64,000 nucleotides of DNA. Origin: an uncultured Hyphomicrobiales bacterium. GTDB taxonomy: Bacteria; Pseudomonadota; Alphaproteobacteria; Rhodospirillales; CAYFNC01. The position numbers and the translations under genes were made by a program. Numbering within the stretch: the stretch's first letter is position 1; the number at the start of each line of letters is the position of its first letter. The stretch lies in assembly GCA_964344345.1 (NCBI GenBank), contig CAYFNC010000012.1, positions 12,716-76,715 of the forward strand, written 5' to 3'. A model generated the notes under the pieces. It made no database searches. It was not told the origin of the DNA and saw nothing but the letters and a program-made list of their open reading frames with translations. This document shows, one piece after another, positions 1 through 64,000 of this stretch.

Positions 1-1
1 C

Positions 2-1363
2 GAATACGAAATCCTGCTGGAGGACAGCCGCGAAAAAATCGTCGGCCGCGACGAAGCCAACGACATCTGCATCAAGTCGCGCAAGCTGTCGCGCCAGCAC
101 GCCCGCCTGTTCCCCGGCGTCGGCATGTGGGGAATCGAGGACCTGGGCAGCACCAACGGCGTCCACGTCAACAACCAAAGGGTCGAGAGCGCCTGGCTGA
201 AGCCGGGCGACGAGGTCGGGCTGGGCCCGATCCGCTTTAAATTCGACCTGGACCGCCCGGACATCGAGGCCGGGTCTGAAGAGGCGCCGCCGCCCCAGGC
301 CGACACCCTGGACGTGGCCGAGGCCACCATGGTCATCGGTTCGAGCGCGGCGAGTGAGGCGGTTCTGGAGGCCGTTCGCGAAGCCGACGCCGCCGCCGAG
401 GAAAAGGCGGCCCCGCAGCTTATTATCGAAGAGGCGACCAAGGAAAAACCCAAGGAGAAGCCGAAGGAGAAACCCAAGCCGAAGCCCAAGCCCGCCGCCG
501 CCCCGGCCGCCGCGCCCGCGCCGGAAGAGCGCGTGCGCCGCGCCGTTTCCATGCGCGACGCGGCGGAGGAGGAGACGGGCGGCATCGGGGCGTTCTTCAC
601 AGGCATGCTCCGGGGGCTCGGCGCCTTCGCCGCGCGGCACAAGTGGGTGGCGACGCTGGGCGTGATCGCGATCATCGGCGGGCTGGCGCTGACCGTCTAT
701 CTGCCGCACTACGAACGGCAGAAGGAAATCGAGGCCCTGATCCACCAGGGCAACCGCGCCGTCCGCAAGGTGATCGAGGACGGCCGCGAGAAAACCACCG
801 CCGAACGCTACGAAGCGTCCTACGAGAAGGAGCTGTCCAGGCTGAACCAGCTGTCCGCCAAGGCTTATCGTCTCTTGGACCGCAACCCCGGCAACCTGGA
901 GCTTTCCATGCTGGCGGCCAAGCTGACCTTCCTGGAGTTCGAGCGGGAGTTCGCCGGCCTGTTCACCCAGGGCGACCTGGACCTGGCCGAAAGGATCGCC
1001 TTCTCGGCCGAGGAGCGGCTGCGCGAAATCGTCGAACAACTGCCCATGGACGTTCTGGACGCCGACGTCGAGGAGGCCCTGACAGCGCTAGAGCTGGCCA
1101 AGTTCGGGACCGTGCTGACCCAGTTCCGCGCCTTCGTTATCGACCACCCCGAAATCAGCGTGGACGTCCAGACCCTGCCCGACAAGGACAGGATCACGGA
1201 CCTGATGGACCTGAAGCGCACGGCGGCGCGCTATCGCCGCACGCACAACCGGATCCTTTCGGTCAATTACGTGGTGTTCAAGAACATCGTCGACGACGTG
1301 GACGACCGGGACATCGGCCTTCTGAACGAATGGAAGGAATACCTGGACAAGCGGTCCCGGTAG
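2..1363 (+). CDS. FHA-domain membrane protein (5' end cut by the window edge)
   Basis: The frame of ORF 125..1363 stays open back to nt 2. The N-terminal part reads GRDEANDICIKSRKLSRQHARLF...WGIEDLGSTNGVHVNNQRV, which fits the FHA signature. It is followed by a KEKP/KPKP/AAAP low-complexity linker, one hydrophobic helix (WVATLGVIAIIGGLALTVYL) and a helical C-terminal domain of about 230 aa. Confidence 0.8.
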   Translation, partial: EYEILLEDSREKIVGRDEANDICIKSRKLSRQHARLFPGVGMWGIEDLGSTNGVHVNNQRVESAWLKPGDEVGLGPIRFKFDLDRPDIEAGSEEAPPPQADTLDVAEATMVIGSSAASEAVLEAVREADAAAEEKAAPQLIIEEATKEKPKEKPKEKPKPKPKPAAAPAAAPAPEERVRRAVSMRDAAEEETGGIGAFFTGMLRGLGAFAARHKWVATLGVIAIIGGLALTVYLPHYERQKEIEALIHQGNRAVRKVIEDGREKTTAERYEASYEKELSRLNQLSAKAYRLLDRNPGNLELSMLAAKLTFLEFEREFAGLFTQGDLDLAERIAFSAEERLREIVEQLPMDVLDADVEEALTALELAKFGTVLTQFRAFVIDHPEISVDVQTLPDKDRITDLMDLKRTAARYRRTHNRILSVNYVVFKNIVDDVDDRDIGLLNEWKEYLDKRSR

Positions 1364-1613
1364 CCTCTCGCTCCCCTTGACCTCGGGCTCGGATAAGCGC
1401 ACTTTATCGCCGTTCCGCAAGGAACGACCGATAGGGCGGAGCCGGCCCAAGCGCGAATCAATGCGCGAACCGGACGCCGGTCGGGAGGAAACGACGACGC
1501 CTTCGCATTTTCCAAGCGCTTGAAGCGGGCCGCGCGACGCCGCGACCGGGACGCGCGGACTGCGGGGCGGCGGGGACAAACCAGGAAGAATAATTCAGAA
1601 AGGGCGACGGACA

Positions 1614-3068
1614 ATGAGCGTGCTACCCGAATACATCGACGGCGTTCCGAACATCTGCGGTTCGGAGAAACTGATCGAAAAGGCCATCAAGGACGCCAAG
1701 AAACAGACGGTGTTCAAGCAAGACAGCCAATTCGATTTCGGGAGCATCCGCGCCACGTTCTGCAACGCGCTCCACATGCACCAGCCCCTGATCCCGACCC
1801 CGGGCGGCGACCTGACCCAGGCCGAGATCATCTCGAACCTGAAATACATGTGGGACAACCAGCACATCGGCGACAACTACAACGCCCCCGCGTTCCACTG
1901 GTGCTACAAGCGCATCGGCGAGTTCGTGCCTCAGATGGTGGACGAGGGCGTTCAGCCCCGCATCATGCTGGAATATTCCGGCACCCTGTTCCACGGCATG
2001 CGCCAGATGGGCCTGAACGACGTGTTCGACGTTCTCGGCAACGTCACCAACAATCCGAAATACCGCAACTGCGTCGAATGGCTGGGTTGCCCTTGGGGCC
2101 ACGCGGTGGCGCCGTCGACGCCGATGCAGGACTTCCGTCTGCACGTCAAGGCCTGGCAGCACCACTTCGCCGCCATCTTCGGAATCGAGGCCCTGACCCG
2201 GGTCAGAGGCTTCTCGCCGTCGGAAATGGCGCTGCCGAACCATCCGGACGTGGCCTATGAATACGTCAAGACCCTGGTGGACTGCGGTTACCAGTGGGTC
2301 CTGATCCAAGAGCATTCGGTCGAGAACCCCGAAAACGGCTGGGGCATCGAGGCCAAGCACCTGCCCCACCGCCTGGTCTGCCGCAACTCCAAGGGCAAGG
2401 AGGTCGAGATCATCGCCCTGATCAAGACCCAGGGATCGGACACAAAGCTGGTGGCCCAGATGCAGCCCTTCTACGAGGCCAAGAGCCTGGACCGGTGGGA
2501 GCTGGCGGGCAAGTCCGTGCCCCCCATCTGCACCCAGGTCGCCGACGGCGAGAACGGCGGCGTGATGATGAACGAGTTCCCGGGCAAGTTCTTCGAGGCG
2601 ATGCGCGAAGCGAACGGCTCCGACGTCCCGGCCATGAACGGCACGGAATATATCGAGCATCTGCTCGATATGGGCATCAAAATCAAGGACCTTCCGGCCT
2701 GTCAGCCCGTCCACCAGAAACGCATCTGGGACCGCTTCCAACCCGGCGACAAGAACCTGGACAAGGTGATCGAGGACCTGAAGGGCGAGGACCATCAGTT
2801 CCACATGGACGGCGGAAGCTGGACCAACGACATTTCGTGGGTCCAGGGTTACGACAACGTTCTCGACCCCATGGAGGAGGCGAGCTCCGCCTTCAACGAG
2901 AAGGTTCTGAAAAAGAAGCTGAAGACAGACGATCCCCGTTTCCGCGGCGCGCTGTACAACCTGATGATGTCCCAGACCAGCTGCTATCGTTACTGGGGCC
3001 AGGGCGAATGGACCGACTACGGCATGGAGATCTGTCGCCGCTCGCGGGAGATTTCCGACAGCGTGTGA
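1614..3068 (+). CDS. Glycoside hydrolase family 57 protein (alpha-glucan-active fold; specificity unknown)
   Basis: 484 aa. GH57 conserved regions are present: NALHMHQPL (HQP region), GFSPSEMALP (nucleophile-Glu region) and ADGENGGVMMNEF (acid/base-Asp region). A purine-rich SD (aaaggg) lies upstream of the ATG. Confidence 0.8.
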   Translation: MSVLPEYIDGVPNICGSEKLIEKAIKDAKKQTVFKQDSQFDFGSIRATFCNALHMHQPLIPTPGGDLTQAEIISNLKYMWDNQHIGDNYNAPAFHWCYKRIGEFVPQMVDEGVQPRIMLEYSGTLFHGMRQMGLNDVFDVLGNVTNNPKYRNCVEWLGCPWGHAVAPSTPMQDFRLHVKAWQHHFAAIFGIEALTRVRGFSPSEMALPNHPDVAYEYVKTLVDCGYQWVLIQEHSVENPENGWGIEAKHLPHRLVCRNSKGKEVEIIALIKTQGSDTKLVAQMQPFYEAKSLDRWELAGKSVPPICTQVADGENGGVMMNEFPGKFFEAMREANGSDVPAMNGTEYIEHLLDMGIKIKDLPACQPVHQKRIWDRFQPGDKNLDKVIEDLKGEDHQFHMDGGSWTNDISWVQGYDNVLDPMEEASSAFNEKVLKKKLKTDDPRFRGALYNLMMSQTSCYRYWGQGEWTDYGMEICRRSREISDSV

Positions 3069-3212
3069 TCGGGATAAGGTGCGGGGACGCTTTGGCGGAC
3101 GACGGGATCGCGCCAAGCGATCCCGAGGACTAGCGACCAAGGGGGAGCGCGGGCCGCGCGCCGCTTGAGCGCCACCCAGGGGCCGACAAGGCCCCTGGAA
3201 AAGGAGAGGGCC

Positions 3213-4400
3213 ATGGAAGACCATATCTATCACGCCACGGTGCTGAACCTGCACCAACCGCCGGGCAACATGGAGCACCTTCTGGAGCACCAGCCCTGGG
3301 AGGCGAAGGAGATTCTCTGGGCGCTCGACCGCATTCCCCGCTCGGTCTGGGGCAACGAGGACATCGCGCGCTTCACCCTGTCCCTTTCCGGCACGCTGCT
3401 CGAGGTCCTGTCCAATCCCGAGTTCCAGAGCCGGGTCTATGGCGTGGTCGATTGCGGCTCGTTGCTCTGGTACTTCCAGAACCAGCGCGCGTTCGAGATC
3501 GTCGGCACCGGCTACTACCACCCGGTCCTGCCCCTGATCCCCAAGGCGGATCGCGAGGAGCATCTGAAGCGCTGGCAGGACATCGCCGGACACGTGTTCT
3601 GGCGCAAGGATTACCAGGGCCTGTGGCCGCCCGAGATGAGCTTCTCCATGGAGCTGATCCCGCTGGCCAAGCGCATGGGGTACCGCTGGGTGCTGGTGGA
3701 CGTGGAGAACCTGGAGCCCGTGGACGAGATGTCCTGGGGCGAGCTGCGCTACCGCCCGCACTTCGCGCGCTACGGCGGCGAGGAGATCATCGTCGTCGCC
3801 CGAGACCGCAGCCTGTCCGACGCCCAGGAAGGCGGCATGGAGTTCGGCTGGTTCGAGCACGAGGCCCACGAGCGCACCAAGCACTGCGACTTCACGCCCC
3901 TGATCACCACGTGCTCGGACGGCGAAAACGGCGGCTGGTTCCGCAACGTCAACGCCAAGGGCAACTTCTGGGGTGTCTACTTCGACGAAATGGTCAACAA
4001 GATCCGAAACAACTGGACCAAGATCCGCCCAAGCTTCATCAACGACTACATCGACCGTTTCGGGGCCTACGGCGAGGTCAAGATCATCGAGGGCGCCTGG
4101 AACACCGGCTGGCACGACGGCAAGGGCTTCGTGCAGTGGACGGGGTCCCAGGCCCAGAAGGACGCCTTCAACCGCACCCAGGCGGTCAGCGACTCCCTGC
4201 ACGAGGCCCGCGCCAAGATGCAACGGGAAAACCTGCAGAACCCGGAGCTGGAGCACCAGATCGGCGAGGCCTTCTGGCGGCTGATGCGGGCCGAGACGTC
4301 GTGCAACTTCTATTGGGGCGAGGCCTGGGTCCACAAGTGCCACCAGGACCTGGACGCCGCCAGCCAGCACCTGGACAGGATTTACGAAATCCTGGGATAG
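3213..4400 (+). CDS. Glycoside hydrolase family 57 protein, shorter paralog
   Basis: I prefer the start at ATG 3213 because of the SD aaggagag just upstream; the track ORF starts at TTG 3165. Motifs: [29 protein letters not shown] and [10 protein letters not shown]. Confidence 0.8.
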
Positions 4401-4407
4401 GGGGCCG

Positions 4408-4998
4408 ATGACGACGTCGCTCGACCACCTGATCCAGCTTCTCGGCCGCCTGCCCGGGCTTGGCCCCCGCTCGGCCCGCCGCGCGGCGCTTCATCTGATC
4501 AAGCGGCGCGAGGCCCTGCTCGTTCCCCTGGCCCAGGCGCTGGAGGACGCGGCCGCGAACGTGCGCCCGTGCTCGGTCTGCGGCAACCTGGACGCGGCCG
4601 ATCCTTGCGGAGTGTGCGCCGACCCCCGCCGGGACGATTCGCTGATTTGCGTGGTCGAGGACGTGGGCGATTTGTGGGCGTTGGAGCGCGCGGGCGCGTT
4701 CAAGGGGCGCTATCACGTGCTGGGCGGGACCCTGTCCGCGCTCGACGGCGTCGGGCCGGAAGACCTGAATATCGCGGGCCTCGTCGCCCGCGCCGCCCAA
4801 AACCAAGTGGCGGAAGTCATCCTCGCGACCAACGCAACAGTGGAAGGACAAACCACGGCGCATTATATTTCGGATAGGCTTTCGGATTGCGGCGTCAGAA
4901 TATCCGGTCTCGCCCACGGCGTGCCGGTCGGGGGCGAACTGGATTACCTGGATGACGGGACGCTGGGCCAGGCCTTGAAGGCGCGCCGGCCGTTGTGA
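4408..4998 (+). CDS. recR: Recombination protein RecR
   Basis: 196 aa. It has an N-terminal HhH ([16 protein letters not shown]), a C4 zinc finger (CSVCGNL...CGVCAD) and a Toprim-like region ([14 protein letters not shown]). The start is 8 nt after the GH57 stop. Confidence 0.95.
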
Positions 4999-5036
4999 CG
5001 GGGCGCTTGCGTAACGTGGGATAGGGACGGTGAACG

Positions 5037-5537
5037 ATGAAAACCCTCCTTGTTGTCGCGCTCTCGGCGATCCTCGCCGCTCCGGCCTGGGCGGGCGACC
5101 TCGGCTCCAGCATCTCGAAAATGCGAGGCGGCGGCGGGCCCAAGGTGAAGTCCGAGGTTCCGGTGGTCAACCTGCCGCCGATCAGCGTGCCGTTGAAGAA
5201 CAGTTCGAAACACGTCTACATCACCTTGTTCGCCTTCGCGAAAAACGACGAGGACCTGTGGAAGCTCTGCACCTACGAGCCCCGGGTCCGCGACACCTTC
5301 TTCACCTATTTCTACAAGAATCGGCTCCGGCGCGCGCCGTCTGGCCAGCTCGACGTCTACGCCGCCGAGAAGCTTCTGAAGGATCGGCTGAACCGGGCCA
5401 TGGGCAAGAAACTGGTCACCCAGATCGTGGTGGCCGAGGGCGAGTACGGCACCCGCTACGCCCCCGAGGAGCCGCCTCCGGTCCTGGGCGCTGAAAAATG
5501 CAGCCGCTTGTCGTTCAAGGCGAAGAAGCTCCAGTAA
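5037..5537 (+). CDS. Hypothetical exported protein
   Basis: 166 aa with a signal peptide (MKTLLVVALSAILAAPAWAGD). I recognised no family. The codon usage looks coding. Confidence 0.6.
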   Translation: MKTLLVVALSAILAAPAWAGDLGSSISKMRGGGGPKVKSEVPVVNLPPISVPLKNSSKHVYITLFAFAKNDEDLWKLCTYEPRVRDTFFTYFYKNRLRRAPSGQLDVYAAEKLLKDRLNRAMGKKLVTQIVVAEGEYGTRYAPEEPPPVLGAEKCSRLSFKAKKLQ

Positions 5538-5815
5538 TGGCCGATCGCACCCTGGCGGAGACCACCCGCGACCTCGTCAAGGCGACCAAGGCCTTGGAAG
5601 AGCCCGGCGCGGGCCACATGGGCACGCTGGAATGCCGGGTCGATGGGCTCAGAACCAAGGCGCTCTCCACCCCCGCGCGCGACTTGGCGGACCTTCGGGC
5701 CCGGTTGGAGCTGATGCGCGACGCCATCGCGGGGCTGGGGCCCAGGGGGTATCTCCTCAATCTCGCGGACGCGGCGGTGGAGGACGTGAAAAGGCTGCTC
5801 GCGCAAGAGGAATAA
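5537..5815 (+). CDS. Hypothetical protein, translationally coupled to the upstream ORF
   Basis: ATG 5537 overlaps the upstream TAA (TAATG). 92 aa, helical and Ala/Leu/Arg-rich, no recognised family. The track ORF begins earlier, at 5498. Confidence 0.45.
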   Translation: MADRTLAETTRDLVKATKALEEPGAGHMGTLECRVDGLRTKALSTPARDLADLRARLELMRDAIAGLGPRGYLLNLADAAVEDVKRLLAQEE

Positions 5816-5892
5816 ACGCCGCGTCGATTTTCAAGCCCGCCGAAACGGGACATGAAACGCCACGATCCGTCTTGAAGCGTTCCGGGGCCCCG

Positions 5893-6357
5893 TTACGCCG
5901 CCCTGGTCGCCGCCGATTCCGTCAGAAGCGCGAACAGCGCCTCGGGCGCGTCGGTGCCGCGGAGCTTTTCGCAGACGTCCTTGTCGCGGAGCAGGCGCGA
6001 GACCTGGGCCAGCGCCTTCAGGTGGTCGGCGCCGGCGGTTTCCGGGGCCAGGAGCAGGAAGATCAGGTCCACCGGCTCGTCGTCGATGGAATCGAAGTCC
6101 ACGGCGCGCTCCAGCCTGGCGAACACCCCGTAGAGCCGGTCGATTTCCGCCAGCTTGCCGTGCGGGATGGCGATGCCGTTGCCGACGCCGGTGGTGCCCA
6201 GTTTCTCGCGCTCCATCAGCACGTCGAAGATGGCGCGCTCGGTCAGGCCGGTGATGTCGGCGGCGCGTCGCGCGAGGTCCTGCAACGCCTGCTTTTTGCT
6301 GGTGGCGCGAAGAGACGCGACCACGCCGTCCACGGTGAGGAGATCGGAGATTTCCAT
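5893..6357 (-). CDS. ptsN: PTS IIA-like nitrogen regulatory protein PtsN (EIIA-Ntr)
   Basis: 154 aa. The motif GTTGVGNGIAIPHGKL contains the phosphorylatable His. The position downstream of rpoN-hpf matches the conserved locus. Confidence 0.92.
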   Translation of the reverse strand: MEISDLLTVDGVVASLRATSKKQALQDLARRAADITGLTERAIFDVLMEREKLGTTGVGNGIAIPHGKLAEIDRLYGVFARLERAVDFDSIDDEPVDLIFLLLAPETAGADHLKALAQVSRLLRDKDVCEKLRGTDAPEALFALLTESAATRAA

Positions 6358-6395
6358 GACCGTTCCCTAATGCTTCGACCGGGCTCCGGCGACGC

Positions 6396-6974
6396 CTAGT
6401 TGGCGTCGCTGGGGTCGATCCACCCGATGTTGCCGTCGGCGCGGCGATAGACCACGTTCAGGCCGCCGTGGGCGCTGTTGCGGAACATCATTACCGGCGT
6501 GTTCGCCAAGTCCATGCGCATCACCGCCTCGCTGACCGAAAGCGTGGAGATGCCGTGGGGCATCTCCGCCACGATGGCCGGATTGTCGCCGATGGCGCCG
6601 CCGTCGTCGGCCTCTTCCCCCTCGGGGGCGAGGATGGAGTACTGCGCGGGCAGCACCTCCTCGTTCTCGCCGCGGGATTTGTGGTGGTCGCGGATGCGGC
6701 TCTTGTACTTGCGAAGCTGCTTGGTGATGCGGTCCAACGCGCCGTCGAAGGCGGCGTAGGCGTCGTCCGCCGAGCCCTGCCCCTGCACCACCAGCCCGCG
6801 CCACGGATGGACCGAGATGTCCACGCGGAACGAGTGGGAGACGCGGGAATAGACGACCTTGGCGTCCAAGGCCTTCTCGAAGTACTTGGTGACCGTCGTG
6901 TTGAGATTTTCCTCGACATGGCCGCGCAACGCGTCGCCGACGTCGAGGTTCTTGCCCTTGATCGAAATTTCCAT
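6396..6974 (-). CDS. hpf: Ribosome hibernation promoting factor, long form
   Basis: 192 aa. It starts MEISIKGKNLDVGDALRGHVEENL, the RaiA/HPF N-domain, and has a C-terminal dimerisation domain. It lies immediately downstream of rpoN. Confidence 0.92.
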   Translation of the reverse strand: MEISIKGKNLDVGDALRGHVEENLNTTVTKYFEKALDAKVVYSRVSHSFRVDISVHPWRGLVVQGQGSADDAYAAFDGALDRITKQLRKYKSRIRDHHKSRGENEEVLPAQYSILAPEGEEADDGGAIGDNPAIVAEMPHGISTLSVSEAVMRMDLANTPVMMFRNSAHGGLNVVYRRADGNIGWIDPSDAN

Positions 6975-7093
6975 TTTAAGGCTGTCCTGCCAAGACTTGG
7001 AGACAGAAGTCAGTCCGACGACACGCGCCGGATAACGAGACCGAAGGAGAGCTTGAAAGTCGAAACCGCCCCCCTCGGCGGATGAAGGCGCAG

Positions 7094-7122
7094 ACCATAA
7101 TTCGACGCCTTCGAGGAGTCAA
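7094..7122 (-). promoter_or_regulatory. Candidate sigma-70-type promoter for hpf
   Basis: On the minus strand: TTGACT, 17-nt spacer, TATGGT. It lies in the AT-richer rpoN-hpf spacer, about 120 nt upstream of the hpf ATG. Confidence 0.3.
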
Positions 7123-7146
7123 TATTGTGACATATTTTATACAAAA

Positions 7147-8658
7147 TCACAAGCTTACGCCTTTCTCGCGGCGGCGCTGAACGGACGACGGAATCCCCAT
7201 GGCTTCGCGGTACTTGGCCACGGTCCGGCGCGCGATATCGACGCCGTCGCCTTTCAGGACGGCCACGATCTTGTCGTCGGACAGCACGGTTTTCGCGGTC
7301 TCCTCGTCGATCATGGCCTTGATGCGCTGGCGGATGGATTCCGCCGAATGGGCTTCGCCGCCGTCGGTGCTGGCGATGGCGGTGGTGAAAAAGTACTTCA
7401 TCTCGAAAATGCCCCTGGGGGAGGCGATGTACTTGTTGGACGTCACCCGGCTGACGGTGCTTTCGTGCATCTCGATCACCTCGGCGATGTCGCGGAGCAC
7501 CAGGGGCTTCAAATGCTGCACCCCCCTGGCGAAGAAGGCGTCCTGCTGGCGCACCAATTCGGCCGCCACCTTCAGAATGGTGTTGGCCCGCTGGTCAAGG
7601 GACTTCACCAGCCAGTTGGCGGACTGCAGCCTCTCGGCCAAGTACTGCTTGTCCTCTTTCTTCAGGGGCTGTTCGCTGACCTCGGCGAAGTAGTGGTTGT
7701 TGACCAGCACACGGGGCAGGGTGTCGTTGTTCAGCTCCACCAGCCAGCCCCCCGCCGGATTGGGCCGCATGATCACGTCCGGGGTCACCGGCTGGGCGAT
7801 GGAGTGGTCGAAGGCGAGCGCGGGCTTGGGGTCGAGGGCGCGGATCTCGGCGACCATGTCCACCAGGTCCTCGTCGTCCACGCCGCAGACCTTTTTCAGC
7901 TTGGCCACGTCGCGCTTGGCGAGAAGATCCAGGTTCTCCAGAAGCGCCTGCATGGCCGGGTCGAGCCGGTCGCGGTCGCGAAGCTGCAGCGCCAGGCATT
8001 CGGCGAGGTCGCGGGCGAAGATTCCCGGCGGGTCGAAATGCTGGACGCGCAGGAGCGCGCGCTCCACCCGCGGGGGATCGCATTCCAGCATCGCGGCCAC
8101 GCCTTCCAGCGAGCCGACCACGTATCCGGATTCGTCGAGCATGTCGATCAGGTGCAGCCCGATCACGCGATCGACGGGGTCGTCGATCTCCATGGACAGC
8201 TGGGCGGCCAGGTGGTCGCGCAACGTGACGTCGCCGGACAGGGTCTGCTCCAGGTTGGGGCCGTCCTCGTCGAACCCCCCTCCGCCGCCGCTTCGCGACC
8301 GCCAGTCGGCGAAGGCGGGGTCGGACAGGCCCGCGTTGTCGGACGGGCTGTCGTTGTTCCAGACGTTGTCGTAGTCCATGTCCAGGGTGGAGTTGTCCGC
8401 GCCGCCCGGGTCGTCGGCGGCGGGAATTTCGGCGGGCTCGGCGGTCGCGGGCGTTTCATCCGGGGCGGCGTCGGCCGGGGACTCGGAAAAGTCGTCGCCT
8501 TCGCCCCGCTCCAGAAGCGGGTTCTGCTCCAGCTCCTGCTCGACGTATTCGGTAAGCTCCACGTTGTTGAGCTGCAGAAGCTTGATCGCTTGCTGCAACT
8601 GCGGCGTCATCACCAGAGTCTGGCTCTGGCGGAGGTCCAATCTCGGTGAGAGCGCCAT
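7147..8658 (-). CDS. rpoN: RNA polymerase sigma-54 factor
   Basis: 503 aa. The N-terminus reads LRQSQTLVMTPQLQQAIKLLQL. It has an acidic linker and a C-terminal HTH with RpoN-box-like ARRTVAKYRE. Confidence 0.97.
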   Translation of the reverse strand: MALSPRLDLRQSQTLVMTPQLQQAIKLLQLNNVELTEYVEQELEQNPLLERGEGDDFSESPADAAPDETPATAEPAEIPAADDPGGADNSTLDMDYDNVWNNDSPSDNAGLSDPAFADWRSRSGGGGGFDEDGPNLEQTLSGDVTLRDHLAAQLSMEIDDPVDRVIGLHLIDMLDESGYVVGSLEGVAAMLECDPPRVERALLRVQHFDPPGIFARDLAECLALQLRDRDRLDPAMQALLENLDLLAKRDVAKLKKVCGVDDEDLVDMVAEIRALDPKPALAFDHSIAQPVTPDVIMRPNPAGGWLVELNNDTLPRVLVNNHYFAEVSEQPLKKEDKQYLAERLQSANWLVKSLDQRANTILKVAAELVRQQDAFFARGVQHLKPLVLRDIAEVIEMHESTVSRVTSNKYIASPRGIFEMKYFFTTAIASTDGGEAHSAESIRQRIKAMIDEETAKTVLSDDKIVAVLKGDGVDIARRTVAKYREAMGIPSSVQRRREKGVSL

Positions 8659-8668
8659 GGGATTTCGC

Positions 8669-9478
8669 CTAGAGGCTGAAGCGGTCGCCCAAGTAGACCC
8701 TGCGGACCTCTTCGTTGCCGACGATGTCGTCGGGCGAGCCCTCCATCATCACCATGCCGTCATGGATGATGTAGGCGCGGTCGATGACATCCAGGGTTTC
8801 CCGAACGTTGTGGTCGGTGATCAGGACCCCGATGCCGCGGTCCTTGAGATGGGACACCAGATCCCGGATGTCGCCGACGGCGATGGGGTCGATGCCGGCG
8901 AAGGGTTCGTCCAGCAGGATGAAATGAGGGTTGGACGCCAGCGCGCGGGCGATCTCGACCCGCCTGCGCTCGCCGCCCGAAAGCGCCAGCGCCGGGGTGT
9001 GGCGAAGGTGGGTGATGGAGAACTCGGCCAGCAGAGCCTCCAGGATGGCGCGGCGGCGCTCCCGCGATTTCTCGATCACCTCCAGAACCGCGCGGATGTT
9101 CCGCTCCACGCTGAGGCCTCGGAAGATCGACGCTTCCTGCGGCAGGTAGCCGACGCCCAGCCGGGCGCGGCGGTACATGGGCAGGTCGGTGATGTCGCGG
9201 CCGTCCAGCGTGACCTGGCCGTAATCGGGCTGCAGAAGGCCGGTGATCATGTAGAAGCAGGTGGTCTTGCCGGCGCCGTTGGGGCCCAGAAGGCCCACGA
9301 CCTCGCCCCGTTGGATCGACATCGACGCGCCGCGAACCACGGGGCGCTTCTTGAAGCGCTTGCCCAGGTTGGTGGCGATCAGGCCGGGATTGTCCGCAAC
9401 CAAGCGCGGCCCAGAGGCGTCGCCGTCGATCGAGGCGTCGTCCGCGTCACCGGGCAACTGTGTGACGTTATCTGTCAT
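8669..9478 (-). CDS. lptB: LPS export ABC transporter ATP-binding protein LptB
   Basis: Walker [10 protein letters not shown], signature LSGGERRR and Walker B ILLDEP. The position between lptA and rpoN supports the call. It carries an N-terminal extension of about 30 aa. Confidence 0.92.
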
Positions 9479-9551
9479 AAACCGCTACTTTCCCATCCCT
9501 CGAAAACAGAGCGTTAAGGCGCTTTCGTTGCGGAGCCTAGGCCCATCTGCC

Positions 9552-10379
9552 TTACTTTCCCTTAATTTTGTCCATTTTTTCCGGTTGTAGCAAGCCTTTG
9601 ACGCGCCCCCGGCCGAGCGGCCCCTTGCAGGCGAACAGCTTGCTGACGTTCGTCTGCATGTTCACCACCGCCTTGCAGCCCTTGAGAACGTTGTCGCCCC
9701 GGATCAGCGTGACGTTCCCGGTCAAGGTGGCGACCTTTCTCTCCACGTCGTAAACGCCCCGGTCGGCCCGGACCTTGTCCGAGTCCGTGTCGATCTTGAT
9801 GTTGTCGTAGGCGTCGACCCGGTAGATCTTGTTGCGCTTGGTTTTGGTCTTCTTGAAACGGGCCACCAGCACGTCGGCGCGGAGCCGCTTTCCATCATGG
9901 ACGGCGAACGCGTTGCCGCGCGCAACGGCTTGTTGCTTCTTTTCCCAATACTCCATCTGGTCGTCGGCGGTGATCAGGTTTTCCTTGGTCTCCAGCCGGA
10001 CGCGGCCGCCCTTCAGCACCAGCACAGCCTTGTCCACGTCGTAGATCGCGTTCTGGCAGGTCACCTTCTCGCCCGGAGAGACGATGCGCACGTTGCCCTC
10101 GGCGTCCAGTCGCCAGATGTCGCTGCCGCCGCCCTGTTTCTCGCGGTAGTAGGCCCTGAGCATGTCGGCGAGAACGTTTACGTCGCCCTTGGTCGCGCGG
10201 GCGTTGCCGTGGGCGAGGAAGATCTGCTCGTCCTGTTGCCATTCGATGCCGTTCTCGGCCTCGATCTCGATGGGCTCGCCGGAATCGCCGCCCCCGAAGC
10301 CGAGACTCTGCGCCCAGGCGCCATGATGGCCGAAAGCCAACGCGGCCCAAAGGAGTGAAACGAACGCCAGCCGCCGCAC
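9552..10379 (-). CDS. lptA: LPS transport periplasmic protein LptA (OstA-like)
   Basis: 275 aa with a signal peptide (AFGHHGAWAQS) and repeated beta-jellyroll-type segments (GNARATKGDV..., ARGNAFAVHDG..., LTGNVTLIRGDN). Synteny supports the call. Confidence 0.85.
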   Translation of the reverse strand: MRRLAFVSLLWAALAFGHHGAWAQSLGFGGGDSGEPIEIEAENGIEWQQDEQIFLAHGNARATKGDVNVLADMLRAYYREKQGGGSDIWRLDAEGNVRIVSPGEKVTCQNAIYDVDKAVLVLKGGRVRLETKENLITADDQMEYWEKKQQAVARGNAFAVHDGKRLRADVLVARFKKTKTKRNKIYRVDAYDNIKIDTDSDKVRADRGVYDVERKVATLTGNVTLIRGDNVLKGCKAVVNMQTNVSKLFACKGPLGRGRVKGLLQPEKMDKIKGK

Positions 10380-10381
10380 GG

Positions 10382-11044
10382 TCAGTTCTCCTTCGAATGG
10401 GGATAGAGCAGCACCCGGGATTTGCCGGTCAACACCATGGTTTTTCCTTGGTCCAGCAATTGAAACCCTTCTCCCTCGACTTCGCCGAAAGAGCCGTGCC
10501 CCCTGATCGGGACGTCTCCCTTGGCGACGCTTTCCTCCAGGTCGATCAAGGCCTTTTCCGTATGGAACTCGTATCCGGAATCATGGAACAGGCTGACCGC
10601 GCCCACAAGGCTAAGTTTGTTCTCCTTGTGCAGGTAGACCCCGGATTCGGCGGTCAGCGCCATCCAGGCCCCGTCCTCGAGCGCGATGTCCGCCTTGGGC
10701 ATTTCCAGCTCCACCGGCTTGGTTTTCTTCGGGTCCACGTTGCGGGCGATGTCGGCGGAGATGGTGAAGGGCTGGCGGTTCTTGTCGGCGCCGTGGAAGC
10801 GCGCGTTGACCAGGGACGGCTCCTCCTTGCTTTTGGTCGCCACGTTTGCGAATCCGATCTGGAACTGGCCTTCCTTGGGGCGCAGGTGGGGCCAAGCGGC
10901 GACCAGCGCGATCAGCACCGCCGCGCCCAGCGGCAGGACGACCTTCATCGCTTGGACGAAGCGGCTGTAGGCGCTGTTGTAGCTCCGTCCGTCCTCGGCG
11001 TGGAGGAAGTCCTCGCCGAATCCCGCCTTGGGCGCCTCGCTCAC
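10382..11044 (-). CDS. lptC: LPS export system protein LptC
   Basis: Only the last 220 codons of track ORF 10382..12079 are credible. A GTG start at 11044 overlaps the kdsD stop (GTGA). It has one TM helix (VVLPLGAAVLIALVAAW) followed by a beta-rich periplasmic domain. Synteny is kdsD-lptC-lptA-lptB. Confidence 0.8.
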   Translation of the reverse strand: MSEAPKAGFGEDFLHAEDGRSYNSAYSRFVQAMKVVLPLGAAVLIALVAAWPHLRPKEGQFQIGFANVATKSKEEPSLVNARFHGADKNRQPFTISADIARNVDPKKTKPVELEMPKADIALEDGAWMALTAESGVYLHKENKLSLVGAVSLFHDSGYEFHTEKALIDLEESVAKGDVPIRGHGSFGEVEGEGFQLLDQGKTMVLTGKSRVLLYPHSKEN

Positions 11045-12036
11045 GCCACCCCCGCGCGCAGGCAGTCGTGGATGTGCAGAATGCCGATGGGCGTCTCGCC
11101 CTCCATCACGAAAAGCGTGGTGATGGCGTTGGCGTTCATGATCTGCAGGGCCTCGGACGCCAGCATGCCGGGGGGAATGGTCTTGCCGCCCTTGGTCATG
11201 ACCTCGCCCGCCTTGCGATCCATGATCCCGTCGCTCATGTGGCGTCGCAGATCGCCGTCGGTGATCACGCCCCGCATGGTCCCCGCGTCGTCGACGACGC
11301 CGACGCAGCCGAAACGCTTGTTGGTCATGATCAGGATGGCGTCGGACATGAGCGTGTCGGCGGAGGTCAAGGGCAGTTCGTCGCCCGCGTGCATGATGTC
11401 GGACACCTTCAACAGCCTCCGCCCCAGCTTGCCGCCGGGATGGAGCGCGTGGAAGTCGTCGGCGGAGAAGCCCTTGCGCTCCAGCAACGCCACCGCGATG
11501 GCGTCGCCCAGCGCCAGCATGGCCGTGGTCGAGGTGGTGGGCGCGAGCCCCATGGGGCAGGCCTCGGCGATGGCGGGCAGCGCAAGGACCGCGTCGGCGG
11601 CCTTGGCCAGCGCGCTGTCGGCGTTGCCGGTCATGGCGATCAGCGGAATGGCGAACCGCTTGCAGTGGGCGACGGTGTCGGCCAGCTCCTCGGTCTCGCC
11701 CGAATTGGACAGCGCGATCACCGCGTCGCCCTCGGCGATCATGCCGAGATCGCCGTGGCTGGCCTCGCCGGGATGAACGAAGAAGGCGGGGGTGCCGGTG
11801 GACGCCAGCGTCGCGGCGATCTTGCGCGCGACGTGGCCGCTTTTGCCCATGCCGGACACCACGGCGCGCCCCGAAAGCGACATCAGGATGTCCAGGGTGG
11901 CGACGAAGGATTCGTCCAGGGCCTCGGCCACCGCGCGGATGCCGTTTCCCTCCAGGTCCAGGACCCGCTTGGCCGATGCGATGTCGGGGTGTTCGGTTTG
12001 GGATGGATCGACGCCGACCGCCCAGGGAAAGGTCAT
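11041..12036 (-). CDS. kdsD: Arabinose-5-phosphate isomerase KdsD/KpsF (SIS domain plus two CBS domains)
   Basis: SIS motifs are GMGKSGHVARKIAATLASTG and SNSGETEEL, followed by tandem CBS domains. ATG 12036 gives 331 aa, the typical length. The alternative TTG at 12117 would add 27 aa. Confidence 0.9.
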   Translation of the reverse strand: MTFPWAVGVDPSQTEHPDIASAKRVLDLEGNGIRAVAEALDESFVATLDILMSLSGRAVVSGMGKSGHVARKIAATLASTGTPAFFVHPGEASHGDLGMIAEGDAVIALSNSGETEELADTVAHCKRFAIPLIAMTGNADSALAKAADAVLALPAIAEACPMGLAPTTSTTAMLALGDAIAVALLERKGFSADDFHALHPGGKLGRRLLKVSDIMHAGDELPLTSADTLMSDAILIMTNKRFGCVGVVDDAGTMRGVITDGDLRRHMSDGIMDRKAGEVMTKGGKTIPPGMLASEALQIMNANAITTLFVMEGETPIGILHIHDCLRAGVA

Positions 12037-12118
12037 GGTGCTTTGGCCTTGATTCAACGGATGCGAAACGCGCGCCCAACGCCCGGGAAGTATGGCCTTG
12101 CGCCGTTGAATCGTCAAC

Positions 12119-12757
12119 TTAGTGGGAGAAGATGTCCTCTTCGCCCCAGCCCAGGAGGTCCAGCTCCGCCCGGTGGGGCAGGAAGCCGAAACAGGCTTCG
12201 GCGATTTCCACCCGATCCTCGCGAATCAGCATGTCCTGCAGCCGCTCCTGAATCGCGTGGAGGTAGAGCACGTCGTTGGCCGCGTACTGAAGCTGCTTGT
12301 CGCTGAGCGCGTCCGCAGCCCAGTCGGACGACTGCTGCTCCTTGGACAGGTCCACGCCCAGAAGCTCCCTGCAGAGGTTCTTGAGCCCGTGGCCGTCGGT
12401 GTAGGTGCGGACCAGCTTGGACGCGATCTTGGTGCAATAGACCGGCGCGCAGTGGACGCCCAGGTATTTCTTGATCACGGCGACGTCGAATCGGGCGTAG
12501 TGGAAAATCTTGGTCACCCGCCCGTCGGTCAAAAGCGCCTTCAGGTTCGGCGCGGCGTAGGACACCCCGTCCGGGTCGGGGGGGAACTGCACCAGATGGC
12601 ATTCGCCGTCGCCCGCGGACAGCTGCACCAGGCACAAACGATCGCGATGGGGGTTCAGCCCCTGGGTTTCGGTGTCCACGGCCACCCGGTCGCCGAAATC
12701 GACGTCGGCGGGCAGGTCGCCCCGATGCAGGTGAATCTTCGGCGTCTTGGCGCTCAT
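12119..12757 (-). CDS. 3'-5' exonuclease (short RNase D-like, DEDD family)
   Basis: 212 aa. Motifs: VAVDTETQGL (ExoI, DxE), NLKALLTD...KIFHYARFDV (ExoII) and QLQYAANDVLYL (ExoIII, YxxxD). Confidence 0.85.
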   Translation of the reverse strand: MSAKTPKIHLHRGDLPADVDFGDRVAVDTETQGLNPHRDRLCLVQLSAGDGECHLVQFPPDPDGVSYAAPNLKALLTDGRVTKIFHYARFDVAVIKKYLGVHCAPVYCTKIASKLVRTYTDGHGLKNLCRELLGVDLSKEQQSSDWAADALSDKQLQYAANDVLYLHAIQERLQDMLIREDRVEIAEACFGFLPHRAELDLLGWGEEDIFSH

Positions 12758-12795
12758 GCTGTCAACCGCCCCCCAGCGGCCCGCCCAAGGAAAAA

Positions 12796-12882
12796 TGGTG
12801 CCCAGGAGAAGACTCGAACTTCCACGACCTTGCGGCCACAGGTACCTGAAACCTGCGCGTCTACCAATTCCGCCACCTGGGC
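12796..12882 (-). tRNA. tRNA-Leu (anticodon CAG)
   Basis: Minus-strand 87-nt cloverleaf: GCCCAGGTGGCGGAATTGGTAGACGCGCAGGTTTCAGGTACCTGTGGCCGCAAGGTCGTGGAAGTTCGAGTCTTCTCCTGGGCACCA. Acceptor stem GCCCAGG/CCTGGGC, anticodon loop TTCAGGT, long variable arm, T-loop GTTCGAGTC, and an encoded CCA. Confidence 0.95.
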
Positions 12883-13023
12883 GAGCGGGAATTCGCGCCG
12901 TTTCAGGCGCCTAAGTTAGGACTCCTAGGCCACGGGGGGGCGGCCTGTCAACCAGCTTTGTTCTTGACGTGGGCGGCAAGGCGCAAGACATATACCCAAA
13001 GGACGCGGGCAAGGAGGTGCGTG

Positions 13024-14034
13024 ATGGCCAATCGCGTGGTTACGGTTTTCGGAGGTTCGGGTTTCATCGGGCGGCACGTGGTGAAGCGCCTGGCGGAGGA
13101 CGGCTGGGTGGTTCGGGTCGCGGCCCGGGACCTGGAATCCGCCATGTTCCTGAAACCCCTGGGAAACGTGGGGCAGGTGACGCCGCTCGCCATCGACGCG
13201 TCCGACCCGGCCATGGCGGCGCTGGCCGTGGACGGCGCGGACGCGGTGATCAACCTGATCGGGATTTTGTATGAATCGGGCAAGCGGACGTTTCAGCGCA
13301 TGCATGTGGACGTGGCGGGCTCCATCGCCAAGGCGGCGGCCGACGCGGGGGCGAAGCACCTGATCCACGTCTCGGCCATCGGGGCCGACAAGACGTCCCA
13401 ATCCGGCTACGCCCGGACCAAGGCCCTGGGCGAGGAGGCGGTCCTAGCCGCCTTCCCCAACGCGGTGATCCTGCGCCCCAGCGTGGTGTTCGGGAGCGAC
13501 GACAACTTCTTCAACATGTTCGCGGGCATGACCCGGATCTCGCCGTTCCTACCCGTGTTCGGCTGCCCGCTGTTGCCGACGTTGAAAAGAACCGAGGGTG
13601 GCGGATTCTCGCTCGACATCTACGGCGGCGGCGGGACCAAGTTCCAGCCCGTGTTCGTCGGCGACGTGGCGGACGCGGCCATGGCCGGGCTCCGCGACCC
13701 GAACGCGCGCGGCAAGACTTTCGAACTCGGCGGCCCCCGGGCGATCAGCTTCAAGGAGGTCATGGACATCATCCTGGCCAACATCGGGCGCAAGCGTTTG
13801 ATCCTGCCGATTCCGTTCTTCGTGGGCGCGATGCAGGCGACGATCCTGGGCCTGATGCCCAAGCCGCTTCTGACCCGGGACCAGGTGACGCTGCTGAAGC
13901 GCGACAACGTGGTCGCGGCCGGGGCGCTGACGCTGGCCGACCTCGGCGTCGAGGCGACGCCGGTGGAATCGGTGGTTCCCAAGTACCTGTCCCGCTACAG
14001 CCCGCCTCGGGCCAAGGGGATACTGGCCGCCTGA
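13024..14034 (+). CDS. NAD(P)-binding epimerase/dehydratase-fold protein, complex I NDUFA9-like family
   Basis: The start at ATG 13024 is preceded by a perfect SD (aaggaggtg). The Rossmann motif is VFGGSGFIGRHVV. 336 aa. The track ORF starts earlier, at 12958. Confidence 0.8.
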   Translation: MANRVVTVFGGSGFIGRHVVKRLAEDGWVVRVAARDLESAMFLKPLGNVGQVTPLAIDASDPAMAALAVDGADAVINLIGILYESGKRTFQRMHVDVAGSIAKAAADAGAKHLIHVSAIGADKTSQSGYARTKALGEEAVLAAFPNAVILRPSVVFGSDDNFFNMFAGMTRISPFLPVFGCPLLPTLKRTEGGGFSLDIYGGGGTKFQPVFVGDVADAAMAGLRDPNARGKTFELGGPRAISFKEVMDIILANIGRKRLILPIPFFVGAMQATILGLMPKPLLTRDQVTLLKRDNVVAAGALTLADLGVEATPVESVVPKYLSRYSPPRAKGILAA

Positions 14035-15326
14035 TGCCGCTCAGACTGGACTACACCGACCCGGACTTCGAGGACGCCTTCGCCGCCATGCTCGGCGCCA
14101 AGCGCGAGACCGAGGCCGACGTGGACGACGTCGCCGCCGCCATCCTGGCCGACGTCAAGGCCCGGGGCGACGCGGCGCTGATCGAATACACCGAACGCTT
14201 CGACCGCGTTCGGACGACCCCGGAAACCTTGCGCGTCGGCCCGGACGACATCCGCGAAGCCCGCGGCCTCTGCGACGCCGAAGCGCTGGACGCGCTCGCG
14301 CTCGCCGCCGAGCGCATCGCGGATTTTCACCGCCGACAGGTCCCGGACGGGCTGGACTACGTGGACGGCGCCGGGATCGGGCTCGGATACCGCTGGACCC
14401 CGGTCGGGGCCGCCGGGCTCTACGTTCCGGGCGGCACGGCGGCCTATCCCTCATCCGTGCTGATGAACGCGCTGCCCGCCAAGGCGGCGGGCGTCGAACG
14501 CCTGGTCATGGCGGTTCCGACCCCCGACGGCCATCTGAATCCCCTGGTGCTGGCGGCGGCCGGGGTCGCGGGGGTGGACGAAATCTATCGCGTCGGCGGG
14601 GCGCAGGCGGTGGGCGCGCTCGCCTTCGGAACCGAAACCATCGCGCCGGTGGACATCATCGTCGGGCCGGGCAACGCCTATGTGGCGGCGGCCAAGCGCC
14701 GGGTGTTCGGGACCGTCGGCATCGACATGATCGCGGGGCCGTCGGAAATCCTGGTGGCCGCCGACGGGGCCAACGACCCCGACTGGATCGCCATCGACCT
14801 TCTGAGCCAGGCCGAGCACGACACCGCCGCCCAGTCCATCCTGATCACCGACGACGCCGCCTTCGCCGACGCGGTGGAGCGCGCGGTGGACGCGAGGCTC
14901 AGGACCCTGCCCCGCGCCGACATCGCGTCCGAAAGCTGGCGCGAGAACGGTTGCGTCATCGTGGTCCCGGACCTGGACGCCGCGGTCCCGCTCATCGACC
15001 GTGTCGCGCCCGAGCACCTGGAGCTCGCCGTCGAGGACCCCGACGCGCTGGCCGCCAAGGTCCGCAACGCGGGCGCCGTTTTCCTCGGCCGCTTCACCCC
15101 GGAAGCCTTGGGCGACTACGTCGCCGGTCCCAACCACGTGCTGCCCACGGCCCGAAGCGCCCGGTTCTCGTCCGGGCTCGGCGTTCTGGACTTCATGAAG
15201 CGCACCACCCATATCCGCGCGGACGCCGACGGGCTCGGCGCGGTCGGCGGCGCGGCGGTGGCGCTGGCCCGGGCCGAGGGGCTCGAGGCGCACGCGTTGT
15301 CCGTGGCGATCCGGATGAACCGTTAG
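14034..15326 (+). CDS. hisD: Histidinol dehydrogenase
   Basis: 430 aa. Motifs: GGAQAVGALAFGTE, IDMIAGPSEILV, SQAEHD and HLELAV. The start overlaps the upstream stop (TGATG). Confidence 0.96.
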   Translation: MPLRLDYTDPDFEDAFAAMLGAKRETEADVDDVAAAILADVKARGDAALIEYTERFDRVRTTPETLRVGPDDIREARGLCDAEALDALALAAERIADFHRRQVPDGLDYVDGAGIGLGYRWTPVGAAGLYVPGGTAAYPSSVLMNALPAKAAGVERLVMAVPTPDGHLNPLVLAAAGVAGVDEIYRVGGAQAVGALAFGTETIAPVDIIVGPGNAYVAAAKRRVFGTVGIDMIAGPSEILVAADGANDPDWIAIDLLSQAEHDTAAQSILITDDAAFADAVERAVDARLRTLPRADIASESWRENGCVIVVPDLDAAVPLIDRVAPEHLELAVEDPDALAAKVRNAGAVFLGRFTPEALGDYVAGPNHVLPTARSARFSSGLGVLDFMKRTTHIRADADGLGAVGGAAVALARAEGLEAHALSVAIRMNR

Positions 15327-15513
15327 CCGGCCGACCCAGGGCGCTTGAAAACCGTTCGTTCCAGGCGCTATAGTCCGCGCCCATGAAGACGTTGGTTTCC
15401 ATAGGCGAAACGCGAATTACCTGACCCGCGCCCAAAGGGGCCGCGATGCGGCTCGGCGCGCGGGTTTCCTTGAAACGCGTCTTCCATCGCCACTCCGAAC
15501 CGACGAGCCGACC

Positions 15514-18327
15514 ATGAGCCAGGACTACAAAGCCACCGTCTTCCTTCCAAAGACCGACTTTCCCATGCGCGCGGGGCTCGCCAAGAACGAGCCCGAGACC
15601 TTGAAGCGCTGGGAGGACGCGAACCTCTACGACGCCATGCGCGCCGAATCGGCGGGCCGCGAGAAATTCGTGCTGCACGACGGCCCCCCCTACGCCAACG
15701 GGCATCTGCACATCGGCCACGCGCTGAACAAGATCCTCAAAGACGTGATCAACCGCTCCCAGCGCATGATGGGCAAGGACGTGCACTACGTGCCCGGCTG
15801 GGACTGCCACGGCCTGCCCATCGAATGGAAGATCGAGGAGAAGTACAGGAACGCGGGCAAGAACAAGGACGAGGTCGATCCGATCGAGTTCCGCCGCGAA
15901 TGCCGCGAGTTCGCCGACCACTGGATCGATATTCAGCGCGAGGAGTTCAAGCGCCTCGGCGTCATCGGCGACTGGGACAATCCCTACACCACCATGACTT
16001 ACGCCGCCGAGGCGCAAATCGTGCGCGAACTCGGCAAGTTTTTGATGAGCGGGGCGCTCTACAAGGGCGCGAAGCCGGTGCTGTGGTCCATCGTCGAGAA
16101 GACCGCGCTGGCCGAGGCCGAGGTCGAATACTACGACCACACGTCCACCACCATCTTCGTCCGCTTCCCGGTGGCGACGCCCTCGATCCCGGAGATCGAG
16201 GGCGCGTCGGTGGTGATCTGGACAACGACTCCCTGGACCATCCCGGGCAACCGGGCGGTGGCTTATGGCGAGGGCATCGATTACGTGGTGCTGAAGGCGG
16301 GGGACGAGACCATCGTCGTCGCCGAGGCGCTCGTGGGCGAGATCGCCGCCGCCGCCGGGCTCGAGGGCCACGAGATCGTCCATCGCATGAAGGGCGCCGA
16401 CCTCGCCGGAACCGTCTGCCGCCATCCCTTCCATGGATTGGCCGACGGCTACTACGACTTCGACGTCCGCCTGCTGCCCGCCGATTTCGTCGAGGTGGAC
16501 ACGGGGTCCGGCTTCGTCCACATCGCGCCCAGCCACGGCCAGGACGACTGGGAACTGGGGGTTCAACACGGCGTCCCCGTCCCCGACATGGTCGGGCCCG
16601 ACGGAACCTTCGTCGACCGGGTCGGCCTGTTCGCGGGCGAGCTGGTCATGGCCTGGAAGAAGAAAAAGGCCAAGTTCCCCGCCAACACGGCGGTGGTGGA
16701 AAAGTTGGCCGAGATCGGCGCGCTTCTGGCGTCGGATAGGCTGGTTCACAGCTATCCCCATTCGTGGCGGTCCAAGGCGCCCTTGATCTTCCGCAACACG
16801 CCCCAATGGTTCATCAGCATGGACAAGACCGGGCTCCGCGACACCGCGCTGAACGCCGTGGACAACACCCGCTTCGTGCCCGCCGCCGGTCGGAACCGTT
16901 TAAGGGGGATGATAGAGACCCGGCCCGACTGGTGCGTGTCGCGCCAGCGCGCCTGGGGCGTGCCCATCACCGTGTTCGTGAACAAGAAGACCGGGGAGCC
17001 GTTGCGCGACCAGGCGGTTCTCGACCGCATCGTGGACGCCGTGGAGGCCGAGGGCGCCGACGCCTGGTTCGCCTCCGAACCGTCCCGGTTCCTGGGCGAC
17101 GAACACGACGCGGCGGATTACGAACAGGTCATGGACATCCTGGACGTCTGGTTCGATTCCGGGGCCACGCACACGTTTGTGCTGGAAGGCCGCGACGACC
17201 TCGCCTGGCCCGCCTCGCTTTATCTCGAAGGGTCCGACCAGCATCGAGGCTGGTTCCATTCGTCGTTGCTGGAATCCTGCGGCACCCGGGGGCGCGCGCC
17301 TTACGAGGCGGTGCTGACCCACGGTTTCGTCATGGCCGAGGACGGCATGAAGATGTCCAAGTCCTTGGGCAACGTGGTCTCGCCCCAGGACGTGACCAAG
17401 CGCGACGGCGCCGACATCCTAAGGCTCTGGGTGGTGGGGTCGGACTATTCCGAGGATTTGCGCATCGGCCCAGAAATCCTGAAGCAGCATGGCGACGTCT
17501 ATCGTCGGCTCCGCAACACGCTCCGTTTCGTGCTCGGCAACCTGAACGCGTTCGACGGGAGCGAGCGCCTCGCCCAAAGCGAAATGCCGGAGCTGGAGCG
17601 CTGGGTCCTGCACCGTCTCGCCGAGCTCGACCGCCGCCTGCGCCAGGCCTGCAACGACTTCGAGTTCCATTCCCTCTTCACCGAACTGCACAATTTCTGC
17701 GCCGTGGACCTGTCCGCGTTCTATCTGGACATCCGCAAGGACAGCCTGTACTGCGACCGCGCCGATTCGACCAGGCGGCGCGCGGCCCGGACGGTTCTGG
17801 ACGAACTGTTCAACTGCCTGACCGCGTGGCTGGCGCCGTTCATCTGCTTCACGGCGGAAGAGGCCTGGCGGGCGCGCAATCCGGACGGCAGCGTCCACCT
17901 CCGCCAATTCCCCGACATCCCCGCCGATTGGACCGACGATGCGTTGGCCGCCAAGTGGGACGTGATCCGCAACGTCCGCCGGGTGGTCACCGGCGCGTTG
18001 GAGATCGAGCGGGCGGAAAAGCGGATCGGGTCGAGCCTGCAGGCCGCGCCGGATGTCTACGTCCAGGCCGAGCACATGACGGCGCTCGCGGACCTCGACA
18101 TGGCGGAGATCGCCATCACCTCGGGGGTGAACCTGATCGAGGGCGCGGCGCCCGGCGGCGCCTTTGCGCTCGAGGACGTCGCGGGCGTCGGCGTGGTCCC
18201 GGCCATGGCCCAGGGCGAAAAGTGCGAGCGCTGCTGGATGGTGCTGGACGAAGTGGGCGGCAACGTCGATCATCCGACCCTCTGCAAACGCTGCGCCGAC
18301 GCGGTCGCCGCCATGGGCGAGGGCTGA
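15514..18327 (+). CDS. ileS: Isoleucine--tRNA ligase
   Basis: 937 aa. HIGH motif PYANGHLHIGH, KMSKS motif KMSKSLGN, and a C-terminal zinc-binding CERCW...CKRC. Confidence 0.98.
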   Translation: MSQDYKATVFLPKTDFPMRAGLAKNEPETLKRWEDANLYDAMRAESAGREKFVLHDGPPYANGHLHIGHALNKILKDVINRSQRMMGKDVHYVPGWDCHGLPIEWKIEEKYRNAGKNKDEVDPIEFRRECREFADHWIDIQREEFKRLGVIGDWDNPYTTMTYAAEAQIVRELGKFLMSGALYKGAKPVLWSIVEKTALAEAEVEYYDHTSTTIFVRFPVATPSIPEIEGASVVIWTTTPWTIPGNRAVAYGEGIDYVVLKAGDETIVVAEALVGEIAAAAGLEGHEIVHRMKGADLAGTVCRHPFHGLADGYYDFDVRLLPADFVEVDTGSGFVHIAPSHGQDDWELGVQHGVPVPDMVGPDGTFVDRVGLFAGELVMAWKKKKAKFPANTAVVEKLAEIGALLASDRLVHSYPHSWRSKAPLIFRNTPQWFISMDKTGLRDTALNAVDNTRFVPAAGRNRLRGMIETRPDWCVSRQRAWGVPITVFVNKKTGEPLRDQAVLDRIVDAVEAEGADAWFASEPSRFLGDEHDAADYEQVMDILDVWFDSGATHTFVLEGRDDLAWPASLYLEGSDQHRGWFHSSLLESCGTRGRAPYEAVLTHGFVMAEDGMKMSKSLGNVVSPQDVTKRDGADILRLWVVGSDYSEDLRIGPEILKQHGDVYRRLRNTLRFVLGNLNAFDGSERLAQSEMPELERWVLHRLAELDRRLRQACNDFEFHSLFTELHNFCAVDLSAFYLDIRKDSLYCDRADSTRRRAARTVLDELFNCLTAWLAPFICFTAEEAWRARNPDGSVHLRQFPDIPADWTDDALAAKWDVIRNVRRVVTGALEIERAEKRIGSSLQAAPDVYVQAEHMTALADLDMAEIAITSGVNLIEGAAPGGAFALEDVAGVGVVPAMAQGEKCERCWMVLDEVGGNVDHPTLCKRCADAVAAMGEG

Positions 18328-18332
18328 TCGCC

Positions 18333-18845
18333 ATGGGGCGGCTTCCCCTTTTCGCGCGGGGGCTTCTCGCCGCCCTGGTCGTCCTGGTCCTGGACCAGGC
18401 GACCAAGTGGTGGATCGTCGCCGTGGTGATGCAGCCGCCCCGGATCATCGAGGTGACGCCGTTCTTCAACCTCGTCATGGGCTGGAACACGGGCGTCAGC
18501 TTCGGGATCATGACCGAATCGAACGCGATTTTCCTGTCTTTGGTGGCGCTCGCCGTGGTGGCGGGACTTCTGGTTTGGCTCAAAAAGGCGGACCGGGTCC
18601 TGATCGCGCTGGCGATCGGGCTGATCATCGGCGGCGCGCTCGGCAACGTCATCGACCGCCTGCATTACGGCGCGGTCGCCGATTTCCTCGACTTCCATCT
18701 TGGCGGCGCGCACTGGCCCGCGTTCAACGTCGCCGACAGCGGCATCACCGTCGGCGCGGCCATCCTGTTGTTCGACTCCTTGTTTGGAAAGGACGAAACG
18801 ACTAATAATAAGAATGACGCTCAGGGAACGGGAACCGGGGCATGA
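18333..18845 (+). CDS. lspA: Lipoprotein signal peptidase II
   Basis: Only the last 170 codons of track ORF 16764..18845 are credible. ATG 18333 lies 6 nt after ileS. Motifs: LDQATKW, NTGVSFG, GGALGNVIDR and FNVADS. ileS-lspA synteny supports the call. Confidence 0.93.
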   Translation: MGRLPLFARGLLAALVVLVLDQATKWWIVAVVMQPPRIIEVTPFFNLVMGWNTGVSFGIMTESNAIFLSLVALAVVAGLLVWLKKADRVLIALAIGLIIGGALGNVIDRLHYGAVADFLDFHLGGAHWPAFNVADSGITVGAAILLFDSLFGKDETTNNKNDAQGTGTGA

Positions 18846-19405
18846 GGAACACGACGCTGATCATCGCCATGGCGTGCGTCCTGCTCGCCACCGCGGGATG
18901 CGAGGAGACCAAGCGCGCGCTTGGCCAGGGCAAGCGCAAGCCGGACGAGTTCGCGGTCTATTCCCGCGCGCCGCTGAGTCTGCCGCCCGACTATTCCCTG
19001 CGCCCGCCCAGGCCCGGCGAATCCCGGCCCCAACGGGTGACGCCCCAGGACAAGGCCAAGTCCGCGTTGTTCGGACGCCGTCGGGGGATCGAGCCCATGC
19101 GGCCCATCCCCGCCGACGTTTCGCCCGGGGCCCAGTCCATTCTCCGAAGCGCCAAGACCGACCGGGCCGAGCCCAACATCCGCGCCATCGTCAACCAGGA
19201 AACCTCGATCATGTCCGAGGCGGACCAGACCCTGACGGAACGGCTGATGTTCTGGGACACGGCGCACGAATACGGCTCCATGGTCGATCCGTCGAAGGAG
19301 AACAAGCGCATTCAGGAAAACAAGGCGCTTGGAACGCCCATCACCAAGGGCGAGACCCCGACCATCAAGCGCAAGCGCAAGGCGCTGCTTGAAGGGGTGT
19401 TCTAG
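18842..19405 (+). CDS. DUF3035-type lipoprotein
   Basis: 187 aa with a lipobox (LLATAGC) and the motif PDEFAVYSRAPLSLPPDYSLRPP. The start overlaps the lspA stop (ATGA). Confidence 0.75.
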   Translation: MRNTTLIIAMACVLLATAGCEETKRALGQGKRKPDEFAVYSRAPLSLPPDYSLRPPRPGESRPQRVTPQDKAKSALFGRRRGIEPMRPIPADVSPGAQSILRSAKTDRAEPNIRAIVNQETSIMSEADQTLTERLMFWDTAHEYGSMVDPSKENKRIQENKALGTPITKGETPTIKRKRKALLEGVF

Positions 19406-19441
19406 AAGCCTGCTAGGCTGTCGCGGTTATACGCGCGTCCT

Positions 19442-20929
19442 TCAATTCCCCACCGCCTTGACCACGGCGCCCGGCGCCAGGGGCCGGGGTTTCTCCATGC
19501 CGTTGATCAGCATGAACCAGCGCCTGGACCAGCGCTCGATCGGCATGGCGGTGGAGATGCTGTCGATGGTCTCGCCCGGGAGGACCCGGACCAGGCGGAC
19601 CCGCAAGGGTTGGACCGCGACGGCCTCCCGTGGGGAGAGGCGGCGGAAACTGTCGATCACGCGCTGGAACGCGGGCGCCATGGCCTGGGTGCGCTCGGGT
19701 TTGGACAGGAAAACGAAGCGATACAGCCTGTCCGTCCGTTCGCGCGCGAGAACGAACCGAGCGTCGCGCTCCTTGAACTCGCCCATGCCGGTGGCGGCCT
19801 GCATGCCGTTGACGTCGATCATCTTGATCCCGGTGAGCTCCACGCCTTCCGACGCGTACTGGTGCAGGTGCTGGCCCAGGTCCTTCACCGCCGCGATGCG
19901 GGGCCCGTGGATCAGGTCGAACACGATCCCCGACCCGTCCGGCCCCCGGGCGAGCACCCGCTCGGAGGTGTTGATCATGGAGAACCCGGCGGGGACCTCG
20001 AACGCGACGCCGAGGCCCGGGTGTTGGAAAGACCGCCCGCGCCGGACGCCGTCGCGGGGCGAATCGCCGAAGGTCATGCCGTCGATCTTTGAGAGGAAGG
20101 CGTCGCGCCCGTCCTCGCTCGCCTCGTCGGCGTGCTGAGAGACCAGCTCGATGGCCTGGACGATGCGGTCCTCGGTCTGGGGGTGGGTGGCGAAGAAGCC
20201 GATTTTCTTGGCGTCGTCCGGGTCGCCGCCCGCGATCTCGGTGGTCAGGCGGCTGTGGCCCGCGAGCTTGGAGAACATGACAACCGACGCGCCGGGCCGG
20301 TATCCCGCCCGGGCCATGTAGCGGATCGCCAGACGGTCGGCCTCCAGCTCCTGGTCGCGGGAATAGCCTTTCAGGTAGCCCTCGGCGCCCAGCGACAGCA
20401 GCGTGCCCGTGCCCATGGGCGCCCCCAGCATGCCCGCCGCCAGACCGACGAAGGTGAGCCCGATGTTGGCGGCCTGGTTCTGGCTGTAGCGCTGGGCGGC
20501 GTGGCGGGCGACCACGTGGCCGATTTCGTGGGCGAGCACGGAGGCGAGCTCCGCCTCGGTCTCCAACAGCGCCAGCATGCCCCGGGTGATGTAGATATAG
20601 GACGCGGGCAGGGCGAAGGCGTTGACCTCCTTCGTGTCCAGCACGATGAAGCGGAAATCCAGATCGGGGGTTTCGGTGTGGGCGACCAGCTTGCGCCCGA
20701 TCCGGTCCACGTAGGCCTGAAGCCCCGCGTTGGAGTATTCGCCGCCGAAGGACTGCAGGATCTTGGGGTGCTCCTCTTGCGCCACCTCCCACTCGTCCTC
20801 GGGATCCATGAAGGCGGTGAAGGAGCTTTCGCCCGTCGCCGGATTGGTGGAGCAGCCGCCGAGAAGCAGCGCCGCCGTCGCCAGGGCGGACAGGCCCGCC
20901 AGGAATCCCCGTTTACCGTTCGTCCTCAT
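19442..20929 (-). CDS. M48-family zinc metalloprotease, lipoprotein
   Basis: 495 aa with a lipobox (LLLGGC), the zinc motif HEIGHV and a downstream EADRL. Confidence 0.88.
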   Translation of the reverse strand: MRTNGKRGFLAGLSALATAALLLGGCSTNPATGESSFTAFMDPEDEWEVAQEEHPKILQSFGGEYSNAGLQAYVDRIGRKLVAHTETPDLDFRFIVLDTKEVNAFALPASYIYITRGMLALLETEAELASVLAHEIGHVVARHAAQRYSQNQAANIGLTFVGLAAGMLGAPMGTGTLLSLGAEGYLKGYSRDQELEADRLAIRYMARAGYRPGASVVMFSKLAGHSRLTTEIAGGDPDDAKKIGFFATHPQTEDRIVQAIELVSQHADEASEDGRDAFLSKIDGMTFGDSPRDGVRRGRSFQHPGLGVAFEVPAGFSMINTSERVLARGPDGSGIVFDLIHGPRIAAVKDLGQHLHQYASEGVELTGIKMIDVNGMQAATGMGEFKERDARFVLARERTDRLYRFVFLSKPERTQAMAPAFQRVIDSFRRLSPREAVAVQPLRVRLVRVLPGETIDSISTAMPIERWSRRWFMLINGMEKPRPLAPGAVVKAVGN

Positions 20930-21683
20930 GCCCGACCCCCGTCAATTCCAACTGCTCGGGATGCGTCGCCGCGATCATAGGCCCGTTTCGGCTTTCCAGC
21001 CACCCCCTGACGCGCACGAGGCGTCCCTTCGCCGCCAACGGGTCGAGCCCGGCCTCGGCGAAACGCTTCAGGTTCCGAGGCGCGATGGAGACGGTGAAGT
21101 CGTCTCGCCAATCGGCGCCGAAATTCAGATAGGCCCGGCCCTTGACCAGCGCGGCGTCGACGACCGTTCCCTCGACCACCTGGAAGGTTCCGACGAAGCG
21201 CTCCAGCCCCAACGGCCCCCGGACCGCGTAGAAGGGATGGCCCCAGATTCCGATCCGCCCCTTTCGCGCCCCGTCCTCAATGGCCAGCATGTCGCGGGCG
21301 CGCCGGTTTTCATCGGGACGGGTGCGGACGCGGGCCAAGCCCAGGCGCAGCATCTCGCCCTGGATCCAGGTCCCGTCTTCCAGGAATACGTGGGCCGCAA
21401 GCCGCCCGTGGCGGTCCGGTCCCTCGGCCGTGGGGTCGAGACGGACCGTCTTGCCCCGAACAAGGGATTCGAGGGCTTTGCTGGCCGCGTCGGCCAGCGG
21501 CCACGCCTTGGCGCCGGGGTTTCCGGCGAGGGGAAGCTGAACTCCGGCAAGCCGCGCGGACGCCGCGCCCATGACCGGTTCCGACAGGACGACGCCGCCA
21601 TCGGCGATTTCCGATATCCGGCGCAAGGTTTCGGCCTGGGCCGCGTCCCAAGTCAGGACAAGAACCATCCAGGCCGGCGCCAT
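20913..21683 (-). CDS. Thermonuclease (SNase)-like domain protein, exported
   Basis: SNase-type motifs are DRHGRLAAHVFLEDGTWIQGEMLRLGLARV and EDGARKGRIGIWG. I prefer the start at MAPAWMVLVLTWDAAQA (21683), a signal-like sequence. The track start at 21863 would overlap the divergent PagL-like gene. Confidence 0.7.
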   Translation of the reverse strand: MAPAWMVLVLTWDAAQAETLRRISEIADGGVVLSEPVMGAASARLAGVQLPLAGNPGAKAWPLADAASKALESLVRGKTVRLDPTAEGPDRHGRLAAHVFLEDGTWIQGEMLRLGLARVRTRPDENRRARDMLAIEDGARKGRIGIWGHPFYAVRGPLGLERFVGTFQVVEGTVVDAALVKGRAYLNFGADWRDDFTVSIAPRNLKRFAEAGLDPLAAKGRLVRVRGWLESRNGPMIAATHPEQLELTGVGHEDER

Positions 21684-21723
21684 TTGGCGCAACTTTCTTG
21701 CAAACCGTGTCGCGACCCGTAAG

Positions 21724-22296
21724 ATGCGGGGGATTCGCGGGCCTTTCGTGGGGGATGGCGTGATCATTCGGAAACTGACGACCTTGCTTGCGGCGATTGT
21801 CCTCGTCGGCGCGTTCGCGCCCGGCCCGGTTCTGGCCGAGGACGACCCCGACATGATCTCCATCGCGGCCGGCGCCTACGACTGGAACCGCAAGAAGGAC
21901 CAAGGCGCCGAGTTTCGCGGCGAATACCGGTGGGGATACAAGATTCCCTACATCCAATGGAAGCCCTTCGTCGCCGTCGCCGGAACCTCGACCGGCCAGG
22001 GCTTCATCGGCGCGGGCGTATTGTGGGATATCTACCTGGGACGGCGCGTGGTGGTGACGCCCAGCTTCGCCCCGCATCTTTACGCAGGCGGAAACGACGA
22101 CCTGGACCTGGACTATCCGCTCGAGTTCCGCTCCCAGCTGGAAATCGCGTACCGGTTCGACAACCGCTCCCGACTTGGGCTGTCCATTTCCCACTACTCC
22201 AACGCCAGCCTCGGCGACACCAACCCCGGCACCGAATCGGCCATGCTCTATTATTCCATTCCGGCCCCGGTGGTGTGGGGCTGGTTCGGGGAATAG
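21724..22296 (+). CDS. Acyloxyacyl hydrolase / lipid A 3-O-deacylase (PagL-like) outer-membrane protein
   Basis: It has a signal peptide (LLAAIVLVGAFAPGPVLA), a beta-barrel-type alternating sequence, and a C-terminal SISHYSNASLGDTNPGTES (His/Ser catalytic pair region). The start is taken at ATG 21724. Confidence 0.78.
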   Translation: MRGIRGPFVGDGVIIRKLTTLLAAIVLVGAFAPGPVLAEDDPDMISIAAGAYDWNRKKDQGAEFRGEYRWGYKIPYIQWKPFVAVAGTSTGQGFIGAGVLWDIYLGRRVVVTPSFAPHLYAGGNDDLDLDYPLEFRSQLEIAYRFDNRSRLGLSISHYSNASLGDTNPGTESAMLYYSIPAPVVWGWFGE

Positions 22297-24014
22297 CCTC
22301 CGTTTCCTCCGTTGGGCATCGTCGGCTCCTTCGGGGCGCGGCGCAGCGAGGGCTCAAGCAACTCCACCAACGTCTCGGCCAGCTTGCCGAGCGCCCGGGA
22401 CCGCCCCCATGCGTTCCGGATGGTCCGAACAATTTCAATTCCCTCGGCGAACGCCGCCCAGGCCGCGTCCATGGCGCCGTCTGCGGCGCGGTGCGACGAC
22501 ACGTCGCCGTAGACCCAGATCCGGCTGAGGCGGCTTTTGATGGCGTCCGTCGCCTTGCGGGCCAAAGCCTTCATGTCGGCCGCGCCGACGGCGTCGCCCG
22601 CCTTGGCGCGCATGGCGGCGATGGACCAGAGCGTCTGTGCGCGAAGCTGTCCGTCCTTGACGTCGTCGCTCGCCTCCACCGCGGCGCCGTAATCGCCCAT
22701 GCTCGCGAGCGCCAACGCCACGCGGCTGTAGGCGAAGGATCGGGCGAAGGGAAAAGGCGCCGCGCCCGCCGCCTCGCGCGCCGCGTCCAGGGTTTCGCCC
22801 GCAGCGGTTTCCAGTCCCGCCTGGGCCTGGGCCTGGGCGATACGGGCGAGGACGATGGCGCGATAGCGGTCCTCCTTGATCTCCTCGGCCGCCGCGAGCG
22901 CGGACTGGACGTCGCCCGACCGGGCGTAGGCCGTGGCCGCCGAGACCAGCACCGGCAGCTTGTTCGAGTCCGACGCCATGTCCTGCGCCAGCGCCAGCGC
23001 CTCGGCGGGACGCTCCAAGTCGGCCAAGGCCCCGGCCACGTGGCGCAGCGCCGATTCCGGGTTCGCCGCATCCGCGCGGGCCAGGCTTTCCGCATCGTCC
23101 AGAAGCCGCCGCGCGGCCTTTTCCTCCCCGCTTCGGGCCATGATCACGGCGGCGCGGGCGCGAAAGGACACGCGTCTGAGCGCGTCGTCCACGTCGTTCA
23201 GAATTCCGGCGAGACGCTCCGCCGTCGCCCGCGCCGCCCCGCCTCGCCCGATCTGGACGGCGGCGATGGCGGCCAGGGCCTCGGCTTTTTTCAGGGGATC
23301 GGGGATGATCTCGGCGGCGGCGATGGCGTCGTCGGGGCGGCCCGCGACGGCTTGGGACTCGGCGATGTCGCGTAGCGCGACCATGATCAGGCGCGGGTCA
23401 GAAATTCGCCGCGCCGTGGCCATGGCCTCGGTCAGCAATCCGGCCTTGGCCTGGGCCGCCAGGATCTCCCCCAGCGCCCAGTCGCGCATTTCCGTTTTGT
23501 GGATCGTCTTGGCGCTTTCCAGCGCTTCATGCAACAGGCACCCGGGCGCGGGGTCGTCAAAACAGGGCGACGGGTCGCGGGTGGGGTCGGCCACGTCGTC
23601 GGCGCGGCCGCGCTCCAACAGCTTTCGGGTTTCGGGATGGGCGAGTAGGGCCTTGCGGGCTTTTTCGATGTTGATCGCGCGGGTGGCGTCGAGCTTGCGC
23701 AACAGAACGCCGACCTTTTCGCCGGTTTCCAACTGTTTGATGAGCGCTTCCGAGGCCTGGCCGTCGTCCTTGAAGCCGTTGTCGCGCTGGTATTCGCGAA
23801 TGGCGCGCCGGATCGCCGGCGCCATCCGGCCGTCTTTGGGGCCGAAATAATACTCCGCCTCGGCCAGAAGCTCCTGAGCCCGCATCACCAGGGGATCGGG
23901 CAATCCGAAGGTGTCGCGCGGGACGGTTCGCGTCGGGCCGGGCGTGGCGGCCGCTTCCGCGTCGCTCGGGGCGAAAAGGCATGCGATCAACGCGAAAAGG
24001 ATCAGGCGCGCCAT
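22251..24014 (-). CDS. Exported peptidoglycan-binding-domain protein with long Ala-rich helical (TPR/HEAT-like) repeats
   Basis: 587 aa with a signal peptide (LIACLFAPSDAEA). The PG_binding_1-like segment reads AIRRAIREYQRDNGFKDDGQASEALIKQL. About 400 aa of degenerate helical repeats of roughly 35 aa follow. Confidence 0.7.
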   Translation of the reverse strand: MARLILFALIACLFAPSDAEAAATPGPTRTVPRDTFGLPDPLVMRAQELLAEAEYYFGPKDGRMAPAIRRAIREYQRDNGFKDDGQASEALIKQLETGEKVGVLLRKLDATRAINIEKARKALLAHPETRKLLERGRADDVADPTRDPSPCFDDPAPGCLLHEALESAKTIHKTEMRDWALGEILAAQAKAGLLTEAMATARRISDPRLIMVALRDIAESQAVAGRPDDAIAAAEIIPDPLKKAEALAAIAAVQIGRGGAARATAERLAGILNDVDDALRRVSFRARAAVIMARSGEEKAARRLLDDAESLARADAANPESALRHVAGALADLERPAEALALAQDMASDSNKLPVLVSAATAYARSGDVQSALAAAEEIKEDRYRAIVLARIAQAQAQAGLETAAGETLDAAREAAGAAPFPFARSFAYSRVALALASMGDYGAAVEASDDVKDGQLRAQTLWSIAAMRAKAGDAVGAADMKALARKATDAIKSRLSRIWVYGDVSSHRAADGAMDAAWAAFAEGIEIVRTIRNAWGRSRALGKLAETLVELLEPSLRRAPKEPTMPNGGNGGYSPNQPHTTGAGME

Positions 24015-24030
24015 GACGCAGCCTCTATGG

Positions 24031-25491
24031 TCAGGAGCCGAGAATCTTCTTGCGCAGCAGTTCGTTGACCATCTGCGGGTTGGCTTTGCCCTGGGTCGCC
24101 TTCATCACCTGGCCGACGAACCAGCCGATCATCTTGTCCTTGCCGCCCCGGATTTCCTCGCACTTGTCCGGGTTGGCGTTGACGACATCGTCCACCGCCG
24201 CCTCGATGGCGTCCGTGTCGGTGACCTGCTTCAGGCCCTTTTCGGCGACGATTTTTTCCGGATCGCCGCCGCCGTCCAGCATGATCTGGAACACGTCCTT
24301 GGCGATGCGGCCCGAGATGTCGCCGGACTTGATCAGGTCGATCAGGCGGCCCAGGTGCTTGGCCGAGACCGGGCTCGCGGCGATGTCGAGCCCTTGCTTC
24401 GACAACGCGCCGAACAGGTTGTTGATCACCCAGTTGGCCGCCTGCTTGGGGTCGCGGCCGGCGGCCACGGCCTCGAAGTAGTCGGCGGTCTCGCGCTCGG
24501 CCACCAGGACGCCCGCGTCATAGGCGGACAGGCCGAATTCGTCGATGAAGCGCTGCTTCTTGTCGTCGGGCAGTTCGGGCAACTCGTCCTTGATGCGAGC
24601 GACGAAGTCCTCGTCGAGTTCGATGGGCAGAAGGTCCGGGTCGGGGAAATAGCGGTAGTCGTGGGCGAACTCCTTGGCCCGCATGGACCGGGTCTCGCCC
24701 CGGTTGGAATCGAACAGCCGGGTTTCCTGGACCACCTCGCCGCCGGACTCGTAGGCGTCGATCTGGCGCTCGGCCTCGAAGTCGATCGCCTGCATGACGA
24801 ACTTGACCGAGTTGACGTTCTTGATTTCCGACCGGGTGCGAAGTTCGTCTTCGCCCGCGGGCCGGACGGAAACGTTGACGTCGCAGCGCATGGAGCCCTC
24901 CTCCATGTTGCCGTCGCAGGCGCCGAGATAGCGTAGAATCGAGCGCAGCTTGCGGAGATACGCCCCGGCTTCCTCGGGACTGCGGATATCGGGCTTGGAG
25001 ACGATCTCCATCAACGCGACGCCGGATCGGTTGAGGTCGATCATGGACCGCTTGGGGTCCTGGTCGTGCATGGACTTGCCCGCGTCCTGCTCCAGGTGCA
25101 GGCGCTCGATCCCGACCGCGCGAGACGAGCCGTCGTCCATGTCGAGAACAATGGTCCCCTCGCCTACGACCGGGTGCTCGTATTGGGAAATTTGGTAGCC
25201 CTGGGGCAGATCGGCGTAGAAATAGTTTTTGCGCTCGAACACGGAGCGGCGGTTGATTTGCGCCTTGAGCCCGAGCCCGGCGCGCACCGCCTGCTCGATG
25301 CAGTATTCGTTGACCACCGGAAGCATCCCCGGCATGGCCGCGTCCACCAGCGAGACGTGGGAATTGGGCGAGCCGCCGAAATCCGTGGGCGCGCCGGAAA
25401 ACAGCTTGGCGTTGGAGATCACCTGGGCGTGGACCTCCAAGCCGATGACGAGCTCCCAGTCCCCGGTTTCGCCCTGAATCGCGTAGGTCAT
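24031..25491 (-). CDS. gatB: Asp-tRNA(Asn)/Glu-tRNA(Gln) amidotransferase subunit B
   Basis: 486 aa. Motifs: [22 protein letters not shown] and ETRSMR..., with a C-terminal YqeY-like tail. Confidence 0.97.
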
Positions 25492-25541
25492 TGCCGTATT
25501 CCCAGTTTATTTCTATGCGGCGTCAATCTAGCGCCAGAGTT

Positions 25542-26861
25542 CTATATCGGCAACCGCACCCGCGCCCTGAGCCCCCCGATGGGCGAATCCTCCAGCGCCA
25601 CGTCGCCGCCGTGGCCTCGGAAGACGTCGCGGGCGATGGAAAGGCCCAATCCCACGCCGCCGGTTTCCGGGTTGCGCGAGCCTTCGAGGCGCATGAAGGG
25701 CTTGAATACGTCCTCGCGCTTGTCCTCGGGGATGCCGGGGCCGTCGTCGTCCACCAGGATCTCGATGGCGTCGTCGCGCCGTCCGCCCCGGATCCAGACG
25801 TGATCGGCGTAACGGTTGGCGTTCTCCACTAGGTTGGTCAGCCCGCGCTTGATGGCGAGGGGGCGGACGGTGAGCACCAGTTCGCCCTCGGAGTGCAGGT
25901 CCACCAGGGCGCCGTTGCGCCGGGCCTGGGCGGCCACGTCCTCCAGGATGCCCCGGATGCGGGTCGGGGCCGGTTGCTCGCGCCCCTCGCCCCGCGCGAA
26001 GGCGAGGTAGCCTTCCAGCATGTGCTCCATCTCGTGGACGTCCTCGGTGAGCTCGACCATGCCCTCGCCCTCGCCCATCATGGCGAGCTGGAGCTTCATC
26101 CGGGTCAGCGGTGTGCGCAGGTCGTGGGAGACGCCCGACAGCATGTCGGTGCGCTGGCTCATCTGGCGCTTGATGCGCTCCCGCATGGCCATGAAGGCGG
26201 AGGCGGCTTGGCGCACCTCGCGCGCGCCTTCGGGCTTCAAGGTGGCCGCCTCGCGGCCCTTGCCGAAGGCCTCGGCGGCCTTGGCCAGGCGGCGGATGGG
26301 CTTGACCTGGTTGCGCATGAACACGGCCGCCACGCCCAAGAGCACGAACGAGGCCCCGATGGTCCACAGAATGAACACGTAGGCGGTGGAGCTGAACACG
26401 CGTTTTCTCGGGACCATGACCTCGAGAACGCCATCGGCCAACTGCACCCGGATCAGCACCTCGCGCTCCAGCGAAGCCGCGTTGATGTCGTAGGGCCAGC
26501 GAAGGCGGTCGCCGAGCGCGTGGTCCAAGGTTTGGCTCAACAGGTCGTGGTATTCGCGCCCGTCGTTGGGCAGGATGCCGCCGCGGTCGAAGGCGACCTT
26601 CATGTTGGTGTTGGTTTCGACCAGGAAGAAGATTCCGTCCCGGTCCTCCGCGTCCGGATTCTGGCGCAACAGCTCGATCAGCACCGCCACCTCGCCCGCG
26701 ACGCCGCGCGCAAGGTGCAGGGTCATCTTGTCCAGATGGCTTTCGAAGAAGATCAGGCCAGAGACCACCTGCACCAGCACCAGGGGCGTGAAGATGATCA
26801 TCAGCGACCGGCCGAGCAGGCTACGGGGCAGAAGGCGCTTGATGACGGATTCGTGGGACAC
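25542..26861 (-). CDS. EnvZ-like sensor histidine kinase
   Basis: 439 aa with two TM segments, a HAMP domain, the H-box GVSHDLRTPLTRM, and HATPase N/G boxes (NLVENANRY, DDDGPGIP, GGVGLGLSI). Confidence 0.88.
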   Translation of the reverse strand: MSHESVIKRLLPRSLLGRSLMIIFTPLVLVQVVSGLIFFESHLDKMTLHLARGVAGEVAVLIELLRQNPDAEDRDGIFFLVETNTNMKVAFDRGGILPNDGREYHDLLSQTLDHALGDRLRWPYDINAASLEREVLIRVQLADGVLEVMVPRKRVFSSTAYVFILWTIGASFVLLGVAAVFMRNQVKPIRRLAKAAEAFGKGREAATLKPEGAREVRQAASAFMAMRERIKRQMSQRTDMLSGVSHDLRTPLTRMKLQLAMMGEGEGMVELTEDVHEMEHMLEGYLAFARGEGREQPAPTRIRGILEDVAAQARRNGALVDLHSEGELVLTVRPLAIKRGLTNLVENANRYADHVWIRGGRRDDAIEILVDDDGPGIPEDKREDVFKPFMRLEGSRNPETGGVGLGLSIARDVFRGHGGDVALEDSPIGGLRARVRLPI

Positions 26862-26873
26862 GGGCCGATTATC

Positions 26874-27557
26874 CTAGTCGGGCTTCAGGACGTATCCGCG
26901 TCCCCGAATGGTCTGCAGGTAGCGCGGGGCCTTGGGGTCGGGCTCGATCTTGCGCCGAAGCCGCGTCACCTGCACGTCCACCGCCCGCCCGCCCGCGCTT
27001 GCGCCGGTCAGCTCGATCAGGTCCTCGCGGCTCAGCGTCGCGCCGGGATTTTCCGCCAGCGCCTTGAGCAGGGCGGATTCCACAGAGGTCAGGCGCACCA
27101 GCTCGTCCAGGCGATACAGCTCCTCGCGGTCGAGGTCGAAACGGAAGTCGCCCATGCGGACTTCCCGGCTCGTGGCTTCCTTTGGCACCCGGCGCAGGAT
27201 GTTGTGGATGCGCAAAAGAAGCTCGCGGGGTTCGAACGGCTTGACCAGGTAATCGTCGGCGCCGCGCTCGAGCCCCGCGATGCGGTCGTCGGGCTCGCTC
27301 ATGGCGGTCAGCATCAGGATGGGGACGGCGCTGCGCTTGCGGTAATCCTCGGCGAAGTCCAGGCCCGACTCGCCCGGCATCATAAGGTCCAGGACGATCA
27401 GGTCGAAGGCGAAGCTTTCCAGCTTTGCGCGCGCGTCCGCGGCGTCCTTGGCGGTGATGACGAAAAAGCCGTTTTCAGACAGAAACTTGTTCAGCAGCTT
27501 CCGCAGCCGGACGTCGTCGTCCACGACCAGGATGTGCGGCAGGTCCTCGGTGTTCAT
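26874..27557 (-). CDS. OmpR-family response regulator
   Basis: 227 aa. The REC domain shows VVDDD, LDLMMPG and KPF. The winged-helix output domain shows LTSVESALLKALAENPG...RGRGYVL. It lies 13 nt upstream of the kinase gene. Confidence 0.92.
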   Translation of the reverse strand: MNTEDLPHILVVDDDVRLRKLLNKFLSENGFFVITAKDAADARAKLESFAFDLIVLDLMMPGESGLDFAEDYRKRSAVPILMLTAMSEPDDRIAGLERGADDYLVKPFEPRELLLRIHNILRRVPKEATSREVRMGDFRFDLDREELYRLDELVRLTSVESALLKALAENPGATLSREDLIELTGASAGGRAVDVQVTRLRRKIEPDPKAPRYLQTIRGRGYVLKPD

Positions 27558-27818
27558 GCCAGTGTTCCGTTCGCCGTTGGGCGGAAGCAGTTTCCGCCAC
27601 CAATCAGGACCATTTCAATCAATTAATCATTCCTGTTGCACTTTTCCTATTTCTTTGTTTACTGGACGCAAGGCGACGGTCGAAGCGCCATGTCGGACAG
27701 CCGGAACAAGGCTGGGGGGGCGTTCGTCATCTCGTAGAATTGCGGCGTATAACGATTGGGGCGCAAGGCGCGGCTCTCCGCGCGCGCGTTTCCGTTCACG
27801 GAAGAAAGCGAAGGGGCG

Positions 27819-28394
27819 ATGATCGAAATTCGAATACACGGTCGAGGCGGGCAGGGAAACGTGGTCGCCGCCTATCTTCTCGCCGGGGCGGCGTTCGAGG
27901 CCGGACGCCATTGCCAGGCGTTCCCGGCGTTCGGGGCGGAGCGGCGCGGCGCGCCGGTGGTGTCCTTCGTGCGCATTTCCGAAACACCGATCCGCAGACG
28001 GTCCGAGGTGCGCGAGCCCGCGTTCCTGATCATCCAGGACCAGACGCTGCTGAACGACCCCAAGCTGGCGGCGGGGCTGAGGCCAGGCGGCGGCGTCATC
28101 GTCAACACCGGCGCCACGTCCGAGGCCATGAGCGAACATTACGGGCTGAACGTGGTCACGCTTCGGGGCAACACGCTCTCGACCGAGGCGCTGGGCCGAC
28201 CGGTTCCCAACGTGGCGCTGTTGTCCGCGTTTCTCGCGCTCACCAACCTGCTTCCCATGGACGCGCTGAAAAAGGCGCTGGCCGGGCGGTTCAAGGGCGA
28301 CGTGTTGGAAAAGAACCTGGCCCTGGTGGACAACGCGGCGAGCCATGTCGTCGAAGGACAGTGGAAGGAGATGGCCGATGCTGCAGGCGCTTGA
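27819..28394 (+). CDS. 2-oxoacid:ferredoxin oxidoreductase, gamma subunit (por/vor/kor-type; substrate not assignable)
   Basis: It starts MIEIRIHGRGGQGNVVAAYLLAGAAFEAG...AFPAFGAERRGAPV, the canonical gamma signature. The SD gaagggg lies upstream of ATG 27819. Confidence 0.88.
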   Translation: MIEIRIHGRGGQGNVVAAYLLAGAAFEAGRHCQAFPAFGAERRGAPVVSFVRISETPIRRRSEVREPAFLIIQDQTLLNDPKLAAGLRPGGGVIVNTGATSEAMSEHYGLNVVTLRGNTLSTEALGRPVPNVALLSAFLALTNLLPMDALKKALAGRFKGDVLEKNLALVDNAASHVVEGQWKEMADAAGA

Positions 28395-29544
28395 AGGATC
28401 CCAGGCGGTCGCGCGCGCCGTCGCCCTGTGCCGGCCCGAGGTGGTGGCGGCCTATCCCATCACCCCCCAGACCCACATCGTGGAGAACATCTCCAAGCTG
28501 GTGGCCGACGGCGAACTGGTGACCGAGCTTGTGAGCGTGGAGAGCGAGTTCTCCGCCGCCTCGGTGGCCTTGGGCGCGGCCGCGGCCGGGGCCCGGGCCT
28601 ACACCGCCAGTTCGTCCCAGGGCATCATGTTGATGACCGAGGTGCTCTACAACATCTCGGGGCTCCGCATCCCCATGGTCTTGACCTGCGCCAACCGGGC
28701 GGTGGGCGCGCCGCTGTCGATCTGGAACGACCACCAGGACTCCATGTCGGTGCGGGATTCGGGTTGGATCCAGCTCTTCTGCGCCAACAACCAGGAAGCG
28801 GTTGATACAACAATCCAGGCCTACCGCATCGCCGAGCGGACCGAGCTTCCGGTCATGGTGTGCATGGACGGGTTCATCCTGACCCACACGCTGGAGGGCA
28901 TCGACATCCCCGACCAGGACGCGGTGGACGCGTTCCTTCCGCCGTTCGAGTTCGCCCGCGCGCTCGACCCCCTGAGCCCCACCAGCGTCGGCACCCTGGT
29001 GACCCCCGACTTCTACGCCGAGGCGCGCCATTCCCACCACGCGGCCATGAACGCGGCGCTCACCGAAATCGAGTCCGTCGACAGGGATTGGGAGGCGGCG
29101 ATCGGCCGGTCCTGCGGCGGCCTTCTGACCACGGACGGCCCCGACGACGCCGAGACGGTCATCCTCGCCATGGGGTCGATCACCGGCACGCTGGCCGAGG
29201 CCATGGACGAGGCGGGCTCGGACGTGAAGCTGATCACGCTCAGGGCCTTCCGCCCGTTCCCGGTGGACGCGCTCCGCGCCGCCGTGGCCGGGGCCAAGGA
29301 CCTGGTGGTGGTGGACCGCTCGCTGTCGCCGGGCCTCGGCGGCGTCGTCGGCAACGAGATCCGCGCCATCCTGGGGGCGGTTCCGGACGCGCCCCGCATC
29401 CACAACGTGGCCGTCGGGCTCGGCGGCCGTGACGTGCCCATGGACCTGCTGCCGAGACTGATCGCGGTGGCGGGCCGGGACGCGCCCGAGCACTTCGAAA
29501 TCCTGGACGCCGATCTCGCCAAGCTGCCCGAGGAGGACCGCTGA
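28378..29544 (+). CDS. 2-oxoacid:ferredoxin oxidoreductase, alpha subunit
   Basis: It starts MLQALEGSQAVARAVALCRPEVVAAYPITPQT (alpha N-terminus). 388 aa. It overlaps the end of the gamma gene by 17 nt. Confidence 0.88.
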   Translation: MLQALEGSQAVARAVALCRPEVVAAYPITPQTHIVENISKLVADGELVTELVSVESEFSAASVALGAAAAGARAYTASSSQGIMLMTEVLYNISGLRIPMVLTCANRAVGAPLSIWNDHQDSMSVRDSGWIQLFCANNQEAVDTTIQAYRIAERTELPVMVCMDGFILTHTLEGIDIPDQDAVDAFLPPFEFARALDPLSPTSVGTLVTPDFYAEARHSHHAAMNAALTEIESVDRDWEAAIGRSCGGLLTTDGPDDAETVILAMGSITGTLAEAMDEAGSDVKLITLRAFRPFPVDALRAAVAGAKDLVVVDRSLSPGLGGVVGNEIRAILGAVPDAPRIHNVAVGLGGRDVPMDLLPRLIAVAGRDAPEHFEILDADLAKLPEEDR

Positions 29545-29545
29545 C

Positions 29546-30625
29546 ATGACCACCACCAGCAACACCCGGCGCCTCGACGAGCTTCGACGCAAGTACGGCC
29601 GCATGCCCGCCGACATGGAGCAGGCGGAGAAAGAGCCCGAAACCGAGGAGGAACGCGCGCTGTGGCTGCGCCGCCACCAGCCCAGGTTCCGGGGGCTCGA
29701 GGCCGGGCACCGCGCCTGCCAGGGCTGCGGAGAGGCGCTCGCCGCCCGCCTGGTGACCGAGGCCGCGGGCCCCGACGTGATGATCGCCAACGCCACCGGC
29801 TGCCTGGAGGTCTTCACCACCCCCTGGCCCCAGTCGGCATGGCGGGTGCCGTGGATGCATTCCCTGTTCGAGAACTCGGCCGCCATCGCGTCGGGCATGG
29901 AGGCGGCGCTGAAGGCCAAGGGCAAGTCCACAAAGGTGCTGGCCTTCGGCGGCGACGGAGGCACCTTCGACATCGGCTTCCAGGCGCTGTCTGGCATGTT
30001 GGAGCGACGGCACAACGTGCTCTACGTCTGCTACGACAACGAGGCCTACATGAACACGGGCATCCAGCGTTCGGGCTCGACCCCGCACGCGGCCCGGACC
30101 ACCACCTCGCCGCCGGGCAAGGTCAGCATGGGCAAGGTGCACCTGAAAAAGGACCTGGTGTCCATCATCGCCGCCCATCACATCCCCTACGCCGCCAGCG
30201 CGTCGGTGGCCTATCCCGCCGACATCCGCAAGAAGGTGCGCCGCGCCATGGGGATCGAGGGGCCGACGTTCCTTCTGATCCACAGCCCGTGCCCCCTCGG
30301 CTGGGGCCACGAAAGCGACGCGACCATCGAAATGGCCCGTCTCGCGGTCAAGTCCGGCCTGTTCCCGCTGATCGAGTTGGAGCGGGGCGAGATCACCGGG
30401 GTCATGCCCATCCGCAAGCCGATCCCGGTCGCGCAATACCTGGAGCGCCAGAACCGCTTTCGCCACCTGTTCGCCGAGGACGATCCCCGGGCGCAGAAGG
30501 AGCTTGCGCACTTGCAGGCGCTCGCGGACTACAACATCGACGTCTACGACCTTCGCGGCGGGGAGGACGACCCGCTCGACACCGACGGCATCGACACGGT
30601 CCGCCGCGGCGGCCACGCGGGTTAG
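29546..30625 (+). CDS. 2-oxoacid:ferredoxin oxidoreductase, beta (TPP-binding) subunit
   Basis: Cys ligands: CQGCG...GC. The TPP motif is GGDGGTFDIGFQALSGM...NEAYMNTGIQ. It carries an N-terminal extension of about 50 aa. The start lies 2 nt after the alpha stop. Confidence 0.88.
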   Translation: MTTTSNTRRLDELRRKYGRMPADMEQAEKEPETEEERALWLRRHQPRFRGLEAGHRACQGCGEALAARLVTEAAGPDVMIANATGCLEVFTTPWPQSAWRVPWMHSLFENSAAIASGMEAALKAKGKSTKVLAFGGDGGTFDIGFQALSGMLERRHNVLYVCYDNEAYMNTGIQRSGSTPHAARTTTSPPGKVSMGKVHLKKDLVSIIAAHHIPYAASASVAYPADIRKKVRRAMGIEGPTFLLIHSPCPLGWGHESDATIEMARLAVKSGLFPLIELERGEITGVMPIRKPIPVAQYLERQNRFRHLFAEDDPRAQKELAHLQALADYNIDVYDLRGGEDDPLDTDGIDTVRRGGHAG

Positions 30626-30640
30626 GGAAGGAGAAACACC

Positions 30641-32422
30641 ATGAACGTCCTGACGCGCGGCGGCTACGCCCTTCCGGGAACCTCGCTCGATTTCAAGACC
30701 GGCTCGTGGCGGAACCTGTTTCCGCTCCACAACCACCTCAAGGCTCCGTGCCATGACGCCTGCCCGGCGGGGGAGGACCAGCAGGCCTGGCTCGCCCGCA
30801 TCCAGGAAGGCCGCTGGAAGGAGGCCTGGGAAAGCCTGGTCATGGCCAACCCCATGCCGGGCGTGACCGGCCGGGTCTGCCCCCACCCGTGCGAGACCGC
30901 GTGCAATCGCGGCGATTTCGACGAACCCATCGCCATCCACAACGTGGAGCGTTTCCTCGGCGACGAGGCGGTGCGCCAAGGATGGGAGTACCCCTCCTTC
31001 CCGCCCAACTTCGACGGCCCCAGCGTCGCCGTGGTCGGCGGCGGACCAGCGGGGATTTCGGCGTCCTACCACCTGTTGCGCCGGGGGGTGAAGGTGACCA
31101 TGTTCGACGCTTTGCCGTCGGCGGGCGGATTGCTGCGTTCGGCTATTCCGATGACGCGGCTGCCGCGCGAGGTGCTGGACGCGGAGCTCGAGCGCATTCT
31201 CGCGCTCGGCATCGACTTCCGCCCGCGCCAACGGCTGGGACGCGACATGTCGCTCGGCGAGCTCGAGGTCAGCTACGACGCCGTGTTCCTCGGCATCGGG
31301 GCGCAGAAATCCAGAGAGTGGAGCGTCAACGGCGAGGTCCCGGCCGACATGCACGACGGCCTGCACCTGTTGAAGGAATGGGTGGACCACGGCAAGGTCC
31401 ACACGCCCAAGAAGGTCGCCATCCACGGCGGCGGCAACACGGCGGTGGACTTGGCGCGCGTCATGAAGCGCGCGGGCTGCGACGAGGTTTCCGTCATCAC
31501 CGCGTCGGGCCTTCCCGGCCCCGGCGTGGACCCCGGCGACGTGCTCAACGTGGTGCCGCGCGAACTGGAGGAGGCGTTGGAGGAGGGCGTCGTCTTCCAC
31601 GCCTTCCACACCATCCAGCGCCTCATCATGCGGGGCTCGCGCCTGGTCGGCATCGAAGTGGCCAGGCTGAAGAAAATCCCCGACGGCAAGGGCCGGTCCA
31701 ACCGGGTCGCGTTCGAGGGCACGGAACGGGTTCTCAACGTCGACATGGTCATCCCCGCCATCGGCGAGGTGGTGGACCCCGAGGGCGTCGAGAAGCTCAT
31801 CGGCCAAGCCAGCAACTTCCGTCCCGACCACTGGGGCGGGCTCGCGGACAACCCGGGCGTCTACGTCGGCGGCGACGCCCGCAGCGGCGCCGGCACCGTG
31901 GCGGCGGCCATCGGCGACGGACGCCGGGCGGCGGAGGCCATCCGCGCCGCCGTCGGCGGGGACGACGCGCCGGTGATGGACGAGCGCGGCGTCATAGAGG
32001 CGAACGGCCTGAACCTGGAGTACTACGAGGCCGCGCCCCGCGTCGCCGCGCCCTTGCTTCCGCCCGAGGACCGCACCGACGCCACCGAAATCGAGGGTAG
32101 CCTGTCCCAGCCCGAAGCCGCGGCCGAGGCGGCCCGGTGCCTGTCCTGCGGCAACTGCCTCGCCTGCGACAATTGCTGGACGCTCTGTCCCGACAACGCG
32201 GTGGTCAAGACGGTGGAGATGGCCAGCGACGGCAGCCACTACGTCTTCGACTACGACTTCTGCAAGGGGTGCGGACTCTGCGCCACCGAATGCCCGTGCG
32301 GCTATATCGAGATGCGCGTCGAGCGCAGACTCGGCATCGGCTCTGGCTACGGCGGCGAGGACCGTCGGCGCATCGCCTCGGTGGAAGAGGACGTCGGGGT
32401 CACGGAAATCGAGGAAGAGTGA
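30641..32422 (+). CDS. Fusion protein: POR-delta-like N-arm, GltD-like Fe-S/FAD/NAD(P)H oxidoreductase, and a C-terminal 2x[4Fe-4S] ferredoxin domain
   Basis: 593 aa. The N-terminus PGTSLDFKTGSWRNLFP resembles the PorD TGSWR arm. The GltD N-domain reads CHDACP...NPMPGVTGRVCPHPCETAC. Dinucleotide sites are VAVVGGGPAGISAS and VAIHGGGNTAVDLAR. The C-terminus carries CLSCGNCLACDNCWTLCP and CKGCGLCATECP (nt 32138..32299). Confidence 0.85.
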   Translation: MNVLTRGGYALPGTSLDFKTGSWRNLFPLHNHLKAPCHDACPAGEDQQAWLARIQEGRWKEAWESLVMANPMPGVTGRVCPHPCETACNRGDFDEPIAIHNVERFLGDEAVRQGWEYPSFPPNFDGPSVAVVGGGPAGISASYHLLRRGVKVTMFDALPSAGGLLRSAIPMTRLPREVLDAELERILALGIDFRPRQRLGRDMSLGELEVSYDAVFLGIGAQKSREWSVNGEVPADMHDGLHLLKEWVDHGKVHTPKKVAIHGGGNTAVDLARVMKRAGCDEVSVITASGLPGPGVDPGDVLNVVPRELEEALEEGVVFHAFHTIQRLIMRGSRLVGIEVARLKKIPDGKGRSNRVAFEGTERVLNVDMVIPAIGEVVDPEGVEKLIGQASNFRPDHWGGLADNPGVYVGGDARSGAGTVAAAIGDGRRAAEAIRAAVGGDDAPVMDERGVIEANGLNLEYYEAAPRVAAPLLPPEDRTDATEIEGSLSQPEAAAEAARCLSCGNCLACDNCWTLCPDNAVVKTVEMASDGSHYVFDYDFCKGCGLCATECPCGYIEMRVERRLGIGSGYGGEDRRRIASVEEDVGVTEIEEE

Positions 32423-32503
32423 CGTTACGGTAGGATGCGTCGCGTCTAAAGAGGTTCGGTCCTTCCTTCCTCGCCACCTCCGGGCTTGATCCTGGGGGGC
32501 GCG

Positions 32504-32539
32504 AAAAAAAGCGTGGATTGCCGGGTCAAGCCCACTGCT
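32504..32539 (-). terminator. Candidate rho-independent terminator on the minus strand, about 380 nt downstream of the amidohydrolase gene
   Basis: The minus strand reads AGCAGTGGGCTTGACCCGGCAATCCACGCTTTTTTT. This forms an imperfect hairpin (AGC-GTGG/CCAC-GCT plus inner TTG/CAA) followed by a T7 run. Confidence 0.4.
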
Positions 32540-32916
32540 GCCCGGTTAAGATTTCTGGCATGGCGCATGGCGTTGATTCTACTTGTGTTTAGGCGTTTTT
32601 CGACGTTCTTGACACGAAGCGAGGACCAACGCCATATGGGCGCCGCCAGATGCCGCGTCGTCACACGCTTCAAATCCAAGCGGGTATCCGGGGTCCATGG
32701 CCCCTGTGTGAAAGGGTCAACATTTTCCAAGTGTGGGCGGTCATGGTTCCCGGATAGCCCTTACGAGCTTCCGCGATAACGATTTCCCGTCTTAAGTCAG
32801 CCCCTTTGCGCGAAAGCGGGAATCCATATTTTCATATGGGCCATGGTTTCTGGCTCTTTGCTTCGCTCCGGCCGGAATGACGGTTCTCGTGAAGTCGTGG
32901 TTATTCCGCCGCATCG

Positions 32917-34074
32917 TTAACCGCCCAACACCCTTTCCGCCAGCTTGGCCCAGAAGCTCGCGCCGACCGGCAGGATGTCGTCGTTGAAGTCGTAGGCCGG
33001 ATTATGCAGTTGACCGCCGTCGGACCCGCTGCCGATGCGGATATAGCAGCCCGGGCGCTTTTGCAGCATGAAGGCGAAGTCCTCCGCGCCCATGGACGCC
33101 GGCGGCTCGCGCTCCACGTTGGCCTCGCCCACCAGGCCCGCCGCCACCTCGGCCGCCAGCTCGGTTTCGACGGCGTGGTTTACGGTGGGGGGATAGCGGC
33201 GCTCGTAGTGGATCTCCGCCCCGGCGCCGTGGGCCGAGCACACGCCCTCGGCGATGCGGCGCAAGGATTGCTCGATGGAATCCTGGACCTCGGGCCGGAA
33301 GGAGCGCGTGGTGCCCCGGATCACCGCCCGATCGGGAATCACGTTCCAGGTGTCGCCCGCGTGGATCTGGGTGACGCTGAGCACCGCCGAGTCCAGCGGG
33401 TCGATGGTCCTGGCCACCACCGACTGCAGCGCGCCCACCAATTGCGCCGCCACCACCACCGCGTCGATGGAGGCGTGGGGCATGGCGCCGTGGGCGCCGC
33501 GCCCGGTCACCGTGATCTCGAACACGTCGCAGGCGGCCATGACCGGACCGGCGCGCACGGCGAAGCGCCCGGCCTCGATCCCCGGCCAGTTGTGCATGCC
33601 CCAGACCGAGTCCACGGGAAACTTGTCGAACAGGCCGTCCTCGACCATGATGCGGCCGCCCGCTTCGTTCTCCTCCGCCGGTTGAAAGATGAAATGAACG
33701 GTTCCCCGGAAATTCCGCGTCTGCGCCAGGTATCGCGCCGCGCCCAGCAGCATGGCCATGTGACCGTCGTGGCCGCAGGCGTGCATGCGGCCCGGGTGGA
33801 CGGAGCAATGGTCGAAGGTGTTGGCCTCGGGGATGTGCAGCGCGTCCATGTCGGCGCGAAGCCCGACCGCGCCGCCGTCGCCGTTGGCCAGCGTTCCCAC
33901 CACCCCGGTCCCGGCCAGCCCCCGGCTGACCTTCACCCCAAAGGATTCCAGCAACAGGGCGACGCGCTCCGACGTGCGCTCCTCCTCGAACGCGGTTTCG
34001 GGATGGACATGGAAGTCGCGGCGCCACGCGGTCATGTCGGCGTGGAAGTCGCGGATCTGGTCGATGGCTCGCAC
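32917..34074 (-). CDS. M20-family amidohydrolase (hippurate hydrolase / N-acyl-amino-acid amidohydrolase type)
   Basis: Motifs: WRRDFHVHPETAFEE, HACGHDGH, FQPAEE and GAEDFAF. I prefer GTG 34074 (385 aa). The longest start, 34131, would overlap the divergent gene at 34125. Confidence 0.88.
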   Translation of the reverse strand: MRAIDQIRDFHADMTAWRRDFHVHPETAFEEERTSERVALLLESFGVKVSRGLAGTGVVGTLANGDGGAVGLRADMDALHIPEANTFDHCSVHPGRMHACGHDGHMAMLLGAARYLAQTRNFRGTVHFIFQPAEENEAGGRIMVEDGLFDKFPVDSVWGMHNWPGIEAGRFAVRAGPVMAACDVFEITVTGRGAHGAMPHASIDAVVVAAQLVGALQSVVARTIDPLDSAVLSVTQIHAGDTWNVIPDRAVIRGTTRSFRPEVQDSIEQSLRRIAEGVCSAHGAGAEIHYERRYPPTVNHAVETELAAEVAAGLVGEANVEREPPASMGAEDFAFMLQKRPGCYIRIGSGSDGGQLHNPAYDFNDDILPVGASFWAKLAERVLGG

Positions 34075-34124
34075 GGCTCTGCATCCCCGGCTGTTCCCTT
34101 TCGTTATGGACGGGAGCGGACGCG

Positions 34125-34661
34125 GTGACAAGGGTTCTGGTGACCGGCGCGACCCGCGGCCCGGGACGGACGCTCGCCCGCGCGTTGGCGGAGCGGGGCG
34201 TCGCCCTTTACCTCGCCGCCCGGGACGAGGCGGCGCTCGAGGCCCTGGCCGACGAGCTTCGCGAGGCCTGCGAGGCGGACGTGGAGACCCAGGCCGTCGA
34301 TCTCTCCCAGTCCATCAACGCCTCGGTGCTCGCCATGGAATGGGACGGCGCCGACGTCGCGGTCTTGCTCGCGGGCGGGTCGGGGCTCGACAGCGACGAC
34401 GAATGGACAAGGCGGCGCGCGTGGGAGGCCCGGGTCTTCGGCGCCCAGGCCCTGGTCCGCGAGTTCAAGGAGACGATGGCCGAACGCGGCGCGGGCGCGG
34501 TGATCCTGCCCCCGCCGGACGGGACCTCCCCCGACGCCGCCATGGCCCGCGCGGCGTTGGAGGCGCTGGTCCAAGCCGAGGACGCGGACGCGGTCCGCGT
34601 GCTTTCCATCCCGCCCGAAGACGTCCCGTCGTTCGTGAAACCCGAGGAAGAAAAGACATGA
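34125..34661 (+). CDS. Short SDR-like Rossmann protein, apparently lacking the catalytic Ser-Tyr-Lys region
   Basis: GTG start, 178 aa. The N-terminus VLVTGATRGPGRTLARALAERG fits TGxxxGxG. I could find no YxxxK. The stop overlaps the next start (ATGA). Confidence 0.6.
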   Translation: MTRVLVTGATRGPGRTLARALAERGVALYLAARDEAALEALADELREACEADVETQAVDLSQSINASVLAMEWDGADVAVLLAGGSGLDSDDEWTRRRAWEARVFGAQALVREFKETMAERGAGAVILPPPDGTSPDAAMARAALEALVQAEDADAVRVLSIPPEDVPSFVKPEEEKT

Positions 34662-35314
34662 AACCGCCCCAAGGAGCCGCGATCGACGAGGGCGGCGTCT
34701 GGCGTCAGGTCCTGCGTCCCGCCGACTGGGACCAACCGCGCCCGGCCCTGTTCCTGGACCGGGACGGGGTGATCATCGAGGACCGCCACTACATCCACAA
34801 GGTCGAGGACGTGTTCCTGATCGCCGGCGCCACCCTGGTGATCCGCCGCGCCAACAAACTTGGCGTCCCGGTGATCGTGGTGACCAACCAGGCGGGGATC
34901 GCGAGGGGGTATTTCGGATGGGAGGAATTCGCCGCCGTCCAGGCCCTGACCCAACAATTGCTGGCCGAGGGCGGTGCGTATCTGGATGGGGTCTACGCCT
35001 GCCCCCACCACCCCAAGGGGGACACCGAATACTCCCGCCCCGATTCCGAATGCCGCAAGCCCGCCCCCGGCATGCTGCGCCGCGCCGCCGAGGACTTTCC
35101 CATCGACATGGCGGCGTCCTGGATCATCGGCGATCGGGTGGGCGACCTCGGCGCGGGCAAGAACGCGGGGCTTCGGGGCGGCATGCACCTGCTGACCGGC
35201 CACGGCTCCGAGCCCGGCCAACGCGACGACTGCCTGGCCCTGGCGGACGGGGATTACACGGTGCTGACCGGCGAGTCGGTCGCGGACGCGCTAGGGGCGA
35301 TTCCGCTGTTGTGA
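34658..35314 (+). CDS. gmhB: HAD-IIIA phosphatase, D-glycero-D-manno-heptose 1,7-bisphosphate phosphatase (GmhB)-like
   Basis: Only the last 218 codons of track ORF 33785..35314 are credible. Motifs: FLDRDGVI (DxD), VVTNQAGI, the Zn loop CPHHP...CRKPAPGM, and IGDRVGDLGAG. Confidence 0.82.
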   Translation: MKPPQGAAIDEGGVWRQVLRPADWDQPRPALFLDRDGVIIEDRHYIHKVEDVFLIAGATLVIRRANKLGVPVIVVTNQAGIARGYFGWEEFAAVQALTQQLLAEGGAYLDGVYACPHHPKGDTEYSRPDSECRKPAPGMLRRAAEDFPIDMAASWIIGDRVGDLGAGKNAGLRGGMHLLTGHGSEPGQRDDCLALADGDYTVLTGESVADALGAIPLL

Positions 35315-35366
35315 CCGCAGCCTTTCCGGCCCTCCGTATTATCCCCATTCCGGGCCCAACCGCGCG

Positions 35367-35395
35367 TTGCCTTGTGGTTGGTTTTGCTCTAAGTT
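35367..35395 (+). promoter_or_regulatory. Candidate sigma-70-type promoter for the small ORF at 35444
   Basis: TTGCCT, 17-nt spacer, TAAGTT. It lies about 50 nt upstream of the ATG in a lower-GC spacer. Confidence 0.3.
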
Positions 35396-35443
35396 CCCGG
35401 CGGGATTTGAACCAGACCAATGTAAGGCTGAAAGGGGAACATC

Positions 35444-35617
35444 ATGAAGGCCGACGATCATAGGAAAGTGGCGAAGTGGCATCTCAAGCAGGCCGAGCTT
35501 CACGAAGCGGACGGCGGCTATTCCTGCGGCTGCCCCGCCGACGAGCACAATCAGAAGATCATCGATATCGTCGATTCCGGCGTGATCGAGGAAGAGAAGT
35601 CCTGCTCGCTGAACTAG
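35444..35617 (+). CDS. Small hypothetical protein (57 aa), absent from the ORF track
   Basis: ATG 35444 follows the SD aaagggga. It translates as MKADDHRKVAKWHLKQAELHEADGGYSCGCPADEHNQKIIDIVDSGVIEEEKSCSLN, ends at TAG and is followed by a strong intrinsic terminator. Confidence 0.5.
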   Translation: MKADDHRKVAKWHLKQAELHEADGGYSCGCPADEHNQKIIDIVDSGVIEEEKSCSLN

Positions 35618-35646
35618 CGGCGCGCGAGACCGATCCGACTGTAACG

Positions 35647-35679
35647 AACCGGCCCTGTCTGGGGCCGGTTTCGTGTTTT
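35647..35679 (+). terminator. Rho-independent terminator
   Basis: The perfect 9-bp stem AACCGGCCC/GGGCCGGTT has a 6-nt loop and is followed by TCGTGTTTTC. Confidence 0.65.
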
Positions 35680-35698
35680 CCGGGAAAGGAGATTTGGA

Positions 35699-35953
35699 AT
35701 GCGGACCACCATCGCCATCGTTGCCGCGATTTCCCTGGTCTCGGGCCTTGCGGGCGCTTTTGAAACGACCTCCCGGCAGGGGGGTCTGCAAGTGGCCCAG
35801 GCCACGACCTGCCAGTCCAAGTGCGAAAGCGCGAAGACCAGCTGCATGGAGCAGCACACGACCACCAACAACCTGGGGGTCAAGATGGTCACGAAGGAAG
35901 GCGCGAAGCTCTGCTGGGCCGCCTATCGCGAGTGCGTCAAGAGCTGTCGTTAG
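35699..35953 (+). CDS. Small exported Cys-rich protein (84 aa)
   Basis: A strong SD (aaaggag) precedes the ATG. It has a signal peptide (TIAIVAAISLVSGLAGA). The mature part carries a mirrored Cys pattern, CQSKCESAKTSC ... CWAAYRECVKSC (CX3CX6C / CX7CX3C). Confidence 0.65.
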   Translation: MRTTIAIVAAISLVSGLAGAFETTSRQGGLQVAQATTCQSKCESAKTSCMEQHTTTNNLGVKMVTKEGAKLCWAAYRECVKSCR

Positions 35954-36081
35954 GGCAGGTTGGGACTGAACATCTAAATTGTCACCACAGCCTAACCTCT
36001 TTCGCCATCGCCCTCATCGCCGCTCTCGGGGAGGGCGGCAATCTGTTCATGGGGGATGTATAGTCACTGTTCCCGCCCAAT

Positions 36082-36177
36082 GGGATTCACTCTTTCTTTC
36101 GTCATGGCCGGGGGTCCACGGTAATGACGTGGATGGCCGGGTCAAACCCGGCCATGACGAAAGAAAGAGTGAATCCC
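36082..36177. repeat. Perfect 31-bp inverted repeat (REP/MITE-like element) between convergent genes
   Basis: Left arm 36082..36112 is GGGATTCACTCTTTCTTTCGTCATGGCCGGG. Right arm 36147..36177 is its exact reverse complement. The 34-nt spacer contains CCACG-N7-CGTGG. The core ACGTGGATGGCCGGGTCAAACCCGGCCATGACG resembles a short interspersed repeat I recall from alphaproteobacterial intergenic regions. Confidence 0.85.
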
Positions 36178-36210
36178 GTTAGCCGCGACATGCTCTAGAT
36201 GCGACGCGCT

Positions 36211-36618
36211 CTAGGTTTTTCCCTGAAGAAACGCCCCCAGCTCGAGATCGACTTTTTGAATGTGGTCGGTCAACCACTTGCTCAGGAAATTCATCGCCTT
36301 GAGGGTCGATGGCGTTTGGCCGGATTTGAAATCCGCTATGGCCTTCGCGATATTCTTTTCAAAAATATCGTGCTGGCGCTTTTGTTCTTCGATGTCCGGA
36401 TAGCCATGCTTTTCCATCAAGGCTTCCTCGCGTCGAAAGTGGCTTTTCGTATAGGTCTCCAGCTTTTCCAGGGTTCGCCCGTAAATCGCCTTGGCTTCCC
36501 CCTGCCGCATCGAAGCGTGGAATTCATTGATGATCGAGATAAGTTCTTTGTGGTCGCCGTCAATTGAGGCGACACCGACGCTAAAATCATCACTCCATTG
36601 GATCAAAGACATCGCCAC
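36211..36618 (-). CDS. Bacteriohemerythrin
   Basis: 135 aa. The N-terminus is IQWSDDFSVGVASIDGDHKELISIIN. Other motifs are SHFRREEALMEKHGYPDIEEQKRQHDIF and WLTDHIQKVD, giving the His/Glu/Asp di-iron ligand pattern. Confidence 0.92.
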   Translation of the reverse strand: MAMSLIQWSDDFSVGVASIDGDHKELISIINEFHASMRQGEAKAIYGRTLEKLETYTKSHFRREEALMEKHGYPDIEEQKRQHDIFEKNIAKAIADFKSGQTPSTLKAMNFLSKWLTDHIQKVDLELGAFLQGKT

Positions 36619-36714
36619 ATCCCAAATAACTCACAAGGAGATTTACTGTAAGGGATCAATCCGTTTCAAGTCGATGAATTTCTGTTGAGTTGAATGATTG
36701 CGGTCTTGCGCGTT

Positions 36715-38334
36715 TCAGCTCGCGACAACACGGTTTCGTCCTCCATTCTTGGCGGCGTAGAGCGCCTTGTCGGCGGCCTCCAACGCGTCCGCCGCGCTGT
36801 CTTGCGCCGCCTCGGCCACGCCGCAGCTCAGCGTCGCCGCGAACGGGCCGTCGCTTCCCGGCTGGCGGACGCGGGCGAAGGATTCGCGTACGCCTTCCAT
36901 GACATCGCGCGCCTGATCGACGGTGGCGTCTGGCAGGACGACGGCGAACTCCTCCCCGCCCATGCGGCCGACGATGTCGGCCGAGCGCATGCGCTGCTTC
37001 AACAACCGGGCGAGGCTTTTGATCACCACGTCGCCGACGCCGTGGCCGTGGGTGTCGTTGACGGACTTGAAATGGTCGATGTCGAGCATGGCCAGCGCCA
37101 AGGGCTTCCCGTCGCGCCTGGCGTGGTCCATTTCCTTTTGCAGAAGCTGCACCGTGGTGGTGTGGTTGTAGAGCCCGGTCAGCCCGTCCCGCACCATCAA
37201 GGCGCGCAGCATCCGGAACCGCCGGGCCCTGGAGCGCACGGCGGCGATAAGATGGTCGGGCTTGATCGGCTTGGTCAGGAAGTCGTCGCCGCCCCGGCTC
37301 ATGGCGCCTTGCTGCTTGTCCATGTCCTTCTCGCCGGACAGGAAGACGATGGGAACCCCGGCGAAGGCCTCCTGTTGGCGGATCACGGCGGCCAGCTCCC
37401 ACCCCTCGCAGCCGGGCATGTAAAGGTCCAACAGGATCAGTTCGGGCGCGAAGGTCCCGAGCTTGTCGAGCACGGCCATGGGGTCGGTGGTCGATTCGGC
37501 GATCGCGCCGGCGCCTTGCAGGACCGCCTCGGCGAACTTGGCCATGCTGATGTCGTCGTCGATCACCAGCACGCGGAACGGCTCCCCGCCCTCGGGCGCG
37601 ACGAGGGCGTCCAAGGCGTCAACCAGCTCCGTCGGGTTCACGGGCATGGACAGGAAGGCGTCCGCGCCGGTCCTAACGGCGGCGAGCCGGGTCTCCATGT
37701 CGCCGCGCTCGGACAGGAACAGCAAGGGGAGCGCCTTGCGCCCTTTGACGCTCAAGGTCCGCGACACGTCGTCTATCGGCACGGCCTCTCCGTCGTGGAT
37801 TTCCATGACGACGGCGGCAGGCGCGCGGTCCGCCATGGCGGCGCGAAGTTCGTCCATGCTTGAAACCGCCAGGGTCCGGTATCCGAAGTGCCCGAGCTCC
37901 TGGGCCAGGAATTCCGCGTCGTCGCCGACGGCGTCGAGAAGCACGACGAGCGGCGCTTCCGATTCCGACGCGTTCTCGTCCTTTTCGTCCTCGGCGGGCG
38001 CCCCGGCCGCGGCGGCCTGATCGCGCATCTCGACGAGCAGGGCCTCGACCACCACGGGGGACGGGACCTCGTCCGCGTCCCGAGCCTTGTTGCACACGTC
38101 CTCGAGCCGCCAGGCGGTCTCGCCCACGTCCTTGAAGCCGAAGGTGGGGGCCGAGCCCTTCATCTTGTGGGCCAGGTTGCGGAGCGCGGCCACCGCTTCG
38201 CGTTTCTCGTCAGGGGTCTTGGTCCGCTCGATAGCGGCGTGGGCGTAGGCGATCTCGTCGATGCGCTCGGCCAGCTTTCCGGCGAAGTTCTTTTTCAGAA
38301 CGGCGAGCTTTGCCTCCAGCTTGGCGTCAACCAT
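36715..38334 (-). CDS. HPt - degenerate REC - REC - GGDEF diguanylate cyclase
   Basis: 539 aa. The HPt motif is NLAHKMKGSAPTFG (His56). REC1 has VVMEIH and FLSMPV, so Glu178 and Met230 sit where Asp and Lys are expected. REC2 is canonical (VIDDD, LLDLYMPG, FLTKPI). The GGDEF domain has GGEEF with an RSAD I-site 5 residues upstream. Confidence 0.88.
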   Translation of the reverse strand: MVDAKLEAKLAVLKKNFAGKLAERIDEIAYAHAAIERTKTPDEKREAVAALRNLAHKMKGSAPTFGFKDVGETAWRLEDVCNKARDADEVPSPVVVEALLVEMRDQAAAAGAPAEDEKDENASESEAPLVVLLDAVGDDAEFLAQELGHFGYRTLAVSSMDELRAAMADRAPAAVVMEIHDGEAVPIDDVSRTLSVKGRKALPLLFLSERGDMETRLAAVRTGADAFLSMPVNPTELVDALDALVAPEGGEPFRVLVIDDDISMAKFAEAVLQGAGAIAESTTDPMAVLDKLGTFAPELILLDLYMPGCEGWELAAVIRQQEAFAGVPIVFLSGEKDMDKQQGAMSRGGDDFLTKPIKPDHLIAAVRSRARRFRMLRALMVRDGLTGLYNHTTTVQLLQKEMDHARRDGKPLALAMLDIDHFKSVNDTHGHGVGDVVIKSLARLLKQRMRSADIVGRMGGEEFAVVLPDATVDQARDVMEGVRESFARVRQPGSDGPFAATLSCGVAEAAQDSAADALEAADKALYAAKNGGRNRVVAS

Positions 38335-38719
38335 CGTTCTTGTCCCACAGTTCCCGGACCTGGTCGGGCAGCTCCACCGGTTCGAACGGCTTGGGGATGA
38401 CGCCGATGGCGCCCTGATCGATGTATTCCCGCACCTCGGAAGGCTGGGTGCGCGCGGTCATGAAGACGACGGGGATGTCCTTGGTCGCCGGGTTGGCGCG
38501 AAGGTGGGTCAAGGCCGTCGGCCCGTCCATTTCCGGCATCATGACGTCGAGGATGATCAGGTCCGGGGCGAAGCCCTCCACCTTCTCCAACGCCTCGGCC
38601 CCGTTGGACGCGACCTCGACCGTGAATTCGCCCAAGTCCGCAAGCGACATGATGGCGATGTCCTGGATGTCCGGGTCGTCCTCGGCCAGCAGGATCTTTT
38701 TCAAGGGTTTGTCCGTCAT
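38327..38719 (-). CDS. Single-domain CheY-like response regulator
   Basis: 130 aa. Motifs LLAEDDPD, IILDVMMPEMDG, FMTAR and IPKPF. It lies 3 nt after the kinase stop and overlaps the next gene by 8 nt. Confidence 0.92.
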   Translation of the reverse strand: MTDKPLKKILLAEDDPDIQDIAIMSLADLGEFTVEVASNGAEALEKVEGFAPDLIILDVMMPEMDGPTALTHLRANPATKDIPVVFMTARTQPSEVREYIDQGAIGVIPKPFEPVELPDQVRELWDKNDG

Positions 38720-38722
38720 GGC

Positions 38723-41041
38723 TCAGCGCCCTCCCTTTTCATCCGTGGGCGTCGGGATTTCCACGTGGAACGTGGTTCCCGCGCCTTCCTCGGTGTCGAA
38801 CCAGATTTTCCCGCCATGCTGTTCGACGATGATCTTGCAGATGGCGAGCCCGAGGCCGCTGCCCTCGCGCTTGCGCGTGGTCGAGGCGTCGGCCTGGGAG
38901 AACTTGCCGAAAATGTTGTTCTGGAAGTCCTTGGGAATGCCGTCGCCCCGGTCGGTGACCGACATGCGAACCGCGCCGTCGGCGGACCGGGCCGAAAGGG
39001 TGACCGTCCCGCCCTCGTTCGAGAACTTGGCCGCGTTGGAGACCAGGTTGGTCAGCACCTGCTGAATCCTGTCCGGGTCCGCCATGATCGCGGGATCGCC
39101 CGCCACTCGGTCGATTTCCAGCGAGACATCGAACTGCCGGGTGAAGGACGCGTTGGCCTCCACGGTATGGACGAACAGGTCCAGCACGCGTTGGGGCGCC
39201 ATGGCGTAGGTCATCCGTCCCGCTTCCATCTTGTTGATGTCGAGGATGTCGTTGATGAGCCTCACCAGCCGCCCGCAGTTGCGGTATGCGATGTCGAGAA
39301 GCTTGCGGTGCTTGTCCTCCAGCCCGTCCGGATTCGCCTTGTTGATGAGCGCGAGCGAGCCCTGGATCGAGGTCAAGGGCGTGCGCAGCTCGTGGTTGAC
39401 GGTGGAGATGAATTCGGTCCGCATGCGCTCCACCTCCTTGCGCTCGGTGATGTCGCGGATGATGCCGAGGAACAGCCGTCCGGTTTCAAGCCTGACCTCG
39501 GAAACGCCGAGCTCCAGGGGGAACGTGGTCCCATCGCGGCGACGCCCCTCGACCTCGCGGCCGATGCCGATGATCCGGGCCTCGTTGGTGTCATGGTAAC
39601 GGCGGAGGTAGCCGTCGTGCTCCGAACGATAGGGCTCGGGCATCAGCATGGTCAGGTTTTGTCCCATCACCTCTTCGGCGCGATATCCGAAAATGCGTTC
39701 GGCGGCGGGGTTGAAGGATTGGATCTTTCCCTTTTCGTCTGCGGTGATGATACCGTCGATCACGTTGTCGATAAGGGCGCGGAGGCTCTCCTCGCTCTTG
39801 ACCAAGGCGGCGAGCGAGCCCGCGCGGGTCATCTCGCCACCCATCCATTCGGCGAACAGCAGAATCAGGGTGCGGTCCGCCTCCTGGAACGCGTCGTCAC
39901 TGGGCGCGGCGCTGGAGAAGCTGAGCGTTCCCCACCGCGCGCCTTCCACCCGAATCGGCGCGCCGATGTAGGATTCCAGCTGGAACTTCTCGTAGCACGG
40001 ATGGCCCGAGAAATCGCTTGCGCCCATGTGGTCGATGGCGAGCGGCCCGTCGCGGACCAAGGTGTTGGCGCAATAGGTCTCGCCCAGATCGAACGTCACG
40101 CCGTGATCGGGGGCGCCTTCGCCAGCCGAATGCATAACCATATATTCCTCGCCCCGGATGCGGCTGACCAGTCCCAGGTCCATGCCGAACAGATCCAGCC
40201 CAAGGTTCAACAGACGCTGGATTTTCTCTTGCGGCGGAAGCTCTGCGTCCGCGGTGATCTCGTGCAGGCGGACCAGGGCGTCCTGGTGGCGCTCCAGCCC
40301 GTCCATGCTGGTTTTCAGGGACCGGGCGAGAAGGCCGATTTCGTCGTCGTTCACCTCGGGCGGCTTCCTGCGCGCGTCCCTCTCGGCGAGCCAGTCCCTG
40401 AGGCCGGTGACCGGCCGCAGCACGGCGCGATGGATGGCGACGAACAACAGGCCCCAGACCATCATCACGCCCGCGGCCATCTGCATCGTGAAGGTCCAGG
40501 CGGCATCCGCGGCCTCCGCCTCGGTCGAGCGGGTGTCGAAATGGATGATCACCACCCCATTGGCCCGCGCCGCCAGGTTGTCCGGGTCCGGAAGCAAAAG
40601 CGGGGCGGCGTAATGGAATACCGATCCCTCCCTGTCGAATTCCCGAACCGGCGCCCGGCTTTTCAAGACGGTCTGGATGTCGTCGAGATGCGCGACGTTC
40701 GAAGGCAGGTTCTCGACCGCCTCTCCGACCCAGGCCCGACGGCTCGATGCGAGAACCTTGGGCGGCGTTCCGCCGACCACCAGGGCCAGGGCCACGTTGG
40801 GCTCGCCGCCGACCACGGACACGATGCGCCGGACGTCGGAATAGTCTCGGAGCGATTCCACCGCGTCGCCAAGGATGACGCCCGCCAGGGTTCCCCGGGT
40901 TTCGATCTGCTTGATCAGCTGGGCCTCGAACTTCAGGCGCGCGCCCCACGCGCCGAAAAGAACGGCCGCGACCAGCAACAGCACGAACGGCGCCGTGATC
41001 CTGGCCTTGAGCGAGTTGCTCCAACGTATGCTTTCCGGCAT
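38723..41041 (-). CDS. Membrane sensor histidine kinase (periplasmic domain - HAMP - GAF - PAS - HisKA - HATPase); no REC or HPt
   Basis: 772 aa. Two TM helices flank a loop of about 170 aa. A GAF-like region and a PAS domain (IDGIITADEKGKIQSFNPAAERIFGY) follow. The H-box is STVNHELRTPLTSI. N/G boxes are NLVSNAAKF, DRGDGIP and GSGLGLAI. Confidence 0.88.
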   Translation of the reverse strand: MPESIRWSNSLKARITAPFVLLLVAAVLFGAWGARLKFEAQLIKQIETRGTLAGVILGDAVESLRDYSDVRRIVSVVGGEPNVALALVVGGTPPKVLASSRRAWVGEAVENLPSNVAHLDDIQTVLKSRAPVREFDREGSVFHYAAPLLLPDPDNLAARANGVVIIHFDTRSTEAEAADAAWTFTMQMAAGVMMVWGLLFVAIHRAVLRPVTGLRDWLAERDARRKPPEVNDDEIGLLARSLKTSMDGLERHQDALVRLHEITADAELPPQEKIQRLLNLGLDLFGMDLGLVSRIRGEEYMVMHSAGEGAPDHGVTFDLGETYCANTLVRDGPLAIDHMGASDFSGHPCYEKFQLESYIGAPIRVEGARWGTLSFSSAAPSDDAFQEADRTLILLFAEWMGGEMTRAGSLAALVKSEESLRALIDNVIDGIITADEKGKIQSFNPAAERIFGYRAEEVMGQNLTMLMPEPYRSEHDGYLRRYHDTNEARIIGIGREVEGRRRDGTTFPLELGVSEVRLETGRLFLGIIRDITERKEVERMRTEFISTVNHELRTPLTSIQGSLALINKANPDGLEDKHRKLLDIAYRNCGRLVRLINDILDINKMEAGRMTYAMAPQRVLDLFVHTVEANASFTRQFDVSLEIDRVAGDPAIMADPDRIQQVLTNLVSNAAKFSNEGGTVTLSARSADGAVRMSVTDRGDGIPKDFQNNIFGKFSQADASTTRKREGSGLGLAICKIIVEQHGGKIWFDTEEGAGTTFHVEIPTPTDEKGGR

Positions 41042-41059
41042 CCCCGAGCCCCAAAAGAC

Positions 41060-42022
41060 TTACCTCCCCGCGCCGCCCAGCACGGCCTCGCGATGGGCGA
41101 CGGGCGATGATAGCACGGGTTTGTCGATTTGGCCGATGCCGAGAAGCAGGGCCTCGACGTGCTTCGCCGACTTGTCCACCGCGCCGCCGGGACGCATGTA
41201 CTTGGCCTGCTCCGCGACCGAGAGCACCCGGATCCCCTCCAGGCTTTCGGCGAACTCCTCGACGGTGACGCCGATGCGCTTGGCCATGATCGCGTTGGCC
41301 TCGATGGGGTTTGCGCGGGCGAAGGCGACGGCGGCGTCCCAGGCGCGGACCAGGGCGGCGACCGCGTCGGGACGCGCCTCGATCATGGCGCGGTCCAGGC
41401 TGACCACGTCCACAACCTCGCCGGGGATCGCGCTGGTGTCGAAGATGGTTTTCGCGTCCTCCACCTTGGACAGGCCGACGGAAAACGGGGGATATGTGAC
41501 GGCGGCGTCGATCTCCTTCTTGGCGAAGGCGTTCATCATGTGGGACTGGCCCATGGGGACCACGGTCACGTCGTCGAGCGACAGCCCGGCCTGGTCCAGG
41601 GCGCGGGCGAGCACGAACATGCCGAGCGATGCGGGCTCGGCCGCGACCTTGCGGCCCTTGAGACCCCCCGGCCCGTCCACGTCGTCCCGGGCGATGATCA
41701 CGTCTGCGCCGTCCGAGAAATCCGCCGCCAACACGACCCGGGGCTCGTGTTCGGAGCGGGCGAAAGTCTGAATGACCTCGATCATGGTGGTGGCCATGCC
41801 GTCGACCCGGCCGCGCTCATAGGCGCGGCGGACGTCGCCGAGCGATTCCAGCTCGACCAAATCCACGGCGACGCCCTCGCGCTCGAAAAAGCCCTTCTCG
41901 CGGGCGAGGAACAAAAACTCGTATCCGGGCCAGGGATTGATCCCGATCCGGACCGGTTCTCGCCCTCCGTCGTCGCAGGCGGCGACAACCAAGAGCGACA
42001 ACAATAGAAATACGCGCTTCAT
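41060..42022 (-). CDS. Periplasmic substrate-binding lipoprotein (NMT1/SsuA/TauA-like), orphan
   Basis: Lipobox LSLLVVAAC at the preferred start 42022. Motifs: RIGINPWPGYEFLFLAREKGFF and VAAEPASLGMFVLARAL. No permease or ATPase gene is adjacent. Confidence 0.75.
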   Translation of the reverse strand: MKRVFLLLSLLVVAACDDGGREPVRIGINPWPGYEFLFLAREKGFFEREGVAVDLVELESLGDVRRAYERGRVDGMATTMIEVIQTFARSEHEPRVVLAADFSDGADVIIARDDVDGPGGLKGRKVAAEPASLGMFVLARALDQAGLSLDDVTVVPMGQSHMMNAFAKKEIDAAVTYPPFSVGLSKVEDAKTIFDTSAIPGEVVDVVSLDRAMIEARPDAVAALVRAWDAAVAFARANPIEANAIMAKRIGVTVEEFAESLEGIRVLSVAEQAKYMRPGGAVDKSAKHVEALLLGIGQIDKPVLSSPVAHREAVLGGAGR

Positions 42023-42100
42023 GGCGCCCTCCATGGCGAAAAACATGGAAGGGCATTTAAGGAGGGAACAAACGCGTTTAAAGGACTGGAAATCCGAAAT

Positions 42101-42556
42101 CTAATGCCCACCGTAGTGGATATAGTCGGTCCAGGACCGCTCCAACCGGCGAAGGGTCCGGCAGATGTCCTCGACCCGCTCCTCGTTCACGCCCTGGTCG
42201 GACAGGCCGTCGGCGTGGCGCTGCTCCAACTCGCGGATGGATGCGACCACGTCCAGCGCCTTGGGCGTCAGCCGGATCATCACCGAGCGGCGGTCGTGGG
42301 CCGAGCGCTCCTGCTCCAGATAGCCCATCTCGGTCAGCTTCTTGATGTTGTAGGACACGTTGGAGCCCTGGTAGTAGCCCCGCTCCACCAAGTCGCGGAT
42401 GACGATGTCCTCCTCGCCGATGTTGGCGAGAAGAAGGGCCTGGACGCCGTTGATGTCTTTGACCCCGCGCCGGTTCAGCTCGGCGCGCAGCACGTCGAGG
42501 AAACGGCGGTGCAGCCGTTCGATCAGCCGGGTCAGCTCCAGGTATTCCTTTTTCAC
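42101..42556 (-). CDS. MarR-family winged-helix transcriptional regulator
   Basis: 151 aa. The wHTH region reads DLVERGYYQGSNVSYNIKKLTEMGYLEQERSAHDRRSVMIRLTPKA. Confidence 0.8.
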   Translation of the reverse strand: MKKEYLELTRLIERLHRRFLDVLRAELNRRGVKDINGVQALLLANIGEEDIVIRDLVERGYYQGSNVSYNIKKLTEMGYLEQERSAHDRRSVMIRLTPKALDVVASIRELEQRHADGLSDQGVNEERVEDICRTLRRLERSWTDYIHYGGH

Positions 42557-42607
42557 GACGCCTCAACACTCAAGGAATATTTGCGTTTATATGGGATTTC
42601 CATGGCT

Positions 42608-43780
42608 TCAGCAAGCCGTTGCGTTCCTGCCCGTCGCCACCGACCAGACCACGCCCGCGGCCCTGAGCCCCGGCGACGGCCCGCCCCGGCCCATGGCGGC
42701 GAGCGCCTCGGCGGCGGCTTCGCGCTGCGCCAGCCTAGCGTTCTCGTCGTCCAGCAGACCGGCGACGTCGGCGGCCAGGGTCTCCGGGACGCAGGCTTCC
42801 TGCAGCCGTTCCGGCGTCGCCTCGCGGTCCAGGACGATGTTGACCAGGTTGACGAACCGGACCCGGATCAGGCGCTTTCCGATCCAGGCGGACAGGGGAT
42901 TGACCTTGTAGGCGATCACCGTCGGGACTCCAGCCATGGCGAGTTCGAGAGACACCGTGCCCGACGCGGCCAGCGCGGCGTCGGACGCGGCGAAGGCGCC
43001 GGCCTTTTCGGCCCGGTCGCGGATCACGCGGACGGGAACCGGCCAGTCTTGGACCGCCGCCTCCACATGATCCGCCACGGTCTCGACCGTGGGAACCACC
43101 GCCGACAATCCCGGATGGCCAGGCGCGAGGCGGGACAGGGTTTCGGCGAAGACCGGCAAAAGGCGGTCGGTCTCGCTTCCCCGGCTGCCGGGTAGGACGC
43201 AAAGGACCGGCGCGCCCCGCGCCAGCCCGTGGCGCGCGCGAAAGGCCTCTCCGTCGCCTTTGTCCAGGTCGCTTTCCACCACCGGATGGCCGACGAAGTC
43301 GCAAGGCAGGCCCACGGCCTCGAAGTACGGCGGTTCGAACGGCAGCAGGGCCAGAAGGTGGTCGAGGAAGGTCGCGATCTTCCTCGCGCGGCCGGGCCGC
43401 CAGGCCCAAACGGTCGGGGCCACGTAATGGATCAGCGGAATGCCGGTCAGGCGAAGCTGCTTGGCGACGCGGAAACTGAAATCGGGCGCGTCGATGGTGA
43501 CCACGGCGGCGGGCGCGCGCCTGGCCGCGTCGGCGGCGGTCTGGCGGATGCGTGATAAGAGATTGGGGATGCGGGGCAGCACCTCGGCCAGCCCCATGAC
43601 CGTCAGCTCGTTCATGGGGAACAGGCTCGCCAACCCCTGGGCCTCCATCAACGGCCCCCCGACGCCCGCGAAGCGGACTTGGCCCCCCGACAGCTCCTTC
43701 AACCCAGCCATGAGCCGCGCGCCCAAGGCGTCGCCCGAAGGCTCTCCGGCGATGAGGTAGATCAGGGGCGGGCCGCTCAC
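42608..43780 (-). CDS. lpxB: Lipid-A-disaccharide synthase
   Basis: 390 aa. The N-terminus reads IYLIAGEPSGDALGARLM. Other motifs: DAPDFSFRVAK and LPGSRGSE. Synteny is lpxA-lpxI-lpxB. Confidence 0.95.
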   Translation of the reverse strand: MSGPPLIYLIAGEPSGDALGARLMAGLKELSGGQVRFAGVGGPLMEAQGLASLFPMNELTVMGLAEVLPRIPNLLSRIRQTAADAARRAPAAVVTIDAPDFSFRVAKQLRLTGIPLIHYVAPTVWAWRPGRARKIATFLDHLLALLPFEPPYFEAVGLPCDFVGHPVVESDLDKGDGEAFRARHGLARGAPVLCVLPGSRGSETDRLLPVFAETLSRLAPGHPGLSAVVPTVETVADHVEAAVQDWPVPVRVIRDRAEKAGAFAASDAALAASGTVSLELAMAGVPTVIAYKVNPLSAWIGKRLIRVRFVNLVNIVLDREATPERLQEACVPETLAADVAGLLDDENARLAQREAAAEALAAMGRGGPSPGLRAAGVVWSVATGRNATAC

Positions 43781-44592
43781 GCGGGCTCGATCCCCATCAC
43801 GAACAGCCCGGCGTCGTCGGCGGCCTTGATGACCGCGTCCTGGTCGAGCACCAGGGCGGCCCCGGCCTGCACCGCGACGCCCGCGAGCCCGGCTTCGGCG
43901 GCGGCGTTGACGGTGTCCTCGCCCATGGTGGGCAGATCGACGCGCATTTCCTGCTGGGGCTTTTTCATCTTGGCGAGAACGCCCGCGCGCTCCTCGTCGG
44001 GCTTGAGCGTCGCCAGCATGGCGTCGGTGCCCGCTCGGTCCTCCTCGGCGATCACCTGGCCCGCGCGGGCGACGGCCGCCTGGCCCTTGTCGGCGGCGCC
44101 AAGCTCGAGGGCGGCCTTGGCGGCGATATTCGCGTCCTCGAGGGCCGCCTCGTCCGGCTGGACCGCGCCCCAGACGCCATCCTTGGCCAGCAAGTCGGGA
44201 AGCAGTTCGTGGATGCCCGCGATCTTGAAGCCCTCGCGGTTTTCAAGATCGGACACCAGCGCGGACAGAAGCTTGTCGTCACCCTGGTCGAACCCGCCGC
44301 AGCGCGCCAGGAACTTGATGGTCCAAAGATCGGGGGCGAGCTCCTTCAGAGACGGCTTGCGCACGTCGCCGACCAGCACCACCTCGTCCACCTTTTCCTT
44401 CTTCAGCGCCTTGACCGCCTTGCCCGCCGCGCCGAGGCGTAGCTTGACGTGGGGGACGTCCTCGGTGGTCTCCGGGTCGGCCTGCCTGTCCAGCGCGACC
44501 ACGAACACCGGGCGGCCCTGGCGCTTGCATTCCTCGATCAGCAGGATCGGCGCGCGGCCGCCGCCGGCCAGGATGCCGAGCTTGCCCGCCAT
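43777..44592 (-). CDS. lpxI: UDP-2,3-diacylglucosamine pyrophosphatase LpxI (DUF1009)
   Basis: 271 aa. It starts LGILAGGGRAPILL... and has a C-terminal VDLPTMGEDTV. It occupies the lpxA-lpxB slot typical of alphaproteobacteria that lack LpxH. It overlaps lpxB by 4 nt. Confidence 0.88.
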   Translation of the reverse strand: MAGKLGILAGGGRAPILLIEECKRQGRPVFVVALDRQADPETTEDVPHVKLRLGAAGKAVKALKKEKVDEVVLVGDVRKPSLKELAPDLWTIKFLARCGGFDQGDDKLLSALVSDLENREGFKIAGIHELLPDLLAKDGVWGAVQPDEAALEDANIAAKAALELGAADKGQAAVARAGQVIAEEDRAGTDAMLATLKPDEERAGVLAKMKKPQQEMRVDLPTMGEDTVNAAAEAGLAGVAVQAGAALVLDQDAVIKAADDAGLFVMGIEPA

Positions 44593-44593
44593 G

Positions 44594-45394
44594 TCAGGCC
44601 GCGTCCTTCAGCTTGGGCTGACAGATGGCGCGGGATGAATCGGTGTTGATGAAATCGACGATCTCCATCACCGGCTCGTTGTCGGGGAACAGCTCGGCCA
44701 CGTCGGCGAGCCGTTCGGCCATTGTGCCCTCCTCGGCGAAGATCAGGCGATAGGCCCGGCGCAGGTTGTGGACGTCGTCGCGCGAGAAGCTCCGCCGCTT
44801 CAGGCCGACGATGTTCAGGCCCGAAAGGCTCGCCCGGTTGCCGGTGACCGAGCCGTAGGGAATGACGTCGTTCTCCACCCCGCTCATGCCGCCGATCATG
44901 GCGTGGCGGCCGATGCGCACGAATTGATGCACCGCCGACAGGCCGCCGACGATGGCCCATTCCCCGATTTCCACGTGTCCGGCCAACGTCGCGTTGTTGA
45001 CCAGGATGGCGTTGTCGCCGATGACGCAGTCGTGCGCCACGTGCGCGCCCATCATGAACAGGCAGTTGTTGCCGACGGTGGTCAGCATGCCGCCGCCCTC
45101 GGTGCCTGGATTCATGGTGACGTGCTCGCGGATCATGTTGTTGGCGCCGATGATCAGCTCGGACGGCTCGCCCCTATACTTCAGGTCCTGGGGCTGGTGG
45201 CCGATGGACGCGAAGGGAAAGATCTTGGTGTTGGGGCCGACGCGGGTGCGGCCCGCGACGGCCGCGTGGGAGACCAGGGTGACGCCCTCGGCCAGCTCCA
45301 CGTCCGCGCCGACGATGCAGTAGGGGCCGACGGTCGCGCTGTCGTGGACGCTCGCCCCGTCCTCGACGATGGCGGTGGGATGGATATTGGTCAT
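44594..45394 (-). CDS. lpxA: UDP-N-acetylglucosamine acyltransferase
   Basis: 266 aa. It starts [11 protein letters not shown] and has hexapeptide repeats and a helical C-terminal domain. Confidence 0.96.
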
Positions 45395-45864
45395 TGTTCC
45401 TTGTCCAGGATCATGGCTGCGAAGACCGCCTCGGCCACGGTTGCGCCGTCGACGGTGACGTCGCCCTTGAATTTCCAGACGTTGCCGCGCCGGTGCTGCT
45501 TGGTGACGTCCACGCGCAGACTGTCGCCGGGGGTCACCGGCTTGCGGAAGCGGACGTTGTCGATGGTCATGAAATAGACGTCGCTGCCCTCGGCGTCGGG
45601 GCCCAGGGTGGCCACCACCAGGACTCCGGCGGTCTGGGCCATGGCCTCGACGATCATCACGCCCGGCATCACCGGACGGTTTGGAAAGTGGCCCTGGAAG
45701 AACGGCTCGTTGATGGAGACGTTCTTGATTCCGACCGCGCGCTCCCCCGGGTCGAATTCCACCACCCGATCGATCATCAGGAACGGAAACCTGTGCGGAA
45801 TCATGTCCATGATCCGCTGGATGTCGATGACCGAACCCACGGCCTTACCGACTTCCTCCCCCAT
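45391..45864 (-). CDS. fabZ: 3-hydroxyacyl-ACP dehydratase FabZ
   Basis: 157 aa. Motifs: [28 protein letters not shown] and EAMAQ. Confidence 0.97.
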
Positions 45865-45880
45865 TTTTCGTCTCTCCTCG

Positions 45881-46900
45881 CTATTTCTTCTTCTTGGTCA
45901 GCGCCTGCACGGCGGCGATCTGGCGCCAGAACTCCTTGACCGGAACCGCGGGGGCGCCGCCCACGGTGGTTCCGGCGGGCACGTCGCGCATGATGCCCGC
46001 CTGGGCCATGATACGCGCGCCCGCGCCGATGTCGAGATGGCCGGTCAGACCCGCCTGCCCCCCCATCATGGCGAAGTCGCCGACCTTGGTGCTGCCGGAG
46101 ATACCCACCTGGCCCACCAGAACGCAGTTGCGCCCGATCTCGACGTTATGGGCCAACATGACCAGGTTGTCGATCTTCGCGCCCTGGCGGATCACGGTGT
46201 CGGGCCCCGCGCCTCGGTCGATGGCGGTGTTGGCGCCGATCTCCACGTCGTCCTCGATCACCACTCGGCCGAGCTGGGGGACCTTCAGGTGCCCTTGGGC
46301 GCCCAGCGCGAAGCCGAACCCGTCCTGACCGATGCGCGCGCCCGCGTGGATGATCACTCGCTCCCCAACCAGGCAGAACATCAACGACGCCAGAGGCCCG
46401 ACAACCGAGTCGTCGCCGAGAACCACGCCGTCCCCGATCACCGCGTTGGGATGGACGCGGCAGCGCGCTCCGATCTCGGCCCCGGCGCCGATCACCGCGC
46501 CCGCCTCGATCCGCGCGGTCCCGTCGATGGCCGCGGTTTCGTGGACAACGGCGCTTTGCGCGATTCCAGGCTCCAGGGGAGGCTGGGGATAGAAAGCCCG
46601 CGCCACCCGGGCGTAGCCATGGTAGGGCTCGGCCGTGACCAGCAGCGCCATGCCTTCGGGCGCGTGCTTCGCCAGGTCGGGATGGACCAGGCACGCGCCG
46701 GCCTTGCTTTCCTTGAAATCACCGAGATAGCGCCGGTTGTCGAGAAAGGCCACGTGGTCCGCCCCGGCGTCCGCGAGCGCGCGAACGTCGACGAAACGCT
46801 TGGCCGAATCCGCCGCGCCCGCGATTTCGGCGCGGGCGGTTTCGGCCAAATCCTCCAGACTGAAGGGGCCCGCGACGGAAAAGAACCGGGGATCGGGCAT
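45881..46900 (-). CDS. lpxD: UDP-3-O-acylglucosamine N-acyltransferase
   Basis: 339 aa with an N-terminal uridine-binding domain and long hexapeptide repeats. Synteny is skp-lpxD-fabZ-lpxA. Confidence 0.95.
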
Positions 46901-46903
46901 GGA

Positions 46904-47515
46904 TTACTTCCCGCCCGGCTTACCGACCTTCAGAGTCGACGGATCGATCTTCTCGGGCTTTTTCACCGTGTATGTGGGCATGATCTTGTCGAGCTTCTCA
47001 AGCGTCATCAGGCTGATGTCGAGGGGCTGGGCCCAGAACACGAGCTGGTCCGTACGCATGATCAAGGTGAGGTCGTTCTTGTTGGCGACTTCGGTGACGA
47101 TCTCCTCCATCTTTTTGCGCACCGCGTTCTTGGCTTCGGCCTGGACGCGCTCCAACTCCCGACCCCGGACCTGCAGGAGCTTCTGGATGTTGGTCAGCTT
47201 TTCCTCGAACTCCTTGAGCTGGCCGTCGAAGACCTCCTTGGAGACGATGTTCTGCTGGCGTTTGAGCTCCTGGCGGTCCTTGCGGAGTTGCTCCTCCTCC
47301 TTTTGGATCTCGGTCTGGAACTCGGTGCGGTATGTCTTGATCTGCTCGCCGATATTCTTGACCACCTTGGCGCGGCGGAGCACGCCTTCAATGTCGATGA
47401 CGGCGATCTTTACGAAGACCTTCTTGTCCGCATTTTCCTCGGCGGCGAAAGACGGCGTGGCGACCGCGCCCAGGGCGGCGAGGCCGAGGGCGAGGCAGAT
47501 GGCGATGGCTTTCAA
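46904..47515 (-). CDS. skp: OmpH/Skp periplasmic chaperone
   Basis: 203 aa with a signal peptide and a coiled-coil Lys/Glu/Gln-rich body. It lies between bamA and lpxD. Confidence 0.85.
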   Translation of the reverse strand: MKAIAICLALGLAALGAVATPSFAAEENADKKVFVKIAVIDIEGVLRRAKVVKNIGEQIKTYRTEFQTEIQKEEEQLRKDRQELKRQQNIVSKEVFDGQLKEFEEKLTNIQKLLQVRGRELERVQAEAKNAVRKKMEEIVTEVANKNDLTLIMRTDQLVFWAQPLDISLMTLEKLDKIMPTYTVKKPEKIDPSTLKVGKPGGK

Positions 47516-47524
47516 TGCTCTCTC

Positions 47525-49795
47525 CTAAAAACTGGTTCCGAAATTGACGCGAATGAGTTCCTCCTTGTCATAGTCCTCCTTGAGCAAGGGGTAACCCAAA
47601 TCGACCCCGATAGGTCCGAAAGGCGAAGACCATGTCACGCCGACGCCGGCCGAAGCGCGCGGCGTGGCGGATTCGTAAAGCTCCGCCGAGGACGACGAAC
47701 TGGCCTTGCCCAACCCGCCGACGTCGGCGAAAACGCGGCCCTTGATGCCAAGCTCGGCGGGCAGACCCAGCGGCACCTGAAGCTCCGCCGAGGCCACGTA
47801 CATCCATTCGCCGCCGAGCGCGTCGTCTGTCGCCTTGTCGCGCGGGCCGATTCCCGATTGGGCGAAACCGCGAAGATTGTCGCCGCCGACGAAGAAGCGA
47901 TCGACGATGCGGACGTCCTCGCCCAAGCCGATCAGATAGCCGACGCCACCGGTCACGCCCAGGATCCAATGGTCGGCGAGCTTGAAGTATTTTCCACCGT
48001 CCACCTTGTTGCGCAGGTAGCGGACGTCGCCGCCGATTCCGGCCACATCGACGCCCAACCGCGCGAAATAGCCCTCGGTGGGGGTAATGCGGCTGTCGCG
48101 CTTGTCGTACAACAGGACCTGCCCGACCTCGGAAAGATAGCTCGTGCCCTCTTCGTTCTTGACCGCCAGGGAGGCGTCGTCCTCGACGTCGGTGATCACC
48201 GAGCGCTTGAAGGTGTAGCGCAGGCTCTGGCGCAGGTCCTCCATCAGTGTATAGCCCGTGCGCAGCGAGCCGCCGGTGACCTCGGACTTGAACGAGCTGG
48301 TGTCGGTCAGGTCCGTTTCGGTGTGGAAGACGTCGAAACCGGCGCTGACTTCGCGGCCGAGGAAATAGGGCTCGGTGAAACGAAGGTCGATCTGGCTCCG
48401 CTTGGCGGCGATGGAGAGATTGAGCTTCAGGTCCTGACCCCGGCCCAGAAGGTTCTTTTCCTGAATGCCGAAGTCGCCGATGGGGCCGCTGGTGGTGGAG
48501 TAGCCGGCGCCGATGGAGAGAGAGCCGGTGGACTTCTCCTCCACGTCGACCTTGATGACGGTCTTGTCCGGCGCGCTGCCTGGCACCTGCTCCACGTCGA
48601 TCTTTTCGAAGAAGTCCAGGTTGGCGAGACGGCGTCTGGAGCGGCGGAGCTTGGCCGAGTTGAAGGCGTCGCCCTCGACCAGTCGGAATTCGCGGCGGAT
48701 GACCTCGTCGATGGTGCGGATGTTGCCTTCGATGTCGATGCGCTCGACGAAGACCCTTGGGCCTTCGTTGATCTGGAAGGTCAGGTCGATGGTCCGTTTC
48801 TTCCGGTTTCGGTTGATCCTGGGCCGGACGTCGACGAAGGCGTAGCCCAGCGTGCCCACGGCGTCGGTCAGGGACTGGATGGTGTCCTCCACCTTGTCCG
48901 CGTCGTACTGGTCGCCCTTCTCGATCTCGATGGCCTCGGCCACGTCCTCGGCCTTCAGGTCGCGAAGCCTCGCGTCCACCTTCAAATCGCCAAAGGCGTA
49001 GCGAGGCCCTTCCTCGACGCTGAAAGTGATGAAGAAATCGCTTCGGTCCGGCGTCAACTCGGCCACCGCGGACAGCACCCGGAAGTCGGCGTAGCCCTCG
49101 GACAGGTAATGGCGGCGCAGCAGTTCTCGGTCAAGGGTCAGGCGGTCGGGATCATAGGTGTCGTCCGCGGTGTAGAACCGCCACCAGCGTGTCTCCTTGG
49201 TTCGCACGATGCCCCGAAGGTCCCCGTCGTCGAAGGCCCGGTTGCCGATGAAGCGGATGCGACTGACCTCGGTCAGTTCGCCCTCGTTGATCTCGAACGC
49301 CAGATCGACGCGGTTCTGGGGAAGCTGGATCACCTTGGGCTCGACCGTCGCGGCGAATCGGCCGCTGCGGCGGTACAGCGTCAGGATCCGCTTGACGTCG
49401 TTCTGCACCTTGGTCCGTGTGTAAATCACACGGGGACGGAGCGTGGTCTCCGCCTTGAGGGCGTCGTCGTCGAGCTTCTGGTTGCCTTCGAAGGCGATGC
49501 GGTTGATCACCGGATTCTCGACCAGCTTGATGATCAGCGCGTCCCCTTCCTGGCTGAGCGTCACGTCGGCGAACAGCCCGGTGGCGAACAGACTCTTGAG
49601 CGAGCGGTCCATGCGCGGCCGGTCGAAGAAATCCCCTTCCTGCAACAGAAGATAAGAGCGGATGGTCTCCGGCTCGATGCGCTGCGCGCCTTCGACAAGA
49701 ATGGAGCGGATGACGCCCGTTTGGGCGCCGCTGTCGGAAACGCTCCCGAATGTGAAAAGGGTCCCCAGGAGCAAGAGGAACATCGCGCGCCGCAA
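47525..49795 (-). CDS. bamA: Outer membrane protein assembly factor BamA
   Basis: 756 aa. POTRA repeats begin IRSILVEGAQRIEPETIRSYL. The protein ends in a C-terminal beta-barrel with terminal ...VNFGTSF. Confidence 0.96.
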   Translation of the reverse strand: MRRAMFLLLLGTLFTFGSVSDSGAQTGVIRSILVEGAQRIEPETIRSYLLLQEGDFFDRPRMDRSLKSLFATGLFADVTLSQEGDALIIKLVENPVINRIAFEGNQKLDDDALKAETTLRPRVIYTRTKVQNDVKRILTLYRRSGRFAATVEPKVIQLPQNRVDLAFEINEGELTEVSRIRFIGNRAFDDGDLRGIVRTKETRWWRFYTADDTYDPDRLTLDRELLRRHYLSEGYADFRVLSAVAELTPDRSDFFITFSVEEGPRYAFGDLKVDARLRDLKAEDVAEAIEIEKGDQYDADKVEDTIQSLTDAVGTLGYAFVDVRPRINRNRKKRTIDLTFQINEGPRVFVERIDIEGNIRTIDEVIRREFRLVEGDAFNSAKLRRSRRRLANLDFFEKIDVEQVPGSAPDKTVIKVDVEEKSTGSLSIGAGYSTTSGPIGDFGIQEKNLLGRGQDLKLNLSIAAKRSQIDLRFTEPYFLGREVSAGFDVFHTETDLTDTSSFKSEVTGGSLRTGYTLMEDLRQSLRYTFKRSVITDVEDDASLAVKNEEGTSYLSEVGQVLLYDKRDSRITPTEGYFARLGVDVAGIGGDVRYLRNKVDGGKYFKLADHWILGVTGGVGYLIGLGEDVRIVDRFFVGGDNLRGFAQSGIGPRDKATDDALGGEWMYVASAELQVPLGLPAELGIKGRVFADVGGLGKASSSSSAELYESATPRASAGVGVTWSSPFGPIGVDLGYPLLKEDYDKEELIRVNFGTSF

Positions 49796-49829
49796 CGAAC
49801 TCCCCCCAAACGAAGTGGCGTCAGGTCGA

Positions 49830-50963
49830 TCAGGTTACGAGGTTCATTAGAAACTCAAAAACCTTAAGATCCGCCAAATCGTTCCACGTGGCGAAAATCA
49901 TCAGCAGCAATACCAGAATCAGCCCCATCCGCAAACCGTATTCTTGGGCCTTGGCGGGCAGTGGACGGCCGCGAAGCGCCTCGGCGCCGTAAAAAACCAG
50001 GTGACCGCCGTCCAGAAGCGGAATGGGAAACAGGTTGATGAGGCCCAGGTTGATGGACAGCGCGGCGGTGAACGAGATCAGGTGGATCAGCCCGCCCTGG
50101 GCCATCTCGCCGGTCACCTTGGCGATTCGCAACGGCCCGCCCAGCTTGTCCGCCGACTGCTCCCCCGTGATGATCTGGCCCAGATAGGAAAAGATCTGGG
50201 TCGCGAGCCCGAAGGTGCGCTCCACCGCCAGCCAGGACGCGCTGAAGGGATCGCGTTGCTCGTAGTCCACCTGGTCCACGTCGGGACGGACGCCGAGAAG
50301 GCCTATGGTCTCGCCCGTATCCTCGTCCACGTGCTCCTTGGGCGTGGCGAAGAGCACGATTTCGTCCTCGCTCCGCTCGACACGGAACTCCATCTTTCGC
50401 CCAGGGGCGGCGCTGACGATTCGGCGCAGATCGTCGAACCATTTGATCGGCTCGCCGTCGATGGCGACGATGCGGTCCTTGGCCTTGAAGCCCGCCTCGG
50501 CCGCCGCCGTGCCCTCGACCACCTCGCCCACCCCGGCGAGCGGCGCGGGCGTGCCGACCGCCGAGAACAGAAGCGCCAGAACCACCATGGAGAACGCGAA
50601 ATTGGCGAACGGCCCGGCGGCGACGATGGCGGCGCGCTGTCCCACCGTTTTATGGTGGAAGGACACCGCCTCCTCCTCGGGCGTCATGGGCGGGCGTTTC
50701 TCGCCGTCCTCGTCCTCGTCGAAGTCGTACTCGCCGAACATCTTGACGTAGCCGCCGAGCGGCACGGCGCTGATCTTCCATCTTGTGCCGTGCTTATCGT
50801 TCCAGCCGGTGATTTCCGGGCCGAAGCCGACGGAGAACACCTCCACCTTCACGCCGTTGCGGCGCGCCAGGTAATAGTGCCCGAGCTCGTGAACGAAAAC
50901 GACGACGGTCAGAACCAGCAGGAAGACGATGACGTAGTCCCAAACAAAATTCGCGTATTCCAT
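49830..50963 (-). CDS. rseP: RIP zinc metalloprotease RseP
   Basis: 377 aa. The zinc motif HELGHY lies in TM1. It has a PDZ domain and NLFPIPLLDGGH. Confidence 0.96.
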   Translation of the reverse strand: MEYANFVWDYVIVFLLVLTVVVFVHELGHYYLARRNGVKVEVFSVGFGPEITGWNDKHGTRWKISAVPLGGYVKMFGEYDFDEDEDGEKRPPMTPEEEAVSFHHKTVGQRAAIVAAGPFANFAFSMVVLALLFSAVGTPAPLAGVGEVVEGTAAAEAGFKAKDRIVAIDGEPIKWFDDLRRIVSAAPGRKMEFRVERSEDEIVLFATPKEHVDEDTGETIGLLGVRPDVDQVDYEQRDPFSASWLAVERTFGLATQIFSYLGQIITGEQSADKLGGPLRIAKVTGEMAQGGLIHLISFTAALSINLGLINLFPIPLLDGGHLVFYGAEALRGRPLPAKAQEYGLRMGLILVLLLMIFATWNDLADLKVFEFLMNLVT

Positions 50964-51002
50964 GCCGTTTCCGTTCCCGTCGGTTCTCGTTTGCCGCGCA
51001 GT

Positions 51003-52220
51003 CTACCCAATGGTCGCGCCGGAGGCCAAATCGGACGTGAGCCGCGCCGCTTCCTCCCGCGCCTCGGCGTCTGCGGCCAGCACGTCGTCGAGGGTTTTCA
51101 GGGTCCGACTCTTGACCGTCTCCATGGTCTTCTCGACGATCCGCGCGATGTCGAGGAAGCCGATCTCGCGACCGAGAAACGCCCCGACGCCGACCTCGTT
51201 GGCCGCGTTAAGTATAGTGGGGACGGAGCCCCCGGCCCGCAAGGCTTCGCGCGCGAGGCGTAGCGCGGGGAAACGCTCCAGGTCCGGGGCGTGGAAGGTC
51301 AACTGGCCGATCTTGGCGAGGTCGAGCCGAGGCGCCGGCGTCTCCATCCGCTTGGGCCAGGCGAGCGCGTAGGCGATGGGCGTGCGCATGTCGGGCGAGC
51401 CGAGCTGGGCGAGCGACGAGCCGTCCACGTACTCCACCAGGCTGTGGACCACGGATTGGGGATGGACCAGGATCTCGATTTGCTCTTCGGCCACCGGGAA
51501 CAGGTGGTAGGCCTCGATCAGCTCCAGTCCCTTGTTCATCATGGTCGCGGAGTCCACGGAAATCTTCGCGCCCATGTCCCAGTTGGGGTGCGCCACGGCC
51601 TGTTCGGGGGTGACCGTCTCCATGAACGCCCGGTCCTTTTCCCGGAACGGGCCGCCCGACGCGGTCAGGATCACGCGCGACACCTTGTCGGCGGCATCGA
51701 ACTCGAAACATTGATAGATGGCGCTGTGTTCGGAATCCACGGGCAGAAGCTCGGCGCCCGCCTTGGCCACCTCGGCCACCATCACGTCGCCCGCCGACAC
51801 CAGGCATTCCTTGTTGGCGAGCCCCACCACCACGCCGCGCCGGACGGCGGCCAGCGTCGGCGCCAGGCCGGCGGCGCCGACGATGGACGCCATCACCCAG
51901 TCGGCGGGTCGGGACGCCGCCTCGATCAGGGCGTCGGGCCCGGCCGCGGCCTCGATTCCGGTCCCGGACAAAAGGTCCTTGAGCTCGGCGTACTTCTCGG
52001 GGTCCGCCGTCACCGCCAGGACGGGTTTCAGCATTCGGGCCTGTTCGGCGAGCAGTTCGACGTTGCGGTTGCCGGTCAGGGCCTGGACGCGAAAGGCGTC
52101 CGGCTGGCGTTTCAGAAGATCCACCGTGTTGCAGCCGATGGAGCCGGTAGAGCCCAGAACCGTGACGGAGCGGGGCTCCGCCGCCGGGCTCGGCGCCGTC
52201 TTGGTCGAAGTCACAGCCAT
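51003..52220 (-). CDS. dxr: 1-deoxy-D-xylulose 5-phosphate reductoisomerase
   Basis: Motifs: [22 protein letters not shown] and HPNW.MG. I prefer ATG 52220; the track start at 52247 is 9 codons longer. Confidence 0.95.
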
Positions 52221-53032
52221 GTCAGCAATCCGTTCCCCAACATCCACGTCGCGAGCGCGACCACAGCGATCACCGCCAGCAAGGCGTCGACCCGGTCCAG
52301 AAGACCGCCGTGCCCCGGTATGATAGCGCCGGAATCCTTGACCCCGAAGCGCCGTTTTACCCAGGATTCGGCCAAGTCGCCCATCTGGCCCACCGCGCCC
52401 AGCGCGGCGGCGGCGGCGAACGCCGCCAAGTTAGCCTCTCCGAACGCCCAGGCCACGCCCGTCCCCGCTCCGGCCGCGAACAGCATGGCGCCCGCGAGGC
52501 CGCTCCAGGTCTTGCCCGGGCTGACGGCCGGGGCCAGTTTGGGCCCGCCGATGGTTTTTCCGAACGCGTAACCGCCGATGTCCGACGCCCAGACAAGCCC
52601 CATGATCCAAAACACCGTTACCATCCCGTGGTCCGGGTCGGCGCGCAGCCACAATAGCAAAATGGACGGCCCCACCACGTAGGCCAGCCCCAGGACCGCC
52701 CAACCCCGGGCCCGGCCGCCGATCAGCGCCATCGCCGCCGCGCCGAGCCCCAAGGCCCAGCCGCCCCACTCGAGCCCGTATCCCGCGCCGGACGCGACCG
52801 ACACGGCCGCCGCGACGGACATGGCCACGCCGAGCTTTCCGTCGATCCCGCACAGCTTGGACCATTCCAGGGCGAGGATGACGCTTCCGGCGACCACCAG
52901 CGCCGCGAAGGCCGCCCCGCCGTAATACACCGCCGCCAGGACCGGTGGAATCAGGACGGCCGCGGAAACCGTTCGGACCAGCAGGCCTCCCGGCTTGCTT
53001 TTAGACGGGGGTTGCGCCGTAGCGCCGCTCAC
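52211..53032 (-). CDS. cdsA: Phosphatidate cytidylyltransferase
   Basis: 273 aa, polytopic. The C-terminal signature is [24 protein letters not shown]. The annotated start overlaps the end of uppS by 32 nt, so the start is uncertain. Confidence 0.9.
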
Positions 53033-53735
53033 GCCCGTGGTACTCCCTTATCGCGTTTTCGAATTCCTGCTTGGAGAAGTCCGGCCACAGGGTCTCGATG
53101 AAGACAAACTCGGCGTAGGCGCATTGCCACAAGAGGAAATTGCTGATGCGTTTTTCGCCGCTGGTGCGGATCAAAAGGTCCGGATCGGGAACGCCGGCGG
53201 TGTACAGCCGGGACGAAACCGCGTCCTCGTCCACGCCATTCGGATCAAGCGCGCCGGAGGCGGCGTCGGACGCGATGCTTTTGGCCGCGGCCACGATCTC
53301 GTCGCGGCCGCCGTAGCTTAGCGCCATGCTCACAACCAGACGCGTGTTCGCGCCGGTCGTCTCCTCGGCGTCGACGATCATCTCGACGATGTCGGGCTCT
53401 AGCCGTTCGCGGTCGCCGATGATGCGCAACCGCACGCCCTCCTTGTGCAGCGCCTTGACTTCGTTGCGGAGATAGAAACGCAACAGCCCCATCAGGTCGT
53501 TCACCTCGCGCTCGGGCCGTTTCCAGTTTTCCGATGAAAACCCGTAAAGGGTCAGGTACTCCACCCCGGCCTCGATCGCGGCGCGGATCGTGGTCCGCAC
53601 CGCCTCGGCCCCCTTGCGATGCCCGGCGATTCTGGGCAACCCCCGCTGACGCGCCCAGCGGCCGTTGCCATCCATGATGATGGCGACGTGCGTGGGCGTC
53701 GGCGAGGGATCGCTGGGGATGGGTTGCGGCTTCAT
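53001..53735 (-). CDS. uppS: Undecaprenyl (isoprenyl) diphosphate synthase
   Basis: 244 aa. Motifs: HVAIIMDGNGRWA, FSSENW.RP and RTSGE.R.SNFLLWQ. Confidence 0.96.
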   Translation of the reverse strand: MKPQPIPSDPSPTPTHVAIIMDGNGRWARQRGLPRIAGHRKGAEAVRTTIRAAIEAGVEYLTLYGFSSENWKRPEREVNDLMGLLRFYLRNEVKALHKEGVRLRIIGDRERLEPDIVEMIVDAEETTGANTRLVVSMALSYGGRDEIVAAAKSIASDAASGALDPNGVDEDAVSSRLYTAGVPDPDLLIRTSGEKRISNFLLWQCAYAEFVFIETLWPDFSKQEFENAIREYHGRERRYGATPV

Positions 53736-53742
53736 CGTTGCG

Positions 53743-54312
53743 TCAGACCTGCATGATTTCCGATTCCTTGGCCTCCAACGCCTCGTCGATCTTCTTGACG
53801 TACTCGTCGGTCAGCTTCTGGATTTCCTCGCCGTGGTCATGGTGCTCGTCCTTGGAGATCTTGCCGTCCTTTTCCTGGTGCTTCAGGTCGTCCATGCCGT
53901 GGCGGCGCACGTTGCGCACGGCGACCCGGGTCTCCTCGGCGTAACGGCCGGCGACCTTGCTGATCTCGACCCGGCGCTCCTCGGTCAGGGGCGGGATGGG
54001 CACGCGCACCAGCTGTCCGTCGGACGACGGGTTGAGGCCCAGGTCCGAATCCCGGATCGCCTTCTCGACCGACTTGACCATGCCCTTGTCCCAGACCTGG
54101 ACCGACAGCATGCGCGGTTCGGGCACGCCGACGGTGCCGACCTGGTTCAGCGGCATCTCGGAGCCATAGGCCTCGACGGTGATGGATTCCAACAGGCTGG
54201 TGTGGGCGCGGCCGGTGCGCAGTCCGGCGAATTCCTTCTTCAAAACCTCGAGCGCGCCTTCCATGCGCCGCTGCAAATCCTTTTTCGTCGCCGCGAAATC
54301 TTCTGCCGACAC
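53743..54312 (-). CDS. frr: Ribosome recycling factor
   Basis: 189 aa. Motifs: [12 protein letters not shown] and IPPLTEERR. Confidence 0.97.
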
Positions 54313-54343
54313 CTTTCCGTCCCCCTTGTCTGTTCCTTGCGCC

Positions 54344-55063
54344 TCAGCCGCCGACGCGCGTGAATCGCCCCTCGCCCGCCAGCACTTGTGAGAGCATTCC
54401 CGGATTGTGGATCGAAAACACGATGATGGGAACCTTGTTTTCGCGCGCCAGCGCGATGGCGGCCGCGTCCATCACCTTCAGGTCCCGCTCCAGAACCTCG
54501 CCGTAGCCCAGGGTCTCGTAGCGCTCGGCGCTCGAGTCCTTCTTGGGATCGGCGGAATAGACCCCGTCCACCTGGGTGCCCTTGAGGAGCGCGTCGCAGT
54601 TCATCTCGACCGCGCGAAGCGCCGCCGCCGTGTCCGTGGTGAAGAAGGGATTGCCGGTCCCGGCGGCGAAAAAGACCACGCGGTTGCGCTCCAGATGGCT
54701 CATGGCCACCTGGCGGGCGTAGGATTCGCACACGGTCGGCATCGGGATCGCCGACTGGACACGGGCCGGAACGCCTTTGGATTCCAGGACGTTGTGCATG
54801 GCGAGGGCGTTCAGCACCGTGGCCAGCATGCCCATGTAGTCGCCGGTGGCGCGCTCGATCCCCGACGCCACGCCGGACACGCCGCGAAAGATGTTGCCCG
54901 CCCCGATGACAATGCAAACCTCGACGCCCATCTCGTGGACGGATTTCACCTCGTCGGCGATGCGGCCCACGGTGTCGGGGTCCAGGCCGTGAGTGCGGTC
55001 CCCCATCAAGCCTTCGCCGGACAGCTTCAGAAGGACGCGCTTGTACTTCGGATTCGGGGCCAT
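54344..55063 (-). CDS. pyrH: UMP kinase
   Basis: 239 aa. Motifs: [22 protein letters not shown] and [17 protein letters not shown]. Confidence 0.97.
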
Positions 55064-55209
55064 GGCTCGACGAAAACCATCCGATGAAATTCAAAAAAAC
55101 GCCCAGGCGCAGATGCGCGGACGGCGGGCCGATGTTACACCAGCCCGCCGAACGCGTTGTCAAAAAAATTTCATGCCGCGCGCCTTGACGGCGCGAGGCG
55201 GCGGGAACG

Positions 55210-56136
55210 CTAGGTCCCGGCCATGGCCGCGACCTCTGCGGCGTAGTCCTCTTCCTTCTTTTCGATGCCCTCGCCGAGCGCGAAACGGACGAATCCTTTC
55301 ACGGCGATGTCTCCGCCCGCGTCCTTGCCCGCCTGTTCGACGGCCTTGCCCACCTTGGTCTCGCCGTCGATGACGTAGGTCTGCTCCAGCAGGCAGACCT
55401 CTTCGTAGTACTTGCGCAGCCGTCCCTCGACCATCTTCTCGATGATGTTGTCGGGCTTGCCGCTGGCCTTGGCCTGGTCGGCGAGGATGGCGCGCTCGCG
55501 GTCCAGGGCGGCCTGGTCCACGTCGTCGCGGGACACCGCCTGGGGGTTGGCCGCGGCCACGTGCATGGCGACCTGCTTGCCGATGTCGGCGAGCTTGGCC
55601 GCGTCCGCGGACGATTCCAGCCCGACCAGGACGCCGATCTTGCCGAGGCCCTCGCCCGCCGCGCTGTGCATGTAGGCGCCGAGCGCGCCCTGGGCGACCT
55701 CGACCACCTGGGCACGGCGGATGGACATGTTCTCGCCGATGGTGGCGATGAGCTGGGTCAGCTCTTCCTCGACATTGCGGCCGGTGTCGGGATAGGCGTG
55801 GGCCATGATCGCATCCATGTCGCCGCCGGCGTCGAGCGCGATGGCGGCGACGTTGCGCACGAAATCCTGGAAGGTGTCGTTGCGGGCGACGAAGTCGGTC
55901 TCGGAGTTCACCTCGACCACCGCGCCCCTGGTCCCGTCCACGGCGAAGCCGACGAGGCCCTGGGACGCCACCCGGCCCGCCTTCTTGGCGGCGGCGGCGA
56001 GGCCCTTCTTGCGCAGCCAGTCGACGGCTTCCTCGAGATTTCCGTCGTTTTCGGTCAGGGCCTTCTTGCAATCCATCATGCCCGCGCCGGTTTTTTCGCG
56101 CAGTTCCTTGACAAGGCCGGCAGTGATTTGCGCCAT
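55210..56136 (-). CDS. tsf: Translation elongation factor Ts
   Basis: 308 aa. It starts [24 protein letters not shown]. Confidence 0.97.
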
Positions 56137-56171
56137 TTTGATCCTCTTTGGTCGAAAAGTTGTCTGTTGCG

Positions 56172-57107
56172 TCAGGCGGAAGGCGGGGTTTCGGCTTCCG
56201 GCGCGGCCGTCTCGGCCACGGCGGGAGCGGACTCCTCGGCCGGGGCCGCCTCAACCGGAGCCTCCTCAGTGGGAGCCGCCTCGGCCGGAGCTTCCGGCGC
56301 GGCTTCCACGGCCGCCTCGGGGGCGGGAGCCTCGGCCGGGGCCGCCAGCTCCTTCTCGGCGGGCAGGGCCTGGTCCGGCACCTCCTCGGACTCGCCGAGA
56401 TCGCCGCCGCCGACGATGATTTCCTGCTGGATGCCGTCGAGCACCGCGCCCGCCATCATGTCGCAATAGAGCGTAACCGCCCGAAGCGCGTCGTCGTTGC
56501 CCGGAATGGGGTGGTTGATGCCCGCGGGGTCGGAATTGCTGTCGATGACCGCGACCACGGGGATGTTCAGCTTGTTGGCCTCGGCCACCGCGATGGACTC
56601 CTTGTTGGTGTCGATCACGAACAGCACGTCGGGCAGGCCGCCCATCTCCTTGATGCCGCCGAGCGCCCGGTCCAGCTTGTCCCGCTCGCGGGTGAGCTTC
56701 AACAGCTCCTTCTTGGTCAGGCCGACGTTTTCCTGGGCCAATTGCTCGTCCAGGTCGCGCAGGCGCTTGATGGCGTTGGAAATGGTCTTCCAGTTGGTCA
56801 TCATGCCGCCGAGCCAGCGGTGGTTGACGTAGTACTGGCCGCAGCGCTTGGCGGCCTCGGCCACCTTTTCGCTGGCCGAGCGCTTGGTGCCGACGAACAG
56901 GACGCGCCCGCCGCCCGCGACCACGTTGCGCACCGCCACCATGGCCTGGTGGAGCATGGGCACGGTCTGCTGCAGGTCGATGATGTGAATGCCGTTGCGG
57001 TCGCCGAAGATGTATGGAGACATCTTGGGGTTCCAACGCCGGGTGTTGTGGCCGAAGTGCACGCCCGCTTCCAGGAGCTGGCGCATGGTGAATGCTGGCA
57101 TCGCCAT
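56172..57107 (-). CDS. rpsB: 30S ribosomal protein S2 with an acidic Ala/Pro/Glu-rich C-terminal extension
   Basis: 311 aa. It starts [18 protein letters not shown]. The final stretch of about 75 aa is low complexity ([23 protein letters not shown]...). Confidence 0.97.
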
Positions 57108-57146
57108 TGCGGTTTTCCTTTTCCGGTTACGCCTCCGCGGGCCATA

Positions 57147-57164
57147 GCCTTCCGTTCGGAAGGC
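57147..57164 (-). promoter_or_regulatory. Stable hairpin in the presumed rpsB 5' leader
   Basis: GCCTTCC-GTTC-GGAAGGC, a perfect 7-bp stem. It lies 40-57 nt upstream of the rpsB ATG and downstream of the candidate promoter. Confidence 0.35.
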
Positions 57165-57211
57165 ACCGGAACGCGCTCGCGCGCGCTTGCCCGCGTGTGG
57201 ATTTGGCCCGA

Positions 57212-57240
57212 GTGATACTCCCGCGGGCCCCGGGGGTCAA
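57212..57240 (-). promoter_or_regulatory. Candidate sigma-70-type promoter for rpsB-tsf
   Basis: On the minus strand: TTGACC, 17-nt spacer, TATCAC. It lies about 105 nt upstream of the rpsB ATG. Confidence 0.4.
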
Positions 57241-57272
57241 GCGAATGCGGCGCCCGCCTTCTCCACGCGCGT

Positions 57273-57632
57273 TCACCGCGCGGCGAGCGCCCCCCAGCCG
57301 AACGCGGCCCAGCCCGCCATCAGCAACCCGCCGCCGATGGGCGCCGCGCCCGTGACCGGCACCGCGCCGGTGAGCGCGAGGGCGTAGAGGACGCCGCAGA
57401 ACAGGACGATTCCGGCGGTGAAGGACCAGCCCGCGATCCGGGCGGGCGTGGGCGCGCGCTCGAACAGCCAGGCGACGGCCAACAGCGCCAGCGCGTGCCA
57501 CATCTGATAGCGCACCGCCATGTTGAACATCTCGCGGAGCGGGTCCTCGGCGACCAGCAGGTGCCAGCCGTAGGCGTCGGCGGACACGGCGACGAGCCCG
57601 TTCAAGGCGGCGAGAAAAAGCCAGAGGCGCAT
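57273..57632 (-). CDS. DUF423-family small membrane protein
   Basis: 119 aa with four hydrophobic helices and the motif AVRYQMWHALALL. Confidence 0.75.
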   Translation of the reverse strand: MRLWLFLAALNGLVAVSADAYGWHLLVAEDPLREMFNMAVRYQMWHALALLAVAWLFERAPTPARIAGWSFTAGIVLFCGVLYALALTGAVPVTGAAPIGGGLLMAGWAAFGWGALAAR

Positions 57633-57648
57633 AAGGCGGTGGAGTCCG

Positions 57649-57891
57649 TCAGCCGGACCAGGGGCACATGCCCGTGGCGCAACCGCCGGTGGCGCACGAC
57701 GGCGCGGGCTCGGGCTCGGAGCCGACGCTGCCGCTGATGGCGGGCGCGCTCAGGCCCTTGGTGATCTGGGTGTCCCCGCACTCGGGGCACTTGAGCTCCC
57801 CCTTCTCGGCGAGTTCCTGGTACTCGTCCGACGACTTGAACCATTCGTCGAAGCTGTGGCCCTTGGAGCAGCGCAGGGTGTAGACGATCAT
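57649..57891 (-). CDS. DUF1178-family zinc-ribbon protein
   Basis: Only the last 80 codons of track ORF 57649..59085 are credible. It reads MIVYTLRCSKGHSFDEWFKSSDEYQELAEKGELKCPECGDTQITK. Confidence 0.75.
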   Translation of the reverse strand: MIVYTLRCSKGHSFDEWFKSSDEYQELAEKGELKCPECGDTQITKGLSAPAISGSVGSEPEPAPSCATGGCATGMCPWSG

Positions 57892-58000
57892 CGTTGGGTC
57901 CTTAGGTCTGTGGGATCGGGGCTTATATAGGACAGACGGCGGGCGGGGCCAAGCCCCGTGGTCGCGTTTCGCCCGGTCATCTTTTATTGTTCCCCCCGCC

Positions 58001-58420
58001 ATGTTCGACCGCGCCATCGCCATCACCGGCCTCGACCACGCCCGCGCCGCGCTTCGGGCCGCGTCCGACCTCGGCATGCCCGTGGCCTTGCTGTGCGCGT
58101 CGCCCGCCCTTGGGGCGCAGGCGTTCCTGGCCATGGTCCGGGCGGCGCGGGAGGAGTTTCCGGATGCGGAGGTTCTGGCGGTCATGGACTGCGGTGACGA
58201 GCCGGGGCGCGCTTTGAACGCGTTTCGCCATGGGGTTCGGGCGGTTCGGGTCGATCTCGCGCCCGAGGTCCTCGCCCGGGTCCGGGATATCGCGGGCCAG
58301 TACGGCGCGGCGTTGTGGGAGGGGGAGGTCCTGGAGGGCTCCGAACCCACGTATGAGTCTTGCCGCGACCGGCTGGCGCGATTGCCAGGGGGCGCGGGTT
58401 CGGATAAGGGTGGGGCATGA
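58001..58420 (+). CDS. Hypothetical protein, translationally coupled to thiE
   Basis: 139 aa with coding-like composition. The stop overlaps the thiE start (ATGA). I recognised no family. Confidence 0.55.
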
Positions 58421-59052
58421 CCGACGAGACCTGCCGCCTCTATCTCATCACCCCGCCCCGGCTGGAGCCCCGGGCCTTCGCCGACGTCCTGGCCTCGGCC
58501 CTGGATGGGGGCGACGTCGCCTGCGTCCAGCTTCGCTTGAAGGACGCGGACGACGACGCGGTCCGCCGGGCGTGCGCGATTCTGGGGCCCGTGGTCCAGG
58601 CGCGGGACGCGGCCTTCATCCTGAACGACCGGCCCGACCTGGCCGCCGAGTGCGGCTGCGACGGGGTCCACGTGGGGCAAGAGGACGTGGGCTACGAGGA
58701 GGCGCGGGCCGCCGTCGGCGGGGACGCCATCGTCGGGGTCACCTGCCACGATTCCCGCCACCTGGCCATGGAGGCGGCGGAGCGGGGCGCGGACTACGTC
58801 GCCTTCGGCGCCTTCTTCCCCACCACCACAAAGGAGCCCAAGAGCCGGGCCGAGCCCCGCGTCATCGAGGACTGGACCGGCGCCACCACGGTTCCCTGCG
58901 TCGCCATCGGCGGGATCACCGAAGGCAACTGCGCCCCGCTGGTCGCGGCGGGGGCGGATTTCCTGGCCGTGTCCGCCGGGGTCTGGGACCACCCGGACGG
59001 CCCGGCGGAAGCGGTCCGGGCCTTCAACCGGCGGATTGCGGAAGCGGGCTGA
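58417..59052 (+). CDS. thiE: Thiamine-phosphate synthase
   Basis: 211 aa. Motifs: [26 protein letters not shown] and AIGGI. Confidence 0.92.
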
Positions 59053-59085
59053 TCCGGGCATAGTGGACCCGCCGAATTTATCCAT

Positions 59086-59104
59086 CGGTCATCGAGAATG
59101 ACCG
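59086..59104. promoter_or_regulatory. Palindromic candidate operator, copy 1 (CGGTCAT-N5-ATGACCG)
   Basis: CGGTCATCGAGAATGACCG is flanked by CCAT/GTGG, which extends the symmetry. It lies in the thiE to phosphatase-kinase spacer. Confidence 0.45.
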
Positions 59105-59170
59105 GTGGTCGCCCCTCAAACGCCGGGCGCGTCCTCCGGACGCTTGGCTTTCGGCGCGGGGGCGCCGCCA

Positions 59171-59189
59171 CGGTCATCTTCAATGACCG
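59171..59189. promoter_or_regulatory. Palindromic candidate operator, copy 2 (CGGTCAT-N5-ATGACCG)
   Basis: CGGTCATCTTCAATGACCG has half-sites identical to copy 1. It lies 85 bp downstream of copy 1 and 21 nt upstream of the GTG 59210 start. Confidence 0.45.
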
Positions 59190-59209
59190 CTGGCGTAAGG
59201 GGGAGCGCC

Positions 59210-60952
59210 GTGTCGAGCGAAGGGGAAACAGGGCTGGACCGTCTGGGGCTGATCGCGGCCATGGGCCGCGACTTCGCCGCCAGCCTGGACATCGAGGCGA
59301 CGCTGGAAAAAGCGCTCGACCGCATCACCCGGGAAGTCAGCGCCGTTGGCGGCGCCCTGTTCCTGCTCGACGGCGCGACGCTCACCTGCCACGCGTCGGG
59401 CGGCGGGACGGACATCACCGGGCTCACCCTTCCCGCCGACAAGGGCATCGTCGGGCGTTGCGTCACCGACAACGCGTCCCAGATGGTCCGCGACGTGTCC
59501 AAGGACCCGAGCTTCCACGGCGGCTTCGACGAAAAGACCGGGTTCCAGACCAAGTCCATCATCTGCGCCCCCATGAGCGTCCAGGACCAGCGCATCGGCG
59601 CCATCGAGCTGGTGAACAAGGCGGGCGGCGACGGATTGTTCTCGGACGAGGATCTGACGTTGCTGGAAGCGCTGAGCACCTCCGCCGCACTCGCCATCCT
59701 CAACGCCCGCCAAGCCGCCGCCCTGGTGGAGCAGGAGCGCGTCAAGCGCGAGCTGGAGTTGGCGGCGGAAATCCAGCGCACCTTGTTGCCCGAACCCCGC
59801 GACGCGCCCTATCCCGTGCACGGCCTGAACCATCCGGCGCGCATGGTGTCGGGAGATTTCTACGACTACTTCGAACTGGACGACGGGCGCATCTGCTTCA
59901 ACATCGGCGACGTGTCGGGCAAGGGCATGAACGCGGCGTTGCTGATGGCCAAGACCGCGAGCCTGTTCCGCTGCCTCGGCAAGGCCATCCACCAGCCGGG
60001 CCGCCTGCTCACCCAGGTGAACGCGGAAATCTGCGAGACCGTGACGCGGGGCATGTTCGTGACCATGGTGGGCGGCATTTACGACCCGGAAACCCGTGTG
60101 GTCCGCCTCGCCAACGCCGGGCACGAGCCGCCGCTCGTCTTCGCCCCGGACGGGACCTGCCGCGCCATCGAGGCCGAGGCCCCGCCGCTCGGCGTCATTC
60201 CGTTCGCGCCGGAGGACGAGGGCTTTCCCGAAACCGAAATCAAGCTCGACGGCGGCGCGCTCTACATGTTCACCGACGGCGTGACCGAGGGCCGGAAAGA
60301 GGACGGCGAACAGCTCGGCGCCGACGCGGTCATGGAGCGCATCCGCGAATTCACCGCCTTGCCGCTGGCCGAGCGCCTGGACACGGTGGTCGAGCCGCTC
60401 AGCCGGACCGAGGGCCCCCTTTACGACGACATCACCATCATCGCCGTCGATTCCAGCCCAGACGCCGCCCACGAACGCCCCAAGCCCGCCGCCGACCCGG
60501 TGACCGTGTCGGGCCGGGCGAGCGAGGAGCCTTTGCTGAAAATCCACTTCAACGCCCTTCCCGACCGCTTGAAGCTGGTCCGGAGCGCGGTGTCCGAGGC
60601 GGCCAAGCTCTGCGGCTGCAACACCTTCACCGCGCTCGACATCGTGCTGGCGGTGGACGAGGCGTGCCAGAACGTGATCCGCCACGCCTACGGCCACGAC
60701 CCCGAGGGCGAAATCGAGATGGAAATCCGGCGCAACGGGGGCGAGCTCATCATCCTGCTGCGCGATTTCGCCGAGACCGTGGACCCGGAAACCATCAAGC
60801 CCCGGGACCTGGACGACGTGCGCCCGGGCGGGCTCGGCACCCACTTCATCAACGAGATCATGGACTCGGTCGAATGGCTGGCGCCCGATGGCGGCGGAAA
60901 CCTGTTGAAATTGGTCAAGAAAGCATGCGAGACACACCATCATGAAGCATGA
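59210..60952 (+). CDS. Fusion protein: GAF sensor - PP2C/SpoIIE-type Ser phosphatase - RsbW/SpoIIAB-type Ser kinase (HATPase_c_2)
   Basis: I prefer GTG 59210 because of the SD aagggggag; alternatives are ATG 59183 and 59105. GAF region: GALFLLDG...GIVGRCV...SIICAPM..IGAIELVN. PP2C region: SGDFYDYF, IGDVSGKGMNAALLMA, MFTDGVTE and YDDITIIAV. Kinase region: N-box EACQNVIRHAY and G-box RPGGLGTHFI. Confidence 0.85.
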   Translation: MSSEGETGLDRLGLIAAMGRDFAASLDIEATLEKALDRITREVSAVGGALFLLDGATLTCHASGGGTDITGLTLPADKGIVGRCVTDNASQMVRDVSKDPSFHGGFDEKTGFQTKSIICAPMSVQDQRIGAIELVNKAGGDGLFSDEDLTLLEALSTSAALAILNARQAAALVEQERVKRELELAAEIQRTLLPEPRDAPYPVHGLNHPARMVSGDFYDYFELDDGRICFNIGDVSGKGMNAALLMAKTASLFRCLGKAIHQPGRLLTQVNAEICETVTRGMFVTMVGGIYDPETRVVRLANAGHEPPLVFAPDGTCRAIEAEAPPLGVIPFAPEDEGFPETEIKLDGGALYMFTDGVTEGRKEDGEQLGADAVMERIREFTALPLAERLDTVVEPLSRTEGPLYDDITIIAVDSSPDAAHERPKPAADPVTVSGRASEEPLLKIHFNALPDRLKLVRSAVSEAAKLCGCNTFTALDIVLAVDEACQNVIRHAYGHDPEGEIEMEIRRNGGELIILLRDFAETVDPETIKPRDLDDVRPGGLGTHFINEIMDSVEWLAPDGGGNLLKLVKKACETHHHEA

Positions 60953-61274
60953 AACAACGGAAAAGGACGGCGCCTGCGTCGTCGCGTTCGAAGGCGACAT
61001 GGACCTGGACAGCTCTCCCGGCGCCCGCAAGGCGCTGTTGGACACGGTCGCCAAGGGAAAACCCATCGTGGTCGATTTGTCCCAGGTGGGCTACATCGAC
61101 AGTTCCGGCGTGGCGTCGCTGGTCGAGGCCCTGCAGGCGGCGCGCAAGAAGGGCGTCGGGTTCTCCTTGGCGGCGCTGAGCGAGGCGGCGGGCCGGGTCC
61201 TGCAGCTCGCCAGGCTCGACAAGGTGTTCACCATCCACGGAACCGTTGACGACGCCGTCGCCAACACCAAGTAG
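60942..61274 (+). CDS. STAS-domain protein (anti-sigma-antagonist / MlaB-like)
   Basis: 110 aa. The motif VVDLSQVGYIDSSGVASLVEA keeps the conserved phosphorylatable Ser (Ser54/55, nt 61101..61106). It overlaps the upstream gene by 11 nt. Confidence 0.88.
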   Translation: MKHETTEKDGACVVAFEGDMDLDSSPGARKALLDTVAKGKPIVVDLSQVGYIDSSGVASLVEALQAARKKGVGFSLAALSEAAGRVLQLARLDKVFTIHGTVDDAVANTK

Positions 61275-61282
61275 GAACCGGC

Positions 61283-62098
61283 ATGGCCGACAGCGACACG
61301 GACAGCGCGCCGACCCGCTTCATGGAAAGGGTGGGCAAGACCACCGTCCGGGGGGTGGAGGAGATCGGGTTCTGCGGCACCCTGCTCTGGGACAGCCTTT
61401 ACTGGCTGGTCTTGGGCCCCCGCATGCGCCAGCCCGTGCGCCACGCACACGTGTTCGCCCAGATGATGGAGATCGGCATCCTCGCCATTCCCATCGTCGC
61501 GGTCATGGCGGCGACCATCGGCATCATGCTGGCGATCCAGGGCATCCACACGCTCCGCATCTTCGGCGCGGAATCGCGGGTCACCATCGGAATCGCGCTG
61601 TCCATGACCCGGGAGTTCGCGCCGCTGATCACCGGAATTCTGGTCGCCGGGCGGTCGGGCTCGGCCTTGGCGGCCCGGCTCGGCACCATGACCATCAACC
61701 AGGAATTGGACGCGCTCCAGGTCATGGGCATCAACCCGGTGCGCTATCTGGTCACGCCCGCGCTTCTGGGCGCGCTGGTCATGGTTCCGGCGTTGACCAT
61801 GATGTCGGACATCGTGGGGCTGTCCGCCGCCGGGGTCTACGTGGCGCTCGACCTCGGGCTCAGCATGGCGGCCTATTGGGACCAGACCATTGAAATCCTG
61901 TCCGTGGACGACGTGATCCACGGGCTCGGCAAAAGCGCCATCTTCGCCATCCTGATCGCGGTGATCGGGGTGGCCAACGGGGCCTCGGTTCAGGGCGGGG
62001 CCGAAGGGGTGGGCAAGGTCACCACCCGCGCCGTGGTCCAGTCCATCGCCGCCATCGTGGTGACCGACATGCTGTTCACGTTCGTGGTGACCCGTTGA
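61283..62098 (+). CDS. MlaE-family ABC transporter permease
   Basis: 271 aa, polytopic. Motifs: REFAPLITGILVAGRSGSALAARLGTM and ELDALQVMGINP. Confidence 0.88.
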   Translation: MADSDTDSAPTRFMERVGKTTVRGVEEIGFCGTLLWDSLYWLVLGPRMRQPVRHAHVFAQMMEIGILAIPIVAVMAATIGIMLAIQGIHTLRIFGAESRVTIGIALSMTREFAPLITGILVAGRSGSALAARLGTMTINQELDALQVMGINPVRYLVTPALLGALVMVPALTMMSDIVGLSAAGVYVALDLGLSMAAYWDQTIEILSVDDVIHGLGKSAIFAILIAVIGVANGASVQGGAEGVGKVTTRAVVQSIAAIVVTDMLFTFVVTR

Positions 62099-62934
62099 TG
62101 ACCGACGCCACCCCCATCCAAGAACGCCCCAAGGTGATCGAGGTCGAGAAGCTCGTCACCCACTACGGCCCCCGCATGATCCTCAAGGGCGTGGACATGG
62201 ACGTCCACGAGGGCGAAATCATGGTGATCATGGGCGGCAGCGGCTCGGGCAAGAGCACGCTTCTGCGACATATGCTGTCGTTGGAGAACGCGACCTCGGG
62301 CGCCATCAGGATCCTGGGCGAGGACGTGACCCAGATCGACCAGCAGGGCATGTTCAAGCTGCGCAAGAAGCTGGGCGTGGCGTTCCAGGGCGGCGCGCTG
62401 TTCAGCTCCATGACGGTGGGCGAGAACATCCAGTTGCCGCTCTACGAACACACCGACCTCGACCCCATGACCATGGACATCATGGCCCGAATGAAGCTCG
62501 AGGTGGTGAACCTGGCGGGCTTCGAGGATCTGAAGCCGTCCGAGCTTTCGGGCGGCATGATCAAGCGCGCGGCGCTCGCCCGCGCCATCGTCATGGACCC
62601 GCGCATCCTGTTTTGCGACGAGCCGTCGGCGGGCCTCGACCCCGTGGTCTCGTCGGCGCTGGACGATTTGATCTTGAAGCTCCGCGACGCCATGAACATG
62701 AGCATCGTCGTGGTCACCCACGAACTGGACAGCGCGTTCAAGATCGCGGACCGCATCACCGTGCTGGACCGGGGCGACATCCTGTGCATCGGCACCGTGG
62801 ACGAGGTGCGCAACCATCCGAGCGAGCGCATCCAGAACCTGCTTAACCGGCGAATGGAGGACGAGGAGGTGGATCCCGAGGACTACCTGCGCCGCCTGAC
62901 CGGCGAAAAGAACAGCGAAGAGGCCAGGCCATGA
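62095..62934 (+). CDS. MlaF-family ABC transporter ATP-binding protein
   Basis: Walker A GGSGSGKST, signature LSGGMIKR and Walker B LFCDEPSAGLD. It carries an acidic C-terminal tail of about 35 aa. ATGA overlaps occur at both ends. Confidence 0.9.
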   Translation: MMTDATPIQERPKVIEVEKLVTHYGPRMILKGVDMDVHEGEIMVIMGGSGSGKSTLLRHMLSLENATSGAIRILGEDVTQIDQQGMFKLRKKLGVAFQGGALFSSMTVGENIQLPLYEHTDLDPMTMDIMARMKLEVVNLAGFEDLKPSELSGGMIKRAALARAIVMDPRILFCDEPSAGLDPVVSSALDDLILKLRDAMNMSIVVVTHELDSAFKIADRITVLDRGDILCIGTVDEVRNHPSERIQNLLNRRMEDEEVDPEDYLRRLTGEKNSEEARP

Positions 62935-63905
62935 AGAACGCCAAAATAAACTACGTCGCGGTGGGCGGCTTCGTCATCGCCATGGTGGCCGCGCTGATCG
63001 TGTCCATCGCCATGCTGACCGGCCGCACCGGCGCCACCGACGAGTACTACGTCGAGTACGGCAACGTGTCGGGGGTCAAGTTCGGGACCCAGGTGGTCTA
63101 CGAGGGCTATCCCATCGGCCAGGTCGAGGACATCACGCCCGGGGAGCGGGACGGCCGCATGGTCTTTCGCGTCGATCTCAGCGTGAACGAGGGCTGGCGC
63201 ATCCCCAAGGACAGCGTCGCCACCGTGGCGGCGTCGGGCCTTCTGTCCGCCGTGGTCATCGCCATCGAGGCGGGCGAAAGCCCCGTCGCCCACGACCCCG
63301 GCGCCCAGATCGACGGGCGCGAGGCGTCCAACATCTTCGCCGCCATGTCCACGGTCGCGGCCGAAATCAGCGACCTCGCCCGCAACGACATCAAGCCCCT
63401 GCTCGCGGCGCTCAGAGGCACGGTCGGGTCGGTGGGCTCGATCCTGGATTCCGACGGCAAGGTTCTGTTGCAGGAAATCACCGGCATCGCCCGCGACCTG
63501 TCCGAGCGCGCGCCCAAGATTGTCCAGAACCTGGAAACCTTCACCGGGCGCATCACGGACGCGAGCGAGCACGTCTCCAAGTTCGTCACCGCCGAGAACA
63601 CCAAGAAGCTCCAGGGCATGATCAACAACCTGGACGTCACCGCCAGGAACTTCACCAAGCTATCGAAAAACATGGACCAGTTGGCCCAGACCATGAACAA
63701 GCTGGTGACCGAAAACGAGGACGACGTGGCCAAGTCGGTCGAGGAGCTCCGCTACGTCATGGACTCCATGGCCCGGCACATCGACGCCATCAACGAGAAC
63801 GTGGAGGCCACCGCCCGCAACATGAACGAGTTCAGCCGCCAGATCCGGGCCAATCCCAGCCTGCTTCTGGGCGGCGAACCGCCCGAAGATAAAGGAGGCG
63901 AATGA
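62931..63905 (+). CDS. MlaD/MCE-domain substrate-binding protein
   Basis: 324 aa with an N-terminal TM anchor (VAVGGFVIAMVAALIVSIAML), an MCE core (VSGVKFGTQVVYEGYPIGQVEDI) and a long helical C-terminus. Confidence 0.88.
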   Translation: MKNAKINYVAVGGFVIAMVAALIVSIAMLTGRTGATDEYYVEYGNVSGVKFGTQVVYEGYPIGQVEDITPGERDGRMVFRVDLSVNEGWRIPKDSVATVAASGLLSAVVIAIEAGESPVAHDPGAQIDGREASNIFAAMSTVAAEISDLARNDIKPLLAALRGTVGSVGSILDSDGKVLLQEITGIARDLSERAPKIVQNLETFTGRITDASEHVSKFVTAENTKKLQGMINNLDVTARNFTKLSKNMDQLAQTMNKLVTENEDDVAKSVEELRYVMDSMARHIDAINENVEATARNMNEFSRQIRANPSLLLGGEPPEDKGGE

Positions 63906-64000
63906 TGAAGCGCGCAATCGTTCCGGCGCTGGCGCTCGCGTTGGCGCTTTCCGCCTGCTCCCCGACGCCGCAGCCGCCGGACCATTTCTACCGCCTGCAG
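63902..64000 (+). CDS. Lipoprotein, probably the ABC-type transport auxiliary component (3' end cut by the window edge)
   Basis: It starts MMKRAIVPALALALALSAC (lipobox). The start overlaps the MlaD-like stop (ATGA). Only 33 codons are visible. Confidence 0.6.
   Translation, partial: MMKRAIVPALALALALSACSPTPQPPDHFYRLQ

Follow-up and report, generated by a model that had tools for sequence, protein, structure and literature searches.

A delta subunit–flavoprotein fusion predicted to couple a Por-type pyruvate oxidoreductase directly to NAD(P)+

How does a 2-oxoacid:ferredoxin oxidoreductase (OFOR) pass on its electrons when no separate delta subunit is encoded beside it? The question is raised by positions 27819-32422 (plus strand) of the window, the whole 64-kb stretch of DNA analyzed here, where four translationally coupled genes encode gamma, alpha, beta, and then a protein of 593 aa:

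27819..28394, plus strand: OFOR gamma, 191 aa (PF01558 POR, E 1e-37)
28378..29544, plus strand: OFOR alpha, 388 aa (PF01855 and PF17147)
29546..30625, plus strand: OFOR beta, 359 aa, with the TPP site and the proximal [4Fe-4S] cluster (PF02775)
30641..32422, plus strand: delta::GltD fusion protein, 593 aa, of the NF009410/PRK12771 family (NF009410 match)

An OFOR operon and its fourth gene

Pfam and NCBIfam profiles agree with the roles assigned to gamma, alpha, and beta. Gamma scores 176 bits against TIGR02175 PorC_KorC (cutoff 81), has GAAGGGG upstream of its ATG, and has homologues that are likewise ~191 aa long. The tight coupling of the three genes described in the first-pass annotation was confirmed: the 5′ end of alpha overlaps the 3′ end of gamma by 17 nt, beta starts 1 nt past the alpha stop, and the fusion gene, which has its own GGAAGGAG, starts 15 nt past the beta stop. 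The SD of alpha, GGAAGGAG, lies at 28363-28370, with the ATG 7 nt downstream; an earlier in-frame ATG at 28345 was rejected as its start, having no support from homologues or from the public gene call. Neither a delta gene nor a CxxCxxCxxxC ferredoxin motif was found outside the fourth gene in the six frames of the 64-kb window, so the earlier statement that the locus holds no free-standing delta stands, as does the 593-aa length of the product encoded at 30641-32422.

What, then, is the fourth protein? As read from its sequence, it is PorD split in two, its halves enclosing an FAD/NAD(P) module of the GltD/NfnB type. The domain HMM scan that the first-pass annotation proposed, once run, returned a PorD arm, a GltD-like module, and a PorD ferredoxin domain:

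30668..30730, plus strand: PorD-type N-terminal arm, residues 10-30, PGTSLDFKTGSWRNLFP (PorD_Arch match)
30740..30982, plus strand: GltD/NfnB-type Fe-S domain without its first CxxC, residues 34-114 (PF14691, Fer4_20)
31022..31921, plus strand: FAD and NAD(P) Rossmann domains, residues 128-427 (PF07992 Pyr_redox_2, PF00070, PF13450)
32003..32155, plus strand: permuted N-terminal segment of the GltD Fe-S domain, residues 455-505, ...EAARC500LSC503GN (permutation test)
32156..32326, plus strand: PorD-type 2x[4Fe-4S] ferredoxin domain, residues 506-562 (PorD_Arch, TIGR02179)
32327..32419, plus strand: acidic C-terminal tail, 31 aa (genome-specific)

NF009410/PRK12771 covers the whole protein (E 9e-155; 516.4 bits over residues 13-561, only just at the cutoff of 516), and this match, together with a gene order shared by 79/80 genomes, indicates that the fusion architecture is not due to chance. 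A single-chain AF2 model is compact and confident (pLDDT 89.4, pTM 0.87). On their own, residues 10-35 hit PorD_Arch at profile positions 9-34 (E 1.6e-4), bearing out the earlier remark that the N-terminus resembles the TGSWR arm of POR delta subunits; T20, G21, W23, R24, and P28 are invariant or nearly so across the family. Residues 1-20 have low pLDDT (47-55), as expected of an arm that needs partner subunits. At the other end of the protein, the ferredoxin domain (C506/509/512/516 and C541/544/547/551) matches PorD_Arch positions 32-84, TIGR02179 positions 26-77, and the PorD chain 9bt4_G in the PDB (E 5e-11), the PorD profile matches spanning residues 504-561. The two ferredoxin-type Cys clusters previously placed at nt 32138..32299, from C500 to the end of C553, are thereby confirmed. 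Joined in silico, arm and ferredoxin domain score 70.5 bits on TIGR02179 (PorD/KorD), above its cutoff of 60.05. The acidic tail (pLDDT <40) is missing from all aligned homologues, which stop near residue 563.

The inserted module had been described as a complete GltD-type unit. It is of the GltD type, but it is not complete in its native order: PF14691 covers only profile positions 29-112, and the missing first ~28 positions, with the CxxC (C500, C503), are found at residues ~479-505, past the flavin domain and with this pair directly preceding the PorD-type cysteines. Moving residues 455-505 before residue 35 in silico extended the PF14691 match to positions 4-112 (69.7 to 100.4 bits). Six NCBIfam models of the GltD type also matched over 31-42 more positions, and the five whose scores were compared gained 14-20 bits. 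The module is thus, on profile evidence, circularly permuted. Candidate ligands in its main Fe-S domain are C37, C41, C80, C84, C88, and E103. In the family alignment these five cysteines are invariant, as are R499, C500, C503, and G504, and the offsets agree with the ligand positions of DPD and NfnB in PDB alignments. The fusion family has 15 invariant Cys in all, plus E103 in at least 90% of sequences. The protein is predicted to carry four [4Fe-4S] clusters and FAD.

In a comparison with PorABCD of Methanosarcina acetivorans (9bt4), homology extends over the full length of gamma, alpha, and beta, at E ~1e-100 for the latter two; TPP, substrate, and proximal-cluster motifs are conserved, and the window beta has an additional charged N-terminal extension of ~45 aa. 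The 85-aa stand-alone delta is missing here, while both its arm and its 2x[4Fe-4S] domain are present in the fusion, ~470 flavoprotein residues apart. The predicted acceptor is NAD(P)+, not ferredoxin.

Gene neighborhoods and the proposed electron path

Is the fusion tied to OFOR genes beyond this locus? The first-pass annotation had proposed a co-occurrence check, for which we surveyed gene order in 80 species-representative genomes with the NF009410 (PRK12771) fusion. Its gene lies beside delta-less OFOR genes in 79 of the 80. The order gamma-alpha-beta-fusion occurs at 65 loci, and another 12 end at a contig edge with beta (or alpha and beta) still directly upstream; at two loci the fusion gene occupies the canonical delta slot (gamma-fusion-alpha-beta). 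The single exception, L067, has no OFOR genes within its 10-kb contig. A stand-alone delta or other ferredoxin motif was found in none of 85 fusion loci, and the PorD-specific arm is kept in all 85. Natural gamma+fusion, beta+fusion, and IorA-like+GltD polypeptides also exist. Across bacteria the fusion stays genetically bound to OFOR genes that lack delta, and the design is very widespread among them.

Because the flavin/NAD(P) module splits the PorD subunit, electrons probably reach NAD(P)+ directly, bypassing free ferredoxin. Pyruvate would be decarboxylated on TPP in alpha/beta. Single electrons would then enter the [4Fe-4S] cluster of beta and move on through the pair of PorD-type clusters (first C516/C541/C544/C547, next C506/C509/C512/C551) to the distal GltD-type cluster (C500, C503, C37, C88), and through the proximal one (C41, C80, C84, E103) to FAD, which would gather two electrons and hand a hydride to NAD(P)+. 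The flavin module would sit where free ferredoxin normally docks. The net reaction would be pyruvate + CoA + NAD(P)+ → acetyl-CoA + CO2 + NAD(P)H. We consider it reasonably probable that the locus encodes a ferredoxin-independent pyruvate:NAD(P)+ oxidoreductase, in which the fusion would stand in for delta to make the enzyme whole and would also accept its electrons. The HMM architecture, the delta-slot genes, the covalent fusions, and the co-occurrence all support the self-contained 2-oxoacid:NAD(P)+ oxidoreductase suggested earlier, and the flavin module has homologues, by sequence and Foldseek, among proven NAD(P)H/Fe-S flavoproteins. A full-text literature search found no biochemical study of any fusion-family member.

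Could the fourth protein instead be no subunit at all, but a free, co-expressed NAD(P)H:ferredoxin oxidoreductase (DsrL/NfnB-like) that recycles soluble ferredoxin from a three-subunit OFOR? DsrL-type proteins are separable NAD(P)H:acceptor oxidoreductases (PMC7596348), the L067 gene has no OFOR neighbors, and in Thioploca three unrelated small genes part the fusion gene from beta. However, Por-type alpha, beta, and gamma without delta have no medial or distal clusters; the PorD arm is universal in the fusion loci, yet the KorC-like paralogue working with delta-less Kor enzymes has none; and the two delta-slot genomes, the covalent gamma and beta fusions, and the absence of a ferredoxin gene from the 64-kb window all speak against it. 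We give this explanation very little credence.

DsrL itself is organized like the window protein: the Fe-S domain is followed by an FAD domain into which the NAD(P) domain is set, then by a linker of ~100 aa, and at the C-terminus by a 2x[4Fe-4S] ferredoxin domain inserting into the partner enzyme. The partner of DsrL is DsrAB, its (degenerate) first ligand pair is N-terminal rather than at C500/C503, and no PorD arm is described in the DsrL paper, whose authors expressly left out look-alikes tied to pyruvate/ketoisovalerate oxidoreductase genes. Similarly, the GltD/NfnB/DPD N-terminal module and the large subunits of NfnABC/StnABC agree with the flavin module in fold and cofactor motifs (E down to 1e-78; Foldseek TM 0.60 to NfnB, GltD, and DPD and 0.73 to NfnABC/StnA). 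Against GltD, NfnB, and DPD, the window module is in circularly permuted order; it has no partner here of the glutamate synthase, NfnA, or hydrogenase-like kind, and its clade lacks the YRR motif discussed below.

Since the closest flavin-module structures are subunits of bifurcating enzymes (9bov_A, 9n5u_A, 8oh5_C; TM 0.73, E 1e-77 to 1e-68), a more complex scheme is conceivable, with the 593-aa protein as an electron-bifurcating or -confurcating module (cf. NfnAB, NfnABC, StnABC) through which a third redox partner would be coupled to NAD(P)H and the oxidation of pyruvate, in place of a simple linear wire. The proximal cluster also keeps, via E103, a Cys3-Glu type of ligation, which we take to be that of NfnB. 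Yet no NfnA-like, [2Fe-2S], or second flavin partner is present in the operon or conserved in 83 neighborhoods, and there is a single Fe-S path out of the flavin. Moreover, GltD and DPD have the same fold and do not bifurcate, and electron transfer from pyruvate to NAD+ is already strongly exergonic. Bifurcation therefore appears very unlikely.

Do comparable enzymes exist? Ebenau-Jehle et al. reportedly described, in 2003, a 2-oxoglutarate:NADP+ oxidoreductase of Azoarcus evansii with subunits of 63, 62, and 37 kDa. This precedent, named in the first-pass annotation, is real; a subunit of the enzyme has been grouped with GltD/NfnB/DsrL homologues (PMC10134865). It likewise links an OFOR to a pyridine nucleotide via a dedicated GltD/NfnB-like Fe-S flavoprotein. 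We found a KorC-like homologue adjoining KorAB-type OFOR genes in two fetched loci (L057 and L020). Its identity to the window protein is 29% over everything past residue 27, and the match takes in "EA.RC..C" and the C-terminal ferredoxin domain. The A. evansii core is two-subunit and Kor-type (KorAB), with gamma joined to alpha and delta absent, and there is no PorD arm on its flavoprotein, whereas the window core is Por-type and its flavoprotein doubles as delta. The same idea of an OFOR with an added flavoprotein reaching a pyridine nucleotide underlies the A. evansii phenylglyoxylate:NAD+ oxidoreductase (Pad, PadEFGHI) and the pyruvate:NADP+ oxidoreductase (PNO) of Euglena and Cryptosporidium. 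In Pad, however, delta (PadF) and the flavoprotein (PadH) are two separate proteins. The window gamma, alpha, and beta score far under the Pad cutoffs (133 vs. 300, 291 vs. 700, and 205 vs. 700), and no PadH model is among the 25 best families for the 593-aa protein (weakest E 2.5e-7). PNO has a cytochrome-P450-reductase-type FMN/FAD domain, which a Pfam scan did not find in the window proteins.

Substrate, nucleotide, and direction

Which 2-oxoacid is oxidized? The substrate had been called unreadable from sequence, and this holds only in part. The closest solved relatives of alpha and beta are M. acetivorans PorA (9bt4_B, E 7e-100) and PorB (9bt4_C, E 2e-104). Alpha keeps YPITPQTH, identical to PFOR, and a near-identical ANRAV..(L/I)(S/N)IWNDHQD (here ANRAV..LSIWNDHQD), and beta conserves the four cluster cysteines (CxxC, GCLEV, PCP.GW) and the GDG...NTG TPP/Mg motif. 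PorA/PorB models outscore Vor, Pad, oxalate, and Kor models. Given this closeness to a genuine PFOR, pyruvate is the likely substrate, although specificity is not certain, because the PorA, PorB, and PorC equivalog cutoffs are missed (427 vs. 550, 379 vs. 405, and 194 vs. 225 bits). Those misses, and the close kinship and overlapping specificities of Por and Vor enzymes, would also fit the same architecture acting on another physiological substrate: 2-oxoisovalerate or branched-chain acids, 2-oxobutyrate, or glyoxylate-type acids. We regard this as unlikely but worth keeping in mind, as Por models beat Vor models for all three of gamma, alpha, and beta, the match to a characterized PFOR is at ~E 1e-100 with pocket segments identical or nearly so, and genes for pyruvate-PEP enzymes lie nearby in five loci.

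Which nucleotide is used, and in which direction? In the NAD(P) loop, the window protein reads "VITASGLPGPG..." where relatives read "VYRRTR"; the NADPH-specifying YRR is replaced in its clade by T-A-S plus an insertion, while a large sister clade retains the NADPH-type YRR. DsrL shows the same YRR vs. S/T-x-x dichotomy, and kinetic measurements found DsrL-1, without YRR, to be NAD(H)-specific (PMC7596348). By analogy, we infer that the window clade uses NAD+ rather than NADP+ and works in the oxidative direction. The KorC-like relative has "VRS" at the YRR site, and the A. evansii enzyme is nevertheless reported to use NADP+, an observation that weighs against a DsrL-based nucleotide call. 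Standard potentials are about -500 mV for acetyl-CoA+CO2/pyruvate and -320 mV for NAD(P)+. Measured cluster potentials are about -385 to -505 mV in the M. acetivorans PFOR (PMC12337175) and -330/-390 mV in DsrL (PMC7596348), which together make a downhill staircase to NAD+.

The first-pass annotation had left room for the reverse reaction, an NAD(P)H-driven 2-oxoacid synthase. Here such an enzyme would make pyruvate without ferredoxin (acetyl-CoA + CO2 + NAD(P)H → pyruvate) and feed gluconeogenesis via PPDK/PEP synthase. For this YRR-less clade that direction is thermodynamically unlikely: with NAD(P)H as the donor, the standard potentials oppose synthesis by ~180 mV (roughly +35 kJ/mol). Such synthesis would be feasible only at micromolar pyruvate and high NADPH/NADP+, and the energetics are worse for a clade that looks NAD(H)-type. 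OFORs are reversible in principle, and five loci, including those of Magnetospira and Azospirillum, have PPDK/PpsA-like genes no more than a few kb from the operon; this adjacency, however, is limited to 5/~83 loci and fits glycolytic flow equally well. The YRR retained in the sister clade also recalls DsrL, whose YRR/NADPH forms are the reductive ones (PMC7596348). Overall, we consider a synthase distinctly unlikely.

Our best reading remains that this pyruvate:NAD(P)+ oxidoreductase would be the Por-type counterpart of the A. evansii 2-oxoglutarate:NADP+ enzyme. If so, it would function like pyruvate dehydrogenase with the chemistry of PFOR.

The operon and its surroundings

What does the locus encode? 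Four plus-strand ORFs, specifying the gamma, alpha and beta OFOR subunits and a 593-aa fusion protein, form a tight operon, as the first-pass annotation had described; its sequence observation is confirmed by the coordinates, by the family matches and by ferredoxin motifs that occur only in the fourth gene. The alpha ATG lies 17 nt inside gamma, 7 nt after GGAAGGAG, and GGAAGGAG is again present ahead of the 593-aa gene.

Features of the operon and its surroundings (coordinates in the window, strand, description)
12799-12882, minus: tRNA gene
25542-27557, minus: divergent OmpR-type response regulator and HAMP/HisKA sensor kinase upstream of the operon, with a 261-bp intergenic region between
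27819-28394, plus: OFOR gamma gene (PF01558; TIGR02175, 176 bits against a cutoff of 81)
28378-29544, plus: OFOR alpha gene (PF01855, E 1e-74; PF17147, E 3e-18)
29546-30625, plus: OFOR beta gene (PF02775), beginning 1 nt past the alpha stop
29546-29690, plus: N-terminal extension of beta, about 45 aa, Lys/Glu/Arg-rich (MTTTSNTRRLDELRRKYGR...)
30641-32422, plus: gene for the 593-aa fusion protein (NF009410), beginning 15 nt past the beta stop
32327-32419, plus: acidic C-terminal tail of the fusion protein, 31 aa (ERRLGIGSGYGGEDRRRIASVEEDVGVTEIEEE)
32423-32916: gene-free gap of 494 bp between the operon and a downstream convergent M20 peptidase gene
36211-36612, minus: hemerythrin gene
36715-38334, minus: GGDEF response regulator gene
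57111-57199, minus: rpsB leader/sRNA element

Genes elsewhere in the window, including rpoN, lptC, ileS, gatB, bamA and rseP, are those of an ordinary alphaproteobacterial chromosome, and the sequence is identical to metagenome contig ERZ930068. Promoter, terminator and Rfam scans returned nothing close to the operon: the 494-bp gap is free of Rfam matches and of any convincing intrinsic terminator, and the tRNA gene and the rpsB element are the only Rfam matches within the window. The OmpR/HisKA pair may provide local regulation. A Magnetospira locus and L003, another of the genome loci fetched around homologues of the fusion gene, have PAS-HisKA kinases close to the operon as well.

The hemerythrin and GGDEF genes are about 4 kb downstream of the operon. 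Elsewhere in the family, an orphan fusion gene (locus L067) adjoins a rubrerythrin gene (L067:7296-7862). A 2026 preprint describes oxygen-tolerant Por/Oor genes clustered with hemerythrin and globin genes; the hemerythrin and rubrerythrin neighbours may hint at oxygen handling.

Architecture of the 593-aa protein

Profile-HMM scanning of the fourth gene product bears out the three parts read at first pass: a PorD arm, a GltD-like module and a PorD ferredoxin domain. Overall the protein matches NF009410 (PRK12771, "NAD(P)-binding protein"), scoring 516.4 bits where the cutoff is 516, a small margin, with residues 13-561 covering profile positions 26-565 of 566. The N-terminus had been likened to a PorD arm, and residues 10-35 on their own indeed match positions 9-34 of PorD_Arch (E 1.6e-4). 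They are followed by a partial GltD Fe-S domain (residues 34-114), whose Fer4_20 match begins only at profile position 29, and by FAD and NAD(P) Rossmann domains (residues 128-427). The C-terminal ferredoxin-type Cys clusters likewise stand: residues 504-561 match PorD profiles (positions 32-84) and the PorD of the solved Methanosarcina acetivorans PFOR (9bt4_G).

Where, then, is the delta subunit? No stand-alone delta ORF (about 80-105 aa, arm plus 2x[4Fe-4S]) is present in the window, where both parts occur only as the ends of the 593-aa protein. The earlier statement that a free-standing delta is missing is upheld by a six-frame scan of the 64 kb, in which CxxCxxCxxxC motifs fall only inside the fourth gene, and by the 85 fetched loci, none of which has a stand-alone delta beside its OFOR genes. 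When residues 1-35 were joined in silico to residues 494-565, the product matched PorD_Arch positions 9-84 of 85 at 76.7 bits and scored 70.5 bits with TIGR02179 (PorD_KorD; cutoff 60.05), compared with 54.8-55.7 bits for the C-terminal part alone. Because the joined ends pass this cutoff, the 593-aa protein is a PorD cut between its arm and its cluster domain, with about 470 residues inserted.

The insert does not follow the element order of normal GltD, NfnB or DPD, in which a Fer4_20 domain with two cluster sites precedes the FAD and NAD(P)H Rossmann domains. The first 28 or so positions of the Fer4_20 profile, with their CxxC, are found after the flavin domain, in a linker at residues ~479-505 ("R.D.TEIEGSLS..EAAAEAARCLSCGN") that is the N-terminus lacking from the GltD Fe-S domain. 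Moving residues 455-505 to the front of residue 35 extended the Fer4_20 match to profile positions 4-112 and raised it from 69.7 to 100.4 bits. In this rearranged order, six independent GltD-type NCBIfam models matched over 31-42 more positions, gaining 14-20 bits in the five compared, and TIGR01316 was covered from position 1 to 447 of 449. These matches indicate that the insert in PorD is a circularly permuted GltD module holding all elements. The first-pass description of a "complete" GltD-type centre is thus right as to content and wrong as to order, since the first CxxC segment lies beyond the flavin domain.

An AlphaFold2 model built from a 121-sequence alignment is compact and confident (pLDDT 89.4, pTM 0.87), and pLDDT falls below 50 only at residues 14-20 of the arm and 565-593, the acidic tail. 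The tail is genome-specific, absent in all aligned homologues and predicted to be disordered (pLDDT <40). Foldseek places the model closest to the A subunits of bifurcating NfnABC/StnABC (TM 0.73 over about 600 columns), followed by NfnB, GltD and DPD at TM about 0.60.

Fifteen cysteines are invariant in alignments of 20 divergent and of 121 closer members of the family (C37, C41, C80, C84, C88, C500, C503, C506, C509, C512, C516, C541, C544, C547 and C551), and E103 is kept in at least 90% of them. Alignments to PDB entries served to map the cluster ligands onto those of pig DPD and T. maritima NfnB, whose ligand lists agree with the alignment offsets. The lists also agree with the NfnB numbering of PMC7596348. 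On this mapping, a distal GltD-type cluster is predicted on C500, C503, C37 and C88, a proximal cluster on C41, C80, C84 and E103, and two PorD clusters on the other eight cysteines, for a predicted total of four [4Fe-4S] clusters plus FAD. A putative "distal" PorD cluster is assigned by the cross-ligation that 2x[4Fe-4S] ferredoxins usually show. C506 follows C503 at a distance of three residues, so the distal GltD cluster would be stitched directly to a PorD cluster; the GltD Fe-S domain is cut exactly between the two ligand pairs of one cluster, and the module would thus be joined to PorD by a shared run of cysteines. The protein is a clean example of domain insertion enabled by circular permutation.

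Distribution and gene neighbourhoods of the family

How widespread is this arrangement? A representative protein library gave 18,025 matches at E<=1e-3 and 3,176 at E<=1e-30, generic GltD relatives included, and full-length members of about 540-590 aa number in the thousands. Since the same ORF of 560-590 aa recurs in thousands of sequences, neither misassembly nor a frameshift explains the fusion. Species-representative genomes contributed at least 554 confirmed loci. Hosts belong to the Alpha-, Beta- and Gammaproteobacteria, Actinomycetota, Acidobacteriota, Binataceae, Desulfobacterales and other groups; cultured genera include Magnetospira, Magnetospirillum, Azospirillum, Magnetovibrio, Rubrivivax, Sulfurisoma and Aquabacterium, and many hosts are aerobes or microaerophiles (Azospirillum, Rubrivivax, Solirubrobacterales, Pelagibacteraceae). 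Within this very large family the window's copy is unremarkable.

Gene order at the best 80 of the at least 554 genome loci
Gamma-alpha-beta-fusion: 65 of 80
Locus truncated by a contig end, beta or alpha and beta being directly upstream of the fusion gene: 12 of 80
Gamma-fusion-alpha-beta, the classical delta position (L079, L083): 2 of 80
Fusion gene without an OFOR gene on its 10-kb contig (L067): 1 of 80

The association expected between the fusion and delta-less OFOR operons was therefore recovered, with OFOR genes adjoining in 79 of the best 80 loci. Median spacing between beta and the fusion gene is about 54 nt, and in each of the 85 fetched loci the fusion ORF combines a TGxW[RQK] arm with two ferredoxin motifs. 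In a Thioploca MAG an otherwise tight operon is interrupted between beta and the fusion gene (L002:6534-7945) by DUF4258, an unannotated 74-aa ORF and DUF8168_C, which are small and unrelated. Covalent fusions join the protein to gamma (database homologues P0131, P0143 and P0212) and to the TPP domain of beta (P0220), and an IorA-like POR_N+TPP protein carries the same insert (P0244). The flavoprotein module is also found joined to a dihydroorotate-dehydrogenase-like domain or to DUF2867 (examples include P0247 and P0160).

Clustering of neighbouring ORFs from 83 loci yielded no conserved partner beyond the four genes, whether an NfnA-like gene, a ferredoxin or a regulator; the other recurrent clusters are antisense ORFs of the high-GC operon itself. 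Only five loci, from Magnetospira, Azospirillum formosense and three Solirubrobacterales-type MAGs, have genes resembling PPDK or PEP synthase (PpsA) no more than a few kb from the operon.

PPDK/PpsA-like genes near the operon (locus and coordinates)
L001:530-3208
L031:13578-16001
L058:2739-5093
L066:5194-7698
L080:11005-13668

Substrate, acceptor and relatives of the enzyme

The first-pass annotation held that the substrate could not be read from the sequence; we find that in part it can. The best NCBIfam models for gamma, alpha and beta are pyruvate-type PorC, PorA and PorB, which outscore the Vor, Pad, oxalate and Kor models, although each equivalog score is below its cutoff (PorA 427 against 550, PorB 379 against 405 and PorC 194 against 225 bits). 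M. acetivorans, whose four-subunit PFOR is characterised, provides the closest matches to alpha and beta (E 7e-100 and 2e-104). Alpha has the POR_N and PFOR_II domains and a YPITPQTH motif identical in M. acetivorans PorA, and its segment "ANRAVGAPLSIWNDHQD" pairs with "ANRAVSAPINIWNDHQD" in that alignment. Beta, compared with 9bt4_C, the PorB of the same structure, keeps CxxC, GCLEV and PCP.GW, with the four proximal [4Fe-4S] cysteines, and the GDG..NTG TPP/Mg motif. Similarity to this PFOR, the conserved motifs and the PPDK/PpsA neighbours together favour pyruvate as the probable substrate. The N-terminal extension of beta, which has a similar counterpart in Magnetospira and none in M. acetivorans PorB, may help the flavoprotein to dock. 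Sister-clade betas likewise begin about 45-70 aa ahead of the PorB core.

Which known systems does the enzyme resemble? It shares alpha, beta and gamma with PorABCD/VorABCD and differs from them in having no stand-alone delta in the window. The closest functional precedent is the KorAB plus GltD-like enzyme of the Azoarcus evansii type, a 2-oxoglutarate:NADP+ oxidoreductase whose flavoprotein subunit has been grouped with GltD, NfnB and DsrL homologues (PMC10134865). In both, a gene beside the OFOR genes specifies a GltD-like Fe-S flavoprotein whose C-terminal part is a ferredoxin domain; unlike the A. evansii type, with its fused gamma-alpha of about 600 aa and KorB, the window has separate gamma and alpha (TIGR03710/OAFO_sf at 48-112 bits against a cutoff of 483). 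In two fetched loci (L057:308-5032 and L020:11733-17451), an arm-less gene, whose GltD-like product of 610-667 aa has a ferredoxin domain at its C-terminus, sits immediately upstream of two-subunit KorA/KorB and a few kb from the Por-type operon of the same genome. Over residues 28-559 the window's protein shares 29% identity with the KorC-like protein of L057 (E 8e-65), in which only the arm is missing, and these KorAB-linked sets are probably Azoarcus-type 2-oxoglutarate:NADP+ oxidoreductases. The window's enzyme is best read as a Por-type counterpart of this Kor-type NADP+-linked enzyme. Strong comparative evidence supports the earlier reading of a self-contained 2-oxoacid:NAD(P)+ oxidoreductase.

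Other relatives fit less well. DsrL has the same general layout as the 593-aa protein; its authors require dsrAB in the organism, all DsrL domains and a gene not adjacent to pyruvate/ketoisovalerate oxidoreductase genes, and they noted, then set aside, look-alikes linked to such genes (Loffler et al. 2020). By these criteria a DsrL orthologue is ruled out, the window's gene standing directly after OFOR beta; no dsrAB was seen in the window. A Pad-type enzyme (PadEFGHI, in which PadF and PadH are separate proteins) was rejected on scores far below cutoffs (PadE 133 against 300, PadG 291 against 700 and PadI 205 against 700 bits); the PadF model matches the C-terminal domain of the 593-aa protein weakly (39 against 150 bits). 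A PNO-type fusion was rejected, the CPR-like domain being absent. Database names on family members include the SEED-style "in cluster with PFOR" and the IMG "2-oxoacid:acceptor oxidoreductase delta subunit"; given these and the remark in the DsrL paper, the OFOR association of the family has not gone unseen. Our full-text literature searches found no biochemical or structural study of the fusion protein and no account of the split-PorD/permuted-GltD architecture.

Two clades of the family differ at the NAD(P) site. That of the window (52-69% identity; Rhodospirillales, Thioploca/Beggiatoa relatives and Binataceae) reads "V-I-T-A-S-G-L-P-G-P" with an insertion of about 11 residues and lacks YRR, which contacts the 2'-phosphate of NADPH; a large sister clade (about 40% identity; Azospirillum, Burkholderiales and Actinomycetota) keeps "VYRRTR". 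In DsrL kinetics, YRR forms use NADP(H) and S/T-x-x forms use NAD(H), and DsrL-1A also has an extension there (PMC7596348). Because T-A-S fits the NAD(H) pattern of the homologous DsrL, we infer, with moderate confidence, that NAD+ is the acceptor of the window's enzyme. The KorC-like paralogue has "VRS" at this site, which weakens the rule derived from DsrL.

In which direction would the enzyme run? Standard potentials are about -500 mV for acetyl-CoA+CO2/pyruvate and -320 mV for NAD(P), so pyruvate oxidation is strongly favourable and NADH-driven synthesis very unfavourable. Electrons would pass downhill from TPP to the flavin, a path that fits the cluster potentials measured in M. acetivorans PFOR (about -385 to -505 mV; PMC12337175) and in DsrL (-330/-390 mV; PMC7596348). 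Of the two directions first proposed, the oxidative one is therefore probable for the window's clade, and the NAD(P)H-driven reverse is unlikely. We regard it as unlikely that the family carries out ferredoxin-independent PFOR chemistry both ways, with the YRR/NADPH clade acting as a pyruvate synthase (CO2 + acetyl-CoA), or that the NfnB-like flavin bifurcates electrons; if either were true, 'por' genes counted in surveys as anaerobic or carbon-fixation markers would represent a different kind of enzyme.

The wide spread of the family among supposedly aerobic lineages, together with its neat wiring, makes it a good target that can be tested directly. If the reading of an NAD(P)+-linked pyruvate oxidoreductase holds, the operon would offer a compact, self-contained module for acetyl-CoA/pyruvate interconversion that is usable in engineering. 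Many bacteria annotated with "pyruvate:ferredoxin oxidoreductase" would then carry a ferredoxin-independent enzyme that makes (or uses) NAD(P)H directly, the redox balances of metabolic models would change, and por genes taken as markers of anaerobiosis or carbon fixation in environmental surveys would need a different reading.

Follow-up and report, generated by a model that had tools for sequence, protein, structure and literature searches.

[quoted passage not shown] The T52E exchange weakens binding, whereas the T52A variant is non-functional yet still binds MlaF, so the role of this hydroxyl is not simply steric. MlaF contributes its C-terminal residues Tyr261, Leu265, and Leu266, which dock in the MlaF-MlaB groove (PMC7367683). 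Switching by phosphorylation has been proposed for E. coli MlaB, but a kinase has never been assigned to it. In the Mpc system (a Mla-Pqi chimera) of Brucella, a STAS domain described as homologous to MlaB is fused to the permease MpcE (PMC12436622). Partner-switching-like modules with outputs other than a sigma factor are also known, for example SypE/SypA of Vibrio fischeri (PMC10120452) and the HenR-STAS-glycosyltransferase system of Anabaena (PMC13555669). Besides SypE, which was named as the precedent for the fused kinase/phosphatase in the original prediction, Rv1364c is a precedent, and it has the same domain order as the enzyme described here.

The locus analyzed here lies at the 3′ end of a 64,000-nucleotide stretch of DNA (the window; contig CAYFNC010000012.1 of an uncultured Hyphomicrobiales bacterium), where six translationally coupled genes encode a GAF-PP2C-RsbW-like kinase fusion, a free-standing STAS protein, MlaE, MlaF, an MCE protein, and a PqiC-like lipoprotein. 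This organization suggests that an envelope lipid transporter is switched on and off by phosphorylation; no description of such wiring was found in the literature searched.

Organization of the operon

All six ORFs were confirmed on the + strand (Table 1). The longest open frame of ORF1 starts at GTG 59105, but the downstream GTG start used in the original prediction is better: a Shine-Dalgarno sequence lies 7 nt upstream of it, the public gene call (P0001) corresponds to it, and a hairpin with a T-run lies inside the longer version. The 11-nt overlap, the 8-nt gap, and the ATGA overlaps at the ORF4/5 and ORF5/6 junctions were as originally described. The ORF3/4 junction, which had also been listed as an ATGA overlap, is TTGATGA; there, the ATG begins at the last base of the TGA stop (a 1-nt overlap), and it is an ATGA-type 4-nt overlap only if TTG 62095 is the start.

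Table 1. Features of the locus (positions within the 64,000-nucleotide window).
Position	Strand	Feature	Evidence
59053..59209	+	Intergenic region between thiE and ORF1, probably holding the promoter; hairpin with a T-run at 59129-59143; GGGGGAG Shine-Dalgarno at 59197-59203	Sequence inspection; terminator-like hit not above chance; no sigma-70 consensus promoter found
59210..60952	+	ORF1, 580 aa: GAF sensor, long helix, PP2C/PPM phosphatase, RsbW-like Ser kinase	Pfam; identical public protein P0001; AF2 model; best solved fold 3ke6 (Rv1364c RsbU+RsbW domains)
59285..59698	+	GAF domain, residues about 26-163	Pfam GAF_2 7e-15; PDB PDE2A GAF-B 5.9e-19; N136-K137-x6-F144-x3-D148 conserved
59645..59785	+	Linker helix of 47 residues (146-192) between GAF and phosphatase	AF2 secondary structure; highly conserved, E174 to R190 nearly all invariant; GAF, coiled-coil, PPM architecture described in PMC12143880
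59879..60451	+	PP2C/SpoIIE phosphatase domain, residues 224-414	Pfam SpoIIE 2.1e-44; D216, D234, D356, G357, D406, and D407 100% conserved in 58 orthologues
60548..60919	+	RsbW/SpoIIAB-type GHKL Ser-kinase domain, residues 447-570	Pfam HATPase_c_2 1.4e-26; aligns to B. subtilis RsbW 6m36_A at 1.8e-08; E484, N488, H492, D519, and GGLG 95-98% conserved; G1 box D-F-A rather than D-x-G
60942..61274	+	ORF2, free-standing STAS protein, 110 aa, overlapping the ORF1 stop by 11 nt; motif YIDSSGV at residues 51-57	Pfam STAS 4.1e-21; AF2 pLDDT 95; Foldseek best hits TM1442, RsbV, and SpoIIAA at TM 0.83-0.91
61101..61103	+		D53, S54, and S55 invariant in 58 orthologues and in a set of 40 sequences (A4); Ser54 aligns to E. 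coli MlaB Thr52; helix 54-70 in the AF2 model
61283..62098	+	ORF3, MlaE-type permease, 271 aa, no fused STAS	Pfam MlaE 1e-66; 29% identical to E. coli MlaE; nearest non-orthologous relatives are STAS-MlaE fusions
62098..62934	+	ORF4, MlaF-type ABC ATPase, 278 aa	Pfam ABC_tran; best PDB hits MlaF of A. baumannii (1.3e-52), P. aeruginosa, and E. coli; 38% identical to E. coli MlaF
62833..62934	+	C-terminal extension of MlaF with the motif D-P-E-D-Y263-L264-R-R266-L267-T-G	Among 59 orthologues: Y 56, L264 56, R266 59, L267 59
62931..63905	+	ORF5, single-MCE protein, 324 aa, with a C-terminal region of about 200 aa that is probably helical, like the MpcD needle	Pfam MlaD at residues 36-115, 4.9e-14; only weak hits to coiled-coil-type families over residues 153-308; faint Helical_needle hit in orthologues; Brucella MpcD is 331 aa
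63902..64000	+	ORF6, 5′ end of the outer-membrane lipoprotein gene, cut by the window end; signal peptide with lipobox LSAC	Sequence inspection; full 203-aa product on the same contig (L081) is PF03886 ABC_trans_aux, the PqiC family

The transporter encoded here is of the Mpc type and not a canonical Mla system. Likewise, although the STAS protein was taken to be the MlaB-equivalent subunit in the original prediction, it is not a member of the MlaB family by sequence or fold: NCBIfam mlaB_1 scored 24 bits against a cut-off of 90, and MlaB ranked only 34th in the Foldseek search, with a TMq of 0.61. By both criteria, it is a full-length RsbV/SpoIIAA type, and its closest folds are phosphorylatable antagonists, including RsbV as solved in complex with RsbW. 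It therefore carries the β5/α4 elements that MlaB lacks, and its docking to MlaF could differ.

Conservation of the gene linkage

To assess whether the enzyme, the STAS protein, and the transporter are linked beyond this genome, the loci of ORF1 orthologues were inspected. The arrangement recurs in at least 592 species-level genomes, which is far beyond chance. Of the best-scoring 80 loci (which are, as in the metagenome scan below, not a random sample), 63 have the kinase domain and at least 3.2 kb of downstream DNA. All 63 have the STAS gene next, 55 are colinear STAS-MlaE-MlaF-MlaD, and 62 have Mla genes. The loci span Alpha-, Beta-, and Gammaproteobacteria, Myxococcota, and MAGs labeled Spirochaetales. 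Magnetospirillum molischianum, in contrast, keeps ORF1-STAS without adjacent transporter genes. Conversely, when metagenome loci were anchored on MlaF, 43 of 43 with at least 3.1 kb of upstream DNA had ORF1 and the STAS gene, and 13 of 13 with 1.3-3.1 kb upstream had the STAS gene; the arrangement was present in 80 of 80 inspected metagenome loci as far as the contigs allowed. Thus, synteny is near universal in both directions. No sigma-70 family gene was conserved next to the block, neither among 250 flanking ORFs within 2.6 kb in 67 loci nor in four fully annotated contexts of ±10 kb.

The nearest relatives of the permease provided further support. Of the 150 nearest MlaE cluster representatives, 97 are at least 340 aa long with an N-terminal extension, and 10 of 10 sampled are STAS+MlaE by Pfam, that is, the same fusion as in Brucella MpcE. 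Loci of this fused type lack the enzyme. Furthermore, in six loci (L024, L026, L029, L062, L068, and L072), the same enzyme and STAS travel with an MlaF that is 55-64% identical to that of the window but only 40-43% identical to that of E. coli, yet they are joined to a canonical-type MlaE (38-41% identical to E. coli, 30-33% to the window), a short MlaD, MlaA, and MlaC; this arrangement is found in some Gammaproteobacteria. Another locus, L036, keeps only enzyme-STAS-MlaF. Each locus has a single STAS-like ORF. Enzyme, STAS, and MlaF are co-inherited across two different MCE architectures.

A possible phospho-switch of the transporter

None of the computational checks refuted the original prediction that the fused enzyme acts on the transporter via the STAS protein, and the comparative data support it. 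The most likely mechanism (estimated probability ∼0.6), which is inferred because neither an experiment nor a complex prediction shows phosphotransfer or STAS-MlaF binding, is a partner-switching-type phospho-relay whose output is an MCE/Mla-family ABC lipid transporter rather than a sigma factor. In this model, the RsbW-like kinase of ORF1 phosphorylates Ser54 of the STAS protein, the PP2C domain on the same chain removes the phosphate, and a ligand bound by the GAF domain (the nearest relatives of which bind cyclic nucleotides) shifts the balance through the conserved linker helix. The STAS protein would be the functional counterpart of MlaB and of the STAS domain fused to MpcE. In its unphosphorylated form, it would dock on the helical subdomain of the MlaF-like ATPase, helped by the conserved C-terminal Y-L-x-R-L helix of the neighboring MlaF, and stabilize or activate the MlaF2E2 motor of a trans-envelope Mpc-type machine made of MlaE, MlaF, a needle-forming MCE protein, and a PqiC-like lipoprotein. 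Phosphate on Ser54 would sit in the middle of that interface and release the STAS protein, which would idle the transporter; the sign of the switch is, like the ligand, inferred. The model is supported by the alignment of Ser54 with MlaB Thr52 and by the MlaF motif Y263-L-x-R-L267, which matches the E. coli Tyr261/Leu265 handshake residues. Although the catalytic residues of both enzyme domains are conserved in at least 95% of orthologues, the deviating G1 box means that kinase activity is not guaranteed.

Other readings appear less likely. The kinase domain of ORF1 might act as an anti-sigma factor, or as an inhibitor of some other regulator, for a target encoded elsewhere that is freed by unphosphorylated STAS, with the transporter genes being co-transcribed only because they belong to the same envelope-stress response. 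The homology of the kinase domain to the anti-sigma factors RsbW and SpoIIAB, the anti-anti-sigma fold of the STAS protein, the fact that Rv1364c (with the same phosphatase-kinase order) is treated in the literature as a sigma-regulating protein, and the M. molischianum locus all favor this view, and an unlinked sigma factor or another partner cannot be excluded from 64 kb of sequence. However, besides the lack of a conserved sigma factor gene in the flanks inspected, flanking genes differ between lineages while the enzyme-STAS-MlaF link persists, even when MlaE and MlaD are exchanged, and STAS is physically fused to the permease in the sister clade; co-regulation alone does not explain this, which renders the reading improbable. 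Similarly doubtful is an inverted switch, in which the kinase domain binds and inhibits MlaF or MlaE in the position a sigma factor would take, and unphosphorylated STAS competes it off. This is the literal logic of RsbW/SpoIIAB systems, and inheritance of ORF1, STAS, and MlaF as one cassette fits either the STAS or the kinase being the MlaF-binding element. Yet, the STAS-MlaE fusions and E. coli MlaB show that it is the STAS that sits on MlaF-type ATPases, Ser54 aligns with an interface residue, and in split variants, the kinase is a separate protein of about 145 aa with no extra domain.

Least likely is that STAS phosphorylation controls an unrelated envelope or biofilm target, as is the case for SypA, and that adjacency to the MCE genes reflects only a shared physiological theme. 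Non-sigma outputs have precedents, but the only genes that, M. molischianum excepted, always accompany the module are MlaF and, in nearly all loci, MlaE, and no other conserved neighbor appeared in the flank census. It is also unlikely that the STAS protein is a constitutive structural subunit, like MlaB, with the kinase domain being a degenerate pseudokinase or scaffold and ORF1 acting only as a GAF-regulated phosphatase on other substrates, or as an assembly factor. In favor of this reading, the D-F-A sequence of the G1 box is conserved in 97% of orthologues, the ATP-lid region is modeled as disordered, and fused-type transporters such as Brucella Mpc work without any kinase. On the other hand, the N-box E/N/H, D519, and the G2 box GGLG are conserved, and keeping a free, diffusible STAS together with both opposing catalytic domains across phyla is hard to explain without phosphocycling. 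Notably, D53-S54-S55 is invariant only in the enzyme-linked STAS clade, whereas the fused STAS domains have Ser or Thr at this position in 70 of 97.

Gene organization of the operon

The six tightly packed genes on the + strand were confirmed (see the table), and the original prediction described their junctions correctly as an 11-nt overlap, an 8-nt gap, and ATGA overlaps, except that the third junction is TGATG instead of ATGA. For ORF1, the start at GTG 59210 was preferred over the longer version, because GGGGGAG lies 7 nt upstream, because the public gene call of 580 aa (protein record P0001) is identical, and because a hairpin followed by a T-rich run is situated inside the longer version. 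This hairpin may be the thiE terminator, although the count of such sites in the region is not above chance. Pfam assigned GAF (7e-15), SpoIIE/PP2C (2.1e-44), and HATPase_c_2 (1.4e-26) to ORF1, and STAS (4.1e-21) to ORF2, a protein of 110 aa. ORF3 is MlaE (1e-66), ORF4 is an ABC ATPase whose best solved relatives are the MlaF proteins of A. baumannii, P. aeruginosa, and E. coli, and ORF5 is a single-MCE protein of 324 aa. ORF6 starts with a lipobox (LSAC) and is cut by the window end. A contig carrying the same sequence (L081) showed that its product is a lipoprotein of 203 aa belonging to PF03886 (ABC_trans_aux, PqiC family), and that the operon ends there, against a convergent gene. As promoter and terminator consensus scans yielded nothing above chance, the operon boundaries rest on gene spacing and on this convergent gene.

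Coordinates of the operon, its features, and neighboring or related loci (L numbers denote the individual loci or contigs inspected)
Sequence	Position	Strand	Feature
Window; L081	54344-57632 (window); 1-8682 (L081)	-	Housekeeping cluster upstream: DUF1178 zinc-ribbon, DUF423, rpsB, tsf, pyrH, frr, uppS, cdsA, dxr, rseP-like protease, bamA
Window	58001-58420	+	ORF of 139 aa overlapping the thiE start by 4 nt; called as a gene on the public contig, no Pfam family
Window	59105		Start of the longer version of ORF1 (rejected)
Window	59129-59143	+	Hairpin GCGTCC-TCC-GGACGC followed by a T-rich run, between thiE and the ORF1 start
Window	59210-64000	+	Six-gene region; ORF1 starts at GTG 59210
Window	59285-59698		GAF domain of ORF1
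Window	60942-61274	+	ORF2 (STAS)
L081	16309-17817	-	Protein of 502 aa with only a weak receiver-domain hit, two genes downstream of the operon, just beyond the window end
L057 (Magnetospirillum molischianum DSM 120)	9872-13304		ORF1 and STAS without the four transporter genes
L062; L065; L068; L072	8857-9585 and 9917-11679 (L062); 5290-7905 (L065); 9941-11710 (L068); 9947-11716 (L072)		Enzyme split in some Gammaproteobacteria into a GAF-PP2C gene of about 430 aa and a separate RsbW-like kinase gene of about 145 aa; L062 and L065 also carry an extra PP2C-only ORF of 242 aa upstream
L083 (1.35-Mb contig)	12180-13836		mlaE and mlaF each called as two adjacent fragments
L085	8140-9942		PHB synthase gene (PhaC_N plus Abhydrolase_1) directly upstream of ORF1

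Architecture of the transporter

ORFs 3-6 have the architecture of the Brucella abortus Mpc (Mla-Pqi chimeric) system, MpcEFDA (PMC12436622), that is, an MlaE- and MlaF-like motor, an MCE protein about twice the length of MlaD (MpcD, 331 aa), and a PqiC-like lipoprotein as the last gene, but no MlaC or MlaA, homologues of which were also not found in the 64-kb window. The MCE domain of ORF5 covers residues 36-115, whereas the ∼200 further residues gave only weak hits to coiled-coil-type families; together with a faint Helical_needle hit in orthologues, this is consistent with a long C-terminal needle region as in MpcD. In contrast to the operon studied here, the Brucella permease MpcE carries an N-terminal STAS domain, which its authors equate with MlaB, and the four-gene operon contains no kinase or phosphatase. 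Here, the STAS is a separate protein, the permease is only 271 aa long and starts 8 nt after the STAS gene, and two extra functions are added upstream.

We searched 1.84 billion cluster representatives with MlaE from the window. After about 20 orthologue clusters of roughly 270 aa, 97 of the best 150 relatives were at least 340 aa long, with the MlaE part starting near residue 100-125. All 10 sampled were STAS+MlaE by Pfam (fused forms are 355-418 aa). Three such loci are four-gene [STAS-MlaE]-MlaF-MlaD-lipoprotein units, or partial units, with no gene for GAF, PP2C, or kinase. This constitutes Rosetta-stone evidence that a STAS placed just before MlaE is a component of the transporter.

Linkage of the enzyme and STAS genes to the transporter genes

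ORF1 has more than 5,000 database relatives, the best 120 of which all have the same three-domain architecture. A search of the plasmid collection yielded only distant relatives of at most 31% identity and, thus, no annotated orthologue context. A scan of one genome per species found at least 592 loci, of which the best 80 were examined; several carriers are cultured strains (Terasakiella pusilla DSM 6293, Paramagnetospirillum caucaseum SO-1, Dongia sedimenti, and Azonexus hydrophilus). The loci examined come mainly from Rhodospirillales, but also from Gamma- and Betaproteobacteria, Myxococcota, and MAGs labeled Spirochaetales. Two of them (L070 and L076) matched only residues 12-413, had neither kinase nor STAS, and were set aside as a different GAF-PP2C family. 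Of the 63 loci with the kinase domain and at least 3.2 kb of downstream DNA, all have the STAS immediately after, 55 are colinear STAS-MlaE-MlaF-MlaD, and 62 have Mla genes. The single exception is M. molischianum, where the STAS is followed directly by the tRNA U5-methyltransferase gene that follows the lipoprotein gene in relatives, which looks like a clean loss or relocation of the four transporter genes. When, conversely, 80 metagenome loci were anchored on MlaF (64-80% identity), 43 of 43 with at least 3.1 kb upstream had ORF1 and the STAS, and 13 of 13 with 1.3-3.1 kb upstream had the STAS.

No sigma factor gene was present in four fully annotated ±10-kb contexts. A Pfam census of 250 flanking ORFs from 67 loci, each at least 130 aa and within ∼2.6 kb upstream or 3.3 kb downstream of the block, revealed no Sigma70_r2 among the families seen two or three times or more, although an unlinked sigma factor is not excluded by this. 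The only sigma-related signal consisted of three weak Sigma70_r4_2 hits (best E-value 6.7e-07), which, judging from co-occurring GerE and Response_reg counts instead of protein by protein, are most likely LuxR-type HTH cross-hits. Flanking genes vary while the block stays constant. Upstream of ORF1 there is thiE in the window but a PHB synthase gene in about ten Rhodospirillales loci (10 of 125 ORFs in one alignment), and aa3-type cytochrome oxidase clusters lie within 10 kb in L083-L085. The 502-aa protein downstream of the operon in L081 was not seen in the other three annotated contexts, although L083 has a different receiver-domain gene (359 aa) about 1.1 kb downstream. The fragmented mlaE and mlaF calls in L083 are probably frameshift errors of the assembly rather than real pseudogenes. 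The housekeeping cluster upstream of the operon, together with a GC content of about 0.67, fits a Rhodospirillales-like alphaproteobacterial chromosome.

Association with a different MCE machine in Gammaproteobacteria

Notably, in six gammaproteobacterial loci the same enzyme and STAS are joined to a different MCE machine. L024, L026, L029, and L062 read enzyme-STAS-MlaE-MlaD(148 aa)-MlaA-MlaC, with MlaF on the opposite strand 3 kb away, whereas L068 and L072 read GAF-PP2C, a separate kinase, STAS, MlaF, MlaE, MlaD, MlaA, and MlaC. Fusion of the two enzymatic activities is, therefore, not obligatory. MlaE and MlaD of these loci are closer to those of E. coli (38-41% and 30-35%) than to those of the window (30-33% and 25-28%), but their MlaF is 55-64% identical to that of the window and only 40-43% identical to that of E. 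coli. One locus (L036) keeps only enzyme-STAS-MlaF. One STAS-like ORF was present per locus in 74 loci, so these canonical-type Mla sets have no other MlaB candidate in the locus. The unit that is inherited together is enzyme+STAS+MlaF, which is what is expected if the STAS acts on the ATPase.

Conservation of catalytic and putative interface residues

In the STAS, D53-S54-S55-G56 is invariant in the enzyme-linked proteins (58 locus orthologues and a set of 40 sequences), whereas fused STAS domains have Ser or Thr at this position in only 70 of 97. The serine lies at the start of a helix (residues 54-70) in the AF2 model, presumably the phospho-acceptor position of SpoIIAA and RsbV. A profile-guided alignment placed Ser54 opposite Thr52 of E. 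coli MlaB (IDS54SG against VDT52GG). [quoted passage not shown] The C-terminal extension of E. coli MlaF inserts Tyr261, Leu265, and Leu266 into the groove between MlaB and the neighboring MlaF. The enzyme-linked MlaF clade has a conserved C-terminal D-P-D/E-x-Y-L-x-R-L-T-G; among 59 orthologues, Y is present in 56, L264 in 56, R266 in 59, and L267 in 59. MlaF from three fused-type loci lacks this exact motif.

In ORF1, the PP2C aspartates D216, D234, D356, D406, and D407 are 100% conserved in 58 orthologues. The kinase domain aligns to RsbW (6m36_A), and E484, N488, and H492 (N-box EACQNVIRHAY), D519, and GGLG (G2) are 95-98% conserved; the G1 box, however, is D-F-A rather than D-x-G. The model of full-length ORF1, which is only of moderate confidence (pLDDT 73, pTM 0.49) and was used solely for domain boundaries and secondary structure, shows GAF, a helix of 47 residues, PPM, a disordered linker, and the kinase. 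The GAF, coiled-coil, PPM arrangement matches the general regulatory design described for these phosphatases (PMC12143880).

Comparison with MlaB and with partner-switching proteins

Like MlaB in E. coli MlaFEDB (Thong 2016, PMC5016091; Kolich 2020, PMC7367683), the STAS is encoded with homologues of MlaF, MlaE, and MlaD, but its gene precedes the transporter genes and comes with a dedicated kinase/phosphatase, whereas none is known for MlaB. Moreover, MlaB (97 aa) is a minimal STAS lacking β5 and α4, whereas the AF2 model of the STAS studied here contains β5 (97-99) and α4 (102-107). It scored 24.2 bits on NCBIfam NF033618 (mlaB_1) against a cut-off of 90, phmmer to MlaB chains in the PDB gave E-values of only 0.014-0.02, and MlaB was Foldseek rank 34 with TMq 0.61. 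TM1442 (3e-16, TM 0.88), RsbV, and SpoIIAA (TM 0.83-0.91) were closer. By sequence and fold, the STAS is, therefore, a full-length anti-anti-sigma type and not an MlaB family member; that it is the MlaB-equivalent subunit, as the original prediction had proposed, is a functional inference from context.

With the RsbU/RsbW/RsbV and SpoIIE/SpoIIAB/SpoIIAA modules, the system shares a PPM phosphatase, a GHKL serine kinase, and a STAS with Ser at the N-terminus of α2. It deviates in that the kinase is fused to the phosphatase, that no sigma factor was found in or near the operon, and that the conserved genetic partner is an ABC ATPase. The best Foldseek hit of ORF1 (7e-16) was 3ke6, the RsbU+RsbW domains of Mycobacterium tuberculosis Rv1364c, which is the only solved protein with phosphatase and RsbW-like kinase on one chain in the same order (sensor, PPM, kinase). 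Rv1364c, however, has a PAS sensor instead of GAF, carries the STAS domain on the same chain, is regarded as a sigma factor regulator, and is not linked to an MCE transporter. In Vibrio fischeri, SypE also combines an RsbW-like kinase and a PP2C phosphatase acting on a free STAS protein, SypA, with an output that is not a known sigma factor (PMC10120452). There, the order is probably kinase, REC, phosphatase, the sensor is a receiver domain, and the target of SypA is unknown and relates to biofilm polysaccharide, not to an ABC transporter.

Proposed mechanism

We propose, by inference, that a ligand of the GAF domain shifts the balance between kinase and phosphatase, that unphosphorylated STAS docks on MlaF and supports assembly or ATPase activity, and that phospho-Ser54 releases it, although both the sign of the switch and the ligand are guesses. 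Such shuttling requires a free, diffusible STAS, which explains why this clade un-fuses the domain that its relatives keep on the permease. That the output is instead an unlinked sigma factor, that the kinase domain is the transporter-binding element, that it is a pseudokinase, or that the STAS acts on an unrelated target was each given lower weight.

Taken further, enzyme+STAS+MlaF may be a portable, ligand-gated phospho-switch cassette, turning trans-envelope lipid transport on and off post-translationally, and plugged into at least two different MCE machines, the Mpc-type needle and the canonical MlaE-D-A-C pathway. We consider this reading about as likely as not (probability ∼0.5). It would represent the first natural kinase/phosphatase pair for an MlaB-type STAS subunit of an ABC transporter. 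How MCE/Mla lipid transporters are regulated is not known, and phosphorylation of MlaB Thr52 has been named as an intriguing but untested possibility (PMC7367683), the only discussion of MlaB phosphorylation encountered. Full-text searches, limited to open-access papers and preprints so that a prior description elsewhere cannot be excluded, found no paper mentioning MlaB together with partner switching, or MlaF or MlaE together with RsbW, RsbU, or SpoIIE. Both STAS subunits of Mla/Mpc transporters and partner-switching modules with non-sigma outputs (SypE/SypA; an Anabaena HenR-STAS-glycosyltransferase system) are known; what is new here is that the two are joined, which would add an ABC transporter to the short list of such outputs.

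The GAF domain would, in this scenario, tie outer-membrane lipid homeostasis to a small-molecule second messenger. Its best solved relatives are GAF-B of PDE2A (5.9e-19), PDE5, and the cAMP-bound GAF of Lcd1, and N136-K137-x6-F144-x3-D148-L149 appears to be a near-match to the NKFDE motif of cyclic-nucleotide-binding GAF domains, which hints at a cNMP ligand. Public sources name the orthologues (e.g., protein records P0003, P0015, P0307, and P0320) "sigma-B regulation protein RsbU" and "anti-sigma B factor antagonist"; as no sigma factor was found linked to them in the loci surveyed, these names are likely to mislead.
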